Below, in pieces: positions 1-64,000 of a stretch of DNA of 64,000 nucleotides. The stretch is from an uncultured Bacteroidota bacterium (GTDB taxonomy: Bacteria; Bacteroidota; Bacteroidia; Bacteroidales; JAAUTT01). Position 1 is the first letter of the stretch; each line of letters begins with the position of its first letter. Where the stretch lies: NCBI GenBank assembly GCA_963766305.1, contig CAVYAE010000078.1, positions 6,811 to 70,810 of the forward strand, read 5' to 3'. The notes under the pieces are model-generated. The model did no database searches, was not told the DNA's origin, and worked only from the letters and a program-made list of their open reading frames with translations. The position numbers were made by a program, and so were the translations under genes.

Positions 1-569
1 AGGAGCTAATATATCAGGGTTACAATGTATATGGTATGGAAATAAATGAAGATGCTATTTTAAGTCTAGAAAAAAAAAATTTCATAGTCATAAGGCACGA
101 TATTACACAGCCATTTAATTTGGATGAAAAATTCGAATTGGTATTAATATTGGATGTTTTGGAACACGTTTTTGACCCCGGCGCATTATTGTTACAAGCA
201 AAAAATACCTTATCTGACAATGGGCATATAATAATTTCAGTCCCTGTTTATTTTGACCTTAGGGACAGGTTGCGTATTTTATTTACCGGAAAGGTTATTA
301 GTTATGATAATTTATGTTATGGGAAAAAAATTTATAAACAATTTAGGAGTTTTAATTATGATCACATAAGATTCTTCAGGCCAAAAGATATTTTTGAACT
401 GATAGAGATTCTTAATATGAAAACAATTAGAGTTGAATATCAACCTTTAATTATATTTAATAAATTCATCAGGGCATTATTATTACCACTGATAAATAAA
501 GTTACTGTTAAAATGTTTCCCGGAATTCTGGCACATTCAATGAAGATTGTAGTAAATAACAAAAACTGA
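1..569 (+). CDS. Class I SAM-dependent methyltransferase, 5' end cut by window edge
   Basis: The frame is open from nt 3 (ELIYQGYNVYGMEINE...), so the Met at 36 is probably internal. 'LDVLEHVFDPGALLLQAKNTLSDNGHIIISVP' resembles the distal motifs of type-11/12 methyltransferases. It heads a glycan cluster. Confidence 0.7.
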   Translation, partial: ELIYQGYNVYGMEINEDAILSLEKKNFIVIRHDITQPFNLDEKFELVLILDVLEHVFDPGALLLQAKNTLSDNGHIIISVPVYFDLRDRLRILFTGKVISYDNLCYGKKIYKQFRSFNYDHIRFFRPKDIFELIEILNMKTIRVEYQPLIIFNKFIRALLLPLINKVTVKMFPGILAHSMKIVVNNKN

Positions 570-580
570 TTTTGTTAAAA

Positions 581-1765
581 ATGAGAATAGGTTTTGATTG
601 TACAGCTATCTTACCGGATTATGTAGGAGGTGTAAATACATACAATCTGGGATTAATTAAAGGTTTGGTTGAATTGGATGATGATAATTATCAGTACATT
701 ATTTTTTGTACATCTAAAAATATTAAACTTTTTAGCGGGTTTCAAAATAATTGCCGGATTATTATTTTAGATGAGGCTTCATATTATATAAGAAAAATTT
801 TTAGAATAATTCCATATCTGCTCAATTCCAAATTTCTATGGAAATTATTTTGGAATATCTATACCAGAGTATTTCAAATTAAAACTAAAATAGAGAATCA
901 ATGTGATATACTTTATACAGGCACAACAATTTTAAACATTTATAATTTATCTGTTCCAACTGTACTTTCTCTTCATGATATTCAGGAATACCATTTCCCT
1001 GAATTTTTTACCTGGCATGAACTAAGGCTGAGAAACCTGGCAGTTTACAATAGTGTTAATTCAGCTAATATTATTCAGGTTAGCAGTGAATATATCAAAT
1101 CGGACCTTTTACAGCATTTCAGATTCCTGAAAGAATCGCAGATTTGTGTTATTCCCGAAGGAGTTGATATTTTAAAATTTAACCAGGATTATAAAATAGA
1201 TATTCATGCAAAATATGGTATTCCTGAAAATTTTATTTTTTACCCGGCGCAGTTGTGGAAACATAAAAATCATTTGATATTGCTTCAAACTTTGTATAAT
1301 ATAAACAGGAAGAATGGCATGGAAATACCACTTGTATTAACAGGAGGTAAATACGGTGCTTATAAAACAATTATGGAATACATTGAAAATAAAAAGTTAA
1401 ATAAAGTATTTTACCTTGGAAAAGTACCTATTGAAGATCTTATATCCTTATATAAATCAGCAACATATTTAATTTCAACATCTTTGCATGAATCAAGTTG
1501 TATGCCTGTTTTAGAAGCTGCCGCTGCCGGGTTACCAATTATTGCTTCAAATATAGCCCCAAACATTGAAATGTCAAAAATATTGCAGATTAACTTATTT
1601 GATTTGTCAAATGAACATGACCTGAAAAGAATCCTGGTCAGTTTATGGACGAATCAGAACATAAGAAAAGATCAGATTGCATCAAACAAATTGAATGTTG
1701 AATATTATTCGTGGAAAAACTGTGCCTTACGCTACCTGTCCCTTTTTTCAAAGTTAGCCATATAA
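581..1765 (+). CDS. Glycosyltransferase family 4 (GT-B, GT1 clan)
   Basis: 'MRIGFDCTAI...' start and the C-terminal 'SLHESSCMPVLEAAAAGLPIIASN' (E-x7-E region) are typical of GT4. ATG at 581 is preferred over TTG at 572. Confidence 0.85.
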   Translation: MRIGFDCTAILPDYVGGVNTYNLGLIKGLVELDDDNYQYIIFCTSKNIKLFSGFQNNCRIIILDEASYYIRKIFRIIPYLLNSKFLWKLFWNIYTRVFQIKTKIENQCDILYTGTTILNIYNLSVPTVLSLHDIQEYHFPEFFTWHELRLRNLAVYNSVNSANIIQVSSEYIKSDLLQHFRFLKESQICVIPEGVDILKFNQDYKIDIHAKYGIPENFIFYPAQLWKHKNHLILLQTLYNINRKNGMEIPLVLTGGKYGAYKTIMEYIENKKLNKVFYLGKVPIEDLISLYKSATYLISTSLHESSCMPVLEAAAAGLPIIASNIAPNIEMSKILQINLFDLSNEHDLKRILVSLWTNQNIRKDQIASNKLNVEYYSWKNCALRYLSLFSKLAI

Positions 1766-1789
1766 TTTAATATCGTTGAATAAAAATAC

Positions 1790-3028
1790 ATGAGATTATC
1801 TTTATCCATAAAGAAAGATGCCTTTATATCAATAGGATTAATGTTAATTGTACTTTCAGCGTTTAACTTTTATTTTTTTGATACTTTTTATTTTCACTTT
1901 CTTTGGATTATAATTGTCAGCATTGGTTTTATAATTATTCTTTTAACAATAATACCAAATAAAATTTCGTGGGGTACAATTTTATTAATTATGTACCTTT
2001 TGTATTATACCTACTCAGGATTTATATCGAATTTTTTTAATCAGGAATTCGGTTCAATCATTTTTACCGGAACAGCGTTTATTTTATTTTCAATTTATTT
2101 GGATAGTCTTGAAAATAAAAGACTAATTATTAAGGTATTGGATTGGATAATTAATCTTTTTGTTTTGCTTACAACAATTAGTTTTATAGTTTTTATACTT
2201 TTTACATTAAAGGTACCAATACCGCATGAAATTGCCAACTTAAATGGCAGAGGCTTCCTTTACACTAACTACATGAATTTACTGATAATCTGTAATTATG
2301 TCAATGTCGATATTGGGCATTTTATAATAAGCCGTTTCAATGGAATGTTTATCGAACCCAGCATGCTGGGTATCTATACAGGTTTATTATTAATGATAGA
2401 TTATATTATTTTTCCAAATAAAAAGTTTCGCAAAGGGATTTTGATTTTTCTAAGTTTTTTTAGTTTCTCTTTTTCTTATTTCATTTTCCTATTCTTACTT
2501 ATTATTTACCGTTTATCTTTTAAGCATATCCTTATAATATTAATTTTATTAGCAGGCATTTTTTTTGTGGTTAATTCATTAATACCTCAGGAGTCACAGA
2601 AATATCTGTCTGCATTAACTATAGACCGGTTTAAGGTAAAAAACGGTCAATTGGCTGGAAATACAAGGAATACTGACGAAATTAAATTTAAATATTACCT
2701 TGAACACACATCGTCAAAATATCTTCTTTTTGGAAACGGGAAAGGGAGTAATCAACTTAAAGAAGCATCTTATTCTTCATGGTGCAGTGTATTATATGAA
2801 TCCGGGATCATTGGTTTTATACTATTTTTATTGTTACATATTTATTATCTTATATACCTGCCAATTAAAGCCGGAAAGATTAAAATAATAATTATAGGAA
2901 TATATCCTGTTGCCCTTATATATCCCGGATTAGAGGTTATAAGTTTTTTTACAATTATGTGCTTTGCTGCGATAAAGTTCTATTCAGAGGAATATTTTAA
3001 CAATGTAACAACTAACATTATATTATGA
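1790..3028 (+). CDS. O-antigen polymerase/ligase-like polytopic membrane protein (Wzy-like)
   Basis: 412 aa, extremely hydrophobic multi-span protein with one hydrophilic loop (residues ~265-320), located inside a glycosyltransferase cluster. No sequence motif was recognised beyond this topology. Confidence 0.55.
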   Translation: MRLSLSIKKDAFISIGLMLIVLSAFNFYFFDTFYFHFLWIIIVSIGFIIILLTIIPNKISWGTILLIMYLLYYTYSGFISNFFNQEFGSIIFTGTAFILFSIYLDSLENKRLIIKVLDWIINLFVLLTTISFIVFILFTLKVPIPHEIANLNGRGFLYTNYMNLLIICNYVNVDIGHFIISRFNGMFIEPSMLGIYTGLLLMIDYIIFPNKKFRKGILIFLSFFSFSFSYFIFLFLLIIYRLSFKHILIILILLAGIFFVVNSLIPQESQKYLSALTIDRFKVKNGQLAGNTRNTDEIKFKYYLEHTSSKYLLFGNGKGSNQLKEASYSSWCSVLYESGIIGFILFLLLHIYYLIYLPIKAGKIKIIIIGIYPVALIYPGLEVISFFTIMCFAAIKFYSEEYFNNVTTNIIL

Positions 3029-3810
3029 GTCCTCAACCTTTAATCACAATAATAACGGTTGTTTATAATAATGTTAAACTTATTCAACAGACAATAACCA
3101 GTGTTATTGAACAAACATTTAAAGATTACGAGTATATCATTATAGATGGAGGTTCCGGTGATGGCACTTTAGAGGTTATTAACAAATATGACACCTACAT
3201 TAAAAAATGGATAAGTGAAAAAGATATGGGCATCAGTGATGCTTTTAATAAAGGCATAAACATGTCTGAAGGTAGCTGGATCTGTTTCCTGAATTCAGGC
3301 GATGCCTTTTACAGCAAGGATACTTTAATCGAAGTTTATAAGTTTCTTGAAATTCAGGAGCATAAAATTATTACCGGGTTTGCGGTAATGACCGACGGGC
3401 GTCTGCTCCCGCCTTTTCCACTTAAGAATAGCTTAGCCCTGAATAAAAAAGCTAAAATATCTCACCAGGCAAGTTTTGTTTACCGCGAAGTTTTTAATAA
3501 GTGTGGCTTGTTTTCCATAAATTATAAATACAGAATGGATTATGAATTTTGGTTAAGAGTTTTTAAATTTTATGATTTTTTATTTGTAAATATAAAAATC
3601 GTGACTTACGATATTAACGGTGCTAGTTTTTATAATTTAAGAGAAGCATTTACTGAAGAAATAGCAGCCAACAAGGAGCATTTACCCAACTTTCTTAAAG
3701 TAAATACTATAATTAAGTTAAAGTTGATTCTGTCGGCTCTTATTCCTATAAAATTAATACGAATGGCAGTTACGGTTAAATACTTCATAATAAATAAAAT
3801 AATTAAATGA
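3025..3810 (+). CDS. Glycosyltransferase family 2
   Basis: 'ITIITVVYNN...YEYIIIDGGSGDGT' followed by 'SDAFNKGI' is the classic GT2 N-terminal DxD-type fold signature. It has 4-nt overlaps with both neighbours. Confidence 0.85.
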   Translation: MSPQPLITIITVVYNNVKLIQQTITSVIEQTFKDYEYIIIDGGSGDGTLEVINKYDTYIKKWISEKDMGISDAFNKGINMSEGSWICFLNSGDAFYSKDTLIEVYKFLEIQEHKIITGFAVMTDGRLLPPFPLKNSLALNKKAKISHQASFVYREVFNKCGLFSINYKYRMDYEFWLRVFKFYDFLFVNIKIVTYDINGASFYNLREAFTEEIAANKEHLPNFLKVNTIIKLKLILSALIPIKLIRMAVTVKYFIINKIIK

Positions 3811-4883
3811 AAATTGCTATAGACTGCCGTATGTTAAAACTATCAGGTATCGGGACATATTTGGAAGAAATATTGTTTTATTTAATTAATAATCATGACA
3901 ATGAATATTTATTAATAGGCAATAAAGAAAAGCTCGAAGCTTATCTTATAAATTCAAATGTTACTTGTTTATATACAGATATTCAGCCTTTTTCAATAAA
4001 GGAATTATTTACATTTCCTTTAAAAAAAATAAATAAATATGACCTGTTTTTTACTCCAAACTTTAATATACCAGGCGGAATTAAAATTCCGGTTTTCAGT
4101 GTTATACATGATGTGGTATTTCTTGATGTAAAATGGTTGGTTTCATTACCCGGAGTTATCATCCGCCGGATTTATATATTAAGGGCCTTATCTCTTTCAC
4201 GGGTGGTGTTCACTGTTTCAGCCTTCACAAAAATGAGAATACTGAAACATTTTAATACAAAAAGGAATATCATTGTTACTTATAATGGCATCAAAAATTC
4301 CTTAAACCTATACAGTAAGAACAATAAGGAGGCAAGCCTCCTTAATTTTCCATATATTATATACGTCGGTAATATTAAAAGGCATAAGGGTTTAAAAACC
4401 CTTCTCAACGCATATGCTGAAGCCAGGAAAATGGATTTTGATAAAAAACTTGTAATTGTTGGAAGAAAAGAAAATTTTCACTCAAAGGATAAAGAAGTGG
4501 CTAAGGCACTGGAGAATAATCCTGATATTATTTATACCGGGGAAGTTCCCGACCTGCAGCTTTATAATCTCATTAAATATGCCGATTGTCTTGTTCAGCC
4601 TTCAGAATATGAAGGGTTTGGAATACCACCCTTAGAGGCTTTATACCTTGGAACAAATGTAATAATTTCAGATATACCTGTGTTTAATGAAGTTTATAAG
4701 CATCTTCCCGTTACTTATTTTAAGGTGGGTAACAAAGATGATTTAAAAGAAAAACTATTTAATTTACCTTCTTACAAAATTGAGGTTTGCGACCTTATTA
4801 ACCTAATGTATAATTATGAAAATTCTGCGAAAATTATTTCATGTGAAACGAACATGATTAAGTTTAGACTCAAACACGAATGA
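3807..4883 (+). CDS. Glycosyltransferase family 4
   Basis: 'MKIAIDCR...' start and 'PSEYEGFGIPPLEALYLGTNVIISDIPVFNEV' (GT4 E-x7-E region). Confidence 0.85.
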   Translation: MKIAIDCRMLKLSGIGTYLEEILFYLINNHDNEYLLIGNKEKLEAYLINSNVTCLYTDIQPFSIKELFTFPLKKINKYDLFFTPNFNIPGGIKIPVFSVIHDVVFLDVKWLVSLPGVIIRRIYILRALSLSRVVFTVSAFTKMRILKHFNTKRNIIVTYNGIKNSLNLYSKNNKEASLLNFPYIIYVGNIKRHKGLKTLLNAYAEARKMDFDKKLVIVGRKENFHSKDKEVAKALENNPDIIYTGEVPDLQLYNLIKYADCLVQPSEYEGFGIPPLEALYLGTNVIISDIPVFNEVYKHLPVTYFKVGNKDDLKEKLFNLPSYKIEVCDLINLMYNYENSAKIISCETNMIKFRLKHE

Positions 4884-4905
4884 AATAAATAAACATATAT
4901 ATAAA

Positions 4906-5850
4906 GTGGAGACAATAGAGTATATTATAAAACGCATCTTAATTATAATTAAGCTGTTCAATATAAGAAAATATAAAATTTTCCCTAACCTTTATTATAT
5001 CAAGTATAACGATAAGACAAACTATAAGGTTTTGTTTTATTTTCCCGATCCGGTAATGATGCATCTTGGCGATCACCTCTTTTTTGAGCCGGTATGCAGG
5101 TTATTTATCCGGAATGGATATAATGTGGAAATTGCTCCTACTGATTTAATGGCCGGTTATTTTACAGGTAATAATTATAAGGTTGTAAACTCTGCCAATT
5201 TAGGTAATTATGATTTAATAATTACAAGTACAAGGTTCCTTATAAGTTTAAATAAAATAAAATGTAATATAATTTATGTCAGAACCGAATGCCCTGATAT
5301 AAATAAACCATTAATTAATGACCTGATTGATAAATTTTCGTATTTATTTAAGTTTGAAATGACAGTACCTGCAAAGCCTTTATATTACAAATCGGGTGAA
5401 CCGGTAAGTATTAAAATGGAGAAAAATAAACAATATATTATTTATAATAATTATTTGGTTTCCGGATCATTCAGGGTAAATCCGAAATTATTTTCAAGGC
5501 TGGAACAGTTTATTATAAGGTTTTTGAAGGAAAATCCCGGTTTTGGGGTTATTCATACAGGTACATCCAGGGATCTGGCAAAAGACAAAAAAAGTTATTC
5601 TTTTGTGGATATTGATCTTAGGGGAAAAACATCTGTTAAAGATTTATTTGACCTTTGCAGTGTTGAAAATGTAAGATATTATATTGGTTTCGATGGTTTT
5701 CTCATGCATCTGTTTTTTTTGCAAAATAAAAAAGCATATGTAATGTCCAGGGGCCGGTGGTCCAAAATAGCTGAATACTTCCTTGAAAATTATATCGATC
5801 CTCCTTATTATGTTGAGGATGTATCTGTAATTAAAAAATATATCAGGTAA
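4906..5850 (+). CDS. Hypothetical protein, possibly GT9 (heptosyltransferase-fold) glycosyltransferase
   Basis: GTG start. 'MHLGDHLFFEP' and 'DLRGKTSVKDLFDL...YIGFDGFLMHL' resemble the GT9 'GD..P' and 'L.GKTSL.EL..L....IG.DSG.MHLA' blocks. The similarity is weak and judged by eye. Confidence 0.4.
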   Translation: METIEYIIKRILIIIKLFNIRKYKIFPNLYYIKYNDKTNYKVLFYFPDPVMMHLGDHLFFEPVCRLFIRNGYNVEIAPTDLMAGYFTGNNYKVVNSANLGNYDLIITSTRFLISLNKIKCNIIYVRTECPDINKPLINDLIDKFSYLFKFEMTVPAKPLYYKSGEPVSIKMEKNKQYIIYNNYLVSGSFRVNPKLFSRLEQFIIRFLKENPGFGVIHTGTSRDLAKDKKSYSFVDIDLRGKTSVKDLFDLCSVENVRYYIGFDGFLMHLFFLQNKKAYVMSRGRWSKIAEYFLENYIDPPYYVEDVSVIKKYIR

Positions 5851-5874
5851 TTTCAAATAAAAAAATAATTATTT

Positions 5875-6747
5875 ATGAACTTATGTATCACTGGTTCATC
5901 TGGTTTTATTGGAACTAATTTTATTAAAAACGGACAGGAGTTTAATATTACTGAAGTTAATTTATTAACTCACAAAGTTGAAGATACTGATTTCTCTGGA
6001 TTTGACTGTGTGCTGCACCTTGCAGCTTTGGTTCATCAGATGCAGGGTGCTCATGAAGCTGATTATATGACGGTTAACCGTGATTTGACCGTAGATGTCG
6101 CTTCAAAAGCTAAAGCACAAGGTGTAAAGCATTTTGTTTTTATGAGCTCTGCCAAGGTATTTGGCGAATCCACAACCGGCAGGTATGCCTGGGACGAAAA
6201 TTCTGAATGTAACCCCACCGATCCTTATGGAAAAAGTAAATTGGAGGCGGAAAAGCTTTTACTTGGGTTAGAGGATGAATATTTCAAAGTGGCAGTAATA
6301 CGCTCTCCTCTGGTTTATGGGGCAGGAGTGAAAGCCAATATGTATAACCTTGTTAAACTGGTCAACAGGTTTATATTATTGCCTCTGGGTGGCATACACA
6401 ACTGCAGGTCCTTCGTTTATGCCGGTAATCTCGTTGCCCTTTTAAAACACATAATAAATAAACAGTCTTCCGGTATTTTTATCGCCGGGGACAGGGAATC
6501 ACTTTCCACAACCCGGCTTATACAAATAATTGCAAAGGCAAGCAACAGGAAAATAATATTAATCACTATACCCTCTTTGGCAATGAAGTTGTTGCACGTG
6601 TTAAAACCAACCATTGCCGACAGGTTATTTGGTTCACTGGAACTTAATAACACCACAACGAACACTAAACTAAATTTTTATCCTCCTTTTACGGTTGAAG
6701 AAGGTATTGGTGAGATGGTGTCGTGGTATAAAAATTCTTGTAAATGA
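5875..6747 (+). CDS. NAD-dependent epimerase/dehydratase (UDP-sugar 4-epimerase-like SDR)
   Basis: 'ITGSSGFIGTNF' Rossmann motif and 'PYGKSKLEAE' (YxxxK catalytic motif). Overlaps the downstream WecA-like gene by 4 nt. Confidence 0.85.
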   Translation: MNLCITGSSGFIGTNFIKNGQEFNITEVNLLTHKVEDTDFSGFDCVLHLAALVHQMQGAHEADYMTVNRDLTVDVASKAKAQGVKHFVFMSSAKVFGESTTGRYAWDENSECNPTDPYGKSKLEAEKLLLGLEDEYFKVAVIRSPLVYGAGVKANMYNLVKLVNRFILLPLGGIHNCRSFVYAGNLVALLKHIINKQSSGIFIAGDRESLSTTRLIQIIAKASNRKIILITIPSLAMKLLHVLKPTIADRLFGSLELNNTTTNTKLNFYPPFTVEEGIGEMVSWYKNSCK

Positions 6748-7724
6748 TTTACCTTATTTTATTTTTTGTTCTAGTAGTTTCTTTTATGTTAACCTGGATA
6801 GTCAGGATTATAGCTATCAGACGTTCTATCCTGGATATACCCAATCACAGAAGTTCACATACTATCCCCACTCCCAGGGGAGGCGGGCTGGCAGTTGCTG
6901 TGTCCTGGTTCGCCGGGCTAAGCTTTTTTTACAAATGCGGAATAATTGAGCTCAATTTTTTTTATGCCTTACTATCCGGCTTACCACTTATTATAATAGG
7001 GTTTATTGACGATTTATTCAATATAAAACCACTGTCAAGGTTTGTAGTTCAGTTTATTTGTGCCGCTATGGCCGTGTACTTTTTGGGAGGGTTTCAAAAT
7101 TTACAGGTTGCCACTGTTAACCTTAAGCACATATATGTTCTCACCCCGATTGCTTTTATTGCAATCGTGTGGTCGGTTAACCTGTTCAATTTTCTCGATG
7201 GTATAGATGGGTATATAGGTACGGAGATCGTTTTTATAGGTCTGGCCTTATATTTATTATCAGGTTATTATACAGGTCTCCTGCTGGCGATGGCTACAAC
7301 AGGCTTTCTCATCTGGAACTGGCCCAGGGCTAAAATATTCATGGGCGATGCAGGTAGTACGCTGCTGGGATTTACGGTGGCTGTATTTGCTATTTACTAT
7401 CAGAATAATTTTACTCTTTCAATTTCGGTTTGGTTAATATTAACCTCAGTTTTCTGGTTCGATGCCACCGTTACTATAATCAGAAGGTTATTAAACAAAG
7501 AATATTTAGCCGTTGCTCACCGGAAACATGCATTTCAAAGGATAGTGCAAAGCGGATTCAGCCATGGCAAAACAACGCTGTGGGCTCTGGGATTAAATAT
7601 TTTTGGGTTTACACTTGCAATTCTTGCCAAAGGGTTACCGGAGTTCGATTACCTCTTCCTATTGACTGATCTGATTATCCTGTCTCTGATAATGTTCCGG
7701 ATAGATAAAAAGAATCCCTTTTAA
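6744..7724 (+). CDS. Polyprenyl-phosphate sugar-1-phosphate transferase (MraY/WecA/WbpL family), initiating transferase
   Basis: Multi-span protein with 'IGFIDDLFNIKP', 'NLFNFLDGIDG' and 'IFMGDAGS' motifs, which are diagnostic of the family. Confidence 0.85.
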   Translation: MIYLILFFVLVVSFMLTWIVRIIAIRRSILDIPNHRSSHTIPTPRGGGLAVAVSWFAGLSFFYKCGIIELNFFYALLSGLPLIIIGFIDDLFNIKPLSRFVVQFICAAMAVYFLGGFQNLQVATVNLKHIYVLTPIAFIAIVWSVNLFNFLDGIDGYIGTEIVFIGLALYLLSGYYTGLLLAMATTGFLIWNWPRAKIFMGDAGSTLLGFTVAVFAIYYQNNFTLSISVWLILTSVFWFDATVTIIRRLLNKEYLAVAHRKHAFQRIVQSGFSHGKTTLWALGLNIFGFTLAILAKGLPEFDYLFLLTDLIILSLIMFRIDKKNPF

Positions 7725-7782
7725 ATTTTGATTTTATATTTTTAATTGTATCGTCAAAGCAAATAATCACTTATCAATGTGT

Positions 7783-8862
7783 TCAAAACAATTCCTCCAA
7801 CAGCTGGAGGTTTTTGTAAAAGTCGAACTTGGAGGAAATTTTATTTTTGGCATTTTCTCCCATATCCTTTCGCAGGTCGGGGTTATTTATTAGAAGCATA
7901 ACTTTATCAGCCAGGGCGGTTATATCACCAAAAGGGGTTAAATAGCCTGTAACACCATCATCAACCATTTCAGGCATACTGCTTATATTAAAAGCTACAA
8001 CAGGTTTTCCATGGGCCATGGCTTCAAGGAGGGCATTGGAAAAGCCTTCACTTATAGATGGAAATACAAAAATATCGATCTCTTCATAAAAATTTGAAGT
8101 ATCGTGTAAAAACTCAAGGAATACAATTGAATGTTCGACTTTAAGTTTTTTGGCATAATTATCAAGCTGATGCCGCAATTTACCAATACCGGCAATTCTG
8201 ATTACAAAGTCTGACTGCAGGTTCTTTAGCTGAACGGCAAGATCTATAAGATACTTCTGTCCTTTCTCTTCTATCAGACGCCCGACATTACCAATAACTA
8301 TCCTTTTACCCAGCACATGTTTTCCATCCCTGTAATTTACATTTGAAAAATCTATTCCATTATAAATTACGTGAATATCCGACATTTTCATCAGTGAATG
8401 ATTCCTTACAAGCAAGCTGCGTTTTACTTCTTCAGAATTGGTTATTACCTTGGAAACAATATTCCTGAAATAGAACCTGTTAATAATATTGTTTTTAATA
8501 GGCTTGGCCAAACCACGCCTGTATATAATTTGTCGTACCCCGGCAATCTTTGCAGCCAGTCCTGCAGCTTTTAAATCCTGTGATAATCCTAATATTAAAG
8601 TGTCAATATGGTTTTTTCTGAAAATCCTGTATAAGAAAAATATTTTAACCGGATCGATAAAACTAAGGTTGTAAATTCTGACCCGTATTACAGGAATAGT
8701 TGTTTCTTTAAGCCTTTCATAAAGCCTGCTGGGTTTGTTTGTACATGCAATTATCTTATAATTGTTTTCTGATAAGCTTATGCCAATTTCCAAATACCAT
8801 TTTTCGCCACCACCCCAGGTTACACTGCTATTAAACAGACAAATATTTTTGATTTTGTTCAT
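7783..8862 (-). CDS. Glycosyltransferase family 4
   Basis: 'FPSISEGFSNALLEAMAHGKPVVAFNISSMPEMV' E-x7-E region on a GT-B layout. Confidence 0.85.
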   Translation of the reverse strand: MNKIKNICLFNSSVTWGGGEKWYLEIGISLSENNYKIIACTNKPSRLYERLKETTIPVIRVRIYNLSFIDPVKIFFLYRIFRKNHIDTLILGLSQDLKAAGLAAKIAGVRQIIYRRGLAKPIKNNIINRFYFRNIVSKVITNSEEVKRSLLVRNHSLMKMSDIHVIYNGIDFSNVNYRDGKHVLGKRIVIGNVGRLIEEKGQKYLIDLAVQLKNLQSDFVIRIAGIGKLRHQLDNYAKKLKVEHSIVFLEFLHDTSNFYEEIDIFVFPSISEGFSNALLEAMAHGKPVVAFNISSMPEMVDDGVTGYLTPFGDITALADKVMLLINNPDLRKDMGENAKNKISSKFDFYKNLQLLEELF

Positions 8863-8881
8863 TATATTCCAAATTCAATAT

Positions 8882-10849
8882 CTAATTTGCCTTTACCTTT
8901 TCACTAATCTTGGCCACAGCCTGGTTATCCAATACTTCAAAAATAGAATTCTTGCTCTTATATTCCGGTACCACCTTTTTCATAAGTTTAACTATTTCCA
9001 TATTATTCTGAGCTTTTATCAACCGCTCAAACAAACCCATGAATTCAGAAACAGTATCAAAATCAATTGGTGTTACCTTGGCTATCATTATTTTCGAATG
9101 GTAGGTAGGAAGGTTATTTTCTTTTTTACAGAGCAGTTCTTCAAATAACTTCTCACCCGGTCTCAGCCCTATGTATTTTATCTGGATATCCTTACCAACA
9201 TCCAGACCCGACAAACGAATCATATTTTTAGCCAAATCTGCTACTTTGACGGACTTACCCATGTCAAAAATAAAAATTTCACCGCCTTTCCCCATGCTGC
9301 TGGCCTCAAGAACAAGCTGGCATGCTTCAGGAATGGTCATAAAATACCGGGTAATATCCGGATGGGTAATGGTGACAGGTCCTCCCTGTTCAATTTGTTT
9401 TTTAAACAATGGTATTACTGAGCCGTTTGATCCTAAAACATTTCCAAAACGTGTGGTTATAAAATTAGTTGAAGAAATATTATTTAACGACTGTGTGTAT
9501 ATTTCGGCAATACGCTTGGAAGCCCCCATAATATTGGTTGGGTTTACAGCCTTGTCAGTGGATATCATAATAAACTTACCAACGTTATATTTTACAGCCA
9601 AATCAGCAAGTATTTTTGTACCTATGACATTATTCTGTATGGCTTCGGCAGGGTTAGCCTCCATCATAGGAACATGTTTATAGGCCGCAGCATGGTAAAC
9701 TATATCTATGGCAAAGCGTTCGAAAATCTTGCTCATCCGCATATAATCAGTGATATCTCCTATAATTATTTCACATTCACGGAACTGGAGTCTTTCTGTA
9801 ATTTCAAGTTCCAGATTGTATAAAGGCGTTTCGGCCTGATCTAAAATAATTACCTTGCGGGGAGAGTAATTTGCTATTTGTTTTACAATTTCACTGCCTA
9901 TGGACCCTGCAGCACCTGTAACCAAAACGACCTTATCCTCCAGCTCCTGCAGTATATTTTTTGAATCGAGTAATATGGTTTCCCGTTCAAGCAAATCTTC
10001 AATATTTATCTGTTTTATTTGTCTCGAAGTGAAATCTCCGGTAATCCAGGATTTAATTTTAGGTGCGGTGAGGACTTTTATTTTATAGTTTAAGCATTTT
10101 TCAACTATCTGGTTCTTTTTTGCCGGGTTAACATGATCTTTGGCAATAATCAATGAATTAATATCATTCTTTTCAAGAATTTCTTCAAGTTTATAAACAG
10201 GATAAATGTTAATGCCTTCAATATTTTTCCTGTGATGTTGTTTCTTATCGTCAATGAAAGCTACAACCCTGTACCTCACTTCAGTATCAAGGTCAAGTGC
10301 CCGCTTTGTAGCAATAGCAAGCTCATCGGTTCCAAATATCACCACATTTGAACGTACTTTCGTATTATTATGAAATTCAATAAATATAAATTTAATTAGC
10401 AACCTTATTGCAGGCATTATAGACCCGGCGATAAAAAAATCTATAATTAAAACCGATACAGGTATTAAAACCTTACCATAAACTGATTTAAAAACAATAT
10501 CGGCAATAAAAAGAATAAGGCTTCCTAAAAGAGTAAATATCAACAATTTGGTAACATCTCTTAATCCGGTGTGACGAATTATAATTGAATAGGTTCTACC
10601 TGAAAAAAGGAATACTGCTCTGGTAAACAGAACAATTAATATTACCAGGTTCAGGTTTTTGGAAAATTCACCCGGTATTGCAAAATTAAATCGCAATAAA
10701 TAGGCAAATATTAAGGATATGCCACAAACTAAAATATCCAGATTGAAAATAATCCAGGTTGGAATGGTTGATTTTAAGGACTTTAAAGCTTTGATGAAAT
10801 AAGAATTAACAGCGGTCATTATCATACGTTTAACGTTAAAAGCAATCAA
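8882..10849 (-). CDS. Polysaccharide biosynthesis protein CapD/WbpM/PglF-like (membrane-anchored UDP-sugar 4,6-dehydratase)
   Basis: N-terminal transmembrane segments followed by 'VLVTGAAGSIGSEI', 'VYHAAAYKHVPMME' and 'FIMISTDKAVNPTNIMGASKRIAE', typical of CapD-type extended SDRs. Confidence 0.85.
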   Translation of the reverse strand: MIAFNVKRMIMTAVNSYFIKALKSLKSTIPTWIIFNLDILVCGISLIFAYLLRFNFAIPGEFSKNLNLVILIVLFTRAVFLFSGRTYSIIIRHTGLRDVTKLLIFTLLGSLILFIADIVFKSVYGKVLIPVSVLIIDFFIAGSIMPAIRLLIKFIFIEFHNNTKVRSNVVIFGTDELAIATKRALDLDTEVRYRVVAFIDDKKQHHRKNIEGINIYPVYKLEEILEKNDINSLIIAKDHVNPAKKNQIVEKCLNYKIKVLTAPKIKSWITGDFTSRQIKQINIEDLLERETILLDSKNILQELEDKVVLVTGAAGSIGSEIVKQIANYSPRKVIILDQAETPLYNLELEITERLQFRECEIIIGDITDYMRMSKIFERFAIDIVYHAAAYKHVPMMEANPAEAIQNNVIGTKILADLAVKYNVGKFIMISTDKAVNPTNIMGASKRIAEIYTQSLNNISSTNFITTRFGNVLGSNGSVIPLFKKQIEQGGPVTITHPDITRYFMTIPEACQLVLEASSMGKGGEIFIFDMGKSVKVADLAKNMIRLSGLDVGKDIQIKYIGLRPGEKLFEELLCKKENNLPTYHSKIMIAKVTPIDFDTVSEFMGLFERLIKAQNNMEIVKLMKKVVPEYKSKNSIFEVLDNQAVAKISEKVKAN

Positions 10850-11019
10850 AAGTTAATAATAAATCCTTTAATATGTTGGACTTATGTGTTAAATAATAAT
10901 TAATAATTCTCCCCTTCCCTTTGACGCAGAAATATTATAAAGGTTGCATTTTATATATATTATTTTTATCTTCATGTGTCATGATCTGATTATATTTGCA
11001 TTCATAATTTATCAATTAT

Positions 11020-11394
11020 ATGTTGTATATTGAAAAAACAATAAATACTCCCAAGGTGAAATTTGACAATGGGGTATTGGTAATTTCAGGACGATGCATT
11101 CCTGAAAATGCTATTTTGTTTTTTGAACCTTTATTTAAATATATAGTGGAATATTCGCTCAACCCTTTGCCACTTACTACTGTTAATATTTTTATGGAAT
11201 ATTCAAACAGCAGCACAAACAGATCTTTAATGACAATCTTTACTTTATTTGAAAAATTTTTTGAAAGTGGCAATAAAATAGACATAAACTGGTATTTTGA
11301 AGCGGGTGATGAATTTATGATGGATTTGGGTAATGATTTTAAGTCCATATTAAAAATGCCTTTTATTGTTGAAGAACGTAACCTGCCTCTCTAA
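11020..11394 (+). CDS. SiaC-like / DUF1987 family protein
   Basis: 'TINTPKVKFDNGVLVISGRCIPENAILFFEPLFKYI...' and 'MEYSNSSTNRSLMTIF' match my recollection of the DUF1987 (biofilm regulator SiaC) family. Confidence 0.65.
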   Translation: MLYIEKTINTPKVKFDNGVLVISGRCIPENAILFFEPLFKYIVEYSLNPLPLTTVNIFMEYSNSSTNRSLMTIFTLFEKFFESGNKIDINWYFEAGDEFMMDLGNDFKSILKMPFIVEERNLPL

Positions 11395-12594
11395 TCAGTT
11401 AAGCCTGCTTATAACCAAATCTGCAATGGTTTTTCCAATGGATAAGGAAGCAGTGGCAGCTGGCGAAGGCGCATTTAGTACATTTATTATATTAGGATCT
11501 TCATAAATTAGAAAATCATCTATCAGATTTCCGTCATTAGTGCAAGCCTGAGCTCTTACTCCTGCTCCGGCGGGTATCAAATCATTCTGTTTAATTTCAG
11601 GTAATAATCTTTGCAACGACCTGGTAAAAGCAATTTTATTATAGCTTCTGTAATATTCTCCGAGACCCATTTTCCAATATTTAAACATAACTTTTTGAAA
11701 ACCTCTCCAAAAGAGTGATTCAAATAATTCCGGGAGGTAAATATCTGTTTTGTGGTATCCTTCCTTACGGAAAGCGAAAACCGCATTGGGGCCGGCTTCA
11801 ATGCCTCCTTTAAGTTTTCTTGTAAAATGAACACCTAAGAAAGGAAATGCCGGATCAGGAACAGGGTATATAAGATTATTTACCAGGTTACATTTTTCTT
11901 TTGTAACTTCATAATATTCACCTCTGAAGGGTATTATCCTTACATTAATTCTACGGGTCAGGCTGGCTATTTTGTCTGAATACAAACCGGCTGTGTTCAC
12001 AATCAGCCTTGCTGAACAATTATTTTTATCGGTAATAACTTCACCTATATTTTTTTTAACTTTAATGTCCTGTACTTTATGGTTTAAAAATATTTCACCC
12101 TGGTATTTTTGAGTAAATATTTCTGCATATTTAGCACAGACATCCTTATAATCTATAATTCCGGTGTATGGGACCCATATTCCTGCAATGCCATTAGCAT
12201 TAGGCTCATATTCAGCTATTTCTCCTGCGCCTAACTTCTTTATTTTTGAAAGGCCGTTTTCTAAACCTCTTATAAATAAATTATCCAGTCGTGGCTTTTC
12301 TTCTATTTTAGTTGCAATTATAACCTTTCCGCAAATTTCATAAGGTATATTTTCCCTGTTGCAAAATTCAAGCAATTGCCTGTAACCTGTAATGCAATTA
12401 TTGGCTTTGGCCGAACCTGGCTTATAATATATGCCGGAGTGTATAACACCGCTGTTATTTCCAGTTTGATGACGTGCCAGCCCATTTTCTTTTTCAAGCA
12501 GCAAAACCTTTAAATGCGGATCTGCTTCTTTTATTTTTAAGGCACTGGCTAAGCCAACTACTCCTCCACCAATGATCACAACATCGTATATCAT
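11395..12594 (-). CDS. lhgO: L-2-hydroxyglutarate oxidase (FAD-dependent)
   Basis: 'YDVVIIGGGVVGLASA' FAD motif, 'RHQTGNNSGVIHSGIYYKPGS', 399 aa; LhgO-like throughout. Confidence 0.8.
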   Translation of the reverse strand: MIYDVVIIGGGVVGLASALKIKEADPHLKVLLLEKENGLARHQTGNNSGVIHSGIYYKPGSAKANNCITGYRQLLEFCNRENIPYEICGKVIIATKIEEKPRLDNLFIRGLENGLSKIKKLGAGEIAEYEPNANGIAGIWVPYTGIIDYKDVCAKYAEIFTQKYQGEIFLNHKVQDIKVKKNIGEVITDKNNCSARLIVNTAGLYSDKIASLTRRINVRIIPFRGEYYEVTKEKCNLVNNLIYPVPDPAFPFLGVHFTRKLKGGIEAGPNAVFAFRKEGYHKTDIYLPELFESLFWRGFQKVMFKYWKMGLGEYYRSYNKIAFTRSLQRLLPEIKQNDLIPAGAGVRAQACTNDGNLIDDFLIYEDPNIINVLNAPSPAATASLSIGKTIADLVISRLN

Positions 12595-12969
12595 TAAAAT
12601 TTAATTAATTGCAAATTTTTAATATATAAGTAGCTGGCCTTAAGTAGTAAGTAGTAACGTAATTGCATAATAACATTTTCCAGAACAAATATAATATTTA
12701 ATATTAAACACAAATGCGATTATATAATTTATTGGATGTTGATTTTTAAGTGTTCGTTGTTTATTAATTAACATTCATGTCAAATATTAATACATTAATC
12801 AATTATTTTATTACATTAGTGTAAAGAAAAGAGAAGTTTAAAAATCAACTGCAAATACAGTTTTTAACATCTATATATTAATAATTTAATAATAAAAGTA
12901 AGATAAAATATATTTATCAAACATATTATTTTTATAATCGTATAAGTAGGTAATCATTAAATAAATATC

Positions 12970-13356
12970 ATGGATGATAAACTTATTTTTGTGGTTGATG
13001 ACGATAAAGTAATTCTTAATCTTTTAGAATATACTTTTAAAAGCAGGGAAGGATATGTTGTACATACTTTTAATTCCGGGGAAGAGTGCCTTGCAAATAT
13101 TGGCCTGATACCCGATCTGATAGTGCTGGATCATTTGTTTAGTGTGAATGGCAAGCAAAGTATGTCAGGGCTTGATACGCTGAAAAAATTAAGAAAATTA
13201 AATGTTAAAGTTCCGGTTATAATTCTTTCCGGTCAGGAAGACATTACACTTATAAAGGAATTTATTGGTAATGGTGCTACAAAGTATATTGCAAAGGAAG
13301 ATTATTTTATAGATGTGTTAATTGAGTCAGTTGAAAAAATAATTGCGTACAACTAA
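12970..13356 (+). CDS. Single-domain response regulator (CheY-like receiver)
   Basis: 'IFVVDDD', 'DLIVLDHLF', 'PVIILSGQED' and 'KYIAK' correspond to the receiver DD / D / T(S) / K positions. Preceded by a 375-bp AT-rich intergenic region. Confidence 0.8.
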   Translation: MDDKLIFVVDDDKVILNLLEYTFKSREGYVVHTFNSGEECLANIGLIPDLIVLDHLFSVNGKQSMSGLDTLKKLRKLNVKVPVIILSGQEDITLIKEFIGNGATKYIAKEDYFIDVLIESVEKIIAYN

Positions 13357-15155
13357 TCGTTTTTTATTACACGTTTTCGGTTATTTTCGTTAAGGATAAT
13401 TTTACGTAAGCGGATACTTTTTGGTGTAACTTCTACATATTCATCCTCCTGTATATATTCAAGCGCTTCTTCAAGCGAAAAATTAATTGCCGGTGCTATC
13501 TTCATTTTTTCATCCGATCCGGTGGCACGCATATTAGTCAATTTCTTGGTTTTAGTAATATTCAATCCCAGGTCACCGGAACGTGAATGTTCTCCAACAA
13601 CTTGTCCTTCATAAATTTCCACACCCGGATCCACAAAAAATTTACCTCTGTCCTGCAGTTTGTGTAATGCATATGCTATGGCTGTACCTGTTTCAATAGC
13701 TATGAGAGAACCGTTTACACGTTTTTCTATTTCTCCTTTCCAGGGGGCGTATTCCAAAAAACGGTGTGTCATTATAGCTTCTCCTGCTGTTGCTGTTAAA
13801 ATCTGATTTCTGAGGCCTATTATTCCACGGGATGGGATATTGAATTCGAGATGTAAACGTTCTCCCTTGCGTTCCATTTTCAGTAATTCACCCTTTCTTT
13901 TAGATACCAGTTCAATAGCTTTGCCGGAGGTTTCTTCCGTCATATCAATCGAAAGTACTTCAAAAGGTTCACATTTTTCACCTCCTATATCTTTAACAAT
14001 TACTTTTGGCTGACCAACCTGAAGTTCATAACCTTCGCGCCTCATAGTTTCAATCAATATGGAAAGATGCAGTACACCTCGTCCGAATACAGTGAAAGCA
14101 TCCGCCGAGTCGGTAGGTTCCACTCTCATGGCTACATTCTTTTCAAGTTCCTTATCCAGCCGGTCTTTTATATGCCTAGATGTAACGTATTTACCATCTC
14201 TTCCAAAAAAGGGGGAATTATTAATTGTAAATAACATACTCATCGTAGGCTCATCAATAGCAATTGTTTCCAATGGTTCAGGATTTTCAAAATCCGCGAT
14301 GGAATCTCCTATATTAAATCCTTCTATACCCACCAGAGCACAAATTTCTCCTGAAGATACAGAAGGTACTTTCTTTTTCGCAAAACCTTCGAAAATAAGG
14401 AGCTCCTTAATACGTGTGCGGGCTACCGATAAATCCCTTTTTACCAGTGATACCTGCATACCTTCCTTTAGTTCACCCCTGTGTACTCTTCCTATTGCTA
14501 TCCTTCCCACATACGAGGAATACTCCAGGGAGGTGATCAATAGCTGTGGTGTGCCTTTTAAGGCCCTGGGAGCAGGGATATATTTTATAATACAATCCAG
14601 CAAGGGCACGATGTCTGTAGAAGGTTTTTTCCAGTCATCAGACATCCAGCCTTGTTTGGCAGAACCGTAGATAGTAGGAAAATTGAGCTGATCCTCATTG
14701 GCATCCAGATGGAACATCAGATCGAAAACCTGTTCATGCACTTCTTCAGGTCTGCAGTTAGGCTTGTCAACTTTATTTATAACCACAATAGGTTTTTTCC
14801 CTAATTGCAACGCCTTTTGCAATACAAACCTTGTTTGCGGCATAGTACCCTCAAATGCATCCACCAGCAGCAGTACACCATCTGTCATATTTAAAACCCT
14901 CTCCACCTCACCACCGAAATCAGCGTGACCGGGAGTGTCAATTATGTTGATTTTAACACCTTTATAAATGACGGAAATATTTTTGGCAAGTATAGTAATT
15001 CCCCTTTCCTTTTCAAGTTCATTACTATCCATTATTAATTCACCGGGAATTTCATGATTTTTAAAAAGATTTCCTGATAAAAGTATCTTATCAACCAAAG
15101 TAGTTTTTCCATGGTCGACATGAGCTATTATTGCTATATTTCTTATATTTTGCAT
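13353..15155 (-). CDS. typA: Translational GTPase TypA/BipA
   Basis: 'IRNIAIIAHVDHGKTTLVD', 'DTPGHADFGGEVER', 'NKVDKPN'; 600 aa. Its 3' end overlaps the convergent receiver gene by 4 nt. Confidence 0.95.
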   Translation of the reverse strand: MQNIRNIAIIAHVDHGKTTLVDKILLSGNLFKNHEIPGELIMDSNELEKERGITILAKNISVIYKGVKINIIDTPGHADFGGEVERVLNMTDGVLLLVDAFEGTMPQTRFVLQKALQLGKKPIVVINKVDKPNCRPEEVHEQVFDLMFHLDANEDQLNFPTIYGSAKQGWMSDDWKKPSTDIVPLLDCIIKYIPAPRALKGTPQLLITSLEYSSYVGRIAIGRVHRGELKEGMQVSLVKRDLSVARTRIKELLIFEGFAKKKVPSVSSGEICALVGIEGFNIGDSIADFENPEPLETIAIDEPTMSMLFTINNSPFFGRDGKYVTSRHIKDRLDKELEKNVAMRVEPTDSADAFTVFGRGVLHLSILIETMRREGYELQVGQPKVIVKDIGGEKCEPFEVLSIDMTEETSGKAIELVSKRKGELLKMERKGERLHLEFNIPSRGIIGLRNQILTATAGEAIMTHRFLEYAPWKGEIEKRVNGSLIAIETGTAIAYALHKLQDRGKFFVDPGVEIYEGQVVGEHSRSGDLGLNITKTKKLTNMRATGSDEKMKIAPAINFSLEEALEYIQEDEYVEVTPKSIRLRKIILNENNRKRVIKND

Positions 15156-15239
15156 ATTTTATGTGATTCCAAATCAGGGCTGCAAATGTAACAAAAATTA
15201 TTCCGTTTAATTTTCTTTTTATATTAAGATTAAAATTTA

Positions 15240-15247
15240 TACTTTTG
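15240..15247 (+). promoter_or_regulatory. Candidate Bacteroidota -7 promoter box (TAnnTTTG) for yceD-rpmF-plsX-fabH
   Basis: 'TACTTTTG' lies 17 nt upstream of the TTG start at 15264 and matches the Bacteroidetes sigma-AB -7 consensus TAnnTTTG. Confidence 0.35.
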
Positions 15248-15263
15248 CACCTTTAATTTTATT

Positions 15264-15797
15264 TTGGTGAAGCATAATCGTCAGTTTGTCATCCCGTTTA
15301 AAGGGTTAAAAACAGGTAAACACGATTTTTTGTTCGAAATCGATGAAAAGTTCTTTAATTCTTATGAGGCCAGCGAAATTCACAAGGGGAAGGTTCTGAT
15401 TAAAATTCAGATGAATAAAAACATAACAATGTTAGAGTTGATGTTTACCCTGGAAGGTACGGTTACAGTAATGTGCGATCGTTGCCTTGATGATTTGGAC
15501 CTGCCTGTATCGTACAAAACTAAATTATTTGTAAAGTTTGGTGATACTACAGAGGAACAAACTGATGAGATTCTCATTTTATCATATAATGAATTTGAAT
15601 TGGATGTTTCCCAATATATATATGAATACACTCATTTAAGTCTGCCATATAAACGAATTCATCCTGACAATAATCTTGGAATATCGATGTGCAATAGTGA
15701 AATGATTAAAAAACTTGACGAATACCAGGTTGAATCAAAGGTGAATAATAATGATCCCAGATGGGATAATTTAAAAAATCTTTTTAATAAAAATTAA
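15264..15797 (+). CDS. YceD/DUF177 family protein (large-subunit rRNA accumulation protein)
   Basis: Conserved position directly upstream of rpmF-plsX. 'CDRCLDDLDLPV' Cys motif typical of DUF177. TTG start. Confidence 0.8.
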   Translation: MVKHNRQFVIPFKGLKTGKHDFLFEIDEKFFNSYEASEIHKGKVLIKIQMNKNITMLELMFTLEGTVTVMCDRCLDDLDLPVSYKTKLFVKFGDTTEEQTDEILILSYNEFELDVSQYIYEYTHLSLPYKRIHPDNNLGISMCNSEMIKKLDEYQVESKVNNNDPRWDNLKNLFNKN

Positions 15798-15827
15798 TTA
15801 CTTAACGATTGATTAAACAAATTTGAA

Positions 15828-16013
15828 ATGCCAAATCCTAAAAGAAAACATTCAAAACAAAGAAGAGATAAAAGAAGAACACACGACAAAGCTCTTGTCC
15901 CTACAACTGCCAAGTGCAGTAATTGTAATGCAACAGTTCTATACCACAGAGTTTGTCCTGAATGTGGTTATTACCGAGGTAAGCTTGCTATTGAAAAAGA
16001 AGTTACAGCTTAA
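15828..16013 (+). CDS. rpmF: 50S ribosomal protein L32
   Basis: 'MPNPKRKHSKQRRDKRRTH...C..C......HRVCPECGYYRG' is the L32 signature with a Zn ribbon. Confidence 0.9.
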   Translation: MPNPKRKHSKQRRDKRRTHDKALVPTTAKCSNCNATVLYHRVCPECGYYRGKLAIEKEVTA

Positions 16014-16027
16014 TTTTTTTTTAATAG

Positions 16028-16969
16028 ATGGTTAGGATAGGTTTAGATGTGATGGGCGGAGATTATGCGCCAGATGCCACTCTTTCCGGGGCTGTTCTGG
16101 CATATAACCAATTAAAGGACAATGAAAAAATTGTTCTCATTGGAGATCAGGGCACTATTGAAGCCTATCTTAAAAACAAAAATATAAAAGCCGGAAATTT
16201 TGAAATTATTCATGCTTCTGAAATAATTGAAATGGGTGACCACCCGGCAAAAGCTTACAGTCAAAAACCCAATTCAAGCATATCCATTGGCTTTCAGTTG
16301 CTTGACGAAGGTAAAATAGATGGTTTTGCCAGTGCAGGAAGTACAGGTGCAATGATGGTTGGTGCCATGGTTACCTCTAAAGCTATACCCGGAGTTATAA
16401 GACCTACAATAGCTTCCCCCCTCCCAAAATTAAACGGTGGTTTTACAATAATTTTAGACGTTGGATTAAATGTTGATTGTAAACCGGATGTTTTATATCA
16501 ATATGGTATATTGGGTTCATTATATGCAGAGTATGTATACAATATTAATAAACCTAAAGTTGGCCTGCTGAACATAGGATCGGAGCCTGAAAAAGGTAAC
16601 CTGCTTACCAAAGCCGCCTACCAGTTAATGCTCGACTCCAAAGAGTTTAATTTTATAGGTAATATAGAAGGAAATGAAATTTTTGATGACAAAGCCGATG
16701 TTATAATTTGTGATGGTTTTGTCGGTAATGTTGTTTTAAAGGAAGCCGAGGCATTTTACAATCTGATATTGAAGAAAAACCTGGAAGACGAATATTTTTC
16801 AAAGTTCAATTTTGAATATTACGGAGGAACTCCTGTTTTGGGAATTAATTCCAATGTTACCATAGGTCATGGCATATCAAATGATATAGCCATCAAAAAT
16901 ATGATTATTCATACCATAGGTGTAATTGAAGCCAATTTACCTGCAAAAATTAAAGAATACTTTAAATAA
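16028..16969 (+). CDS. plsX: Phosphate acyltransferase PlsX
   Basis: '[13 protein letters not shown]', 'SAGSTGAMM' and 'GFVGNVVLK' motifs. Confidence 0.95.
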
Positions 16970-17967
16970 TGAGTAATATCAGAGCCGCTATAACTGGTTT
17001 AGATGCATACCTCCCTGAATACAGGCTAACCAATGATGAATTGAGCAAGATGGTCGACACTTCCGATGAGTGGATAATGCAGCGGGTAGGGATTAAAGAA
17101 CGAAGGATACTTAAGGGCGAAGGGCTCGCTACATCTGATATGGGAGCCGAAGCGGTTAAAAGGTTACTGGCCAAGACACATACGGATCCCTCGGAAATAG
17201 AATTGCTTATTGTTGCCACTGTGACACCCGATATGTTTTTTCCCCCGACATCATGCATCATAGCCGATAAAACCGGGATAAAGAATTCCTGGAGTTTTGA
17301 TATAAGTGCTGCATGTTGCGGATTCATTTATTCCTTGCAAACAGCATCACAATTTATTGAAACCGGTCGTTATAAAAAGGTTATTCTTGTAGGTTCGGAT
17401 AAAATGTCTTCCATAACTGATTACACCGACCGGACAACCTGTCCTCTTTTTGGTGATGCTGCCGTAGCTTTGCTTTTGGAACCGTCTTTGGAAGATGTTG
17501 GCATTATAGACCATATTTTTCATGTTGACGGCTCAGGCCGTCATCACCTGTATATGAAAGGCGGAGGATCGCAACGTCCTGCTAACCACGAAACGGTTGA
17601 CAACAGAGAACATTTTATTTTTCAGGAAGGTCAAACGGTATTTAAAGCGGCCGTTTCAAAAATGGCCGATGTAGCCGCAGAAATGATGGAAAAACATAAC
17701 ATATCTGCAGATGATATTGCATGGCTGGTACCTCATCAGGCCAATCTCAGGATAATTGAAGCCACTGCCAGGCGAATGGGATTGTCTAAGGACAAGGTTA
17801 TGATTAATATTGAAAAATACGGAAACACAACAGCAGCAACAATTCCTCTTTGTTTGTGGGACTGGGAAAAAGAATTAAAAAAAGGGGATAACATCATTAT
17901 GGCCGCCTTTGGTGGAGGATATACCTGGGGTTCGTTGTATCTGAAATGGGCTTATGATACGAAATGA
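16969..17967 (+). CDS. fabH: 3-oxoacyl-ACP synthase III
   Basis: '[17 protein letters not shown]', active-site 'AACCGF', '[10 protein letters not shown]', '[10 protein letters not shown]'. Confidence 0.95.
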
Positions 17968-18024
17968 CGAAACCTTAATCAGTCATCATTTCCATAATAA
18001 TTTCAAATTACAAGCAATATTTTC

Positions 18025-18032
18025 TATATTTG
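18025..18032 (+). promoter_or_regulatory. Candidate -7 promoter box (TAnnTTTG) upstream of bactofilin and the atp genes
   Basis: 'TATATTTG' lies 36 nt upstream of the ATG at 18068. Confidence 0.3.
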
Positions 18033-18067
18033 TTAGTATTATTTAAACAAATTAAATTACATATATT

Positions 18068-18454
18068 ATGGCAAAATATATAGAAAGCGAACCTACGTCT
18101 CATAATACTATAAATGCAGGAACCGAAATATTAGGTGACATAGTATCCAATGGTGATATAAGACTTGATGGTGTTTTAAATGGAAATATAAATGCCAAGG
18201 GGAAACTTGTTGTAGGGGAATCAGGAAAGGTTAAGGGTGTTATTAACTGCCGTAATGCTGATATTTTTGGAATGGTTGAAGGTAAACTTAATGTTTCAGA
18301 ATTGTTGTCTCTGAAAGCCAATTCACAAATACTGGGTGACATGGTTACCAGCAGGCTGTCTATTGAACCGGGGTGTAAGTTCACCGGTAATTGTAATATG
18401 ATTGATGAAGCCCATTCCACATATTCGGATACAATTGAAAAAACAAACGACTAA
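18068..18454 (+). CDS. Bactofilin (polymer-forming cytoskeletal protein, DUF583)
   Basis: Repetitive beta-helix pattern 'GDIVSNGDIRLDGVLNGNINAKGKLVVGESGKVKGVINCRNADIFGMVEGKL' typical of bactofilins. Confidence 0.8.
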   Translation: MAKYIESEPTSHNTINAGTEILGDIVSNGDIRLDGVLNGNINAKGKLVVGESGKVKGVINCRNADIFGMVEGKLNVSELLSLKANSQILGDMVTSRLSIEPGCKFTGNCNMIDEAHSTYSDTIEKTND

Positions 18455-18668
18455 TTCAAATAACTCTGACGATTCGCCTTTAAAAAATTATGTCAGGTAT
18501 ACCTCTTTATTTATAGAAATGGCCATAATAATAACCGGAGGAACTATTGGCGGATATTATTTAGATAAATTAATGAGGATTCCCTTTCCTCTGTTTACTA
18601 TAATCTTATCTCTCGGGTCAGTGGCCGGTTCATTGTATTTATTGATAAATGGGAGTAAAAATGTATAA
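18402..18668 (+). CDS. AtpZ/AtpI-family small membrane protein; start uncertain
   Basis: 'YVRYTSLFIEMAIIITGGTIGGYYLDKL...FPLFTIILSLGSVAGSLY' resembles the Bacteroidota AtpZ/AtpI proteins found in front of atpB. The listed ATG overlaps bactofilin by 53 nt. Confidence 0.5.
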   Translation: MMKPIPHIRIQLKKQTTNSNNSDDSPLKNYVRYTSLFIEMAIIITGGTIGGYYLDKLMRIPFPLFTIILSLGSVAGSLYLLINGSKNV

Positions 18669-18704
18669 ACGGAAATATTAACTGCTAACTATCCTAGATA
18701 ATTA

Positions 18705-19088
18705 ATGTCCAGTCCAAATATTAAGTTCATTTTGAGGGCAGTTTTAATAGCTCTTATCTGTTATTTAACCACTGTAATTCTTTCCTTTTTTGTTTTTAAG
18801 AAGTCGTCATTTTTGGAGATATACCTGTTGATCCCATTCATTATGATTGTCACAATCGGCTTTCATGCTCTGCTCATTAAAGCCACAAAATCCAATACCA
18901 CGTTATTTGTAAATAAATACATTGCTTTTTCAGGAATTAAGCTTTTGATATATATCATTACCATACTTATATATTTGATTTTTATAAAATTTGAAGATGT
19001 AATTTTTATGCTTTCATTTTTTATTATATATTTTATATATACAATAGCTGAAATAAGTTCACTTTTACAAATCTTCAAAAAAAGTTGA
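18705..19088 (+). CDS. Hypothetical 4-TM membrane protein in the atp operon leader region
   Basis: Hydrophobic 127-aa ORF lying between the atpZ-like gene and atpB. No motif recognised. Confidence 0.4.
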   Translation: MSSPNIKFILRAVLIALICYLTTVILSFFVFKKSSFLEIYLLIPFIMIVTIGFHALLIKATKSNTTLFVNKYIAFSGIKLLIYIITILIYLIFIKFEDVIFMLSFFIIYFIYTIAEISSLLQIFKKS

Positions 19089-19150
19089 AAGGTTACTTTT
19101 TTAAATAAAATAGTTTTTTAACTTTATATTTACTTTTATTAAGGAGAAAT

Positions 19151-20269
19151 ATGTATAATCATTTTTGCAGGGGTACATTTGTGATGGTGCTGATTTTATT
19201 TGGATTAATTATTAATCAACAAATAATTAAAGCAATACAAAGTGAAGATCATCCCAATGTTTCAAAAGCACCTGAAAAAAGCCATGAAGATTTTAATCCG
19301 GGAGATGTAATTCTTGAACATGTTGGAGATGCTTATAAATGGCATATTTTCGCATATAAGGATTTTGATGTTTCAATTCCCCTCCCGGTAATAATTTATA
19401 GTAAATATACAGGTTTTCATTTATTTAGCGGAACAAAATTTGGCAAGGAAAATGAAAAGACCTATCTTGATTTTCAGATTGCCACAGAAGGAGACAGTAA
19501 GGGAAGAATACTGGAGAAACAACCTGACGGAACCCTGAAACGACCCTTTGACATCTCAATCACTAAAAATGTATTATCCCTTTTTTTTAGCCTGGGGCTC
19601 ATGTTATGGATTTTTATTTCTGTTGCCCGGCGTTATGAAAAGAATCCTGACAAAGCTCCAAAAGGTTTGCAGTCTCTCCTTGAACCTTTGATAGTATTTG
19701 TTAGGGATGACATTGGCATTCCGTCCTTAGGCAAGGACAGGTATGAAAAATTTATGCCATATTTGCTTACAGTATTTTTCTTTATTTTTATAAATAATCT
19801 ATTAGGTTTAATACCCATTTTTCCGGGAGGAGCCAACGTTACAGGAAACATCGCAGTAACCATGGTGCTGGCTCTGATAACTTTTATAGTAACCATGTTC
19901 AGCACAAATAAACATTTTTGGGTGCACATGGTAAACACACCCGGTGTACCCTGGTGGTTAAAATTACCCATACCACTGATGCCGTTTATTGAATTTTCAT
20001 CCAGTATAATTATCAGGCCTTTTGTACTTATGATCCGGCTTTTTGCAAATATTCTTGCCGGTCACATTAATGTATTAAGCTTTATTATGCTGATATTTAT
20101 TTTTGGAGCAATGAAACCTATCGCAGGCTTTGGTTTTTCTCCTTTTTCAATAGCTTTTGTAGTATTTATATATTTCATTGAATTATTGGTAGCCTTTATT
20201 CAGGCATATGTATTTACGCTTTTATCAGCATTATATTTTGGTATGGCAAAAGAAAGTAGTCATCATTAA
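19151..20269 (+). CDS. atpB: F0F1 ATP synthase subunit a
   Basis: 'RLFANILAGH' essential-Arg motif. Multi-span protein with the long N-terminal extension typical of Bacteroidota. Confidence 0.9.
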   Translation: MYNHFCRGTFVMVLILFGLIINQQIIKAIQSEDHPNVSKAPEKSHEDFNPGDVILEHVGDAYKWHIFAYKDFDVSIPLPVIIYSKYTGFHLFSGTKFGKENEKTYLDFQIATEGDSKGRILEKQPDGTLKRPFDISITKNVLSLFFSLGLMLWIFISVARRYEKNPDKAPKGLQSLLEPLIVFVRDDIGIPSLGKDRYEKFMPYLLTVFFFIFINNLLGLIPIFPGGANVTGNIAVTMVLALITFIVTMFSTNKHFWVHMVNTPGVPWWLKLPIPLMPFIEFSSSIIIRPFVLMIRLFANILAGHINVLSFIMLIFIFGAMKPIAGFGFSPFSIAFVVFIYFIELLVAFIQAYVFTLLSALYFGMAKESSHH

Positions 20270-20286
20270 TTTTAAAAATAAAAAAT

Positions 20287-20559
20287 ATGTTAACATTGAC
20301 AGTTATTTTACAGGTAGCAAGCGAAACACTTCAAAATGTTCCATTTGCTAAATTAGGAGCAGGAATCGGAGCAGGTCTGGCTGCTATAGGTGCAGGAAAT
20401 GGTATTGGCGGTATAGGCAGAGGTGCTATGGAAGCAATAGCCCGCCAACCCGAAGCAATTAACGATATTCGTTCCAATATGATTTTACTTGCCGCACTTG
20501 TGGAAGGGGTTGCTTTCTTCTCTATAGTAGTTTGTCTATTAATTCTTTTCATGAAGTAA
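20287..20559 (+). CDS. atpE: F0F1 ATP synthase subunit c
   Basis: Gly-rich helix 'GAGLAAIGAGNGIGGIG', loop 'ARQPE', and the carboxylate in 'LVEGVAFF'. Confidence 0.9.
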   Translation: MLTLTVILQVASETLQNVPFAKLGAGIGAGLAAIGAGNGIGGIGRGAMEAIARQPEAINDIRSNMILLAALVEGVAFFSIVVCLLILFMK

Positions 20560-20573
20560 TAAGAAAAAATCTT

Positions 20574-20605
20574 TTGCAAGTCAGTTAATAATTACTGACT
20601 TGCAA
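20574..20605 (+). promoter_or_regulatory. Perfect 12-bp stem / 8-nt loop hairpin between atpE and atpF
   Basis: TTGCAAGTCAGT-taataatt-ACTGACTTGCAA, 15 nt after the atpE stop. No U-tract follows on the plus strand. Confidence 0.5.
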
Positions 20606-20639
20606 ATAAATAGTATTTAACTTTAAAAATAGATAAGCG

Positions 20640-21134
20640 ATGTTTTTAATTCTTCCGGATCCTGGTTTAATATTTTGGATGATAGTTGCATTTTTGATAG
20701 TATTCTTCATACTGACGAAGTATGCATGGAAACCTATTATCAACGCTTTAAAAAACCGTGAGCGGTCAATTGAAAATGCATTACGGTCGGCCGATAAGGC
20801 TAAAGCTGAAATGGCACGGCTACAGGCAGATAATGAAAAAATTCTTGCAGAAGCCCGTCTTGAAAGGGATAAACTCATAAAAGAAGCCCGTCAGACCAAA
20901 GAGAAAATTATTGAAGATGCAAAAGTGCAGGCTCAGGAAGAAGTGAAAAAACTCATGGAGAGTGCACGTTTGGCAATAATTAATGAGAAAAAAGCTGCAA
21001 TTAACGAAATTAAAGATCAGGTTGCCATATTATCAGTTCTGGTTGCCGAGAAAATTATCCGTGAAAAATTATCCGAAGGTACCAATCAAACAGAGTATAT
21101 CGATCAATTATTGAAGGATATTAAATTAAATTAA
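20640..21134 (+). CDS. atpF: F0F1 ATP synthase subunit b
   Basis: One N-terminal TM segment followed by a long charged coiled coil (AKAEMARLQADNEKILAEARLERDKLIKEAR...). Confidence 0.9.
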   Translation: MFLILPDPGLIFWMIVAFLIVFFILTKYAWKPIINALKNRERSIENALRSADKAKAEMARLQADNEKILAEARLERDKLIKEARQTKEKIIEDAKVQAQEEVKKLMESARLAIINEKKAAINEIKDQVAILSVLVAEKIIREKLSEGTNQTEYIDQLLKDIKLN

Positions 21135-21148
21135 CAAGCTGGTTGGTT

Positions 21149-21691
21149 ATGAATGAAAGTTCAATAGGCGTAAGATATGCCAAGGCATTATTTTTACTTG
21201 CACAGGAAAAAAATATTCTGGAAGAGGTTCATAAAGATATGTTATTGGTAAATATGGTTATGACTGACAATAACAGGTTTGGTCTGTACCTCAACAGCCC
21301 TGTGGTTAGGCCTTCTCAAAAAAGGGAACTTATCAGTAAGGTTTTTCAAAATCAAATACACAGTATAAGCCTTAACTTTCTGGATTTATTAATACAGAAT
21401 AAAAGAGAAAATTACCTTGATGCTATTTTCAGAAGGTTTTTCACTGCTTACAGGGAATATAAAGGTATTAAAACTGCAATGATAACTACCGCAACTGAAA
21501 TTGATCAGCCAACATTTGCAAAAATTAAAGAGTTGGTTTCCAAAATATTTAAATCTGAGATTGATCTCAGGGTTAATTTGGATGCGGCTTTAATCGGAGG
21601 GTATATACTGAGGGTCGAAGACCAGCAATATGATGCCAGCGTTGCAACAAGTCTGAATAGAATTAAGAGAACTTTACTCACCATAAAATGA
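21149..21691 (+). CDS. atpH: F0F1 ATP synthase subunit delta (OSCP)
   Basis: 'RYAKALFLLAQEKN' start and operon position. ATG at 21149 is preferred over TTG at 21143. Confidence 0.85.
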   Translation: MNESSIGVRYAKALFLLAQEKNILEEVHKDMLLVNMVMTDNNRFGLYLNSPVVRPSQKRELISKVFQNQIHSISLNFLDLLIQNKRENYLDAIFRRFFTAYREYKGIKTAMITTATEIDQPTFAKIKELVSKIFKSEIDLRVNLDAALIGGYILRVEDQQYDASVATSLNRIKRTLLTIK

Positions 21692-21792
21692 TGTCTGTAA
21701 ACAAACGCCAAATTTATCATTACGCTCATCAAACTTGGAGTATTCATATCAAACATATAGGAATAGTTTAAATTCAAATTAAAATAATAAAT

Positions 21793-23373
21793 ATGTCGGA
21801 CATTAAGCCTGCAGAAGTATCAGCGATACTAAAAAAGCAGATTGAAGGATTTAAATCCGAAGTTGAATTAGAAGAAGTAGGCACTGTGCTTGAAGTAGGG
21901 GATGGAATAGCCAGAATATACGGATTATCTAATGTTCAATCGAATGAAATGATAGAATTCGAAAACAGCGTTCAGGGTATAGTACTTAACCTTGAAGAAG
22001 ATAATGTCGGGGCCGTTCTTCTGGGATCCTCCGAACTTGTTAAGGAAGGCAGCACCGTCAGAAGAACACAACGAATTGCATCAATTAACGTAGGTGAAGG
22101 ATTGTTAGGTCGTGTGATCAATACCCTGGGTAAGCCTATAGACGGTAAGGGGGCCATTTCAGGAGTAACATATGAAATGCCACTCGAGCGTAAAGCTCCC
22201 GGAGTAATATTCAGACAACCTGTAAAGGAACCTCTGCAGACAGGAATAAAAGCTATAGATGCAATGATTCCTATCGGAAGGGGACAGCGTGAACTTATAA
22301 TAGGTGACAGACAAACAGGTAAAACAGCTATTGCCATTGATACAATTCTGAATCAAAAAGAGTTTTATGAAAAGGGCCAGACAGTTTATTGTATTTATGT
22401 CGCTATAGGCCAGAAAGGATCCACAATTGCGAATATAGCAAATACCCTGGAACGGTTCGGGGCAACACCATATACAGTTATTGTTGCTGCTACAGCCTCT
22501 GATCCTGCCGCCTTGCAGTTTTATGCACCTTTTGCCGGAGCTGCCATTGGTGAGTACTTCCGGGACCGCGGTCTACCTGCTCTGGTAATTTATGACGATT
22601 TATCAAAACAGGCTGTATCCTACCGTGAAGTGTCCTTGCTGCTTCGTCGCCCACCGGGACGTGAAGCGTACCCGGGAGATGTGTTTTACCTGCATTCCCG
22701 TCTTCTGGAAAGATCTGCCAAAATTATTGAATCGGATGAAATAGCAAGGCAAATGAACGACCTTCCTGAAAGTATCAAACATCTGGTTAAAGGTGGTGGA
22801 TCGCTTACAGCTTTGCCTATTATAGAAACACAGGCAGGAGACGTTTCAGCTTATATACCGACGAACGTGATTTCTATCACTGACGGACAGATATTTCTTG
22901 AATCAAACCTTTTCAATGCCGGGGTTCGGCCAGCTATAAATGTTGGTATATCCGTGTCACGTGTTGGAGGTAATGCACAAATTAAATCCATGAAACGAAT
23001 TGCCGGAACCCTCAAGCTCGATCAGGCACAGTTCCGTGAGCTGGAAGCTTTTTCCAAGTTCGGATCCGACCTCGACCCTGCTACCCTGGCTATTCTTGAC
23101 AAAGGATCCAAGAACGTCGAAATATTAAAGCAAGGGCAGTATTCTCCTATTCCAGTTGAAAAACAGATTGCAATTATATATTGCGGAACCAAAGCCTTAC
23201 TTCGTGATATACCGCATCAAAAAGTAAAAGACTTTGAAACCGACTTTATTGAACAATTGGAACTTAAGCATAAAGATGTATTAAAGCAGCTTAGAGAAGG
23301 TGTCTTAAACGATGATATCACTAAAACACTTGAAAAGCTTGCCCAGGATATAGCATCCAGATATAAAAAATAA
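21793..23373 (+). CDS. atpA: F0F1 ATP synthase subunit alpha
   Basis: 'GDRQTGKT' P-loop, '[28 protein letters not shown]'. Confidence 0.97.
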
Positions 23374-23409
23374 AGTTCCGGAATGACAAAACTAATAGAA
23401 GTATAATTA

Positions 23410-24306
23410 ATGGCAAATTTGAAGGAAATACGAAACAGGATAACTTCCGTTTCTTCGATGAGTCAGATTACTAATGCTATGAAAATGGTATCTGCGGCCA
23501 AATTTAAAAAAGCCCAGGATGCCATCGTTCAATTAAGACCCTACGCGGTTAAGTTGCAGGAAATACTTTCAACCTTAAGTGATAGTGATGGTAATAGTTC
23601 CGATAACCCGTATGTAAAAACTACTTTTGGTTCCAAAAAAACATTGATTGTGGTAATTACCTCCAATCGTGGCTTATGCGGAGCATTTAATTCCAATTTG
23701 ATAAAGTATGCCCTGCTGACCGCCAATACCAAATACGGGGATCAGCTTTCCAATGGTAATGTAGTAATTCTTCCTATTGGACGAAAAGCATATGAATATT
23801 TTAACAAAAGAAAGTATCCGGTTATACCTGGTAATTTTAACCATTTAACAGATTCACCAAATTTTGAAAAAATTTTACAAGTTGCAGGGCAGATGATAGA
23901 TTCATTTTTGGATGGAACATACAGTCATATAGAAATTGTATATAATCAGTTTAAAAATGCTGCTGTTCAGATTCCTACATCGGAACAGTTCCTGCCAATT
24001 CCTAAGACTGAGAGTAAAAAAGGAAAAGGTGAAATTAAAACCAAACATTACGATTTTATATTTGAACCATCTAAGGAATCTATAGTAAAGGAATTAATAC
24101 CCCGATCATTACGAATACAGTTATTAAAAGCTTTATTGGATTCCGTTGCTTCTGAGCATGGAGCAAGGATGACAGCAATGCACAAAGCAACAGATAATGC
24201 AAGTGAGCTGGTCAAAGAGTTAAGATTGCAATATAATAAGGCACGTCAGGCTTCTATTACAAACGAAATCCTTGAAATAGTTGGTGGCGCTGAAGCATTG
24301 AAATGA
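23410..24306 (+). CDS. atpG: F0F1 ATP synthase subunit gamma
   Basis: 'MANLKEIRNRITSV.S..QITNAMKMVSAAK' and C-terminal 'QASITNEILEIVGGAEAL'. Confidence 0.95.
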   Translation: MANLKEIRNRITSVSSMSQITNAMKMVSAAKFKKAQDAIVQLRPYAVKLQEILSTLSDSDGNSSDNPYVKTTFGSKKTLIVVITSNRGLCGAFNSNLIKYALLTANTKYGDQLSNGNVVILPIGRKAYEYFNKRKYPVIPGNFNHLTDSPNFEKILQVAGQMIDSFLDGTYSHIEIVYNQFKNAAVQIPTSEQFLPIPKTESKKGKGEIKTKHYDFIFEPSKESIVKELIPRSLRIQLLKALLDSVASEHGARMTAMHKATDNASELVKELRLQYNKARQASITNEILEIVGGAEALK

Positions 24307-24353
24307 TCGCATAATCAAATAAACTAAATATTAAATAAATAGATAAAACTACA

Positions 24354-25571
24354 ATGAAGGATGCAATTGCTATTATGTGTGCAGGCGGGCCTGCACCTGG
24401 AATAAACACGGTTATAAGTTCAGTTACTAAAATTTTCACCAATTACGGATATACTGTATTGGGAATTCATGGAGGCTATAAAAGTTTATTTGCCGATGAG
24501 CCTGATTACGAATATCTTGATTTTGAATATGCAGATAATATCTACACAAGAGGAGGTTCAGCCTTGCGTATGAGCAGGTATAAACCTAAAGATGACGAAT
24601 TTAAAACTACCTTTTTTGAGAAAAATAATATAAAGTTGCTCGTCACTATTGGTGGCGATGACACTGCTTCCACAGCCAACAGACTTTCAAAATACCTGGT
24701 AGATAAAAAGTTAAAAGTAGCCAATATACATGTTCCAAAAACTATAGATAACGATCTTCCCTTACCGGAAGGCTTTCCTACCTTTGGATACCATTCGGCT
24801 AAAGAAGAAGGTTGCCGTATTGCAACCACGATATATGAGGATGCCCGGACAAGCGGGACCTGGTTTGTTTTATCAGCTATGGGGCGTGAAGCAGGGCACC
24901 TTGCATTCGGAATAGGAACAGCCTGTCATTTTCCTATGATAATAATTCCTGAAATGTTTAACAAAACAAAAATTACATTTGATAAAATAACAAATCTTGT
25001 AATTTCTTCGATGGTTAAGCGCAGGTTATTGGGGTTAGATTACGGAGCTGCAATAATTTCTGAAGGGGTGTTCCACTTTATGAGCGACCAGGAAATTATT
25101 GAAACAGGTATTAACTTTACTTACGATGACCATGGGCATCCTGAACTGGGAAATGTTAGCAAGTCCCATATTTTTAATTTGCTGGTGCAGACTAAATTAA
25201 AAGACCTCCAGATTAAAGTAAAGAGCCGGCCCAACGAAATGGGATATGAACTCAGATGTTGCCATCCTATTGCATATGATCTTACATATGCCACACAACT
25301 TGGTCTGGGTGTATATAAGCTTTTCAGCCAGGGTATTACAGGATGCATGGTTACCACGGATCGTAAAGGGGATATCGCTCCTCTGTATTTAAAGGATGTT
25401 GAAGATGAACATGGAAAGGTTAAACCCCGGCTTGTAAATGTTGAGGCAGAAAAAGTTCAGCTCGTATTTGCAAATAATCTTCATTATATAACCAAAGAAG
25501 ATTACCGTGCCGCTAAAAAATATGTCCCTGTTCCTGAAGAATTTGACTTCTACAAAATACTAAACTGGTAA
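24354..25571 (+). CDS. pfp: 6-phosphofructokinase, probably pyrophosphate-dependent
   Basis: 'IGGDDTASTA' (GGDD rather than the GGDG of ATP-dependent enzymes) and 'PKTIDNDL'. Confidence 0.85.
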   Translation: MKDAIAIMCAGGPAPGINTVISSVTKIFTNYGYTVLGIHGGYKSLFADEPDYEYLDFEYADNIYTRGGSALRMSRYKPKDDEFKTTFFEKNNIKLLVTIGGDDTASTANRLSKYLVDKKLKVANIHVPKTIDNDLPLPEGFPTFGYHSAKEEGCRIATTIYEDARTSGTWFVLSAMGREAGHLAFGIGTACHFPMIIIPEMFNKTKITFDKITNLVISSMVKRRLLGLDYGAAIISEGVFHFMSDQEIIETGINFTYDDHGHPELGNVSKSHIFNLLVQTKLKDLQIKVKSRPNEMGYELRCCHPIAYDLTYATQLGLGVYKLFSQGITGCMVTTDRKGDIAPLYLKDVEDEHGKVKPRLVNVEAEKVQLVFANNLHYITKEDYRAAKKYVPVPEEFDFYKILNW

Positions 25572-25575
25572 TAAT

Positions 25576-25609
25576 AAAGCTGGGATAAATTAGTATTCGT
25601 CCCAGCTTT
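25576..25609. terminator. Bidirectional rho-independent terminator shared by pfp and carB
   Basis: AAAGCTGGGA-(14 nt)-TCCCAGCTTT is a 10-bp stem flanked by T-rich (plus strand) and A-rich sequence. Its 3' half lies in the last codons of carB. Confidence 0.65.
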
Positions 25610-28600
25610 TTATTTTAATATCCTCGGTATTTATCCGGCAGATGGCTGTAAGAAAAGCACTGGCCAGTCTGGCATTTGTTAAAAGAGGTATATTATAATC
25701 AACAGCACTTCTCCTTATAGTGTAGTCGTTATTTAGTTCTGTTTTTGACAGATTCTTAGGGATATTCACTACGAGGTCTATTTTCTTTTCCCTTATATAA
25801 TCAAGAGTATTAGGGTATTGAGGTTCATCAGGCCAATGCAGGGTGGTAACCTCAACACCGTTACTTCTGAAAAAGTCAGCTGATCCCATGGTAGCAAAAA
25901 GCTGATAGCCATTCTCAACCAATAATTTTGCAGCAGGTAATATTTCAACCTTGTCCTTCGCAGGGCCTGTAGAAAGAAGTATGTTCTTTTTTGGAATGTT
26001 ATAGCCTACTGACAACATGGATTTTAAAAGTACTTCATAATAATTTTCTCCAATACACCCTACTTCTCCGGTGGAGGCCATTTCGACCCCCAGTACGGGA
26101 TCAGCCTTAAGCAGGCGCTGGAAGGAAAACTGCGGAGCCTTTATTCCTATATAGTCGAGGTCAAATATTGATTTATCGATGCTTTCAACCTTAAGTCCCA
26201 GCATTATTTTAGTGGCCAGATCGATGAGGTTAACTTTTAAGACCTTGGAAACAAATGGCATAGACCGCGAAGCACGCAGGTTACATTCAATTACCTTAAT
26301 GTCATTGTCCTTGGCTAAAAACTGTATGTTAAAAGGTCCCGAAATGTTTAGTTCCTGGGCTATTTTTTTAGATATTCTTTTTATCCTCCTGACAGTTTCG
26401 AAATAAATTTTTTGTGGTGGAAAAACCATTGTGGCATCTCCACTGTGCACGCCGGCAAACTCTATATGTTCTGATATGGCATAAGCCATTACCTCACCTG
26501 AAGAGGCAACAGCATCTATTTCAATCTCCTTGGCATCCTGGATAAATTCTGATACTACAACGGGATATTGTTTAGATACATTGGCAGCTAAATCAAGAAA
26601 ATGTTTTAACTCATCCCCGTTGGATACTACGTTCATGGCAGCACCTGATAAAACATAGGAGGGACGTATTAATACAGGATAGCCTACATATTCGGTAAAT
26701 TCAATAATTTCTTCAACATTTGTAAGTTCCTTCCAGCGGGGCTGGTCAATTTGCAGATTATCACACATCATTGAAAACTTATGGCGGTCTTCAGCCTTGT
26801 CTATAGAAAGGGGGGAGGTGCCTAAGATAGGTATATGCTGGTTGTAAAGGCGAATTGCCAGGTTGTTGGGGATCTGACCTCCGGTAGAAATAATTATTCC
26901 CCGGGGCTGTTCCACATCGGCAATATCCAGAACCCTTTCAAGAGATAATTCATCAAAATACAACCTGTCACATACATCATAATCAGTACTTACTGTTTCC
27001 GGGTTATAGTTGATCATTACTGACCTGAAACCCTCAGCTTTTATTGTGTTCAGGGCGCTGACCCCGCACCAGTCGAATTCAACCGAGCTCCCTATCCTGT
27101 ATGCTCCTGACCCCAATACCACAATGGATTTATTATCATGTTCGAATTGTATATCATTGACGATTCCGTGATAGGTGAGGTAGAGATAGTTTGTTTTTGC
27201 CCGGATATTCTGCAGCCAGGGTATCTATTTGTTTTACTGTGGGTATTATACCATTTGCTTTTCTGAATTTACGCACATTGAGCAGATAATCCTCCATATG
27301 ATCGTTATCTCCTTTTAATACAAACCTGGCTATTTGAAAATCAGAGAATCCCGCGCGTTTTGAGTCACTAAGCAACTCAAGCGGCATTTCTTCCAAGTTA
27401 TTGAACTCCTCCAGCTTGTTCTTCAATTCAAAAATATTCCGAAGCTTGATCAAAAACCATTTGTCGATCTTTGTTAGTTCATGTATCTGATCAACTGTAT
27501 AACCCTTGTCAAATGCACTGGAAATGACAAAAATCCGCATATCGGTAGGCTCAGACAGTTCTTTTTCTATATTATCGATTTTAAGATCTCGATTGCCTAC
27601 AAATCCGTGCATGCTTTGGCCTATCATACGTAATCCTTTTTGTATCACTTCTTCAAAGCTTTTGCCAATAGCCATAACTTCCCCTACACTTTTCATTGAT
27701 GAACCTATTTGACGGGATACTCCTGCAAATTTGCTCATATCCCACCGGGGAATTTTACACACTATATAATCGAGGGCTGGCTCAAAAAAGGCAGGAGTAG
27801 TTTTGGTAATAGAATTCTTTAGTTCGTGCAAACCATAACCAAGTGCCAGCTTTGCAGCCACAAAGGCCAGAGGATATCCCGTTGCCTTTGAAGCCAGGGC
27901 TGAAGAACGGGACAACCTGGCATTAACTTCTATAACCCTGTAATCTTCTAGAATTAGGATCCAGTGCGTACTGGATATTGCATTCTCCTATAATACCTAT
28001 ATGTCTGATAATCTGAATAGCCAGACGTCTTAGTTTATGATATTCACTGTTTGAAAGAGTCTGAGAAGGGGCAACAACAATACTTTCACCGGTATGAATT
28101 CCCAGAGGGTCAAAGTTCTCCATGTTACATACGGTTATGCAATTGTCATACTGATCTCTTACCACCTCATATTCTACCTCCTTCCATCCTTTTAAGGATT
28201 CTTCTACAAGAACCTGGGGAGAATAAGCAAAAGCTTTTGAAGCTAGTTTGTTCAACTCATCCATATTATTGCAAAAACCTGATCCTAACCCGCCCAGGGC
28301 ATAGGCTGCCCTTATAATAACCGGAAACCCGAGTTGTCCGGCAGCAGTAAATGTATCTTCAAGATTTGTAGTAGCAAGGCTTCTTGCCGTGGATACATTA
28401 ATTTCATTTAATTTGTTAACAAAAAGCTTCCGGTCTTCAGTGTCTATGATTGCCTGAATTGGTGTACCTAATACTCTGACATTATATTTTTCAAAGATAT
28501 TTTCCTTATAAAGTGCAATACCACAGTTCAGAGCGGTTTGTCCACCAAAGGCCAGTAAAATTCCATCGGGAGATTCCTTTTGGATAACTTTCTCCACAAA

Positions 28601-28810
28601 ATACGGAGTCACTGGCAGAAAATAAATTTTATCTGCTATTCCTTCAGAGGTTTGCACCGTTGCTATGTTGGGATTAATAAGAACAGTATAAACTCCTTCT
28701 TCCCTTAATGCTTTAAGTGCCTGTGAACCCGAATAGTCAAATTCCCCCGCCTCCCCGATCTTAAGAGCTCCGGAGCCAAGAACCACAACCTTTTTAATGC
28801 TTCTATCCAT
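25590..28810 (-). pseudogene. carB: Carbamoyl-phosphate synthase large subunit, interrupted by two 1-nt frameshifts (three ORF pieces)
   Basis: The three ORFs (295+253+510 aa) are collinear with one ~1073-codon CarB. Break 1 near 27944-27951: '...IQYALDPNS' continues in another frame as '[28 protein letters not shown]'. Break 2 at the T5 run 27194-27198: 'AAEYPGK' continues as 'TNYLYLTYHG...VVLGSGAYRIG' if one base is removed. Confidence 0.9.
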
Positions 28811-28999
28811 TTGTGAATAATAAATTATCCATTAATTTAATTAGTTTTACTAAGAAAATATTTTGCAAAATTTTTCATTACAAAATATTTTAAACGCGAT
28901 AAAGATACAATGTTATTTATTAGAGGGTTCATCCTGTCTTATAAATAAATTATTTTCGGATTAAAAGTTATATTTTTGTGCAATCTAATTATATTGTTT

Positions 29000-29707
29000 A
29001 TGATGTTTTTATCTATATTATTGCAGGTTAGTGAACCGTTAAATAAATTAAGCGTGGGCGATGCAGCAAGCCATCATCTTACTTTTTTTGAATTACTTGT
29101 TAAAGGAGGGGTAATTCTTATACCACTGGGATTATTATCCATTATAGCCATATATCTTATTTCAGAAAAGTATTATGTTATAAATAAAGGAACTAAAGTT
29201 AACACCAATACTATATCCGCTTATAAGAAGCTGCTGAAAAATGGTGAATTGGGTAATTCATTATCGCTGCTTGAAAAGGAAAACGGTGCATATTACACTA
29301 TATTCCGTTATGGCCTTAAGGATACTGACCTTCCTGTAAAGGAAATTGAAAGTGAAATTGAAAATATAAGCAATATAGAAGTAGCAAAACTTTCAATTAA
29401 CATCAATTATTTGGGAATTATTGCCGGTATAGCCCCTATGCTGGGTTTTATAGGTACAATTTCAGGGATTATTAAAATATTTTATAATATTTCTGTTACT
29501 GATAACATAAGTATCGGGGTTATTTCAGGCGGGCTTTATGAAAAAATGATTTCCAGCGGATCAGGCTTAATTGTAGGTATTGTTGCCTACACCGGTTATC
29601 ACGTTTTAAATATGAAACTCGACAGATTTATTTCTTTTATTGAGTCCGAAGCCTTTGAAGTCATCAATATTATAAAGGATAAAAGAAATGTTAATATTCT
29701 CAACTAA
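29000..29707 (+). CDS. exbB: MotA/TolQ/ExbB proton-channel protein
   Basis: 'IAGIAPMLGFIGTISGII' and 'GLIVGIVAY' are typical ExbB/TolQ helices. The ORF track starts at TTG 28976; ATG at 29000 is more plausible. Confidence 0.8.
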   Translation: MMFLSILLQVSEPLNKLSVGDAASHHLTFFELLVKGGVILIPLGLLSIIAIYLISEKYYVINKGTKVNTNTISAYKKLLKNGELGNSLSLLEKENGAYYTIFRYGLKDTDLPVKEIESEIENISNIEVAKLSININYLGIIAGIAPMLGFIGTISGIIKIFYNISVTDNISIGVISGGLYEKMISSGSGLIVGIVAYTGYHVLNMKLDRFISFIESEAFEVINIIKDKRNVNILN

Positions 29708-29825
29708 ATCAACGGGCTATACTTATTAAACCATCTAAACCTTATAGGTATGCCAGATGTTATTATCGCATAGACATTTCAATTTTTAAACAAATCAACT
29801 AATAAACTATAACCTATACCATGGA

Positions 29826-30779
29826 ATGAAGTTAAAGCCAATATTTTTTATTTCTATTTTGATACTATTATTTCAGAATGTGTATTGCCAGGAAATTGTC
29901 CAGTTAAAAGATTATTTGTCAAATAGCTTATATAATATTAACCCTGCAGCTGCAGGTTATAACGGAGGTTTTGTTTCTCAGCTTTCCTATTCCAAATACT
30001 GGACAGACATACCAGGTTCTCCTGAAAGCCAGATCTTTAGTAATAGCATACGCTTGGGAGAAGAAGAGTTTTATGATCCAAAAATGTTTAAAACCAAACC
30101 TATTTTGAACCTCAGCAATCATGTGAGTTTAGGTTTTACAGTTTACAATGAAACCGAAGGTCCCCTGGAGCATACCGGTTTGATGGCAGCATACGCATAT
30201 CACATTTACCTGAACGATTTTCGCTTGTCATTAGGACTGGCGGGATTGATTACCCAGTATAGTTTAAATACACAGCTTTTTAAACCTTATGATACGTATG
30301 ATCCCGAGTTATATACAAACACTTCGGCAACAATACCTGATTTTAATATTGGCGCTATGTTATATAACAGACTGTTTTATATGGGCTTTTCTGTAAATGG
30401 CATCGTTAACTTCAGAAAAATAATGGATCATCAGCAAACCCAGCCAGACAAGGTTTTTTTTGTTGGAAATAAGTATATTATTAATGACAGATTTATGTTC
30501 GAACCTTCATTCTTCATTTGGGATTACGGAGATGGAAGTTTATCCGCAGATATTAATGCCAGGCTTACTTATAAGGATTATAGCTCCCTGCTGGTTGCAT
30601 ATCATGGCACAGGGGAACTTATAATAGGAATAGGAATTGGTTTGATGCGCGGATTACAACTTTGGTACAATTATAATATAAGTACCAACGGACTCTCCTC
30701 CCTGACCGACGGAAGCCAGAACATATCGATTATAGCTAATATTACAGAGCTTAAACAAAAATATAAATACTCCTGGTAA
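29826..30779 (+). CDS. PorP/SprF-family type IX secretion system membrane protein
   Basis: Signal peptide, then 'YNINPAAAGYNGG' (the family's N-terminal NPA motif), with beta-barrel-like alternation to the C-terminus. Immediately followed by a type-B CTD cargo gene. Confidence 0.8.
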   Translation: MKLKPIFFISILILLFQNVYCQEIVQLKDYLSNSLYNINPAAAGYNGGFVSQLSYSKYWTDIPGSPESQIFSNSIRLGEEEFYDPKMFKTKPILNLSNHVSLGFTVYNETEGPLEHTGLMAAYAYHIYLNDFRLSLGLAGLITQYSLNTQLFKPYDTYDPELYTNTSATIPDFNIGAMLYNRLFYMGFSVNGIVNFRKIMDHQQTQPDKVFFVGNKYIINDRFMFEPSFFIWDYGDGSLSADINARLTYKDYSSLLVAYHGTGELIIGIGIGLMRGLQLWYNYNISTNGLSSLTDGSQNISIIANITELKQKYKYSW

Positions 30780-30818
30780 AATAAAACTTAAAAACGACCC
30801 ATACCAATTTTTAAATAA

Positions 30819-33336
30819 ATGAAACAGCTATTAATAATTATATTTTCTGTAATAATTACTAATAATATTTATTCCCAGGTTGGTCCCTATTTTGTAAACT
30901 ATAACACTGCCAACAGCAAAATCGCAGGCCAGACAATTAATGCCATTGCCATTGATAACAACGGGAATAAATGGTTCGGCACAAATGGTAACGGAGTTTC
31001 AAAATTAAACGGGCAAACTTTATGGACAAACTATAATTTACAAAATACAGATTCCATGCCAGGCAGTGGATTAATCAGTAATTTTATTTTTAGCATTTCT
31101 GTTGATAATCGCGACAGTTTATGGTTTGGAACTGACAGGGATGGTATATCAGAATTTAACGGGATTAGAAATTGGGTAACTTACAAATATTTTATCAATG
31201 AACCTGCAGGTTATTCAGTCAATGCAATAGTTCAGGATAATCAGAACAACATGTGGTTTGGTACTACCGGGGACAGTTTGCTTGAATTTGATGGTAAAAA
31301 CTGGCATTACTGGAACATAAAAAATAGCCTTCTAGCCGGTGATACTATCACAGGAATAGCAACAGACAAAAATAATAATATTTGGTTTGTCAGTTTTGGA
31401 TCAGGTATATCAGACTATAACAATGGTTGGCTTAATAAATACAAATTTCCGGTATGGCAATATCGATATGTTCATAGCATTGCAATTGATACTGCCGGGA
31501 ATAAATGGTTTGGAACTTATGCTGTAAATGGCTCTGATGTACTTATAATTAAATTTGATGGAAAAACTACCGCTTCTATACATGGCATATCAACTTCTAT
31601 TCTTTCAATCGATATAGATATCAATAACAAATTATGGATTGGAACTAACGGTAACGGTTTGTTTGAATTTGACTGTAATTCACTTGCTTTGCTTAATAAT
31701 TATAACACCGGCAATAGCAACATAGCAAGTGATACTATAAAATCAGTAAAAGCAGAGGGTTCAAGTAAAGTATGGACCGGCACCGCAAACAAAGGAGTTT
31801 CTGAATTGATTTACTGCGATAGTACATTAGTTACTAAGCCAGATACTGTAACGGTCAATGCAGATTATTTAAAGAAAGATACATTAACTGCCTCATCATT
31901 AAATGGTTTTAACTATGTTTGGCAACCTGCTTCGGAATTTAATCCCGACACCGGAAGAATAAATTACATAACACTTAAACGTTCTGATACAGTAAGTGTT
32001 ACATATAATAATTCGGTTGGTTGCCCTGTCAGGGAAGTAATTATAATTCAGGTTCAATTAAACTGTAAAAACAATGATACAACTGTTATTGATAGCCTCC
32101 AACCAGGGACCCCAATAACTTTAAAAACATGGTTACCAAATGGATCCGACTATCTTTGGGAACCCCGGGATTGCAGCCCAACACAGACACAATGAATTAT
32201 ATTGCAGGCAATCAAACTGTATCACGGTTACATTTAAAGATTCTATAGGATGCCCGGCTGAAGAAACGTTTATTTTAGCAGTTCCTATTGATTGCAATAA
32301 ATTTAGAGATACTACAGTAATAGATTCGATTATACCCGGCACTAACAAAACATTAAAAGCCATTCGTCCGACACAATTTTCAAACTGGCCGGCTTCATTA
32401 ACCTGGCAATGGTCTCCGGTGTCTTTAGTAAGCAGATTCAATGATTCCATTACTACCGCGAAAAATATATCTTTTGATACCATAATTACTGTCACAATGA
32501 ATTATCAGAATAAGTGTCAGTGGACTGATAGCTTTAAAATAGTTAATATCTGTAAACAAGGCTTATATTCGCTTTACCACGGTTTTGATTCATTAGCGTA
32601 TCCCGGATTGTATGTTGTACTGGATTCAGTTCCTGCAGGGGCACTGAATTATTCGTGGCAACCAGCTTCCGGGTTAAGCTGCAGCAATTGTTATAATCCC
32701 GGGGTCACTATAAATAATCCGGTTACTTACACTGTAAGCATTGAAGATAAATATCACTGTATAACAAAAGAGAATTTTGTATTTTCAATTGTCAATTGTG
32801 ATACCGAGTATAATGTTATCAACAGCCCTCTCTTAATGTTAGACACTACCCTTACAGGGATAAGTATAGTTCAGCTTAATGCTTCACAAAGTTATAACGG
32901 ATACCAGTGGAGCCCTTATACCTGGTTAACTTGTGAATGTAATAATACTACAGGCATATATTGTAACTGTGAGAGCCCTTCTGTTAATGCCGAGCGATCG
33001 GTAACATATACTGTAAAACTTGAAGATAAATGGAGATGCGCGTATTCTGAAGAATTTAAAATTATTATGAATTCCCCTGAAGTTATTGTCCCGAATATTA
33101 TTACTCCCGATGCTGGAGGCCCTAACAGGTTTTTAATAATAACCGGCCTGGTTACTCCCAGTACGATTAAGATATTTAATGACAGAGGATCGGAAGTTTA
33201 TTCGAATGATAACTATCTGAATAACTGGTATGGCCTGGATTCGCATGGTAATGAACTACCTGAAGGGACCTACTATTATGTCCTTACTGTTCCCAATGCC
33301 GGAGAATATAAAGGATGGGTGTATTTAAAAAGATGA
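30819..33336 (+). pseudogene. Large T9SS substrate (Reg_prop beta-propeller repeats + Cys-rich repeats + type-B/CHU_C C-terminal sorting domain), split by one frameshift
   Basis: N-terminal repeats 'NKWFGTNGNGVSKLNG / SLWFGTDRDGISEFNG / NMWFGTTGDSLLEFDG ...'. The C-terminus 'VPNIITPDAGGPNRFLIITGL...IKIFNDRGSEVY...GNELPEGTYYYVL...GWVYLKR' is the gliding-motility C-terminal domain. The 32140 ORF continues the repeat register of the 30819 ORF after a 1-nt shift near 32185-32192. Confidence 0.8.
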
Positions 33337-33535
33337 TGATAATAACAATTATAAGCTTGTCAATAATAACAGGTCAAATTTCAAATGTACAGATGTGAAA
33401 ATGATTACGGATTACTGTTGACAGAAGATAACAGAAGGAATATAAATAAGCAAGTATTGGATTAAATAATTCAATATTGTAATCCAGGTATTTTACATTC
33501 ATCATTTCCTAAACTCCTATTAAAATTTTAGAGTT

Positions 33536-33931
33536 ATGAAAATAAAACGGAGACACGATTTTAAGGCAGAAGTAGCAACGGCGTCTTTAAATGACATAAT
33601 GTTTTTTTTATTGTTGTTTTTTCTCATTGTAGCCACTTTTGCCAACCCGAATGTCATTAAACTCATGCTTCCCAAGGCAAGTTCAAGCCAGACAATTTCA
33701 AAAAAGCAGGTTACCCTGTCAGTTACCCTGGATAAGAAATATTATATCGACCAGGTGCAGGTGCCTGCTCAAGATCTGGAGCTGGCGATTACAAATAAAA
33801 AAAAGTTAATTAACGATTTGACAATAATAGTACGAGCTGACCAGAAATTAACTATCCAGGATCTGGTGGATGTCTTAGAAATTGGGAAAAGGGCCGATGT
33901 TAAAATGATACTTGCCACTGAAAAAGAATGA
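33536..33931 (+). CDS. exbD: ExbD/TolR biopolymer transport protein
   Basis: 'SLNDIMFFLLLFFLIVATF' N-terminal TM segment followed by a periplasmic domain (131 aa), typical of ExbD. Confidence 0.85.
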   Translation: MKIKRRHDFKAEVATASLNDIMFFLLLFFLIVATFANPNVIKLMLPKASSSQTISKKQVTLSVTLDKKYYIDQVQVPAQDLELAITNKKKLINDLTIIVRADQKLTIQDLVDVLEIGKRADVKMILATEKE

Positions 33932-33940
33932 GTTAAGATA

Positions 33941-34003
33941 GAAAATTGATTATTGAAAATTGATTATTGAAAATTGATTATTGAAAATTGATTATTGATT
34001 ATA
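33941..34003. repeat. Tandem repeat, 14-bp unit GAAAATTGATTATT x4 plus a partial copy
   Basis: Perfect copies at 33941, 33955, 33969 and 33983, then GATTATA. Begins 10 nt after the exbD stop. One solitary copy of the unit lies at 37127-37140. Confidence 0.95.
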
Positions 34004-34201
34004 AATGTACTATAAGAATATATCTAAATAGGTTATTTAATAAAATTATAGAAATGAGTCTTTTATCTTTAGGCATTGTATCATCAGGGCATAAATCTCA
34101 TAAAAGAACCGATGAATACAACAAGAATGCAGTAACAATTAAAAATGACTTGAAATTAAAATATTCTGAAATGGAAAAGGGGGAAACAAATATTTTCAGA
34201 A

Positions 34202-35500
34202 TTATTGCTTATCCTTTATTTGAAACTTCAGAAAGCTAATCATTACCAGACTAATTATAAAAAACAGGGATAACATCAGAGCGCTGTTACGCATACTGCC
34301 TGTAACCTGGTTGATGAAACCGAAGCTAAACATGCCAAGTACTATGGCAAACTTTTCTGTTATGTCGAAAAAACTGAAATAGGATGCAGTATCTGTTGTA
34401 TCACCAGGAATAAGTTTTGAATAGGTTGAACGGGCCTGGGATTGAATGCCGCCCATGACCATACCGACCAGCGCAGCAAGTACATAAAACTGAACTTCAT
34501 TGGTGATCACATAAGCCGATATGCACACCAGAATCCAGATAATTAGCATAATAATTAGAGATAATTTATTTCCCCATAGGGAGGAGATCTTTCCAAAAAG
34601 CATAGAACCTGCTATACCCAGCACCTGAATAATTAATATGGTTACTATAAGCTTTGAACCTGTTATACCCAGCTCGGAACTTCCAAAGAGGGTAGCAACC
34701 AAAATTATGGTCTGTACACCCATACTAAAGAATAAAAATGCCAGCAGAAAAATACGCATGGTATTTTGTTTACTCACCGACCTGTACACAGAAATAATTT
34801 CCCTGAATCCTTTGGAGAACACACTTGTTTTTAAGGTAAACTTACCTGGATATTCTTTTAAAAAATAAATAGGTATTTGAGCTATCGCCATCCACCATAC
34901 CCCGACTTCAAGAAATGAAAACCTTACAGCGTCCGTTTTTGAGTGGAAGCCAAAAGACTGGAATTTTTCAATTGTTATAAGGTTAAAAATAAGCAGTATC
35001 ATACTTCCGGCATATCCCCATGAAAAACCCCTCGCACTTACCATATCCTGTTTATCGGGAGTGGCTATTATTGGTAAAAAAGAATTATAATATACAAGCG
35101 AGCCGGCATATCCAACCACAGCCAAACCTGCCAATGACAAACCATAATTAATATTAGGGCCTGTAAACCAATACAACCCAAAACAGGATGCCGATCCTAT
35201 AAAAGTGAAGAACTGCATGAAACGTTTCCTGTATCCGCCCAGGTCGGCAATACCCGATAATAAAGGAGTTAAAAATATAATAACAAAATAAGCGGCGGCA
35301 ATAACATATGTGTATATTACATTGTTATTAATTGTTATACCTAAAAACTTTACCATATTTCCGCCAAAAGCATCCCTGGTTGCTGATTCGTAGTAAATAG
35401 GAAAAATTGCCGTTGTGATAATAAGGTTATATGCCGAGTTGGCTATGTCGTATGAACACCACGCGTTTATGACCTTTCTGACGTTTTTTTCAATTATCAT
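34202..35500 (-). CDS. MFS transporter (UMF1/Atg22-like subfamily)
   Basis: 432 aa, about 12 TM segments. 'WCSYDIANSAYNLIITTAIFPIYY' N-terminus is characteristic of the UMF1 family. Confidence 0.75.
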   Translation of the reverse strand: MIIEKNVRKVINAWCSYDIANSAYNLIITTAIFPIYYESATRDAFGGNMVKFLGITINNNVIYTYVIAAAYFVIIFLTPLLSGIADLGGYRKRFMQFFTFIGSASCFGLYWFTGPNINYGLSLAGLAVVGYAGSLVYYNSFLPIIATPDKQDMVSARGFSWGYAGSMILLIFNLITIEKFQSFGFHSKTDAVRFSFLEVGVWWMAIAQIPIYFLKEYPGKFTLKTSVFSKGFREIISVYRSVSKQNTMRIFLLAFLFFSMGVQTIILVATLFGSSELGITGSKLIVTILIIQVLGIAGSMLFGKISSLWGNKLSLIIMLIIWILVCISAYVITNEVQFYVLAALVGMVMGGIQSQARSTYSKLIPGDTTDTASYFSFFDITEKFAIVLGMFSFGFINQVTGSMRNSALMLSLFFIISLVMISFLKFQIKDKQ

Positions 35501-35510
35501 TTTTCGTAGT

Positions 35511-35607
35511 GTTTATACGTTTATTCGTTTATTCGTTAATAGAGTTTATTCGTTAATAAAGTTTATTCGTTTATTCGTTTATTCGTTAATAGAGTTTATT
35601 CGTTTAT
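35511..35607. repeat. Higher-order tandem repeat built from 8-bp CGTTTATT and 17-bp CGTTAATAGAGTTTATT units
   Basis: Pattern A-A-B-B'-A-A-B-A lying directly upstream of the MFS start codon (35500, minus strand). Confidence 0.9.
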
Positions 35608-35688
35608 AATTAATTCTATAAACTTTATCAACCTTATCAAATCATAAACTTCTATTATTGTTCAATAGTATTTTATAGAATTAAAAAG

Positions 35689-37035
35689 CTATATAATCCA
35701 TGCATTGTTCACTAGCGATTTCATTGCTTTCTGAACCTTTTCAAAGTTAAACTGCTTTAAGGTTTTGAAATATTTTTCTTTGATTTCGTTATTGCACAGA
35801 TTGCCAATGCTTCCCTCATGAGTGTGCTTAAGAGTTTTTGAAGGATTGAAGTTCCCTTTTGCAATATTTTCTCCAACTATTTTATAAGCTTCGCGGAATG
35901 GGACTCCCTGTAATACAAGTTTATTTACTTCTTCTACGCTGAAAATATAATTGTATCGCTGGTCTTCTAATATTTTTGTGTTAATAATCAGTTTATCCAT
36001 CATAAAGGCTGCAATATCAATACAGTTGATAATCTCATTAAAAGCAGGGAAAAGTGCTTCTTTCAGAAGTTGGAGATCACGGAAGTACCCTGATGGTAAA
36101 TTCATTAGCATTATAGTGATTGTAGTAGGAAGAGCCTGTATTTTATTGCATTTAGCTCTTATTAATTCAAACACATCAGGATTTTTTTTGTGCGGCATTA
36201 TAGACGAACCTGTTGTGTATTCGTCCGGCAGACTCACAAAAGAAAAGTTCTGGCTCATATACAAACAAACATCTGTTGCAAACCTTGCCAGGGTAGCGGC
36301 GACAGAGGACAAGGCAAAAGCTGTTATTTTTTCTGTTTTACCCCTGCCCATGTGGGCATATACTGAATTATAGCTGAGATCATCAAATCCCAGCAGTTCT
36401 GTCGTTAACCTTCTGTTCAGGGGGAACGATGAGCCTGAGCCGGCAGCAGCACCTAAGGGGTTTTGATTTGCAATTTTATAAGCTGTGTGCAAAAGCAACA
36501 GATCGTCCGCAAAGCTTTCGGCATAAGCACCAAACCACAATCCAAAAGAAGAGGGCATGGCAACCTGCAGATGCGTGTACCCAGGTAAGAGCACTTCCTT
36601 GTATTTTTCACTCTGTGCTATAAGAGAATTAAAAAGTTCAGTAACCGATTCCACGGTTTTTTGTATCTCACTTCTGATAAAAAGCTTACTGTCAACAAGG
36701 ACCTGATCGTTACGTGACCTGCCGCTGTGTACCTTTTTCCCGGCTTCCCCCAGTGTTTTGGTGAGCAAAAGCTCCACCTGGGAATGCACATCTTCAACCT
36801 CTGGTTCAATAAAAAACTTTCCTTTTTTTATTTGGTTGTAAATATTGATTAATTCCTTTTTAAGATCAGGCAATTCCTGAGTAGATATAAGTCCTATAGT
36901 TTCAAGCATAGTTATGTGGGCTATGGTCCCCAATACATCAAATTCTGCCAGATAAATATCCATATCCCTGTCGGTACCTACGGTAAAGGTATCTATCCAC
37001 TGGTTTACCGTAATGCCTTTTTCCCAAAGCTTCAT
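35689..37035 (-). CDS. argH: Argininosuccinate lyase
   Basis: 'HSGRSRNDQV', 'LPGYTHLQVAMP' and 'GSSIMPHKKNPD' signature motifs. Confidence 0.95.
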   Translation of the reverse strand: MKLWEKGITVNQWIDTFTVGTDRDMDIYLAEFDVLGTIAHITMLETIGLISTQELPDLKKELINIYNQIKKGKFFIEPEVEDVHSQVELLLTKTLGEAGKKVHSGRSRNDQVLVDSKLFIRSEIQKTVESVTELFNSLIAQSEKYKEVLLPGYTHLQVAMPSSFGLWFGAYAESFADDLLLLHTAYKIANQNPLGAAAGSGSSFPLNRRLTTELLGFDDLSYNSVYAHMGRGKTEKITAFALSSVAATLARFATDVCLYMSQNFSFVSLPDEYTTGSSIMPHKKNPDVFELIRAKCNKIQALPTTITIMLMNLPSGYFRDLQLLKEALFPAFNEIINCIDIAAFMMDKLIINTKILEDQRYNYIFSVEEVNKLVLQGVPFREAYKIVGENIAKGNFNPSKTLKHTHEGSIGNLCNNEIKEKYFKTLKQFNFEKVQKAMKSLVNNAWII

Positions 37036-37247
37036 GTTAATTGATAATTAATAATTTATTTAATAGGTATTATCGAACTTCCATGATTTTCATAATTGAT
37101 TCATAAGGTATCATGGAACTTTAAATATTGATTATTGAAAAAGGATTTAAATGTAGCAGATTTATTTGTTTCCAACAACTTGCAACCATCAACCAACTAA
37201 TAAATTTCTAAAATTTATACGAAGCTGCTGACTTTTTCTTAGTGAAA

Positions 37248-38522
37248 TTAAACAACTTTGAGAATTTCATTAATTATATCCAGTGTTTTATTCAGATCAG
37301 AGGGTGTATGTGCTAAAGAAATAAAATTAGTTTCGAATTGGGAAGGAGCAAAGAAAAGTCCCCTGGAGAGAGCATTTTTAAAGAATTTCTCAAAACGCAC
37401 TAAATTACTGGATTTTACATTTTCAAAATTATTAACTTCCCCATCCTGGAAAAATAATGTAAACATCGACTTAAACGTATTTACAACTATTCCTTTGTTC
37501 TGGGTTATTTCCTTTAGCGATAATAAAAACGTATCTGAGGTTCGGTTAAGATTATCATAAAACCGGTGTGATTTTAATAGGGATATGGCAGCTATGCCGG
37601 CAGCTACGGCTATAGGATTACCTGAAAGTGTGCCGGCCTGGTAAACTTGTCCTTCAGGGGCTATCATAGACATAATTTCCCTTTTACCCCCATACGCACC
37701 TATAGGAAAGCCACCACCTATAATTTTTCCCAAAGTTGTAATGTCAGGATTAACGCCGAAATATTCCTGGGCTCCTCCTATCTGAGGGCGGAAGCCGGTA
37801 ATAACCTCATCAAATATGAGCAGGGATTGGTTTTTTTGGGTGATGTCCCTCAACATTTGCAGAAATCCTTCTCCTGGTAACACAAGGCCCATGTTAGCAG
37901 GTACCGGCTCAACAATAATCCCGGCTATTTCACTGCCGTATTTATTAAAAATTTCTGCTACCTGATCCTTATTGTTGAAAGGAATACGGAGTGTATGTTG
38001 TACAAATTCATCTGGAACACCGGGTGATGAAGCAATGCCATGGGAGGCTAGACCCGATCCCGCCGATACGAGTAAATAATCGACATGACCATGGTAACAA
38101 CCGTCGAACTTTATTATTTTGTTTTTACCGGTAAAGGCACGGGCGAGGCGTATCGCACTCATAACTGCTTCGGTACCTGAATTTACCAGCCTGACCATAT
38201 CCATTGACGGTACGGAAGATGTAATCAGCTCGGCCAGAACAGTTTCTCCGGGAGTCGGCAGTCCATAGCTTGTGCCGTTCCACAGTACTTTCTCGACTGC
38301 ATTCATAATATTCTTATTAGCATGTCCCGCAATATGGACACCCCACGAAAGGCAATAATCAGTATATTGGTTATCATCCACATCGGTTATAGTCGAACCT
38401 GACGCCTTTTGAATAAATATAGGATCGCTGTTGACATTCTTAAAGGAACGTACAGGGCTGTTCACTCCTCCTGGTATATACATTTTTGCCTTTGCAAATT
38501 CCAAAACAGACTTGTCAATCAT
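37248..38522 (-). CDS. hemL: Glutamate-1-semialdehyde 2,1-aminomutase
   Basis: 'PGGVNSPVRSF', 'NSGTEAVMSAIRLAR', 'FDEVITGFR', 'LGKIIGGGFPIGAYGG'. Confidence 0.95.
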   Translation of the reverse strand: MIDKSVLEFAKAKMYIPGGVNSPVRSFKNVNSDPIFIQKASGSTITDVDDNQYTDYCLSWGVHIAGHANKNIMNAVEKVLWNGTSYGLPTPGETVLAELITSSVPSMDMVRLVNSGTEAVMSAIRLARAFTGKNKIIKFDGCYHGHVDYLLVSAGSGLASHGIASSPGVPDEFVQHTLRIPFNNKDQVAEIFNKYGSEIAGIIVEPVPANMGLVLPGEGFLQMLRDITQKNQSLLIFDEVITGFRPQIGGAQEYFGVNPDITTLGKIIGGGFPIGAYGGKREIMSMIAPEGQVYQAGTLSGNPIAVAAGIAAISLLKSHRFYDNLNRTSDTFLLSLKEITQNKGIVVNTFKSMFTLFFQDGEVNNFENVKSSNLVRFEKFFKNALSRGLFFAPSQFETNFISLAHTPSDLNKTLDIINEILKVV

Positions 38523-38638
38523 TTAACATATTTTTAGGTAAGAATATTAATTACGAAAGTATTGCATATGTCTGCATTAAAATTATAAAAACCTTTTATT
38601 AATTATTTTGTTTAACACAATATGAACTAAAAAAATCT

Positions 38639-39079
38639 ATGAAATCATCAGATTTATCATATATTCTGGTAGTTGACCGGTCACCACTGGAAGTTTTCAA
38701 TGCGATAAATAATGTCCGTGGATGGTGGTCAGGGGATCTTGATGGCGAAACCAACAAACCCGGAGATGAGTTTACGTACAGGTATGAAGATATTCATTAT
38801 TCCAAACACAAAATAACAGAATTAATTCCAGGCAAAAAAGTAGTTTGGCTTGTATTGGATAGTTCCCTGAGTTTTATTCAAAACAAAACAGAATGGAATA
38901 ATACTGAAATTACTTTTGATATTTCCGTGAAGGATAATAAAACTGAAATGCGGTTTACCCATATGGGTTTGTTGCGTGAAAGTGAGTGTTACAATGACTG
39001 TTACGACGCCTGGGGTTTTTATATTAACAATAGTTTGCTGAGATTGATTACAACCGGGAAAGGCGATCCAAACACCTGA
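38639..39079 (+). CDS. SRPBCC-superfamily protein (AHSA1/START-like)
   Basis: 146 aa. 'SPLEVFNAINNVRGWWS' start and overall pattern match the Aha1-like SRPBCC family. Confidence 0.7.
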   Translation: MKSSDLSYILVVDRSPLEVFNAINNVRGWWSGDLDGETNKPGDEFTYRYEDIHYSKHKITELIPGKKVVWLVLDSSLSFIQNKTEWNNTEITFDISVKDNKTEMRFTHMGLLRESECYNDCYDAWGFYINNSLLRLITTGKGDPNT

Positions 39080-39087
39080 GATGTAAT

Positions 39088-40074
39088 TCAGTGTAATGGT
39101 GAACCGATATTTAGCCTTGCAAACTCTTTTGCAAAATATGAAATAATATAATCAGCTCCGGCCCTTTTAATGGCTGTAAGTGTTTCAACCATCGCATTGT
39201 TTAAATCCATATAACCTGCCTCTGCAGCTGCTTTAATCATCATAAATTCTCCTGAAACCTGATATGCTACAAGGGTTCTTCCTGGAAAGGTTGTTTTTAC
39301 CCTTTGAATAATGTCCAGATAGGTATGGGCCGGCTTAACCATTACCCAGTGTGCACCTTCGTCGATAGCTGCAGCTATTGACTCAACAGGTTGATTTATT
39401 GTACGGAAATCCATCTGGTAACTTTTCCTGTCGCCAAAAGAAGGGGCCGAGTGGGCAGCATCCCTGAAAGGACCATAAAAAGCCGAAGCAAATTTAGCTG
39501 AATAGGACAAAATTTTGGTATTGACATATCCTCCAGCAGTTAATCGTTCACGAATAGCTTCTACCTGTCCGTCCATCATTGCTGAAGGTGCTACAAAATC
39601 TGCCCCGGCACGGGCATGTGTAACTGCCATTTCAGCCAGTAAAGGCAGGGAGGCGTCATTGTTTATTTCATTATTGTCAATCAAGCCACAGTGGCCATGA
39701 GAGGTATAACCACACAGGCATACGTCAGTAAAAACCTGTAATGTAGGGTATTGTTGTTTAATAGTCCTTACAGCCCTTTCTATCAGGTTATTGGGAGCGT
39801 ATGCTGCAGTTCCTCTTAAATCCTTTAAATTTTCATCTATTACTCCAAAAAGTAAAATTTTATTAATGCCATTAGATATTATATCTTTTAAATCGGATAC
39901 CAATTCATCTGTTGTGAACCGGTATATACCATCCAGTGTAGAAATAGGCTGGCGCAATCCGTGACCGTCTATAACAAAATACGGATAAATAAAATCATTG
40001 GCATTCAGCTTATTTACTTCCGAGTATTTATCACGGGTTTCTATATCTTTTCTGAACTGATGGAATCGTTGCAT
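39088..40074 (-). CDS. hemB: Porphobilinogen synthase (delta-aminolevulinate dehydratase)
   Basis: 'DVCLCGYTSHGHCG' metal site, 'APSAMMDGQV', 'VKPAHTYLDII' (Schiff-base Lys), 'YQVSGEF'. Confidence 0.95.
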   Translation of the reverse strand: MQRFHQFRKDIETRDKYSEVNKLNANDFIYPYFVIDGHGLRQPISTLDGIYRFTTDELVSDLKDIISNGINKILLFGVIDENLKDLRGTAAYAPNNLIERAVRTIKQQYPTLQVFTDVCLCGYTSHGHCGLIDNNEINNDASLPLLAEMAVTHARAGADFVAPSAMMDGQVEAIRERLTAGGYVNTKILSYSAKFASAFYGPFRDAAHSAPSFGDRKSYQMDFRTINQPVESIAAAIDEGAHWVMVKPAHTYLDIIQRVKTTFPGRTLVAYQVSGEFMMIKAAAEAGYMDLNNAMVETLTAIKRAGADYIISYFAKEFARLNIGSPLH

Positions 40075-40097
40075 TATTTAGGATTGAAATACAAAAT

Positions 40098-41474
40098 TTA
40101 TACTGGCTGGGTTAATTCAAAATATTCTTTGGTAAGAATATTTCTATCATTAAAATTGTAATTTTTTAAAATCTTCATGGTTTGAGGACCCCTAACTATA
40201 AATTTTTGATTTGTAAACATACTGTTATCATTGGGAATAAAAAAATTTTCTACACAGGATGGCGAATTAAAAACAATATAATCGTACTGTCCAGGATTTA
40301 TTTCAGGTAAATTATCGGGTACTGTATTTTCATAAATTGTAAGAGTGGTAACTTTGTTCCCCAATTGCTTCAATCCGTCAGGTAAAAGAGGAAGGGCAAT
40401 ATTTGAACGTGGGATAAGTATCTCGTTGTTTATAATGTTTTCTCCTGAAAAGAGTTCTATCAAACCTTCTGATGATTCATCTTCAGATTGCAGTTCAGGG
40501 TAAATTCCATATTCAGATAATTCACTTGTAGTGGTTTTACCTATGGAAGCTATGTTTATGACAGCAAGGGTTCTCAAATCTTTTTTGAATGTCAGGAGGG
40601 CCTTAAAAAAATATCTCACTGCATATCTGCTTGTAAATACAATCCAGTTAAATTTTTGCAGGTTATCTATAACCGGTTGTACGTGTTCATAATTTTCCAG
40701 TTGTTTAATACATATAAAAGGCAGGTGATGAACCTTACCATATTTTGAAAATGAACCTGTACTTGTTCCGGTAACGAGGAAAAGTGGTTTTTTTATTTCC
40801 TCTGCCAGCTTGTATTTTAATTTAATTACCTCACCAATAAGAATAATTACAGGTGTTTTTACAAACGGTTCATTAGCAGACGCATCCCTTAATGTAGTAA
40901 TACTTTCTTCCTGATTTTCAAGTGAAACATTATATACCGACAATACAGGAGTGTCCGGATTCCATCCTTTATTTATAAAAGCTTCGGATATCAAACGGAG
41001 GTTCGACCCTCCCATATAAACAACTATAGTCCCGCTACAGGGAATATTTAAATCTTTCACAGAGTGTCCCGACAGGAAGGTAACTGAGGAAGAAACATCC
41101 CTGTGGGTAAGAGGAATTTTAGTTAGCGAGGATGTTGCAAGGGCTGCAGTTATACCTGGCACCACATCTACATCTACAAGGTTTTGAAGGAGATATTCAG
41201 TCTCTTCTCCACCGTGGGCAAATAGCATGGGATCGCCTCCTTTAAGACGCACTGTATTTTTACCAGCTATAGCTGAAACATAAATGAGTTTGTTTATTTC
41301 AATCTGACTGTGGCTGTGGTTATTTTTCCTCTTGCCTGTATATATTTTCTCTGCTTTAAAGTTGGCAAGATATTCCTTATTGGTTAAATCATCATAATAA
41401 ATGATATCTGCCAGCTGCAACTTTTCCAATCCATTAACAGTTAATAGACCGGGATCACCAGGACCAAAACCCAC
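40098..41474 (-). CDS. cobA: Bifunctional uroporphyrinogen-III C-methyltransferase / uroporphyrinogen-III synthase (CobA-HemD fusion); true 5' end unresolved
   Basis: N-terminal half: 'GFGPGDPGLLT', 'LKGGDPMLFAHGGEE', 'VVPGITAALA' (SUMT). C-terminal half is HemD-like ('FTSRYAVRYFF'). The GTG at 41474 removes the first beta-strand; the frame stays open upstream ('...KKYGRVSLVGFGPGDPG') into the hemC 3' end. Confidence 0.8.
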   Translation of the reverse strand: MGFGPGDPGLLTVNGLEKLQLADIIYYDDLTNKEYLANFKAEKIYTGKRKNNHSHSQIEINKLIYVSAIAGKNTVRLKGGDPMLFAHGGEETEYLLQNLVDVDVVPGITAALATSSLTKIPLTHRDVSSSVTFLSGHSVKDLNIPCSGTIVVYMGGSNLRLISEAFINKGWNPDTPVLSVYNVSLENQEESITTLRDASANEPFVKTPVIILIGEVIKLKYKLAEEIKKPLFLVTGTSTGSFSKYGKVHHLPFICIKQLENYEHVQPVIDNLQKFNWIVFTSRYAVRYFFKALLTFKKDLRTLAVINIASIGKTTTSELSEYGIYPELQSEDESSEGLIELFSGENIINNEILIPRSNIALPLLPDGLKQLGNKVTTLTIYENTVPDNLPEINPGQYDYIVFNSPSCVENFFIPNDNSMFTNQKFIVRGPQTMKILKNYNFNDRNILTKEYFELTQPV

Positions 41475-41527
41475 CAGCGATACTCTGCCATATTTTTTAC
41501 GAATATCTTTATCCCCGAATAATGTCT

Positions 41528-42154
41528 TCAGACCATTATTTTTTTTGACACTATGGCCAGGTTTCCTTGCAAAGGGTGTGTCTCATAAGATAAAATTTCA
41601 GCCACAAGGTGAGCCAGATTTAGCCTTTTAAGTGCGCAGGAGGCAATTATTACTGCATCTATGGTGCCTTCGTGAACCTGCATTATGCGTTCTTCTATAG
41701 TACCACGGATACTAACTATTTGAATATCATCCCTTATCTTTAGCAGTTCTTCTTTACGTAAAAGGGAACTTGTTCCAACTCTCGGATATGGTGGCAGTTC
41801 TGAAAGTTTTTTATTATTTCTTGTTACAAGAGAATCTGTTTTGTCAAAAGCTTCGAGGAGAGATATGATTTCAAGCTGCTCATTTAATGGCCAGGGCAGA
41901 TCTTTGGCAGAATGTATGGCTATGTCGGCCTGGTTATTTAATAATGCTTCATCTAGTTCACGTGTGAAGAAATCCTTAATTTTATTATCTATGAGAGGAA
42001 TGTTCTTATTTTTATCTCCATAAGAATTAATTTTAATAACCTGATAATTAAATCCTTGATATAAATCAAATACTTCTTCAACCTGCTTTAATGCAAGATT
42101 GCTTGCACGGGTAGCAACTCTAAGGACTTTATTTTGCCATACCTCATTCTTCAT
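41528..42154 (-). CDS. hemC: Hydroxymethylbilane synthase homologue lacking the C-terminal (cofactor-Cys) domain
   Basis: 'LRVATRASNLALKQ', 'ADIAIHSAKDLP', 'VGTSSLLRKEEL', 'IRGTIEERI', 'LKRLNL' and 'LQGNLAIV' align with E. coli HemC domains 1-2. The ORF stops at 208 aa, whereas the family is ~300 aa. Confidence 0.75.
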   Translation of the reverse strand: MKNEVWQNKVLRVATRASNLALKQVEEVFDLYQGFNYQVIKINSYGDKNKNIPLIDNKIKDFFTRELDEALLNNQADIAIHSAKDLPWPLNEQLEIISLLEAFDKTDSLVTRNNKKLSELPPYPRVGTSSLLRKEELLKIRDDIQIVSIRGTIEERIMQVHEGTIDAVIIASCALKRLNLAHLVAEILSYETHPLQGNLAIVSKKIMV

Positions 42155-42237
42155 TTAGTTTGATATTACTAAATCTTTATTCTTTAAATTAAAATATCTT
42201 TAATTAAATCTTCATTACGTCATTTGTCATCAGTCTT

Positions 42238-42265
42238 CAGTCAACATCCATCAGTCAACATCCAT
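42238..42265. repeat. 14-bp tandem duplication CAGTCAACATCCAT x2 in the cysI-hemC spacer
   Basis: Perfect copies at 42238 and 42252, flanked by related CATC/AGTC words. Confidence 0.9.
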
Positions 42266-42281
42266 CATCTGCCAACAACTG

Positions 42282-43979
42282 CTATTCATGAAACTTACGT
42301 CCTTCTGTAGTAGCTCTGACGTAGCCTTTGCGGATTACGAAGTTTCCTAGGTGTTCATTAACTTCCCGGTTTTTTGCAAAATCTACGAATATGGGCGTAA
42401 GAACATCCAGAATCTCCGCTTCAGAAATATTTTCCTTATAAAGTTTATTAAGTCTTTCACCTGCAAATCCTGCACCCAGGTACAGATTGTACTTACCGGG
42501 CGATTTTCCTACAAATCCGATTTCACCTAGATACGGACGGGCACATCCGTTGGGACAACCAGTCATTCTTATAACTATTGGGACCTTCTCAAGATTATTT
42601 GAGATTATTATTTTATCAAGCTTGTCGATAAGATAAGGCAGGTATCTTTCTGCTTCTGCAAATGCCAGTCCGCACGTATTGAGAGCAACACAGGCCAGAG
42701 AATTAATTCGTAAGCCTGTCAGGGTCTTGTCAGGCCATACTTTGTAATGAAGTAAGAGATCGGTTATTTTTTTTTTATCTGAAGTTGGTATATTGGCAAT
42801 AATCAGGTTCTGATTTCCAGTGAGTCGAAAATCTCCGGTATGTTTTTCAGCTATTTCTTTAAGGGCCGATTTAAGCTTTATTTCCGGTGTGTCTTTAACC
42901 CTTCCCCCTTCAATGAATAAAGTCAGATGCCAGTTTTTTCCTGTTCCCTTCACCCAACCATACTCATCTCCGTTGGAGGTAAATTGAAATGGTCTGGCTT
43001 CTTCGAGGGAATACCCCAGTCTTTTATGCAGCTCAGTTTTAAAGGCTTCAGTGCCCATATTATCAATGGTATATTTAAGACGGGCATTCTTTCTGTCAGA
43101 GCGGTTTCCAAAATCACGCTGAATAATAACAATTTTTTCTACCACCTCCAATACCTTATCTTTACCAATATAACCTATTAAGTCAGCTAATCGCGGATAG
43201 GTGCCAGGATTGCCGAATGTCATACCCATTCCTCCTCCTGCAGCAACATTAAAACCTGAAAGTGTATTATTTTCACCTATTGCAATCAACCCTATATCAT
43301 TAGCAAATATATCACAGTCATTATTCGGAGGTATGGAAATAGCAATCTTGAACTTACGGGGCAAATATGTTTTACCGTATATAGGTTCCTCGTCCTTCTC
43401 CCCGCCTGATACTAGTTTTTTATCCATCCAGATTTCATAATAGGCGCTTGTTTTTGGAGTAAGATGATTACTTATGAGCCTTGCAAATTCATAGGCTTCC
43501 ACATGCAAGACGGATTGGTTGGGATTAGGGTTACACATTACATTCCTGTTAACGTCTCCACAGGCAGCAATGGTATCCATAAGTGCGAGGTTTATTTCAT
43601 TTATTGATTTCTTGAGCCTGGGTTTATATATACCATGAAGCTGAAATGCCTGCCTTGTAGTTAGTTTAAAGGTTCCATTACCATATTTATCTGATAGTTC
43701 ATCAATTACTAACCATTGTTTTGAAGAAGCTATCCCTCCCGGCAACCTGACTCTTATCATGAATGAATAAAGAGGCTCAAGTTTTTGTTTTTTGCGTTCG
43801 CTTTCCAGATCACGGTCCGACTGCTGATATGAACCATGAAACTTTATAAGGTTGGTATCGGATGGTGAAATGGCTCCTGTTGTTTCATCATCCAGCCCTT
43901 CGGCTATTGTTCCTCTGAGATAGTTGCTTTTTTCTTTTATTATTTCTACCTCGGACAGGTTATTATTGGGTTCACTCAT
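42282..43979 (-). CDS. cysI: Assimilatory sulfite reductase (NADPH) hemoprotein beta-component
   Basis: 565 aa. 'FKLTTRQAFQLHG', 'CGDVNRNVMC' and 'TGCPNGCARPYLGEIG' (siroheme-[4Fe-4S] Cys cluster). Confidence 0.9.
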   Translation of the reverse strand: MSEPNNNLSEVEIIKEKSNYLRGTIAEGLDDETTGAISPSDTNLIKFHGSYQQSDRDLESERKKQKLEPLYSFMIRVRLPGGIASSKQWLVIDELSDKYGNGTFKLTTRQAFQLHGIYKPRLKKSINEINLALMDTIAACGDVNRNVMCNPNPNQSVLHVEAYEFARLISNHLTPKTSAYYEIWMDKKLVSGGEKDEEPIYGKTYLPRKFKIAISIPPNNDCDIFANDIGLIAIGENNTLSGFNVAAGGGMGMTFGNPGTYPRLADLIGYIGKDKVLEVVEKIVIIQRDFGNRSDRKNARLKYTIDNMGTEAFKTELHKRLGYSLEEARPFQFTSNGDEYGWVKGTGKNWHLTLFIEGGRVKDTPEIKLKSALKEIAEKHTGDFRLTGNQNLIIANIPTSDKKKITDLLLHYKVWPDKTLTGLRINSLACVALNTCGLAFAEAERYLPYLIDKLDKIIISNNLEKVPIVIRMTGCPNGCARPYLGEIGFVGKSPGKYNLYLGAGFAGERLNKLYKENISEAEILDVLTPIFVDFAKNREVNEHLGNFVIRKGYVRATTEGRKFHE

Positions 43980-44009
43980 ATTATTATTTTCGTAAGTTAT
44001 AATCAGGGA

Positions 44010-44228
44010 TTTGACCTGTCATTATTAATTTATTTGGTCAGGTCGAATTCGCATTTATAGTTTATAGTATTGGTGATGCTCATTTGACCTGTTATTATCT
44101 ATTTTAATGGTCAGGTCGAATTCGCGTTTATGTCATATCTTATTTGTGACGCTCATTTGACCTGTAATTATTTATTTATTTGGTCAGGTCGAATTCGCGT
44201 TTATAGTTTATTGCATTGGTGACGCTCA
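44010..44228. repeat. 73-bp tandem repeat x3 filling the cysJ-cysI intercistronic spacer
   Basis: Units start at 44010, 44083 and 44156 (each TTTGACCTG...). Conserved blocks are TTTGACCTGT, GGTCAGGTCGAATTCGC and GTGA(C/T)GCTCA. Each unit contains a TTTGACCTG/CAGGTCGAA 9-bp inverted repeat and a CGAATTCG palindrome. Confidence 0.95.
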
Positions 44229-44251
44229 TTTGCAAATATTCCTCATCCACT

Positions 44252-46111
44252 TTAATAAACATCCACCTGATATCTTTTTGCTTTTTTCATCTGGTGGAGA
44301 TATTCCTCGGCCTTACCGGTGCTCATTCCACCCTCCTGTGAAATAATTTTTATAAGAGTCTGATTTACATCGTTCCACATATTTTTCATATCTCCACATA
44401 CATAAAAATATGCTCCGTTTTCAAGCCAGGAATAAAGCTCCTTTGAATGTTGCTGCATTTTATGCTGTACATATATTTTATTCGGAGTATCACGGGAAAA
44501 GGCAACGCTTAAATTTGTAAGCAGTCCTTTCTTATAAAAACTCTGGAATTCGGTCTGGTACAAAAAGTCATTCGTAAAATTCCAGTTTCCAAAAAACAGC
44601 CAGTTCCTGCCTTTGGCACCTATAGCAGCCCGTTCTTCAAGAAAAGCACGGAAAGGAGCTATTCCGGTTCCGGGACCTACCATAATTACCGGAGCATCTG
44701 TATTTGACGGCAATTTAAATTCAGGATTCTTCTCAGTGAATATTAGTATTTTATCATTATCAGTTATCCTGTCAGATAAAAAAGTTGAACATACCCCTTC
44801 CTTGTATCTTCCGTTGGTATATCTTACCGCAGCTATAGTCAAATGAACTTCTTCAGGGTGTGTCTTTAAACTTGACGATATAGAATATAACCGTGGCTGC
44901 AGCTTCCGTAAAATACCCAGTAATATCACCGGCGATAGTTTAGCGGGATATTTATAAATTAAATCGACAACATCCCTGCCATATATATAATCCTTTAACT
45001 TTGAATTATCTGCCAATATCTCTTCCAGTTCCTTACTTTTTACTATGTTGTTATATTTTTTTATTACATCAGGGTTTATGGAAGATAATTCAAAATAACG
45101 TGATAACGCATCTTCAAGTGTAGTCGTAGTATTTGACACTTCAACAGTTTCCTCAGGATTGAGTTTTAAAAGATCTGTTACTTCTTTAACTATCCTGGGG
45201 GAGTTAATGGGGTAAACTCCCAGGGAATCTCCTGGTTCGAAGGTTAACCCGGAATTTTCGAGTGACAGCTCAAAGTGATAGGTTTCTTTTGCAGAACCTC
45301 GTCCGTTAAGTTTAATTTTATTAATCAGCAGAGCCTGATAAGGGTTAAGTTTGTTATAGCTGCTGACATTTGAAAGATTATTTGAGTTGGAATTGTTTAC
45401 TTTAACTTCCTGCTTATCATTTTGCAGGTTCATTAAAACCTCCTTGAACCATGATAATGCATCGGAATTAAAATCCACATCACAGTCAACCCTGTTACAA
45501 ACTCGCTCACCACCAAGTTCTTCAAGGCGCTTATCTATATCTGCACCTGTTTTACAAAAATTTATATAGGAACGGTCACCCAGAGCTAAAACTGAAAATT
45601 TTAACCCATTTAATTTCGGTGCCCTTTTACTATGTATAAATTCATAAAATTCCTCCGCTGCCACGGGTGGTATACCTTCCCCGTGAGTACTGACAATAAC
45701 TAAAAGTATCTTTTCTTCTTTAAGGTTATTTAAAGGATAATCATTCATGTCCTTCACATCTACATGAATTCCTTTGTTTTGAGTAATTTCTTTAATCTGG
45801 TTGGCAACATACTGTCCGTTTCCTGTCCGGGTACCAAATAATACCGTAATGCCCTTAATATCTATATTCGCATGTTCAGATGAGGATTTGCCAGCACCAG
45901 TAACTTCTTTATTTGCTGGTTCTGCAGCAGGCACAGCGTTACCGGATGAGTCAAGTATCCTGGTATTTAACGATAGAGGTAAAGTAATTCCCGTCAGATA
46001 ACCTGCCAGCCAGGTAAGCTGCTTGTCATTAAAAGCTGTAAGAATTGTTTCAACCAGTTTTTTTTGATCGTTGTCAAATGGAATTATATTTGTCAATCCT
46101 GTTTGTTTCAT
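44252..46111 (-). CDS. cysJ: Assimilatory sulfite reductase (NADPH) flavoprotein alpha-component
   Basis: Flavodoxin-like 'ITVLFGTRTGNG', FAD site 'RLYSISSS', NADPH site 'VIMVGPGTGIAPFRAF', C-terminal 'YQVDVY'. Confidence 0.9.
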   Translation of the reverse strand: MKQTGLTNIIPFDNDQKKLVETILTAFNDKQLTWLAGYLTGITLPLSLNTRILDSSGNAVPAAEPANKEVTGAGKSSSEHANIDIKGITVLFGTRTGNGQYVANQIKEITQNKGIHVDVKDMNDYPLNNLKEEKILLVIVSTHGEGIPPVAAEEFYEFIHSKRAPKLNGLKFSVLALGDRSYINFCKTGADIDKRLEELGGERVCNRVDCDVDFNSDALSWFKEVLMNLQNDKQEVKVNNSNSNNLSNVSSYNKLNPYQALLINKIKLNGRGSAKETYHFELSLENSGLTFEPGDSLGVYPINSPRIVKEVTDLLKLNPEETVEVSNTTTTLEDALSRYFELSSINPDVIKKYNNIVKSKELEEILADNSKLKDYIYGRDVVDLIYKYPAKLSPVILLGILRKLQPRLYSISSSLKTHPEEVHLTIAAVRYTNGRYKEGVCSTFLSDRITDNDKILIFTEKNPEFKLPSNTDAPVIMVGPGTGIAPFRAFLEERAAIGAKGRNWLFFGNWNFTNDFLYQTEFQSFYKKGLLTNLSVAFSRDTPNKIYVQHKMQQHSKELYSWLENGAYFYVCGDMKNMWNDVNQTLIKIISQEGGMSTGKAEEYLHQMKKAKRYQVDVY

Positions 46112-46251
46112 TTTTTATTGAATTTGCAACATCCTTTTTAAGAGATTTTGCATTAATCTACATTTTATACCAGTATGGTTTTTTGATATATAAGCTTAAG
46201 ATTAGAATATAATTTGTCAATCTCAAAACTACTATTGCATTAACTGCATTG

Positions 46252-46294
46252 AAATACCATGTTCTTGGTATTTTATATACCTAAAAGTAGGGAT
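46252..46294. promoter_or_regulatory. Paired palindromic operator candidates in the divergent cysJ / ABC-module promoter region
   Basis: AAATACCA-tgttct-TGGTATTT (core ATACC 46254-58, GGTAT 46267-71). A second site, ATACC-N8-GGGAT at 46277-46294, lies 23 bp away centre to centre. Confidence 0.6.
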
Positions 46295-46438
46295 AATTTT
46301 ATTTACATCAGGTTTTGATAAGTCATTTATAAATACACATTTATAAATTGCACTAAGTAGTTATGCACCATAAATTATAAGTATAAAATCCGATATAAAT
46401 TACGTTTTAATACTCTTTAAATCAGGGTTAATAAGTAA

Positions 46439-46446
46439 TATGTTTG
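46439..46446 (+). promoter_or_regulatory. Candidate -7 promoter box (TAnnTTTG) for the ABC/GTPase/NifS/Fe-S/LarE-like module
   Basis: 'TATGTTTG' lies 49 nt upstream of the ATG at 46495. Confidence 0.3.
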
Positions 46447-46494
46447 TATTAATATTTACTACAAAGGTAATCTAAATGTTTTAATACTAAATCC

Positions 46495-47280
46495 ATGGAA
46501 ATTAAGAAAATAACTATTCTTGGAGGAAATGGTAAGGATAGCTGTGAAGAAATGGTAAAAAAAGTTGATTTAACAATGGGTAATATAATTAGTATAGTAG
46601 GTCCAACCGGATGCGGGAAAACTACACTGATTAATGACATTGAGCTGTTCGCAAATCATAACACTCCTTCAAACCGTCAGGTGCTGATTAATGATGAACC
46701 CATACCAGATGACTTTACTTTCGATCCGTCAAAGCATCCTATAGCAATGATTTCACAGCATACTAATTTTTTAAGCGACCTTCCTGTTGGGGAATTCCTG
46801 ACAATACATGCCACAGTTCGCGGAGCTGCGGATATAGACAAGGTTGTGGAAGAAACTGTTCAGTTTGCCAACCAACTCACAGGTGAAGCAATTAACAAAG
46901 AAACTGCCATGACAGAACTCTCAGGGGGGCAAACCCGTTCATTACTGATAGCTGATGCCGTTATTATTGGTAATTCTCCTATTATACTTCTTGACGAAAT
47001 TGAAAATGCAGGTATTAATAAAACAAAAGCTCTGGAATTATTGAAGTACTATGAAAAGATCTTCGTTTTCGTTACTCATGACCCTACTATAGCATTGCTT
47101 TCAGACATGCGTATAATAATGAAAAACGGAGCTATGCAAAAACTGGTCACCTCCAACCCTGAAGAAAAAAATGTTGCCGGAGAGTTAATGAAAATTGATA
47201 ATATAATACTTCATTTTCGCGGTTTGATACGAACAGGTGAGGATATTACCCGTGAGCAGCTTTTACAGATTTCTGAATGA
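46495..47280 (+). CDS. Orphan ABC-type ATPase (no permease partner in the window)
   Basis: Walker A 'GPTGCGKTTL', signature 'LSGGQTR', Walker B 'ILLDEIE', H-loop 'VTHD'. Confidence 0.75.
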   Translation: MEIKKITILGGNGKDSCEEMVKKVDLTMGNIISIVGPTGCGKTTLINDIELFANHNTPSNRQVLINDEPIPDDFTFDPSKHPIAMISQHTNFLSDLPVGEFLTIHATVRGAADIDKVVEETVQFANQLTGEAINKETAMTELSGGQTRSLLIADAVIIGNSPIILLDEIENAGINKTKALELLKYYEKIFVFVTHDPTIALLSDMRIIMKNGAMQKLVTSNPEEKNVAGELMKIDNIILHFRGLIRTGEDITREQLLQISE

Positions 47281-47331
47281 CAATTTAAAATATTGGTAAT
47301 AATATATACAAAATTAATCAATTATAAACAG

Positions 47332-48033
47332 ATGAAATTAGTAATTTTTGCCGGCCCGCCAACTTGTGGAAAAACAACTGTTATCCGTCAGGTAATAAAA
47401 AGAATAATTGCTAAAAACCTTAAACCGGCTTACATTAAAATAGATGTATTGTATGCTGATGAGGACCATACTTTGAAAAAGGAATTTGGTATCCCCACAA
47501 GAAAAATTTATTCGGGGGAGCTGTGTCCCGATCACTGCAATGTGGTTGTATTGGATGAAGCTGTCGAATGGGCTGAAAAAACAGGTTCTGATTATTTATT
47601 TGTCGAAACTGCGGGATTGTGTTTACGTTGTTCGCCTTATGTTGAGAACTCTCTGGGAATAGTAGTACTTGAAGCCACCAGCGGCATGAATCTGCCCCGC
47701 AAGATAGGGCCTATGCTAACCCTGGCTGATATTTCCGTAATTACTAAAATTGACCTCATCTCACAGGCTGAGCGCGAAGTGTTCCGTTACCGGGTTCTGG
47801 AATCGGCTAAAAACATTACTGTTGTGGAAAGCAATGCATTATATGGAATAGGTATTGACCCTATAGTAAAACACATACTAAAAACAGAAGATGTTGTTTT
47901 TCCTATGTACCTGCGTGGAAATCCTCCAGTGGGGACATGCACAATTTGTGTCGGGAAAAAGGAAATAGGAGCAAAAAACCATTTTGGTGTATTGAGGACC
48001 ATGGATCAGGAACTTTATTATGTTGGTGAATAA
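47332..48033 (+). CDS. P-loop GTPase of the G3E (HypB/UreG/CobW-like) type with C-terminal Cys motif
   Basis: 'FAGPPTCGKTT' P-loop, 'VETAGLCLRCSPY' (compare HypB 'ENVGNLVCP'), 'ITKIDL' (NKxD-like), C-terminal 'GTCTICVGKKE'. ATG at 47332 is preferred over TTG at 47293. Confidence 0.55.
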   Translation: MKLVIFAGPPTCGKTTVIRQVIKRIIAKNLKPAYIKIDVLYADEDHTLKKEFGIPTRKIYSGELCPDHCNVVVLDEAVEWAEKTGSDYLFVETAGLCLRCSPYVENSLGIVVLEATSGMNLPRKIGPMLTLADISVITKIDLISQAEREVFRYRVLESAKNITVVESNALYGIGIDPIVKHILKTEDVVFPMYLRGNPPVGTCTICVGKKEIGAKNHFGVLRTMDQELYYVGE

Positions 48034-48041
48034 CATTGAGC

Positions 48042-49202
48042 ATGGGAAAAACTGTATATTTTGATTACGCGGCAACTACCTGTGTTGATACGAGAGTATT
48101 GGAAACCATGCTACCCTGGTTTTCAACTTATTTTGGAAATGCGTCAAGTCTCCACCGGTCAGGTACTGAAGCAAGGGAAATACTGAACCATTCCAGGGCC
48201 CGGATTGCAAATTGCATAGGAGCCCAACCTGATGAAATTATATTTACATCCGGAGGAACAGAAGCTAATAACTTCGCATTAAAAGGTATTGCTTTCGCCA
48301 ATAAGACGAAAGGTAACCATATAATTGTTTCTTCCATTGAGCATGATTGCGTGCTTAACTCGTGTAAATGGCTTGAAGAACAGGGATTCTATGTTTCCTA
48401 CCTACCGGTTGACAGCGCCGGATTGATTGATATCGAATATTTAAAAAGAATAATAAACAACAAAACCATTCTGGTTTCAATTATGTTCGCTAACAATGAA
48501 ATAGGTACCATAGAACCGATAGAAGACATAGGTAAAATATGCCGGCAAAATGAGGTTTATTTTCATTCTGATGCCTGCCAGAGCTTTGGCAAGATTCCAA
48601 TAGATGTTAATAAAATGAATATTGATTTGCTTACTATAAATTCTCATAAAATTTATGGACCAAAAGGTGTTGGTGCGCTATACATCCGTAAGGGTACCAA
48701 TATCACACCTCTTTTACACGGAGGAGGGCAGGAAGGAGGCCAACGTTCCTCAACAGAAAATATTCCCGGTGTAGTGGGGTTTGCCAAGGCTGCTGAACTA
48801 TGTTTGTCTGAAATGAATGATGAATATGAAAGGCTTACTCACCTAAGACAAAAACTAACATACTTCCTGCTAAATACTTATGAAGGTGTTTACATAAACG
48901 GGCATACAGAGAAACGTTTACCTGGTCATCTTAGTTTTAGTTTGCATGGTATGGAAGGCGAAACTATCCGGTTGTTACTATTGCTTGATGAGATGGGTAT
49001 TGCCGTTTCTGCAGGTTCGGCGTGTTCCTCAAATCATGGTAACAGCGCTTCTCATGTTTTACAGGCAATAGGCTTAAACCCTTTTGAAGCCAGAGGAGCC
49101 ATCAGGGTAAGTTTTGGCAGGTATACCACAGAAAAAGACATAGATCTGTTAACCAATGCTCTTAGTACTACTATTATGCAATTAAATTCAATATTTTCTT
49201 AA
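48042..49202 (+). CDS. Cysteine desulfurase, NifS/IscS (class I) family
   Basis: 'YFDYAATT', 'FTSGGTEANN', 'TINSHKIYGPKG' (PLP Lys), 'SAGSACSS' (active-site Cys loop). Confidence 0.9.
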   Translation: MGKTVYFDYAATTCVDTRVLETMLPWFSTYFGNASSLHRSGTEAREILNHSRARIANCIGAQPDEIIFTSGGTEANNFALKGIAFANKTKGNHIIVSSIEHDCVLNSCKWLEEQGFYVSYLPVDSAGLIDIEYLKRIINNKTILVSIMFANNEIGTIEPIEDIGKICRQNEVYFHSDACQSFGKIPIDVNKMNIDLLTINSHKIYGPKGVGALYIRKGTNITPLLHGGGQEGGQRSSTENIPGVVGFAKAAELCLSEMNDEYERLTHLRQKLTYFLLNTYEGVYINGHTEKRLPGHLSFSLHGMEGETIRLLLLLDEMGIAVSAGSACSSNHGNSASHVLQAIGLNPFEARGAIRVSFGRYTTEKDIDLLTNALSTTIMQLNSIFS

Positions 49203-49214
49203 AAAATTTAATAA

Positions 49215-49907
49215 ATGGAAACTTTAACATCGCCTAAAACCCCAACAAATGAATTGCTGCCAGGTCTTAATTGCGGAGCTTGTGGCTACAAAACCTGCAA
49301 TGAATTTGCAATTGCTGTTGATAACGCTGAAACTGAACTGAAAAAATGTATTCATGCCAAACAATTAGTAAAAGAGCCGGTTAAAATTAACAAATGCCGG
49401 ACATGCCTTGAGAGTGAAAACCTGGGAGATAAGCTAGGCTGGGTCGACAGCCTTAGCCGTGAGTTTGATTTTATCCTGGATGTCTTTGAAGGTGAACCGG
49501 GACCCAAAGAAACGATATTGCCGTATAACCCGTCTTTAGTTAGTGAATTAGGGGTGAAAAAAGGAGATGTCATGATTGGCCGTCCTATGGGTATGTCATG
49601 CGGATGCCCCGTCACCCATTGCGGAGTAGTGTCTGAGGTGGATGCACGTAACGGCGTTATTCACTGGAACGTAACCGGACCATTACGTCCCCGTATGGAA
49701 GGGTTTATAGATATAGGCTATTATGTTTCCCAGGCATATGAAGGAGTTATAAAAGAATCGAAAGAAGAAATAAAATTAGGCAGGCGTTACTGGTTTTTGC
49801 CCCGCAGGTGTATGTTACAGTGGAGGCACAGCGGATTGGTTAATGCAGTTACAAAAATGAAAGACAGCAGTTATAAAGTCCGCATAGAAGGGTTATTTAT
49901 AGGTTGA
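49215..49907 (+). CDS. Fe-S-binding protein (RnfB-type N-terminal 4Fe-4S domain + uncharacterised Cys-containing C-terminal domain)
   Basis: 'LPGLNCGACGYKTCNEFA...KKC' matches the CxxCx4C...C motif of the RnfB N-terminal Fe-S domain. A second cluster 'MSCGCPVTHCG' follows. The rest is unrecognised. Confidence 0.55.
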   Translation: METLTSPKTPTNELLPGLNCGACGYKTCNEFAIAVDNAETELKKCIHAKQLVKEPVKINKCRTCLESENLGDKLGWVDSLSREFDFILDVFEGEPGPKETILPYNPSLVSELGVKKGDVMIGRPMGMSCGCPVTHCGVVSEVDARNGVIHWNVTGPLRPRMEGFIDIGYYVSQAYEGVIKESKEEIKLGRRYWFLPRRCMLQWRHSGLVNAVTKMKDSSYKVRIEGLFIG

Positions 49908-49990
49908 ATTTCACTACATCCGGAAATTTATTATTTTAATATTAATTTAATCGTTAAATTAGCCAGAAAGATAATTTATACCGGACTTTA

Positions 49991-50806
49991 ATGAACATTG
50001 ACGATAAATATATATCCCTGATCAAATATATAAAATCAACACAAAGCCTGACAGTAGCTTTTTCAGGAGGAATTGACAGCGCTTTTCTTTTGTTTGCTGC
50101 CAGGGAGGCATTAGGCAAGAAGAATGTTTTAGCTGTTACGATAAAAACGCTTTATTTTCCTGAGAGGGATTTAAAGGACGCACTTGAATTCAGTAAAAAA
50201 CTTTCTGTAAAGCATCAGGTTATTGATCATATAGTACCCGATAATTTAAGGCCAAACCCTGTTGACAGATGTTACTACTGTAAAAAGTTTGAATTTTCTG
50301 TTATTATAAACAAGTCCAGAGAGTACAATATAAGCAATGTAGCTGCAGGATTAAATGCAGATGACCCCTCTGACTACAGACCAGGAATATCTGCCATGAA
50401 TGAACTTAACGTACTTTTCCCTTTACAGGAGGTTAACCTGAGTAAAAAAGAAATAAGGGAACTGGCAAGGAAATTTAACCTGAAACTATGGAATAAGCCC
50501 GCCAATGCTTGTATCCTTTCCCGTATCCCATATGGTGATTTTATTACCGATGAAACGATTAAACGTATACAGGAGGCAGAGATTATTCTGCAAAAAGAAG
50601 GATTTGTAAACCCACGTGTACGTACCTACGGTACTACTGCAAGTATCGAAGTTGAACAAAATGAAATAACCAGGTTTTCGGATGATGAGCTCACTTCCAG
50701 AGTTTATTCAGCTATAAAATTACTTGGATATGAAGCTATTACTATAGACAAAAAAGGTTATAGGACAGGAAGCCTTAATGAAGGGGTTGTAACGCCGGTA
50801 AAATAA
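49991..50806 (+). CDS. LarE-like PP-loop ATP pyrophosphatase / sulfur transferase (TIGR00268-like), three-Cys ([4Fe-4S]-type) variant
   Basis: PP-loop 'AFSGGIDSAF', 'DRCYYCKKFEF' (CxxC) and 'ANACILSRIPYG' (third Cys, at the position of the sacrificial Cys in L. plantarum LarE). Confidence 0.75.
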   Translation: MNIDDKYISLIKYIKSTQSLTVAFSGGIDSAFLLFAAREALGKKNVLAVTIKTLYFPERDLKDALEFSKKLSVKHQVIDHIVPDNLRPNPVDRCYYCKKFEFSVIINKSREYNISNVAAGLNADDPSDYRPGISAMNELNVLFPLQEVNLSKKEIRELARKFNLKLWNKPANACILSRIPYGDFITDETIKRIQEAEIILQKEGFVNPRVRTYGTTASIEVEQNEITRFSDDELTSRVYSAIKLLGYEAITIDKKGYRTGSLNEGVVTPVK

Positions 50807-50848
50807 ATACAGTTATATAGCTATTAAAATATACCATAAACAAGGTAT
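50807..50848. promoter_or_regulatory. Paired palindromic operator candidates upstream of the LuxR-type regulator
   Basis: Perfect ATACC-ataaacaa-GGTAT at 50831-50848. A degenerate ATACA-N8-GCTAT at 50807-50824 lies 24 bp away centre to centre. Confidence 0.5.
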
Positions 50849-51085
50849 TTTATTTTAATAACATAATTATCATTTTTGTATACCATATATAATATCCAAA
50901 GGATTGATTCAAATACTCCAAAATATTAACTTTTTGAGAATAAACAGATATTCCTGTTGTTGTAGTTGGTGAAATCAACTTTAACATAAGTAAAACATTC
51001 TGTTTCTTATTATACTTCCTGTTGATTTCACCCAAGCTCATCCCTTTATTTTTAGTTTTTACAAATAAAATTAATTCCAGGTAAA

Positions 51086-51748
51086 ATGGAAAATATTAAT
51101 ATTTTATTGGCAGATAATCAACCGTTCACACGAATTGGCATAACCTCCGTACTATCAGGTTATTTTAACAAGCAAATTATTGTAGATCATGCGACTAACA
51201 GAGAAGAGCTTCATGAAAAATTACATCTTAATAATTCGCATGTATTAATAATTGATTATGAATTATTCGACTTTAACAATATAAATGAATTATCAGAAAT
51301 AAGGACCATTTCCCCCGGAATTGGCATACTGGTTATAACAGATAACCGTAATCCTGACAATGTTATTAAAGTCCTTAATTCCGGAATAACGAATTACATT
51401 CTAAAGTCAGCCAATGAGCAGGAACTTATAGATGCCTTCAATGCTACGGTAAATAACAGGAAATATTTTAGCAGTGAAATACTGGATGTACTGCTTGAGA
51501 AAAAAAATAATTCCCGGAATGGACATGCCTCACGCGGACAGATTACCCCTTCTGAAATAGATATTGTCAAATTAATTACACAGGGTTTAACAACAAAAGA
51601 AATAGCATCTCAGAAAAAACTCAGTTACCATACAATAATTACACACCGGAAGAATATTTTCCGAAAAGTTGGAATAAACAATACCTCAGAACTTATAATG
51701 TATGCAATGCGAACCGGAATAGTTGATTCTACAGAATATTTTATTTAA
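51086..51748 (+). CDS. NarL/FixJ (LuxR-HTH) family response regulator
   Basis: Receiver domain ('ILLADNQP', 'VLIIDYEL', 'ILVITDN', 'NYILKS') plus C-terminal 'ITPSEIDIVKLITQGLTTKEIASQKKLSYHTIITHRKNIFRKVG' LuxR-type HTH. Confidence 0.85.
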   Translation: MENINILLADNQPFTRIGITSVLSGYFNKQIIVDHATNREELHEKLHLNNSHVLIIDYELFDFNNINELSEIRTISPGIGILVITDNRNPDNVIKVLNSGITNYILKSANEQELIDAFNATVNNRKYFSSEILDVLLEKKNNSRNGHASRGQITPSEIDIVKLITQGLTTKEIASQKKLSYHTIITHRKNIFRKVGINNTSELIMYAMRTGIVDSTEYFI

Positions 51749-51806
51749 AAAATAAATTATCTTGCACTATAGAAATACTTCTGCATTATAAATAAATAAT
51801 TAAATA

Positions 51807-52984
51807 ATGAATAAAAGTTTTGGATCGCAACTGATTCACTTGGGAGAAACGAACCCGGAATCGATATCAAAGCCAAAATCCTTACCTATTTCGTTGACTT
51901 CAGTTTATGTTTTTGATGATATGGAATCCCTGGATGAGATATATTCAGGAGAGTCTAAAGGTTTTATATACACCAGGAACGGGAACCCGGTTCATGATGC
52001 GTTGAAGGAAATTATGGTAAACATAGAAGAAGGTGAAGATGCTCAGGTATTTTCATCCGGAATGGCTGCTATTGTCCTGAGTATAATTTCTCAGGTAAAG
52101 GCAGGTGATCATATAATTGCTGCAAATGTGCTTTACGGGATCAGTTATTTGTTTCTAAAATCGGAACTTTCAAGATTTAATGTTGACGTCACTTTTGCTG
52201 ACGTTATAAATGAAGATATTACGCCTTATTTTAAACCCAATACAAAGCTGGTTTATGTTGAAACCATTTCAAACCCCCTAATGGAGGTTATTGATATAGC
52301 AACAATCGCCAAGGCAGCTCATGCCAATAATGCAAAACTGATAGTTGATAATACCTTTGCCACACCTGTTATTTGTCAGCCATTATTACTCGGAGCTGAT
52401 ATTGTTGTCTACAGTGCAACAAAATACCTAAGCGGTCACAGTGATGTAACAGCAGGAATAGTTGTTTCCAATCTGGAAACCATTAAAGATATTTATACAA
52501 AGGGAATACTTTACGGACCAACCTTGAGCCCTTTTGATTCCTGGCTTATCATCCGAAGTCTGAGAACCCTGGAGTTAAGGATTAAGCAGCATTCGGACAA
52601 TGCTTTAAAATTAGCAACTTACCTTCAAACCAGCCCTAAAATAAAAAAGGTATATTATCCTGGTTTACAATCATCGTCAAGTTACGGATTAGCCGGCAGG
52701 ATTTTCAATAACGGATTATATGGAGGTATGCTGAGTATCGATCTGACAGGGGGGAAAAAAGTGCATATGCATTATTACGGTTGCTGACCACAATTAAGTT
52801 GGTGCCAAGTCTTGCAGGTGTTTCAACTTCGACCTCTTACCCTGCAAAAATATCTCACAGGGCGTTGAATGACCAGGAGCTTGAAAAAGCAAACATCTCC
52901 AAAGGATTAATTCGTGTTTCAGTGGGTCTTGAAAATGCCGATGATATTATTGCTGAATTTGAACAGGCTTTAATTAACCTTTAA
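51807..52984 (+). pseudogene. Trans-sulfuration PLP enzyme (cystathionine gamma-synthase/lyase family), one frameshift at a G6A6 run
   Basis: 'YTRNGNPV', 'FSSGMAAI', 'YSATKYLSGHSDVTAGIVV' (PLP Lys). The C-terminal 'SLAGVSTSTSYPAKISHRAL...LIRVSVGLENADDII' is in another frame. Adding one base in GGGGGGAAAAAA (52749-52760) restores '...DLTGGKKSAYALLRLLTTIKLVPSLAGV...'. Confidence 0.8.
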
Positions 52985-53104
52985 AGGTATTTTTTTTAAA
53001 TAAGCCTTCTTAATATCATATCCCTTATTTTTTCCCATATTGTGTTTCGTTTTCTTCTGCTATTATAGGGCTTTTGTCCGCGAAAAAAAACGCCGTATAA
53101 CCTA

Positions 53105-53145
53105 ATACCTCAAATTAGGTATATAAGATACCAACAATGAGGGAT
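53105..53145. promoter_or_regulatory. Paired palindromic operator candidates upstream of cysK
   Basis: Perfect ATACC-tcaaatta-GGTAT at 53105-53122. ATACC-N8-GGGAT at 53128-53145 lies 23 bp away centre to centre. The pair sits 63-103 nt upstream of the cysK ATG. Confidence 0.6.
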
Positions 53146-53207
53146 TTTATTAATTTAAAATGTTCCTCACCTTTGAAAAATAATGTAATATTCAAATTAT
53201 TAAAATA

Positions 53208-54143
53208 ATGGCTGGTATTGCTAAAACATTGACCGACCTCATTGGGAACACTCCTTTAATGGAACTGGCAAATATTGAGAGAACCTTTAAATTACATGCC
53301 ACAGTTATTGCTAAACTGGAATTATATAATCCCGCAAGAAGTGTTAAGGACAGGATAGGTTTTGCGATGATAAAAGCAGGTGAAAACCAGGGTCTGATAA
53401 ATAAGAATACAACTATAATTGAACCAACAAGCGGTAACACGGGTATTGCTTTAGCTTTTGTTGCAGCAGCCAGAAATTACAAGCTTATACTTATAATGCC
53501 TGAAACCATGAGTATTGAGCGTCGGAACCTTTTGACTGCCCTGGGTGCACAGATAGTTTTAACACCGGGACATGAAGGTATGGGAGGTGCTGTGAGGAAG
53601 GCTGAAGAACTGCATGCCAAAACGCCAAATTCCTTTATCCCCCAGCAATTTAAAAACGCCGCTAATCCTGAAATTCACAGGACTACCACAGCAGAAGAAA
53701 TCTGGAACGATACAGATGGTGATATTGATATTTTTGTTTCAGGCGTTGGCACAGGAGGTACCATTACAGGAGTGGGTGAGGTCCTTAAAAAAAGAAAGCC
53801 CGACATAAAAATTGTGGCGGTGGAACCTTTCGACTCCCCTGTTTTATCGGAAGGCCGACCAGGACCACATAAAATACAGGGTATAGGTGCCGGATTTGTG
53901 CCTGAAGTATTAAACAGGAATGTTATAGATGAAATCATTAAGGTCAAAAATGATGAAGCATTTCAGACAGGAAGGGACCTGGCACGTTTTGAAGGGCTCC
54001 TGGTAGGAATATCTTCCGGAGCTGCCGTTTATGCAGCTGTTCATTTAGCAAAACGTCAGGAGAATAAAGGGAAAAAAATAGTTGTAGTTGTTCCGGATAC
54101 AGGGGAAAGATATATATCTACTTTATTGTATAATAAGGAATAA
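53208..54143 (+). CDS. cysK: Cysteine synthase A (O-acetylserine sulfhydrylase)
   Basis: '[10 protein letters not shown]', '[11 protein letters not shown]' (PLP Lys), '[12 protein letters not shown]', '[10 protein letters not shown]', 'GISSGAA'. Confidence 0.95.
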
Positions 54144-54374
54144 AGGGACTAAATCTCAGGAAGAAATAACTACATAATAGTAATCAACACCTGACATAAA
54201 AATTCAGATAAAAATTAACTCCGTATGCAAAACAGTCAGAAAAATAAATTACACCGTGCTCAAAATATTCAGTATAATGATTAACTCTTGACAAAAAACT
54301 TTCACCATAATAATAAACTTCAGACATCAAATCTTCAGAATAGTAATTAAAACAAAACATAATAAGACAATCAT

Positions 54375-55058
54375 ATGCAAATTAAAGTAAATGGTAAAGA
54401 ACAGAAAATTGAACAGAACCCTTTATTATTGCTCGATCTGATCAAACAAAATAATGTCAGGCAACCTGATATGGTATCCGTTCAGCTTAATGGAAATTTT
54501 GTCCAAAGGGGAGATTTTGACAATACTGCAATAAAAGAAGGGGATGAGGTTGAATTCCTTTACTTTATGGGTGGAGGTCAAGGCGATAGGAAAAAATTGT
54601 CTATTATAAGTTTTAGTGGAGATTTTGATAAACTTGTAGCCGCGTTTACCTTGGCTACCGGCTCAGCTGCAGTCGGATTGGATGTATTTATATTTTTTAC
54701 TTTCTGGGGTTTAAATGTTATTAAAAAGGAACGCGGAAGAAAAGCCTTAGGTAAGGGGTTTCTTGCCAAATTCTTTGTATTTCTGCAGGGAGGAAGGAAT
54801 AATTTACCTTTAAGCAGATTAAATTTTGGCGGCATAAGTCCCAAACTAATGACACATATGATGCGCCAGAGGAATGTTGCTACACTTGATGAACTTATTG
54901 ATGCGGCTATTGCTCTTGATGTTAAACTTTATGCATGCGAAATGTCCGGGGTAATTCTCGGTTTGGACAAGGATACTTATATCCCTGAAGTAAAAGAGGT
55001 AATAGGAGTGGCTAAATTCCTTGAGCTCTCTGAAGGCGGCGACAGGATTTTCATTTAA
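54375..55058 (+). CDS. Fusion protein: ThiS/MoaD-type sulfur carrier (residues 1-68, ending ...FMGGG) + DsrE/DsrF/DrsH-like domain
   Basis: N-terminus 'MQIKVNGKEQKIE...VQLNGNFVQRGDFDNTAIKEGDEVEFLYFMGGG' is a complete ThiS ending in the Gly-Gly(-Gly) terminus. The remainder, 'KLSIISFSGDFDKLVAAFTLATGSAAVGLDVFIFFTFWGLNVI...LYACEMSGVILGL', matches the COG2210/DrsE_2 family, including the conserved Cys. Confidence 0.75.
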   Translation: MQIKVNGKEQKIEQNPLLLLDLIKQNNVRQPDMVSVQLNGNFVQRGDFDNTAIKEGDEVEFLYFMGGGQGDRKKLSIISFSGDFDKLVAAFTLATGSAAVGLDVFIFFTFWGLNVIKKERGRKALGKGFLAKFFVFLQGGRNNLPLSRLNFGGISPKLMTHMMRQRNVATLDELIDAAIALDVKLYACEMSGVILGLDKDTYIPEVKEVIGVAKFLELSEGGDRIFI

Positions 55059-55083
55059 TAGTTTAAATTATATATAAATATTT

Positions 55084-56520
55084 ATGTCTGAAGATTTTAC
55101 AACACGAAGCGTAACTACAGTCATTGCCCGCAACCTGGCGAATACAACCAAGACGGTTCCTCAAATGGGGTCTATAACCCCAAGGTATTTACTTAAACTG
55201 CTGCCATGGGTGCATGTGGCATCCGGTACATACAGGGTCAACAGGACTAAAGTTGAGCTTAAGAAAGCCGACCGTATTGAAATAGATTACAGGGAAGGTT
55301 CAGCTTCATTTCAGTCCGAAGCTTTAAAAAGCATACCACTGTTTTCATCACTCGAAGAGGATATCCTTGAACGAATTGCAACACGCTTTACCACAGAAGA
55401 AGCAGATCTGGGAAGCAACCTTATTCTTGAAGGCGAAGACAGGCATAAGTTTTTTATAATTGCACACGGTCAGGTGGAGGTCTTAAGTAAGGGACTCCAC
55501 GGGGAAGAACTCAGGATTGCACTTTTATCGGAAGGGGAATATTTCGGTGAGGAAGATTTTATCACAGACAGGCCATCAGACGTTACAGTAAGGGCAATAA
55601 CCCATGGGGTATTTCTAACCTTATCTGGAAAGGATCTGGAGGCAATTTTCAGTGAAATCCCAAATTCACGCAAGAAATTTGAAAAAGCCAGGGAAGATTA
55701 TGCTAGATTAAGATCTTCGGTGAACAAACACGGAGAACGACATATAGACCTGGTATCAGGTTTAGAGGAAGACCATGTAATACCTGAAACTTATGTGGAT
55801 TATGCAGTAAAACCCAAGGAATATTCACTAAATGCTATTCAAACCATTGTGAGGGTCCATACCAGAGTATCCGACCTTTACAACGATCCCCACAACCAGC
55901 TGGAACAACAAATGCGGCTGACCATTGAAGGCATGAAAGAAAAGCAGGAATGGGAACTAATTAATAACAAGGAATTTGGATTGTTACATGCTGTAGATCC
56001 CAGCCAGCGAATAAGCACACGTTATGGAGCACCTACCCCTGACGATCTGGATGAGTTACTTGCTCTCGTTTGGAAAAAACCAGCTTTCTTTTTGGCACAT
56101 CCCAAAGCTATAGCTGCTTTTGAACGTGAGTGTACCTGGAGAGGAGTACCGCCGGTTACTATTCAGCTATTTGGAAGTCCTATAGTAACATGGAGGGGTG
56201 TTCCATTAATCCCGAATGACAAGCTTGAAGTAAGGGGACATTTATCCAGCCGTGGTCTTGGTACTACCAATATATTACTTATAAGGGTAGGAGAGGATGA
56301 GCAGGGGGTAGTGGGTCTGCACCAGGCAGGAATTCCGGGGGAAATTTCTCCCAGCCTTTCTGCACGTCTGATGGGATTGGACCGCCTGGGTGTTGCTTCT
56401 TACCTGTTAACCCAGTATTTTTCATTGGCCGTACTTACGGATGATGCATTGGCAGTTCTTGAAAATGTAGAAGTGGGATATTATCACGATTATCAGCACA
56501 GAATTCCAAAAGTAAAATGA
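55084..56520 (+). CDS. Family 2B encapsulin nanocompartment shell protein (HK97 fold with inserted cNMP-binding domain)
   Basis: 'ARNLANTTKTVPQMGSITPRYLLKLLPW', 'IPETYVDYAVKPKEYSLNAIQTIVRVHTRVSDLYN', 'YGAPTPDDLDELLALVWKKPAFFLAHPKAIAAFERECTWRGVPP', 'WRGVPLIP' and 'LAVLTDDALAVLENVEV' match my memory of SrpI-type Family 2 shells. Residues ~85-200 ('IPLFSSL...FGEEDF...RPSDVTVRA') form a CRP-like cNMP-binding domain. Confidence 0.85.
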   Translation: MSEDFTTRSVTTVIARNLANTTKTVPQMGSITPRYLLKLLPWVHVASGTYRVNRTKVELKKADRIEIDYREGSASFQSEALKSIPLFSSLEEDILERIATRFTTEEADLGSNLILEGEDRHKFFIIAHGQVEVLSKGLHGEELRIALLSEGEYFGEEDFITDRPSDVTVRAITHGVFLTLSGKDLEAIFSEIPNSRKKFEKAREDYARLRSSVNKHGERHIDLVSGLEEDHVIPETYVDYAVKPKEYSLNAIQTIVRVHTRVSDLYNDPHNQLEQQMRLTIEGMKEKQEWELINNKEFGLLHAVDPSQRISTRYGAPTPDDLDELLALVWKKPAFFLAHPKAIAAFERECTWRGVPPVTIQLFGSPIVTWRGVPLIPNDKLEVRGHLSSRGLGTTNILLIRVGEDEQGVVGLHQAGIPGEISPSLSARLMGLDRLGVASYLLTQYFSLAVLTDDALAVLENVEVGYYHDYQHRIPKVK

Positions 56521-56553
56521 TTATACAAATACACAAAATATACAAAATAATAT

Positions 56554-58299
56554 ATGTCAGAAAACAATGCAACTTTTGAACCACCTATTGGTGATGAATT
56601 ATTGAATCCTGCAATAATTGCCCAAATAGCAAGCAGAATTTATAATGAAATACCTGGTGTTTCAGGAATACCTGTTAATCTTGCTGAGGCTTCAAAAACA
56701 CCCTCGGAGTACAGTGATCCCGGAGAGTTGTTGAATTATAATACCTCAATTGATGAACCGGCTATTGCTGATTTTAGTTTTTTAAAGAATATATTGGGCC
56801 TGGAATCAGGTGCTGGTTGCATAGCTAAAGTATTAAGAGTAGAAAATACAAAACAAAGTGATTTTTCAGGGAAATTGCTGGGAGGATATATACCTGATTA
56901 TTACTTTCTTAAAAACAGTAATATTCAGGAAGATAAACAATTATTAGAGCATACGGATAACCTGGTAAATCAGCAAACCCTGACGGGAGACACTGCCGGA
57001 GCATCCAGTTTGAAACAATATGTTCAAAAGGTTCGGTCAGTAAATGGTGGCTTCTCAGAGAAAAGCCGGGATAATTCAATTTTTGATGTTAACCGTATCA
57101 GGAAGGATTTTCCCGTTCTTAACCAGTATGTGCACGGGAAGCCTTTAATATGGTTTGATAATGCAGCAACGACACAAAAACCCGGAAGTGTAATAGATTC
57201 CTTGTCCAGGTTTTACAGTCATGATAATTCAAACATACACCGGGGAGCACATTCCCTGGCAGCGAGGGCTACTGATGGCTATGAAGGTACAAGGGAGAAT
57301 GTAAGGCGTTTTCTGGGAGCGGGGTCCGTGTCTGAAATTGTATTTGTAAGGGGAACCACAGAAGCTATTAATCTGGTAGCTCAGACCTGGGGAAGGAAAA
57401 ACATTCTTCCTGGTGATGAGATACTTGTTACTATACTGGAACATCATGCAAATATTGTACCCTGGCAAATGCTGGCAAAGGAAAAAGGGGCAATCCTCCG
57501 TCCCATACCTGTAAATGACAGGGGTGAGATTTTACTTGATGATTACAGCAGGTTGCTTACGCCGCATACAAAATTGGTAGCTCTTACACATGCTTCGAAC
57601 AGCATTGGTACCATTTTGCCTGTTAAGGAAATGATACAGCTCGCCAAACGATATGATACAAAGGTATTGGTAGACGGAGCACAGTCTGTGGCTCACATAC
57701 CTGTCAACGTCCAGGACCTGGATGCTGATTTCTTCGTATTTTCAGGCCATAAAATATTTGCTCCTACCGGTATAGGTATTTTGTTCGGTAAAAAGGAAAT
57801 ATTGGAAAATATGCCTCCATGGCAGGGTGGGGGAAATATGATTAAGGATGTCACCTTCGGAGAAACTATTTTTAATAAAGTACCGGATAAATTTGAAGCA
57901 GGTACACCAAGTATTGGTGACGCAATAGGTTTAGGCGCTGCACTGGATTATGTAAATAAAGTTGGTCTGCATAATATTGCCGCTTACGAGCACAAACTTA
58001 CTGATTATGCAACCGGGCTGTTAAGGCAAATTCCAGGGGTAAGACTTATAGGCTTACCTGGAGAAAAAGTAGGAGTTATATCTTTAGTATTAAACAATAT
58101 TAATAGTGAACAGGCAGGCCGGTACCTCGACCAGGAAGGGATTGCCCTGCGTACGGGACATCATTGTGCTCAGCCAGCCCTGAGAAGGTTTGGAGTAGAA
58201 AGTACCATAAGACCTTCATTTTCATTTTATAATACCTTTGATGAGATTGACTGTTTTGTTGCAGCCATTAAGAAAATTGCCCAGGGGAAATTACTATAA
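56554..58299 (+). CDS. SufS/CsdA-type (class II) cysteine desulfurase with ~175-aa N-terminal extension; predicted encapsulin cargo
   Basis: The core starts at 'IRKDFPVLNQYVHGKPLIWFDNAATTQKP' and includes 'HRGAHSLA', 'FSGHKIFAPTGIG' (PLP Lys) and 'RTGHHCAQP' (active-site Cys). The N-terminal ~175 aa are low-complexity and contain 'LNPAIIAQIASRIYNEIPG', reminiscent of the cargo-loading motif of Family 2 desulfurases. Confidence 0.85.
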   Translation: MSENNATFEPPIGDELLNPAIIAQIASRIYNEIPGVSGIPVNLAEASKTPSEYSDPGELLNYNTSIDEPAIADFSFLKNILGLESGAGCIAKVLRVENTKQSDFSGKLLGGYIPDYYFLKNSNIQEDKQLLEHTDNLVNQQTLTGDTAGASSLKQYVQKVRSVNGGFSEKSRDNSIFDVNRIRKDFPVLNQYVHGKPLIWFDNAATTQKPGSVIDSLSRFYSHDNSNIHRGAHSLAARATDGYEGTRENVRRFLGAGSVSEIVFVRGTTEAINLVAQTWGRKNILPGDEILVTILEHHANIVPWQMLAKEKGAILRPIPVNDRGEILLDDYSRLLTPHTKLVALTHASNSIGTILPVKEMIQLAKRYDTKVLVDGAQSVAHIPVNVQDLDADFFVFSGHKIFAPTGIGILFGKKEILENMPPWQGGGNMIKDVTFGETIFNKVPDKFEAGTPSIGDAIGLGAALDYVNKVGLHNIAAYEHKLTDYATGLLRQIPGVRLIGLPGEKVGVISLVLNNINSEQAGRYLDQEGIALRTGHHCAQPALRRFGVESTIRPSFSFYNTFDEIDCFVAAIKKIAQGKLL

Positions 58300-58336
58300 A
58301 GGAACATGTTACCTAATTAGTTTTTGTTTTGTAAAT

Positions 58337-58364
58337 CCCGGTGTTTGCGAAAATCCCGGGTTTT
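58337..58364. terminator. Possible terminator hairpin between the convergent desulfurase and JAMM genes
   Basis: CCCGG-(14 nt)-CCGGG followed by TTTT. The stem is only 5 bp. Confidence 0.35.
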
Positions 58365-58445
58365 ACATTTTATCCTTTTTTAATCAATATTGCACAGTAT
58401 TTATCATCAATCATTATAAAGATGATGAAATGTGTCTGGTAATAA

Positions 58446-58844
58446 TTAATTTATAATCTTGATCTCTTCATTCAAAGCGATGCCATTGACAATGCGAAAT
58501 GACTTTACCACCGGTTCTTTTTCTGCAAGGGAAATAATTATATAGCTGATATCCGGATCATAGGCAAGACGTATGTCTTCCTGTGAAGGTCGTGAAGGAG
58601 TTGATGGATGGCTGTGGTAATTTGCAATAATATTTAAGCCTTTATTACGGGCTTCTTTTACAGTTTTAAACTGTTCTGACGGATCGAATGAAAAATGTTC
58701 AGGGCTATGGTCAGTATTAGTAAGCTCATAGGCCGTTGTTATAACACCGTCCTCTCCCGCAAGATAACCACATGCTTCATCCGGCAGGTCTTTTTTAGCA
58801 TGTGCTATAATCTGATCTAATATACCACTTGATATTGAAATCAT
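58446..58844 (-). CDS. JAMM/MPN+ metalloprotease (Mec+/HcyD/QbsD-like)
   Basis: 'EACGYL' and 'HSHPSTPSRPSQED' (E...HxH...S..D JAMM motif). The start overlaps the TusA-like stop by 4 nt. Confidence 0.85.
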   Translation of the reverse strand: MISISSGILDQIIAHAKKDLPDEACGYLAGEDGVITTAYELTNTDHSPEHFSFDPSEQFKTVKEARNKGLNIIANYHSHPSTPSRPSQEDIRLAYDPDISYIIISLAEKEPVVKSFRIVNGIALNEEIKIIN

Positions 58845-59065
58845 TTTTCAATAGTTATTTTGTGTACAGAATCTTTCACATGCTGAATATTCAAAACCTT
58901 ATATCCCTGTTCAGTGGCGCTCTTAGGCACATTCTCCAATGGCTCACCTTCTGTAAGTAAAACTTCAAGGATATCTCCATTATTAAGTTTTGACAATTCA
59001 ATTTTAGTTTTTACAAATGTCATCGGACAATGTTCTTTTGTAATATCAAGTTGTTTAGTTGCCAT
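58841..59065 (-). CDS. TusA/SirA-family sulfurtransferase
   Basis: 74 aa. 'LDITKEHCPMTFVKTKIELSKL..GDILEVL' carries the conserved Cys, in CPMT rather than the canonical CPxP. Confidence 0.7.
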   Translation of the reverse strand: MATKQLDITKEHCPMTFVKTKIELSKLNNGDILEVLLTEGEPLENVPKSATEQGYKVLNIQHVKDSVHKITIEK

Positions 59066-59080
59066 AATATTTAAGTTTCA

Positions 59081-59911
59081 TTATTTATGATGTTCATTTT
59101 CTGTAATCGGCGGTGTTTCGCAAACTGGCAGGTCATAGGTTTGTAATTCAGTTATCGTAGGATGTTCACCGCAGATGGGGCATTGTTTGTTTCTGTTAAA
59201 TGTTATATTACGAAATTCCATGGATAATGCATTAAATGTCAGCAAACGGTTTGTCAACAGTTCACCCGTTCCTGTAAAATACTTCAGCACTTCGGTAGCT
59301 TGTATAGTTCCGAGCATCCCTGCAATCGATCCCAATACTCCTGCCTGCGAACATGTAGGCACAGCATCGGGTGGTGGCGGACTGTTGAAGGCACACCTGT
59401 AACAAGCGTTGTCAGGAGTATGGGTAAATGTTTGTCCTTCAAAACGAAGGATACCTCCATGTGAGAATGGTTTACCCGATATTACACAAGCATCATTAAT
59501 CAGGAATTTTGTAGGAAAGTTGTCTGTACCATCAATTACAAAATCGTAGTTTTTTATAATATCAAATATATTATAGGATGACAGTAAATCCTGGTAAGCA
59601 ATTACATATACATCCGGGTTGAGCTTATTTATTTTTTCTTTTGCGGAGTTCACCTTTGGTTTATTGACGTCTTCGGTATAATGTATGACCTGTCTCTGGA
59701 GGTTGGTCAGATCAACTACATCGGCATCTATTATTCCAATTGTCCCCACACCTGCTGCAGCAAGGTAAAGAGCAGCAGGTGAACCAAGTCCGCCTGCCCC
59801 GACTATGAGTACCTTACCTTCCATAATTTTTTGCTGTCCTTCAACACCCACATTCTGAAGGATTATATGCCTGCTGTAACGTTCAATTTGGGAATCTGTA
59901 AATTCTATCAT
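59081..59911 (-). CDS. ThiF/MoeB/HesA-family E1-like adenylyltransferase (HcyF/MoeZ-like, no rhodanese domain)
   Basis: 'RYSRHIIL..VG.EGQQKI....VLIVGAGGLGSPAALYLAAAGVG', 'DLTNLQRQ', and the Zn motifs 'CYRC' and 'CPICG'. Confidence 0.9.
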   Translation of the reverse strand: MIEFTDSQIERYSRHIILQNVGVEGQQKIMEGKVLIVGAGGLGSPAALYLAAAGVGTIGIIDADVVDLTNLQRQVIHYTEDVNKPKVNSAKEKINKLNPDVYVIAYQDLLSSYNIFDIIKNYDFVIDGTDNFPTKFLINDACVISGKPFSHGGILRFEGQTFTHTPDNACYRCAFNSPPPPDAVPTCSQAGVLGSIAGMLGTIQATEVLKYFTGTGELLTNRLLTFNALSMEFRNITFNRNKQCPICGEHPTITELQTYDLPVCETPPITENEHHK

Positions 59912-59984
59912 AAAGATACCTTGTCCTTCTTAATTGTTTTAAATAATCAGCCATAATTAAATGGTAATCCGTGTACGTCATCGT

Positions 59985-60040
59985 TAATCAGTTATCAATC
60001 ATCTGTCGTCCATAATCAGTCGTCAATCATCTGTCCTCAG
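59985..60040. repeat. 28-bp tandem repeat x2 in the metY - E1 spacer
   Basis: TAATCAGTTATCAATCATCTGTCGTCCA / TAATCAGTCGTCAATCATCTGTCCTCAG. The second copy overlaps the metY stop codon (60037-60039). Confidence 0.85.
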
Positions 60041-61269
60041 ACTAAAGCTGATTCAATATCTGTTAATAAATCATTAATATCTTCTATTCCTGCTGATAAT
60101 CTCAATAATGTATCCGGTACTCCTATTTTCTGGCGTGTTTCGAAACCAAAATCACAATATATTGTCGAAGCAGGATGAATAATTACTGATTTGTTATCGT
60201 AAATATTTGTTGCACGCCGGATTAATTTCAGATTATTAATAAAATCAAAACTTTCCTGCTTTGTTTCGAAATTTATTGTAAGCATGGCTCCAGGGTATTT
60301 ACCAAACTGCTTAAGGCCGATATTGTAAAATGGTGAGCCGGGTAAACCCGGATAATTCACATTTTTTATGCCTGGTTTATCCAGAAGATATTCAGCTATG
60401 GACAGACAATTACTTACCGATTTGTCAAAACGAAGTGCAAGGGATTCAAGCCCCACACTCTGAAGGTAAGCATTGAATGGTGACAGGCAGGCACCTAAGT
60501 TTCTTTGTATTTCTCTTCTAAGCTTGACTTTTAGTACCCAGGGTCCGAATTTAGAAGATAAATTGGAAAGCTTTTTGTTGTACGACCAATCATAAGTGCC
60601 ATAGTCTACTATAATCCCTCCGACTGAGGTAGCCCCTCCTGAAATTATTTTAGTACTGGATATTACTTCAATATTTATACCAAAATCTGAAGCCCGGAAT
60701 ATATTAGGCGGAGTAAGGGTGGTATCGGCAATTAATAATAAATGATGCTCTTTGGCAACCCCTGATAAAGGGCTAATATCAGCAATTTCAAGTTGAGGAT
60801 TTGTAATGGTTTCAATATATATTGCCACGGTATCCCCATCTATATTTTGTTGTACTTCTTCAATATTGTTTAAGTCACAAAACCTGACTTCAACACCAAA
60901 AGGTTCCAGAGTAGATGTAAAAAAGGAATAAGTGTTCCCAAACAGGTGCCTCGAGGCAATTATATTGCTGCCAGCCTGGCATATGGCTAAAAATATATTC
61001 GAAATGGCAGCCATGCCTGAGCCTAGTGCAGAAACAGCTATGCCTCCTGTAACCGATAATATCCGTCTTTCGAGGTTTTCTACTGTAGGGTTTGAAATAC
61101 GGGTATAGATATGGTCAGGATGATGCCCAAGAAATGCCTCTTCCATGTATTCAGCAGATTCAAATTCAAAGGCAGCATTGCTGTATATTGGCATTTGAAG
61201 TGCATTGTGAGCATCGTTTCTGGCATAGCCGGTATGAATTATTTTAGTAGAAAACCCTTCCAGTTCCAT
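60037..61269 (-). CDS. metY: O-acetylhomoserine sulfhydrylase-like PLP enzyme (MetY family)
   Basis: 'YTRISNPTV', 'LGSGMAAI', 'SSTKIISGGATSVGGIIVDYGTYDWS' (PLP Lys and the OAHS-type insertion), C-terminal 'LLRLSAGIEDINDLLTDIESAL'. Confidence 0.8.
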   Translation of the reverse strand: MELEGFSTKIIHTGYARNDAHNALQMPIYSNAAFEFESAEYMEEAFLGHHPDHIYTRISNPTVENLERRILSVTGGIAVSALGSGMAAISNIFLAICQAGSNIIASRHLFGNTYSFFTSTLEPFGVEVRFCDLNNIEEVQQNIDGDTVAIYIETITNPQLEIADISPLSGVAKEHHLLLIADTTLTPPNIFRASDFGINIEVISSTKIISGGATSVGGIIVDYGTYDWSYNKKLSNLSSKFGPWVLKVKLRREIQRNLGACLSPFNAYLQSVGLESLALRFDKSVSNCLSIAEYLLDKPGIKNVNYPGLPGSPFYNIGLKQFGKYPGAMLTINFETKQESFDFINNLKLIRRATNIYDNKSVIIHPASTIYCDFGFETRQKIGVPDTLLRLSAGIEDINDLLTDIESALV

Positions 61270-61319
61270 CCTTCCATTTTTGTTAACTGCAAAGATGCAA
61301 CCATATGGTTTTACTTTAA

Positions 61320-61360
61320 ATACCTATGATTTGGTATATTTCGTACCGTTATTTAGGTAT
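61320..61360. promoter_or_regulatory. Paired palindromic operator candidates upstream of metY
   Basis: Perfect ATACC-tatgattt-GGTAT at 61320-61337. GTACC-gttattta-GGTAT at 61343-61360 lies 23 bp away centre to centre. The pair sits 51-91 nt upstream of the metY ATG (61269, minus strand). Confidence 0.6.
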
Positions 61361-61519
61361 AAGGATTGATTTTGATATATCGTAGCTGATTGGTTATTGT
61401 AAACTGTACGCGATTGATTATGATATGTTGACCTTAATTTATTTATTGTATTGTAAACAATATCTTCAAGATGATTGATTAACCATGTTTAAGAATTCTG
61501 TCAAAGTATCACTTTTCAC

Positions 61520-62596
61520 CTACAAAATAAGCTTGTCCATTAACCTGATGTAAACATCTATTCCATTTTTGATTTCGTCGAGACCGATGTATTCATCAGC
61601 TGTATGTGAGCGGGCAGAATCGCCGGGTCCTATTTTTATAGAAGTGCAACCGATTACAGCCTGATCGGAGGTAGTAGGAGAACCATAGGTTGATAAGCCT
61701 GTCTCAATTCCACGTTTGACAATTGGATGTTCAATTGAAATACTGGATGAATTATGATCCAGGGAACGAGGAACAATGGTTGAGTACTTCATATGGCTTC
61801 TAATGATTTCAAGAGCCTGTTCATTTAAATAATGTTCATTGGTGCGCACATCCACTGTATAATTACAATTGTCAGGTACAACATTGTGCTGCGATCCTGC
61901 ATTAATTATTGTAACAGACATTTTAACCTTACCATTTATTTCTGATTCTTTTGGAAACTGAAATTCCTGGAACCATTTAATATCTTCAATTGCCTTATAT
62001 ATTGCGTTTATACCTTCATTTCGCGCAGCGTGACCTGATTTTCCAGCAGTTTTACAATCAAGCACCATAAGTCCTTTTTCAGCAACAGCCATTTGCATTT
62101 GAGTAGGCTCACCGACTATGGCAAGATCTATTTTACCCAAATCGTCAATTATACTTTTAACTCCATTAATACCTGTGTTTTCTTCTTCACCTGTGGCGCT
62201 GTATATGAGGTTATACTTACGGTCAGACTTTTGAGAAAGGTAATAAAAAGCCATCATCATACAAACCAACGGACCACCTGCATCATTGCTTCCAAGACCA
62301 AATAGTTTACCGTCCTTCTCAACAGGTGTAAAAGGATCAACTGTCCAGGACGATGAAGGTTTTACCGTATCATGATGTGAATTAAGTAAAATAGTTGGCA
62401 ATTTATCTGATAAGAAGGAGCTCACCCAGACATTGTTGTTTTTACGGTTAGTTGTAAACCCGTCCGATTTTAAAAAACCTTCTATCAGATCAGCAGTTTT
62501 ATGTTCCTGGGTGCTAATTGAAGGAATAGAAATCATTTGTTTAAGAAGGTTTAACGCTTTAAGGTAGTATTTTTCCAACCGGACGGATTGTTCCAT
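61520..62596 (-). CDS. M20-family deacylase (ArgE-like acetyl/succinyl-ornithine deacylase)
   Basis: 'LLNSHHDTV', 'LFGLGSNDAGG', 'ATGEEE' and 'GHAAR' are M20 metal-site motifs. Sits next to argF'. Confidence 0.75.
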   Translation of the reverse strand: MEQSVRLEKYYLKALNLLKQMISIPSISTQEHKTADLIEGFLKSDGFTTNRKNNNVWVSSFLSDKLPTILLNSHHDTVKPSSSWTVDPFTPVEKDGKLFGLGSNDAGGPLVCMMMAFYYLSQKSDRKYNLIYSATGEEENTGINGVKSIIDDLGKIDLAIVGEPTQMQMAVAEKGLMVLDCKTAGKSGHAARNEGINAIYKAIEDIKWFQEFQFPKESEINGKVKMSVTIINAGSQHNVVPDNCNYTVDVRTNEHYLNEQALEIIRSHMKYSTIVPRSLDHNSSSISIEHPIVKRGIETGLSTYGSPTTSDQAVIGCTSIKIGPGDSARSHTADEYIGLDEIKNGIDVYIRLMDKLIL

Positions 62597-62729
62597 TTTA
62601 ATTTTGTTTTTTTAGCGAATATATTTAAAGTACTATGAATACTGATTAAGGAATTGTTAAGATTAATAGGATAGTTCAAATGCGGGTTAAGATTTTAAAT
62701 ACTAAAATCTAAGATCAACATTGACGTTC

Positions 62730-63689
62730 CTACTTTCCGGTTTCCAAACTTTCAAGTATAGTCTTTAATACAGTCTGTGCAGAGTATATCCTGTTTTCAG
62801 CTTCGTCGATAATTACAGAATCCCTGCTGTCTATGACCTCATCTGAAACAATCATATTTCTGCGTACCGGCAGACAATGCATAAATTTAGCACTATTGGT
62901 CAGTTTCATTTTTTCAGCGGTTACAGTCCAGTTGCGGTCAACGCTAAGTACTTTTCCATAATCCAGATAATTAGACCAGTTTTTCGCATATATAAAATCC
63001 GCTCCTTCGAATGCTTTTAACTGGTTATATTCAATTTTTGTCCCTTTAGTATATTTTTCATCCAGCTGGTAGCCCTCCGGATGGGTAACAATAACATCGT
63101 ACCCTGCTGCAACAGACCATTCCAGAAAGGAATTTGGTACTGCCTGAGGAGTGGCCTTGGGGTTTGGCGCCCAGGTCAACACTACTTTAGGGCGTTTAAC
63201 TTTTTTATATTCTTCTATTGTAAGAATATCGGCAAAACTTTGCAAAGGATGTCCTGTAGCTGCTTCCAGGCTGACAATGGGAACCCCTGAATATTTAACA
63301 AACTGACTTATTACATTTTCATTATAATCAAACTCCCTGTCAACAAGTCTTGCAAAAGATCTTATTCCTATTATATCGCAATACCTTCCGATAACGGCTG
63401 CAGCTTCCTTTATATGTTCTGATTTATCACTATCCATAATAACACCAAATTCAGTTTCCAATTTCCACCCTTCTTCATTGATGTTAAAAACTATAGTTCT
63501 CATGCCAAGATTTTCAGCAGCCCGCTGGGTGCTGATACGAGTTCGTAAACTTGAATTGAAAAATAATAAACAAATATTTTTGTGTTTACCCAAATGTTCA
63601 TATTTGTATGGATTTTTTTTTATCTCAAAAGCTGTTTTTATTAATTCACCTAAGTCGTCTACATCCGTTATAGATAAGAAATTCTTCAT
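62730..63689 (-). CDS. argF': N-succinyl-L-ornithine carbamoyltransferase
   Basis: Close, collinear resemblance to the Bacteroides fragilis enzyme as I remember it: 'FFNSSLRTRISTQ', 'GWKLETEFGVIMD', 'HPLQSFADILTIEEYKK', 'WAPNPKATPQAVPNSF', 'FMHCLPVRRN'. Confidence 0.9.
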   Translation of the reverse strand: MKNFLSITDVDDLGELIKTAFEIKKNPYKYEHLGKHKNICLLFFNSSLRTRISTQRAAENLGMRTIVFNINEEGWKLETEFGVIMDSDKSEHIKEAAAVIGRYCDIIGIRSFARLVDREFDYNENVISQFVKYSGVPIVSLEAATGHPLQSFADILTIEEYKKVKRPKVVLTWAPNPKATPQAVPNSFLEWSVAAGYDVIVTHPEGYQLDEKYTKGTKIEYNQLKAFEGADFIYAKNWSNYLDYGKVLSVDRNWTVTAEKMKLTNSAKFMHCLPVRRNMIVSDEVIDSRDSVIIDEAENRIYSAQTVLKTILESLETGK

Positions 63690-63833
63690 TGTTGTTATAT
63701 ATTATATTAAAAATACTATTTCATTTCTTTTTGTAAGAAAAAGAAACGGGCATCGCAATTTAATTCAATTTAATGCGAGTTCGACCATACCTTTTAAAAA
63801 ATATTTGGTCAAACGAAATAAGAAGAAGTTTTT

Positions 63834-63943
63834 GGCGGGCCGAACGCGCACCCGGGGCTTCACTTGGACAGCGCCCCGCCTGTATGGTGGATTGTTTATG
63901 TGCCCCCTGCGGATTTACCTGGAAGTACCGCATACGGTATAGC
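63834..63943. other. GC-rich (~60%) patch in AT-rich intergenic DNA; candidate structured RNA or foreign fragment, unidentified
   Basis: My hand count gives 68 G+C in 110 nt (38 of the first 50). It contains GGCGGG...CCCGCC and TACCG-cata-CGGTA pairings. A second GC-rich stretch runs to the window edge (63971-64000). Confidence 0.3.
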
Positions 63944-64000
63944 TAATATATTATAATAATAAGCATTATTCCCTGATTTGACCGGAACCCCTGACTACCC

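Follow-up and report, generated by a model that had tools for sequence, protein, structure and literature searches.

Two adjacent genes in the window (the whole 64,000-nt stretch of Bacteroidota DNA analysed here) raise the question of whether they form a protein nanocompartment with its enzyme, and what such a compartment would do. Both proteins are already present in public databases as exact sequences without a name, and relatives of the first one are labelled 'CRP-like cAMP-binding protein' or 'cyclic nucleotide-binding domain-containing protein' in several sources. The locus is a two-gene family 2B encapsulin operon, with a shell gene followed by a desulfurase cargo gene. The complete reading, i.e., a 2B shell loaded with a desulfurase, sequestration of sulfur, and an external domain that binds neither cAMP nor cGMP, is considered likely. 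The two genes are:

55084..56520, + strand: family 2B encapsulin shell gene, 478 aa (NF041163, PF19307, PF00027, alignment to solved 2B shells)
56554..58299, + strand: cargo gene for a 581-aa SufS-type cysteine desulfurase extended at its N-terminus (TIGR01979, match to 8kg1)

The spacer between them is 33 nt long (56521-56553) and not 34 nt, as originally counted.

The architecture is already known as a class. The catalogue of Andreas & Giessen (2021) lists 199 desulfurase-cargo 2B operons from 9 phyla (PMC8346489), systems of this kind account for about 9% of 2B systems (PMC11550324), and NCBI has a shell model (NF041163) naming such shells; the importance attached to a desulfurase-loaded 2B shell in the original prediction was thus overstated. 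The operon shares the SrpI-like HK97 shell, the internal cNMP-fold insertion, and the SufS-type cargo with disordered N-terminus with the published class (PMC8346489) and does not differ from it at class level. It is a confirmed, fairly ordinary family 2B desulfurase member with an informative context, and what is added here is the Ser165 pocket, the 2A-like HK97 core, and a sulfur-carrier neighbourhood confined to Bacteroidota. No experimental study of any 2B desulfurase system was found in the literature searched.

A shell gene followed by a desulfurase with a long N-terminus was found in 68 of 80 related loci, and such desulfurases also adjoin more distant 2B shells of Arg and Ala type. A second shell copy was present in none of 20 Bacteroidota and none of 33 Chlorobiota loci. 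One shell gene per locus is the norm in both phyla, and the lone shell gene is not the oddity it had been taken for, even if some characterised 2B shells are two-component.

Shell and cargo proteins

The shell protein scored 582.5 bits with the NCBIfam equivalog 'family 2B encapsulin shell' (NF041163, cut-off 400), which aligned over profile positions 1-449 of 450. It aligned in full length to the solved 2B shells 9bje, 9bhu, and 9bix (E 5e-117 to 4e-107), and also to the 2A shells 6x8m (SrpI) and 8t6r. The family 2B assignment made earlier is supported by these matches, and the N- and C-terminal blocks quoted for it can be aligned with those of SrpI (6x8m) and of the solved 2B shells. Matches to Family 2 encapsulins and to Pfam cNMP_binding, which had been proposed as a check, were obtained with NF041163, PF19307, and PF00027. 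Three parts are distinguished in the shell:

55084..55251, + strand: N-arm and N-helix (aa 1-56), 'TKTVPQMGSITPRYLLKLLPW', aligned to SrpI residues 9-56 (41 bits)
55252..55713, + strand: inserted cNMP-binding-fold domain, including the region that corresponds to the published metal-binding subdomain (aa 57-210; Pfam, AF2, superposition)
55708..56478, + strand: SrpI-like HK97 core (aa 209-465; Pfam SrpI-like PF19307, E 1e-115)

Many positions of the N-arm and N-helix are invariant in the alignment of shell relatives. Over aa 228-465, the HK97 core is 61.8% identical to SrpI and 50-54% identical to the solved 2B shells 9bhu and 9bje; it is nearer to 2A desulfurase shells than to solved 2B shells. 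The inserted domain, about 150 residues long, has no counterpart in 2A shells. The AF2 model of the shell has a mean pLDDT of 51, with the HK97 part mostly below 50, so the HK97 fold is supported by sequence homology only. The proposed check by AlphaFold and Foldseek gave encapsulin shells as top matches, with a low-confidence model of the HK97 part. By homology, the 478-aa protein is assigned as an HK97-fold shell subunit. Its 50-62% identity to 2A and 2B shells of solved structure leads to the expectation that it forms an icosahedral nanocompartment by self-assembly.

The cargo scored 545 bits with TIGR01979 (SufS family, cut-off 475), Pfam Aminotran_5 matched aa 199-567, and the closest solved structure is 8kg1 (E 5e-173). 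The catalytic SufS part starts near aa 177, in agreement with the approximate residue 178 given before.

57082..58296, + strand: SufS catalytic core (aa 177-581); neither the SGHK nor the GHHC motif varies in the cargo alignment
57751-57753, + strand: PLP lysine K400 (SGHK motif, invariant)
58165-58167, + strand: catalytic cysteine C538 (GHHC motif, invariant)

The cargo is a SufS-type (class II) PLP desulfurase with both the catalytic Lys and Cys intact. The NCBIfam model NF041166 gave 760.3 bits, below its cut-off of 800, and aligned only to profile positions 207-623; as the model was built for 2A cargos, this score is no argument against the status of a 2B cargo. The N-terminal region of the cargo fails to align to this model.

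The first 176 residues of the cargo form a putative cargo-loading domain, in which four conserved motif islands were found. Two of these islands correspond to loading motifs published for 2A cargos, LARLANEFFS and AASPYYFLDG (PMC8049743).

56554..57081, + strand: N-terminal region (aa 1-176), putative cargo-loading domain with low pLDDT and low conservation
56602..56658, + strand: Motif 1, 'LNPAIIAQIASRIYNEIPG' (aa 17-35), LARLANEFFS-like, conserved in the cargo alignment
56890..56913, + strand: Motif 2, 'IPDYYFLK' (aa 113-120), AASPYYFLDG-like, with Y117 and F118 nearly invariant
56932..56982, + strand: Motif 3, 'DKQLLEHTDNLVNQQTL' (aa 127-143), conserved island with predicted helix 130-141
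57004..57048, + strand: Motif 4, 'SSLKQYVQKVRSVNG' (aa 151-165), with L153 nearly invariant and predicted helix 153-162

The region is poorly conserved (0.42 vs. 0.84 in the SufS core) and predicted to be disordered. In the AF2 model, which served as the disorder check suggested earlier and bore out the expectation, mean pLDDT of 10-residue blocks lay between 23 and 53, and short helices were predicted at aa 19-31, 130-141, and 153-162. The region is not of low complexity, contrary to the first description, as its composition entropy is 3.99 bits vs. 4.10 bits in the core and every 12-aa window reaches at least 2.2 bits. Within the region, motif positions are conserved at 0.64 and the remainder at 0.31. 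Equivalent extensions of 115-354 aa were found in 67 cargos.

The LARLANEFF-like loading motif proposed from the sequence was confirmed as conserved: 'IIAQIASRIYNE' occupies the same position in cargos of several phyla, and 'IAQIASRIYNE' and 'IPDYYFLK' are conserved among cargos. In Motif 1, residues P19, I22, A23, A26, S27, R28, N31, E32, and P34 are invariant or nearly so in the cargo alignment, and a looser form was seen in cargos of Planctomycetota and of Prevotella type. The pattern [FY]YF[LI] recurs in related cargos, often twice; a fifth motif (the second YYF) is kept by relatives and lost in the lineage of this cargo. Motif 3 has L130, H133, L137, and Q141 invariant and Q140 nearly invariant. 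The Motif 4 pattern 'L..FV..[VI][RQ]' was also found in Planctomycetota cargos. The four short motifs would most likely bind separate patches of the inner shell and tether the enzyme inside, and loading of this cargo is expected by homology. The 2A systems of S. elongatus (SrpI/CyD, 6x8m), A. baumannii (8t6r), and mycobacteria (Mmp1, 8wol) have the same type of cargo enzyme. They share LARLANEFFS-like and YYF motifs and the N-arm with the operon studied here, whose HK97 core is 62% identical to that of SrpI. The sulfur-sequestering chemistry is probably shared as well.

Sulfur neighbourhood and proposed function

The operon sits in a sulfur-assimilation island, in which the following genes were annotated:

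48036-49202: NifS-type desulfurase, separate from the cargo
53208..54143, + strand: CysK, O-acetylserine sulfhydrylase (TIGR01139, 468 bits, cut-off 351)
54375..55058, + strand: ThiS-DsrE2 fusion of 227 aa, separated by 25 nt from the shell gene downstream (PF02597, aa 3-68; PF13686, aa 72-220)
58446..58844, - strand: JAB/JAMM metallopeptidase (PF14464, E 5e-28; E23, H77-x-H79, S87..D90 intact)
58841..59065, - strand: TusA sulfurtransferase, 74 aa, 4-nt overlap with jab (PF01206, E 3e-21; Cys13-Pro14)
59081..59911, - strand: ThiF/MoeB-type E1 adenylyltransferase without rhodanese domain (PF00899, E 7e-82; GAGGLG and two CxxC motifs)
60037..61269, - strand: O-acetylhomoserine sulfhydrylase-like (MetY-type) PLP enzyme (PF01053, E 9e-96; TIGR01326, 358 bits, cut-off of 495 not reached)

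All active-site motifs of the sulfur-carrier neighbours are intact. ThiF, TusA, JAB, and MetY lie on the strand opposite to the shell in the window, and so they are not co-transcribed with it. The ThiS-DsrE2 protein carries GGG66-68 and a single Cys188, and as one ORF it was found only in the window and in two other loci (L002, L004), the two being separate genes elsewhere. CysK is encoded no more than 10 kb from the shell gene in 60 of 80 loci, a pattern that spans four phyla. Among the 11 Bacteroidota loci with at least 6 kb of upstream flank, CysK and TusA were found in 11, DsrE2 and ThiS in 10, and ThiF and JAB in 9, nearly all co-directional with the shell. Loci L048 and L027 have the complete order cysK-thiS-thiF-dsrE2-tusA-jab-(SAT)-shell-CD on a single strand. 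The ThiS-ThiF-DsrE2-TusA-JAB module adjoins the 2B operon in Bacteroidota only and was absent from all 60 non-Bacteroidota loci (2B operons of Chlorobiota, Planctomycetota, and Spirochaetota). The accessory genes published for the 2B desulfurase class are SAT and rhodanese, whereas those of the window are CysK, ThiS-DsrE2, TusA, ThiF, and JAB; neither SAT nor rhodanese was found near the shell.

The function of the operon is most likely sequestration of sulfur taken from cysteine. The enclosed enzyme would convert L-cysteine to L-alanine, and the removed sulfur would build up as a sequestered pool of S0 or polysulfide. Storage of S0 was shown for the 2A desulfurase system of Acinetobacter (PMC10836720). 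Shell assembly, cargo loading, and sulfur storage are extrapolated here by homology from 2A and terpenoid 2B systems. A rhodanese was proposed as sulfur acceptor in 2A operons; in Bacteroidota, the adjacent TusA, DsrE2, and ThiS-ThiF-JAB would be the likeliest takers of mobilised sulfur in its role. Coupling of the compartment to the sulfur-carrier module is speculative.

Biosynthesis of cysteine and methionine through protein thiocarboxylates is known from M. tuberculosis (CysO-MoeZ-Mec-CysM) and W. succinogenes (HcyS-HcyF-HcyD-MetY). The neighbours of the operon include the same ThiS/CysO/HcyS-type set, i.e., a beta-grasp ThiS-like carrier with Gly-Gly, an E1-like adenylyltransferase, a JAMM peptidase, and PLP sulfhydrylases of CysK and MetY type; they differ in the added TusA and DsrE2-like proteins, in the fusion of DsrE2 to ThiS, and in a ThiF without rhodanese domain. 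A possible, rather doubtful extension of the sequestration reading, and not its replacement, is that the compartment serves as a sulfur store reserved for such a pathway. Sulfur from the shell would pass through TusA and DsrE2 to ThiF-adenylated ThiS, freed by a JAB cut after Gly68, and ThiS-COSH would be used by CysK or MetY to give cysteine or homocysteine. Cleavage of ThiS would be required in the window because its Gly-Gly is internal and fused to DsrE2; the ThiS of relatives ends in GGG, GGGQ, or GGGQA, and the JAMM site of JAB is intact. The near-universal and mostly co-directional adjacency in Bacteroidota 2B loci, with the single-strand operons of L048 and L027, argues for this route, as do the ThiS-DsrE2 fusion, which points to joint action of both parts, the lack in ThiF of a rhodanese domain, the usual persulfide supplier, and the lack next to this shell of the rhodanese acceptor proposed for 2A operons. 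However, the module stands free of encapsulin in 26 of 36 informative metagenome loci, its absence from the 60 non-Bacteroidota loci tells against the route as well, and the pairing of an encapsulin with a thiocarboxylate pathway is absent from the literature searched. The shell is also closed to a folded acceptor protein, and a small-molecule shuttle or a hand-off at the shell surface must be assumed. Location in a common sulfur island may be all that the adjacency reflects.

A primary role in cysteine detoxification or redox buffering, by which excess free cysteine is removed and sulfur is not stored for reuse, is unlikely. Such a role was proposed as a simultaneous function of 2A systems (PMC10836720), and CysK, in many loci with SAT, lies directly upstream, by which production and consumption of cysteine are genetically linked. 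On sequence data it is indistinguishable from storage. Sulfur starvation switches on the S. elongatus system (PMC8049743), which is a better fit to storage and mobilisation.

Inserted domain and its pocket

PF00027 (cNMP_binding) matched aa 110-190 of the shell (E 1e-13). The inserted domain is the sole confidently modelled part of the AF2 shell model (pLDDT 72-88) and can be overlaid with CNB domains at 2-3 A (TMt 0.7-0.8). By homology to the solved shells, it should be displayed on the outer face of the shell. The 'complete CRP-type cNMP-binding domain' of the original prediction is complete as a fold, but without the phosphate-binding arginine. The replacing residue was located by residue count on the alignment:

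55576..55578, + strand: Ser165 codon (equivalent to Arg82 of E. coli CAP and Trp176 of S. griseus EshA)

Of the phosphate-binding cassette, only the Gly-Glu half remains (G155-E156). Among 101 clade copies, 97 have Ser at position 165 and the other 4 have Ala. At the equivalent position, Streptomyces 2B shells have Trp, other 2B shells of desulfurase type have Arg, and 2B representatives outside the clade have Arg, Ala, or Trp. Trp was reported at this position for 'essentially all' 2B shells; it is typical, not defining, and the shell studied here has Ser instead. The S. griseus EshA/Sg Enc (9bhu), the two-component S. lydicus (9bje, 9bix), and the M. xanthus geosmin shells have the same architecture with a CNB-fold insertion and, like this shell, no canonical cAMP-contacting arginine, but their cargos are terpenoid-related (2-MIB synthase, geosmin synthase).

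Binding of cAMP or cGMP is unlikely because the phosphate-contacting arginine is replaced by Ser165, and the external domain probably binds neither. If it senses anything, it would be a different ligand, and ligand gating of the shell is speculative. A true cyclic-nucleotide sensor, in which cAMP or cGMP gates the pores and regulates the desulfurase, is very improbable. The complete CNB fold, the kept G155-E156, and the canonical FGE...PR[NQ]AT cassette of other desulfurase-type 2B shells are in its favour, and because of that cassette the ancestral domain may have bound cNMP. The contacting Arg is, however, Ser or Ala in every clade copy, CAP Arg82 mutations abolish binding and CNB domains without this Arg bind other ligands (PMC11550324), and cAMP binding was excluded for two other, characterised 2B shells. 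These results narrow the earlier statement that ligand and role of the domain are unreported, which holds in the publications covered, up to July 2026.

The older annotation, a CRP/FNR-family transcription factor beside a housekeeping SufS for Fe-S assembly and no compartment, still carried by relatives in several databases and by the depositors' PDB names of 9bje and 9bix ('Crp/Fnr family transcriptional regulator'), can be dismissed as extremely improbable: both entries are actually encapsulin shells, the domain architecture contradicts it (no helix-turn-helix found, C-terminal 270 residues an SrpI-like HK97 core), no sufBCD or sufE lies nearby, the desulfurase bears a 176-aa extension with encapsulin-cargo motifs, and the NifS-type desulfurase is encoded separately.

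A metal-binding subdomain N-terminal to the CNB barrel was reported as conserved in 2B shells. Residues 57-85 of this encapsulin shell align to the corresponding region of EshA, with E58, R64, and G72 invariant and acidic residues present in the alignment.

Shell and cargo

The shell gene is an ORF of 478 aa at 55084-56520 (+) and the cargo gene an ORF of 581 aa at 56554-58299 (+), both found in the ORF listing as originally predicted; the gap between them was claimed to be 34 nt and counts 33 nt. The assignment of the shell to family 2B holds, as it matched NF041163, the curated NCBIfam equivalog for family 2B encapsulin shells, with 582.5 bits against a cut-off of 400 and over profile positions 1-449 of 450. 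In Pfam, the proposed cNMP_binding insertion was recovered as PF00027 at aa 110-190 (E 1e-13), and the SrpI-like PF19307 spans aa 209-465 (E 1e-115). In a Protein Data Bank search, the shell aligned over its full length with three solved 2B shells, 9bje (E 5e-117), 9bhu (S. griseus EshA), and 9bix, and its N-arm and C-terminal core aligned to the 2A shells 6x8m (SrpI), 8t6r (A. baumannii), and 8wol (mycobacterial). The SrpI-type sequence blocks by which the gene had been recognized lie inside these alignments. Judged by sequence comparison, the database matches of shell and cargo are far beyond chance level.

The structural check of the HK97 fold succeeded in part only. An AlphaFold2 model built from 29 close homologues has a mean pLDDT of 51 and its HK97 part is unusable; Foldseek did return encapsulin shells, but with TM of at most 0.33 and rmsd above 23 Å, and these matches appear weak and partly sequence-driven. 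The HK97 core (aa 228-465) is 61.8% identical to SrpI (2A) versus 53.8% and 50.4% to the 2B Streptomyces shells 9bje and 9bhu, respectively, and the N-arm is also SrpI-like. Shell core and cargo motifs thus go with the kind of cargo more closely than with the insertion, which supports a 2A-like loading mode and 2A-like chemistry. In 2A shells, cargo is loaded through discontiguous motifs that bind near the A-domains and the three-fold pores (PMC10836720). The closer kinship of the shell core to 2A shells is one modest addition.

The class itself is already described: in 2021, 199 2B operons with desulfurase cargo were reported from nine phyla by bioinformatics (PMC8346489), and in 2024 such cargo was assigned to about 9% of 2B systems (PMC11550324), so a new find on its own alters little. 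NCBI annotation already names shells of this type, and the exact proteins of the window are present, without names, in NCBI, ENA, and Logan. Experimental characterisation of a 2B desulfurase system was not found in the literature searched up to July 2026. The system is unsurprising to a specialist, yet a reasonable model for questions of the 2B ligand and of sulfur remobilisation.

Eighty loci around relatives of the shell were fetched from reference genomes of Bacteroidota, Chlorobiota, and Planctomycetota and from one Spirochaetota MAG. The single shell gene had been considered noteworthy. Only one is indeed present within the 64-kb window, but a single copy is the norm for the phylum, as an adjacent second paralogue occurs in 0 of 20 Bacteroidota loci (0 of 33 in Chlorobiota, 20 of 26 in Planctomycetota). 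Paired Planctomycetota paralogues (e.g., L030, at 8494 and 10001, L038, L039, and L046) precede the desulfurase and are 66-71% identical to the window shell. A prophage capsid remnant was also considered for the shell and dropped, because no phage genes adjoin it and the shell-desulfurase pair is kept across four phyla.

The SufS-type core of the cargo, placed at about residue 178 in the original prediction, is seen from about residue 177 (TIGR01979, 545 bits, cut-off 475), and the best solved match is 8kg1 (E 5e-173). A desulfurase follows the shell in 68 of the 80 loci; these enzymes have 510-749 aa versus about 405 aa in plain SufS, with N-terminal extensions of 115-354 aa (median 201). A search with the N-terminal 213 aa of the cargo alone yielded mainly fragments that match where the SufS core begins, and cargo homologues were gathered via genomic context and full-length search. 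In an alignment of 30 cargo sequences (A2), four conserved islands were recognized in the window cargo.

Conserved islands in the N-terminal region of the cargo (alignment A2)
aa 17-35, M1, NP..IAQ.ASRIYNE.PG
aa 113-120, M2, D[YF]YF
aa 127-143, M3, PL..H[AT][DN]NLV.QQ
aa 151-165, M4, L..FV.KVQSV

M1 and M2 are the counterparts of the published 2A cargo motifs LARLANEFFS and AASPYYFLDG (PMC8049743). The proposed LARLANEFF-type loading motif therefore stands as the conserved island M1; the match of M2 to the second published motif had been missed. Looser versions of M1 and M4 recur in cargos of Planctomycetota and of the Prevotella type. Relatives have a fifth motif, another YYF immediately ahead of the catalytic core, which the window cargo and its two closest relatives (P0212 and P0213) have lost. 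The segment deleted in these three proteins has about 50 residues (A2 columns about 225-335; window 56554-57081) and in relatives also holds an F.FL element.

The fraction of majority residues is 0.42 in the N-terminal region versus 0.84 in the core, and within that region 0.64 at motif positions versus 0.31 elsewhere. Disorder of aa 1-176 is predicted from the AlphaFold2 model, with pLDDT means of 23-53 in blocks of 10 residues; short helices in the model coincide with M1, M3, and M4. The region had been called low-complexity, but its entropy is 3.99 bits versus 4.10 in the core; it is better described as variable, acidic (net charge -9), and predicted to be disordered. The PLP lysine K400 and the catalytic cysteine C538 are invariant in A2, and the desulfurase is thus probably active. 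Its score of 760 bits is just below the cut-off of 800 of the NCBIfam 2A cargo model, because the N-terminal region does not align to this model, which was built for 2A cargos.

Sulfur-carrier neighbourhood

In 60 of the 80 loci, spread over all four phyla, CysK is encoded no more than 10 kb from the shell; a PALP neighbour was already tabulated by Nichols et al. A serine acetyltransferase-like gene immediately precedes the shell gene in the majority of Chlorobiota loci and in some other loci; none was found near the window shell. The shell and cargo genes of the window adjoin five further genes with intact active-site motifs.

Sulfur-carrier genes next to the shell
54375-55058, ThiS-DsrE2 fusion, 25 nt upstream of the shell
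58841-59065 (-), TusA, 74 aa, between thiF and jab, 4-nt overlap with jab
downstream of the shell, opposite strand, ThiF/MoeB-type E1 without rhodanese domain
downstream of the shell, opposite strand, JAB
downstream of the shell, opposite strand, MetY-like sulfhydrylase

With 74 aa, tusA escapes an ORF cut-off of 80 aa. The ThiS part of the fusion ends in GGG66-68, in frame with a DsrE2-like sulfurtransferase domain that has a single cysteine, Cys188. Where Bacteroidota loci extend 6 kb or more upstream of the shell, CysK and TusA are each present in 11/11, DsrE2 and ThiS in 10/11, and ThiF and JAB in 9/11, commonly in the single-strand array cysK-thiS-thiF-dsrE2-tusA-jab-(SAT)-shell-desulfurase. 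ThiS, DsrE2, TusA, and JAB were found in none of the 60 non-Bacteroidota loci. ThiS and DsrE2 form one ORF only in the window, L002, and L004; elsewhere, ThiS is separate and ends in GGG, GGGQ, or GGGQA, which fits the idea that JAB uncovers the Gly-Gly terminus, in the manner of the CysO and HcyS systems. To serve as a carrier, the fused ThiS would need cleavage after Gly-Gly, and the nearby JAB peptidase is presumably the cutter.

As a reverse control, metagenomes were scanned with the DsrE2 domain, and the 36 loci that reach 2.5 kb or farther downstream were informative. A shell is present in 10 of them and absent from 26, and an obligate link of the encapsulin with ThiS/ThiF/DsrE2/TusA/JAB was rejected on these grounds. 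The sulfur-carrier module is a free-standing operon, to which the encapsulin pair is attached in some genomes only. It looks like a protein-thiocarboxylate pathway of cysteine and methionine synthesis with a TusA/DsrE2 relay instead of rhodanese. Metagenomes commonly contain the free-standing order thiS-thiF-dsrE2-tusA-jab, in many cases together with metY and cysK (L083-L155, e.g., L091, L100, L117, and L130).

Adjacency of encapsulin and module may reflect a shared sulfur island and nothing more. The association seems to be unreported so far: no paper in the literature searched combines "encapsulin" with "thiocarboxylate", and neither of the two survey papers mentions ThiF, MoeB, or sulfur carriers in its main text. 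The Bacteroidota-specific adjacency to a sulfur-carrier module with a ThiS-DsrE2 fusion is a modest addition; it places defined candidate sulfur acceptors (TusA, DsrE2, and ThiS) beside the encapsulin, which is relevant to the sulfur remobilisation step. In L027, a sulfite reductase with NIR_SIR domains and a C-terminal TusA domain (1735-4167) is encoded upstream of module and encapsulin operon, a fusion that hints at reduced sulfur being passed directly from sulfite reductase to the TusA relay.

Pocket of the inserted domain and proposed working of the system

The AlphaFold2 shell model is confident at aa 61-210 (pLDDT 72-88), and this part superposes on genuine CNB domains at 2-3 Å. EshA has Trp176 where E. 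coli CAP has Arg82, the residue in contact with cAMP (PMC11550324); by residue count on the HMMER alignment to 9bhu, this Trp176 pairs with Ser165 of the window shell. The local sequence is G151-E-Y-F-G155-E156...P164-S165-D-V-T-V-R170, which retains one half of the phosphate-binding cassette, Gly-Glu, and lacks the arginine. The CAP-Arg82 position is Ser in 97 and Ala in 4 of 101 shell copies (80 loci and the window); paired Planctomycetota paralogues have a Ser or Ala pocket in both copies.

Family 2B is variable at this position. When 1.84 billion cluster representatives were searched exhaustively, all those with 53% or more identity to the window shell were Ser-type; among more distant ones, about 12 were Trp-type, 4 Ala-type, and about 10 Arg-type with the canonical FGE...PR[NQ]AT cassette. 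Context look-ups placed a long-N-terminus desulfurase directly after the shell in four of five Arg-type cases checked and in one Ala-type case, so that desulfurase-type 2B shells come as Arg, Ala, and Ser variants.

Arg-type 2B shells followed by a long-N-terminus SufS desulfurase
276-1664 of L156, P0352
3574-4968 of L157, P0351
2987-4408 of L158, P0355
153-1574 of L159, P0357

As these four keep the arginine, the claim in the literature that almost all 2B shells are devoid of it needs qualifying, and they are the best candidates in the family for true cyclic-nucleotide binding. Such binding is unlikely for the window shell on the basis of its sequence. According to published work, the 2B shells of S. 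griseus and M. xanthus do not bind cAMP, and the literature reports no ligand for any 2B inserted domain, in agreement with the original prediction. The Ser-type pocket clade and the existence of Arg-type desulfurase 2B shells are modest additions; the natural Arg, Ala, and Ser variants offer a handle on the ligand of the external domain, with S0 accumulation as an easy read-out for comparing them.

Domain identities, gene order, conserved motifs, preserved catalytic residues, the exchange in the pocket, and the neighbourhood counts are directly shown. By homology, the shell subunits would assemble into an icosahedral compartment with the CNB-fold domains outside, the N-terminal motifs would tether desulfurase dimers inside, and cysteine would be converted to alanine with the sulfur kept inside as S0 or polysulfide. 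More speculatively, TusA and DsrE2 could be the sulfur acceptors in the place proposed for the 2A rhodanese, feeding the ThiS thiocarboxylate, and the external domain could sense a metabolite other than a cyclic nucleotide. A joint reading, to which we give little credence, is that the CNB-fold domain of desulfurase-type 2B shells was turned from a cyclic-nucleotide sensor into a sulfur-status sensor that switches a regulated sulfur battery. The Arg-type relatives would then be ancestral and Ser-type shells like that of the window derived. Candidate ligands include O-acetylserine or N-acetylserine, cysteine, and persulfide species, and the ligand would toggle the shell between deposition of sulfur from cysteine and its release to the TusA/DsrE2 to ThiS-thiocarboxylate relay. 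If sulfur sensing were true, Bacteroidota would draw on the compartment as a regulated sulfur battery when making cysteine and methionine.

Wider window and regulatory scans

Genes for CysJ- and CysI-like sulfite reductase and for tetrapyrrole synthesis are located at 37-46 kb, with HemL-like, ALAD, and methylase-HemD fusion genes adjoining those of CysI- and CysJ-like proteins at 37248-46111; this proximity indicates a sulfur-assimilation island at about 37-61 kb. A CobW/HypB/UreG-type GTPase, a NifS-type desulfurase, an Fe-S domain protein, and a PP-loop ATPase (NAD_synthase/LarE-like) are encoded at 47293-50806 (+), of which the first three recur by the encapsulin in Breznakibacter (L004). 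A methionine gamma-lyase/cystathionine gamma-synthase-like gene (PF01053) at 51807 to about 52985 (+) has a frameshift near 52770, and its C-terminal '...LIRVSVGLENADDIIAEFEQAL' runs on in another frame; it is either a pseudogene or an assembly error.

Counts of sigma-70 promoters and intrinsic terminators equalled shuffle expectation, and Bacteroidota promoters lie outside the tool's range, so operon boundaries cannot be claimed. The Rfam scan of the whole window gave no matches and hence no riboswitch by the sulfur genes. The pattern TCAG[AT]-N5-12-[AT]TTA[AC] occurs four times at 54204-54350, in the gap upstream of thiS-dsrE2, with spacings of 32, 33, and 66 nt. It is enriched relative to shuffles, a comparison made with a pattern derived post hoc; as it is also missing from 56 other thiS upstream regions, it was rejected as an operator. 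A NarL/LuxR-type response regulator is encoded at 51086-51748, upstream of cysK, and about 20 Chlorobiota 2B loci have a regulator 33-40% identical to it immediately before cysK, at about 7100-7300 (e.g., L006 and L007); it may be a conserved operon regulator or a mere family-level resemblance. T9SS PorP/SprF and CHU_C proteins encoded at 29826-33336 confirm the Bacteroidota origin of the window.
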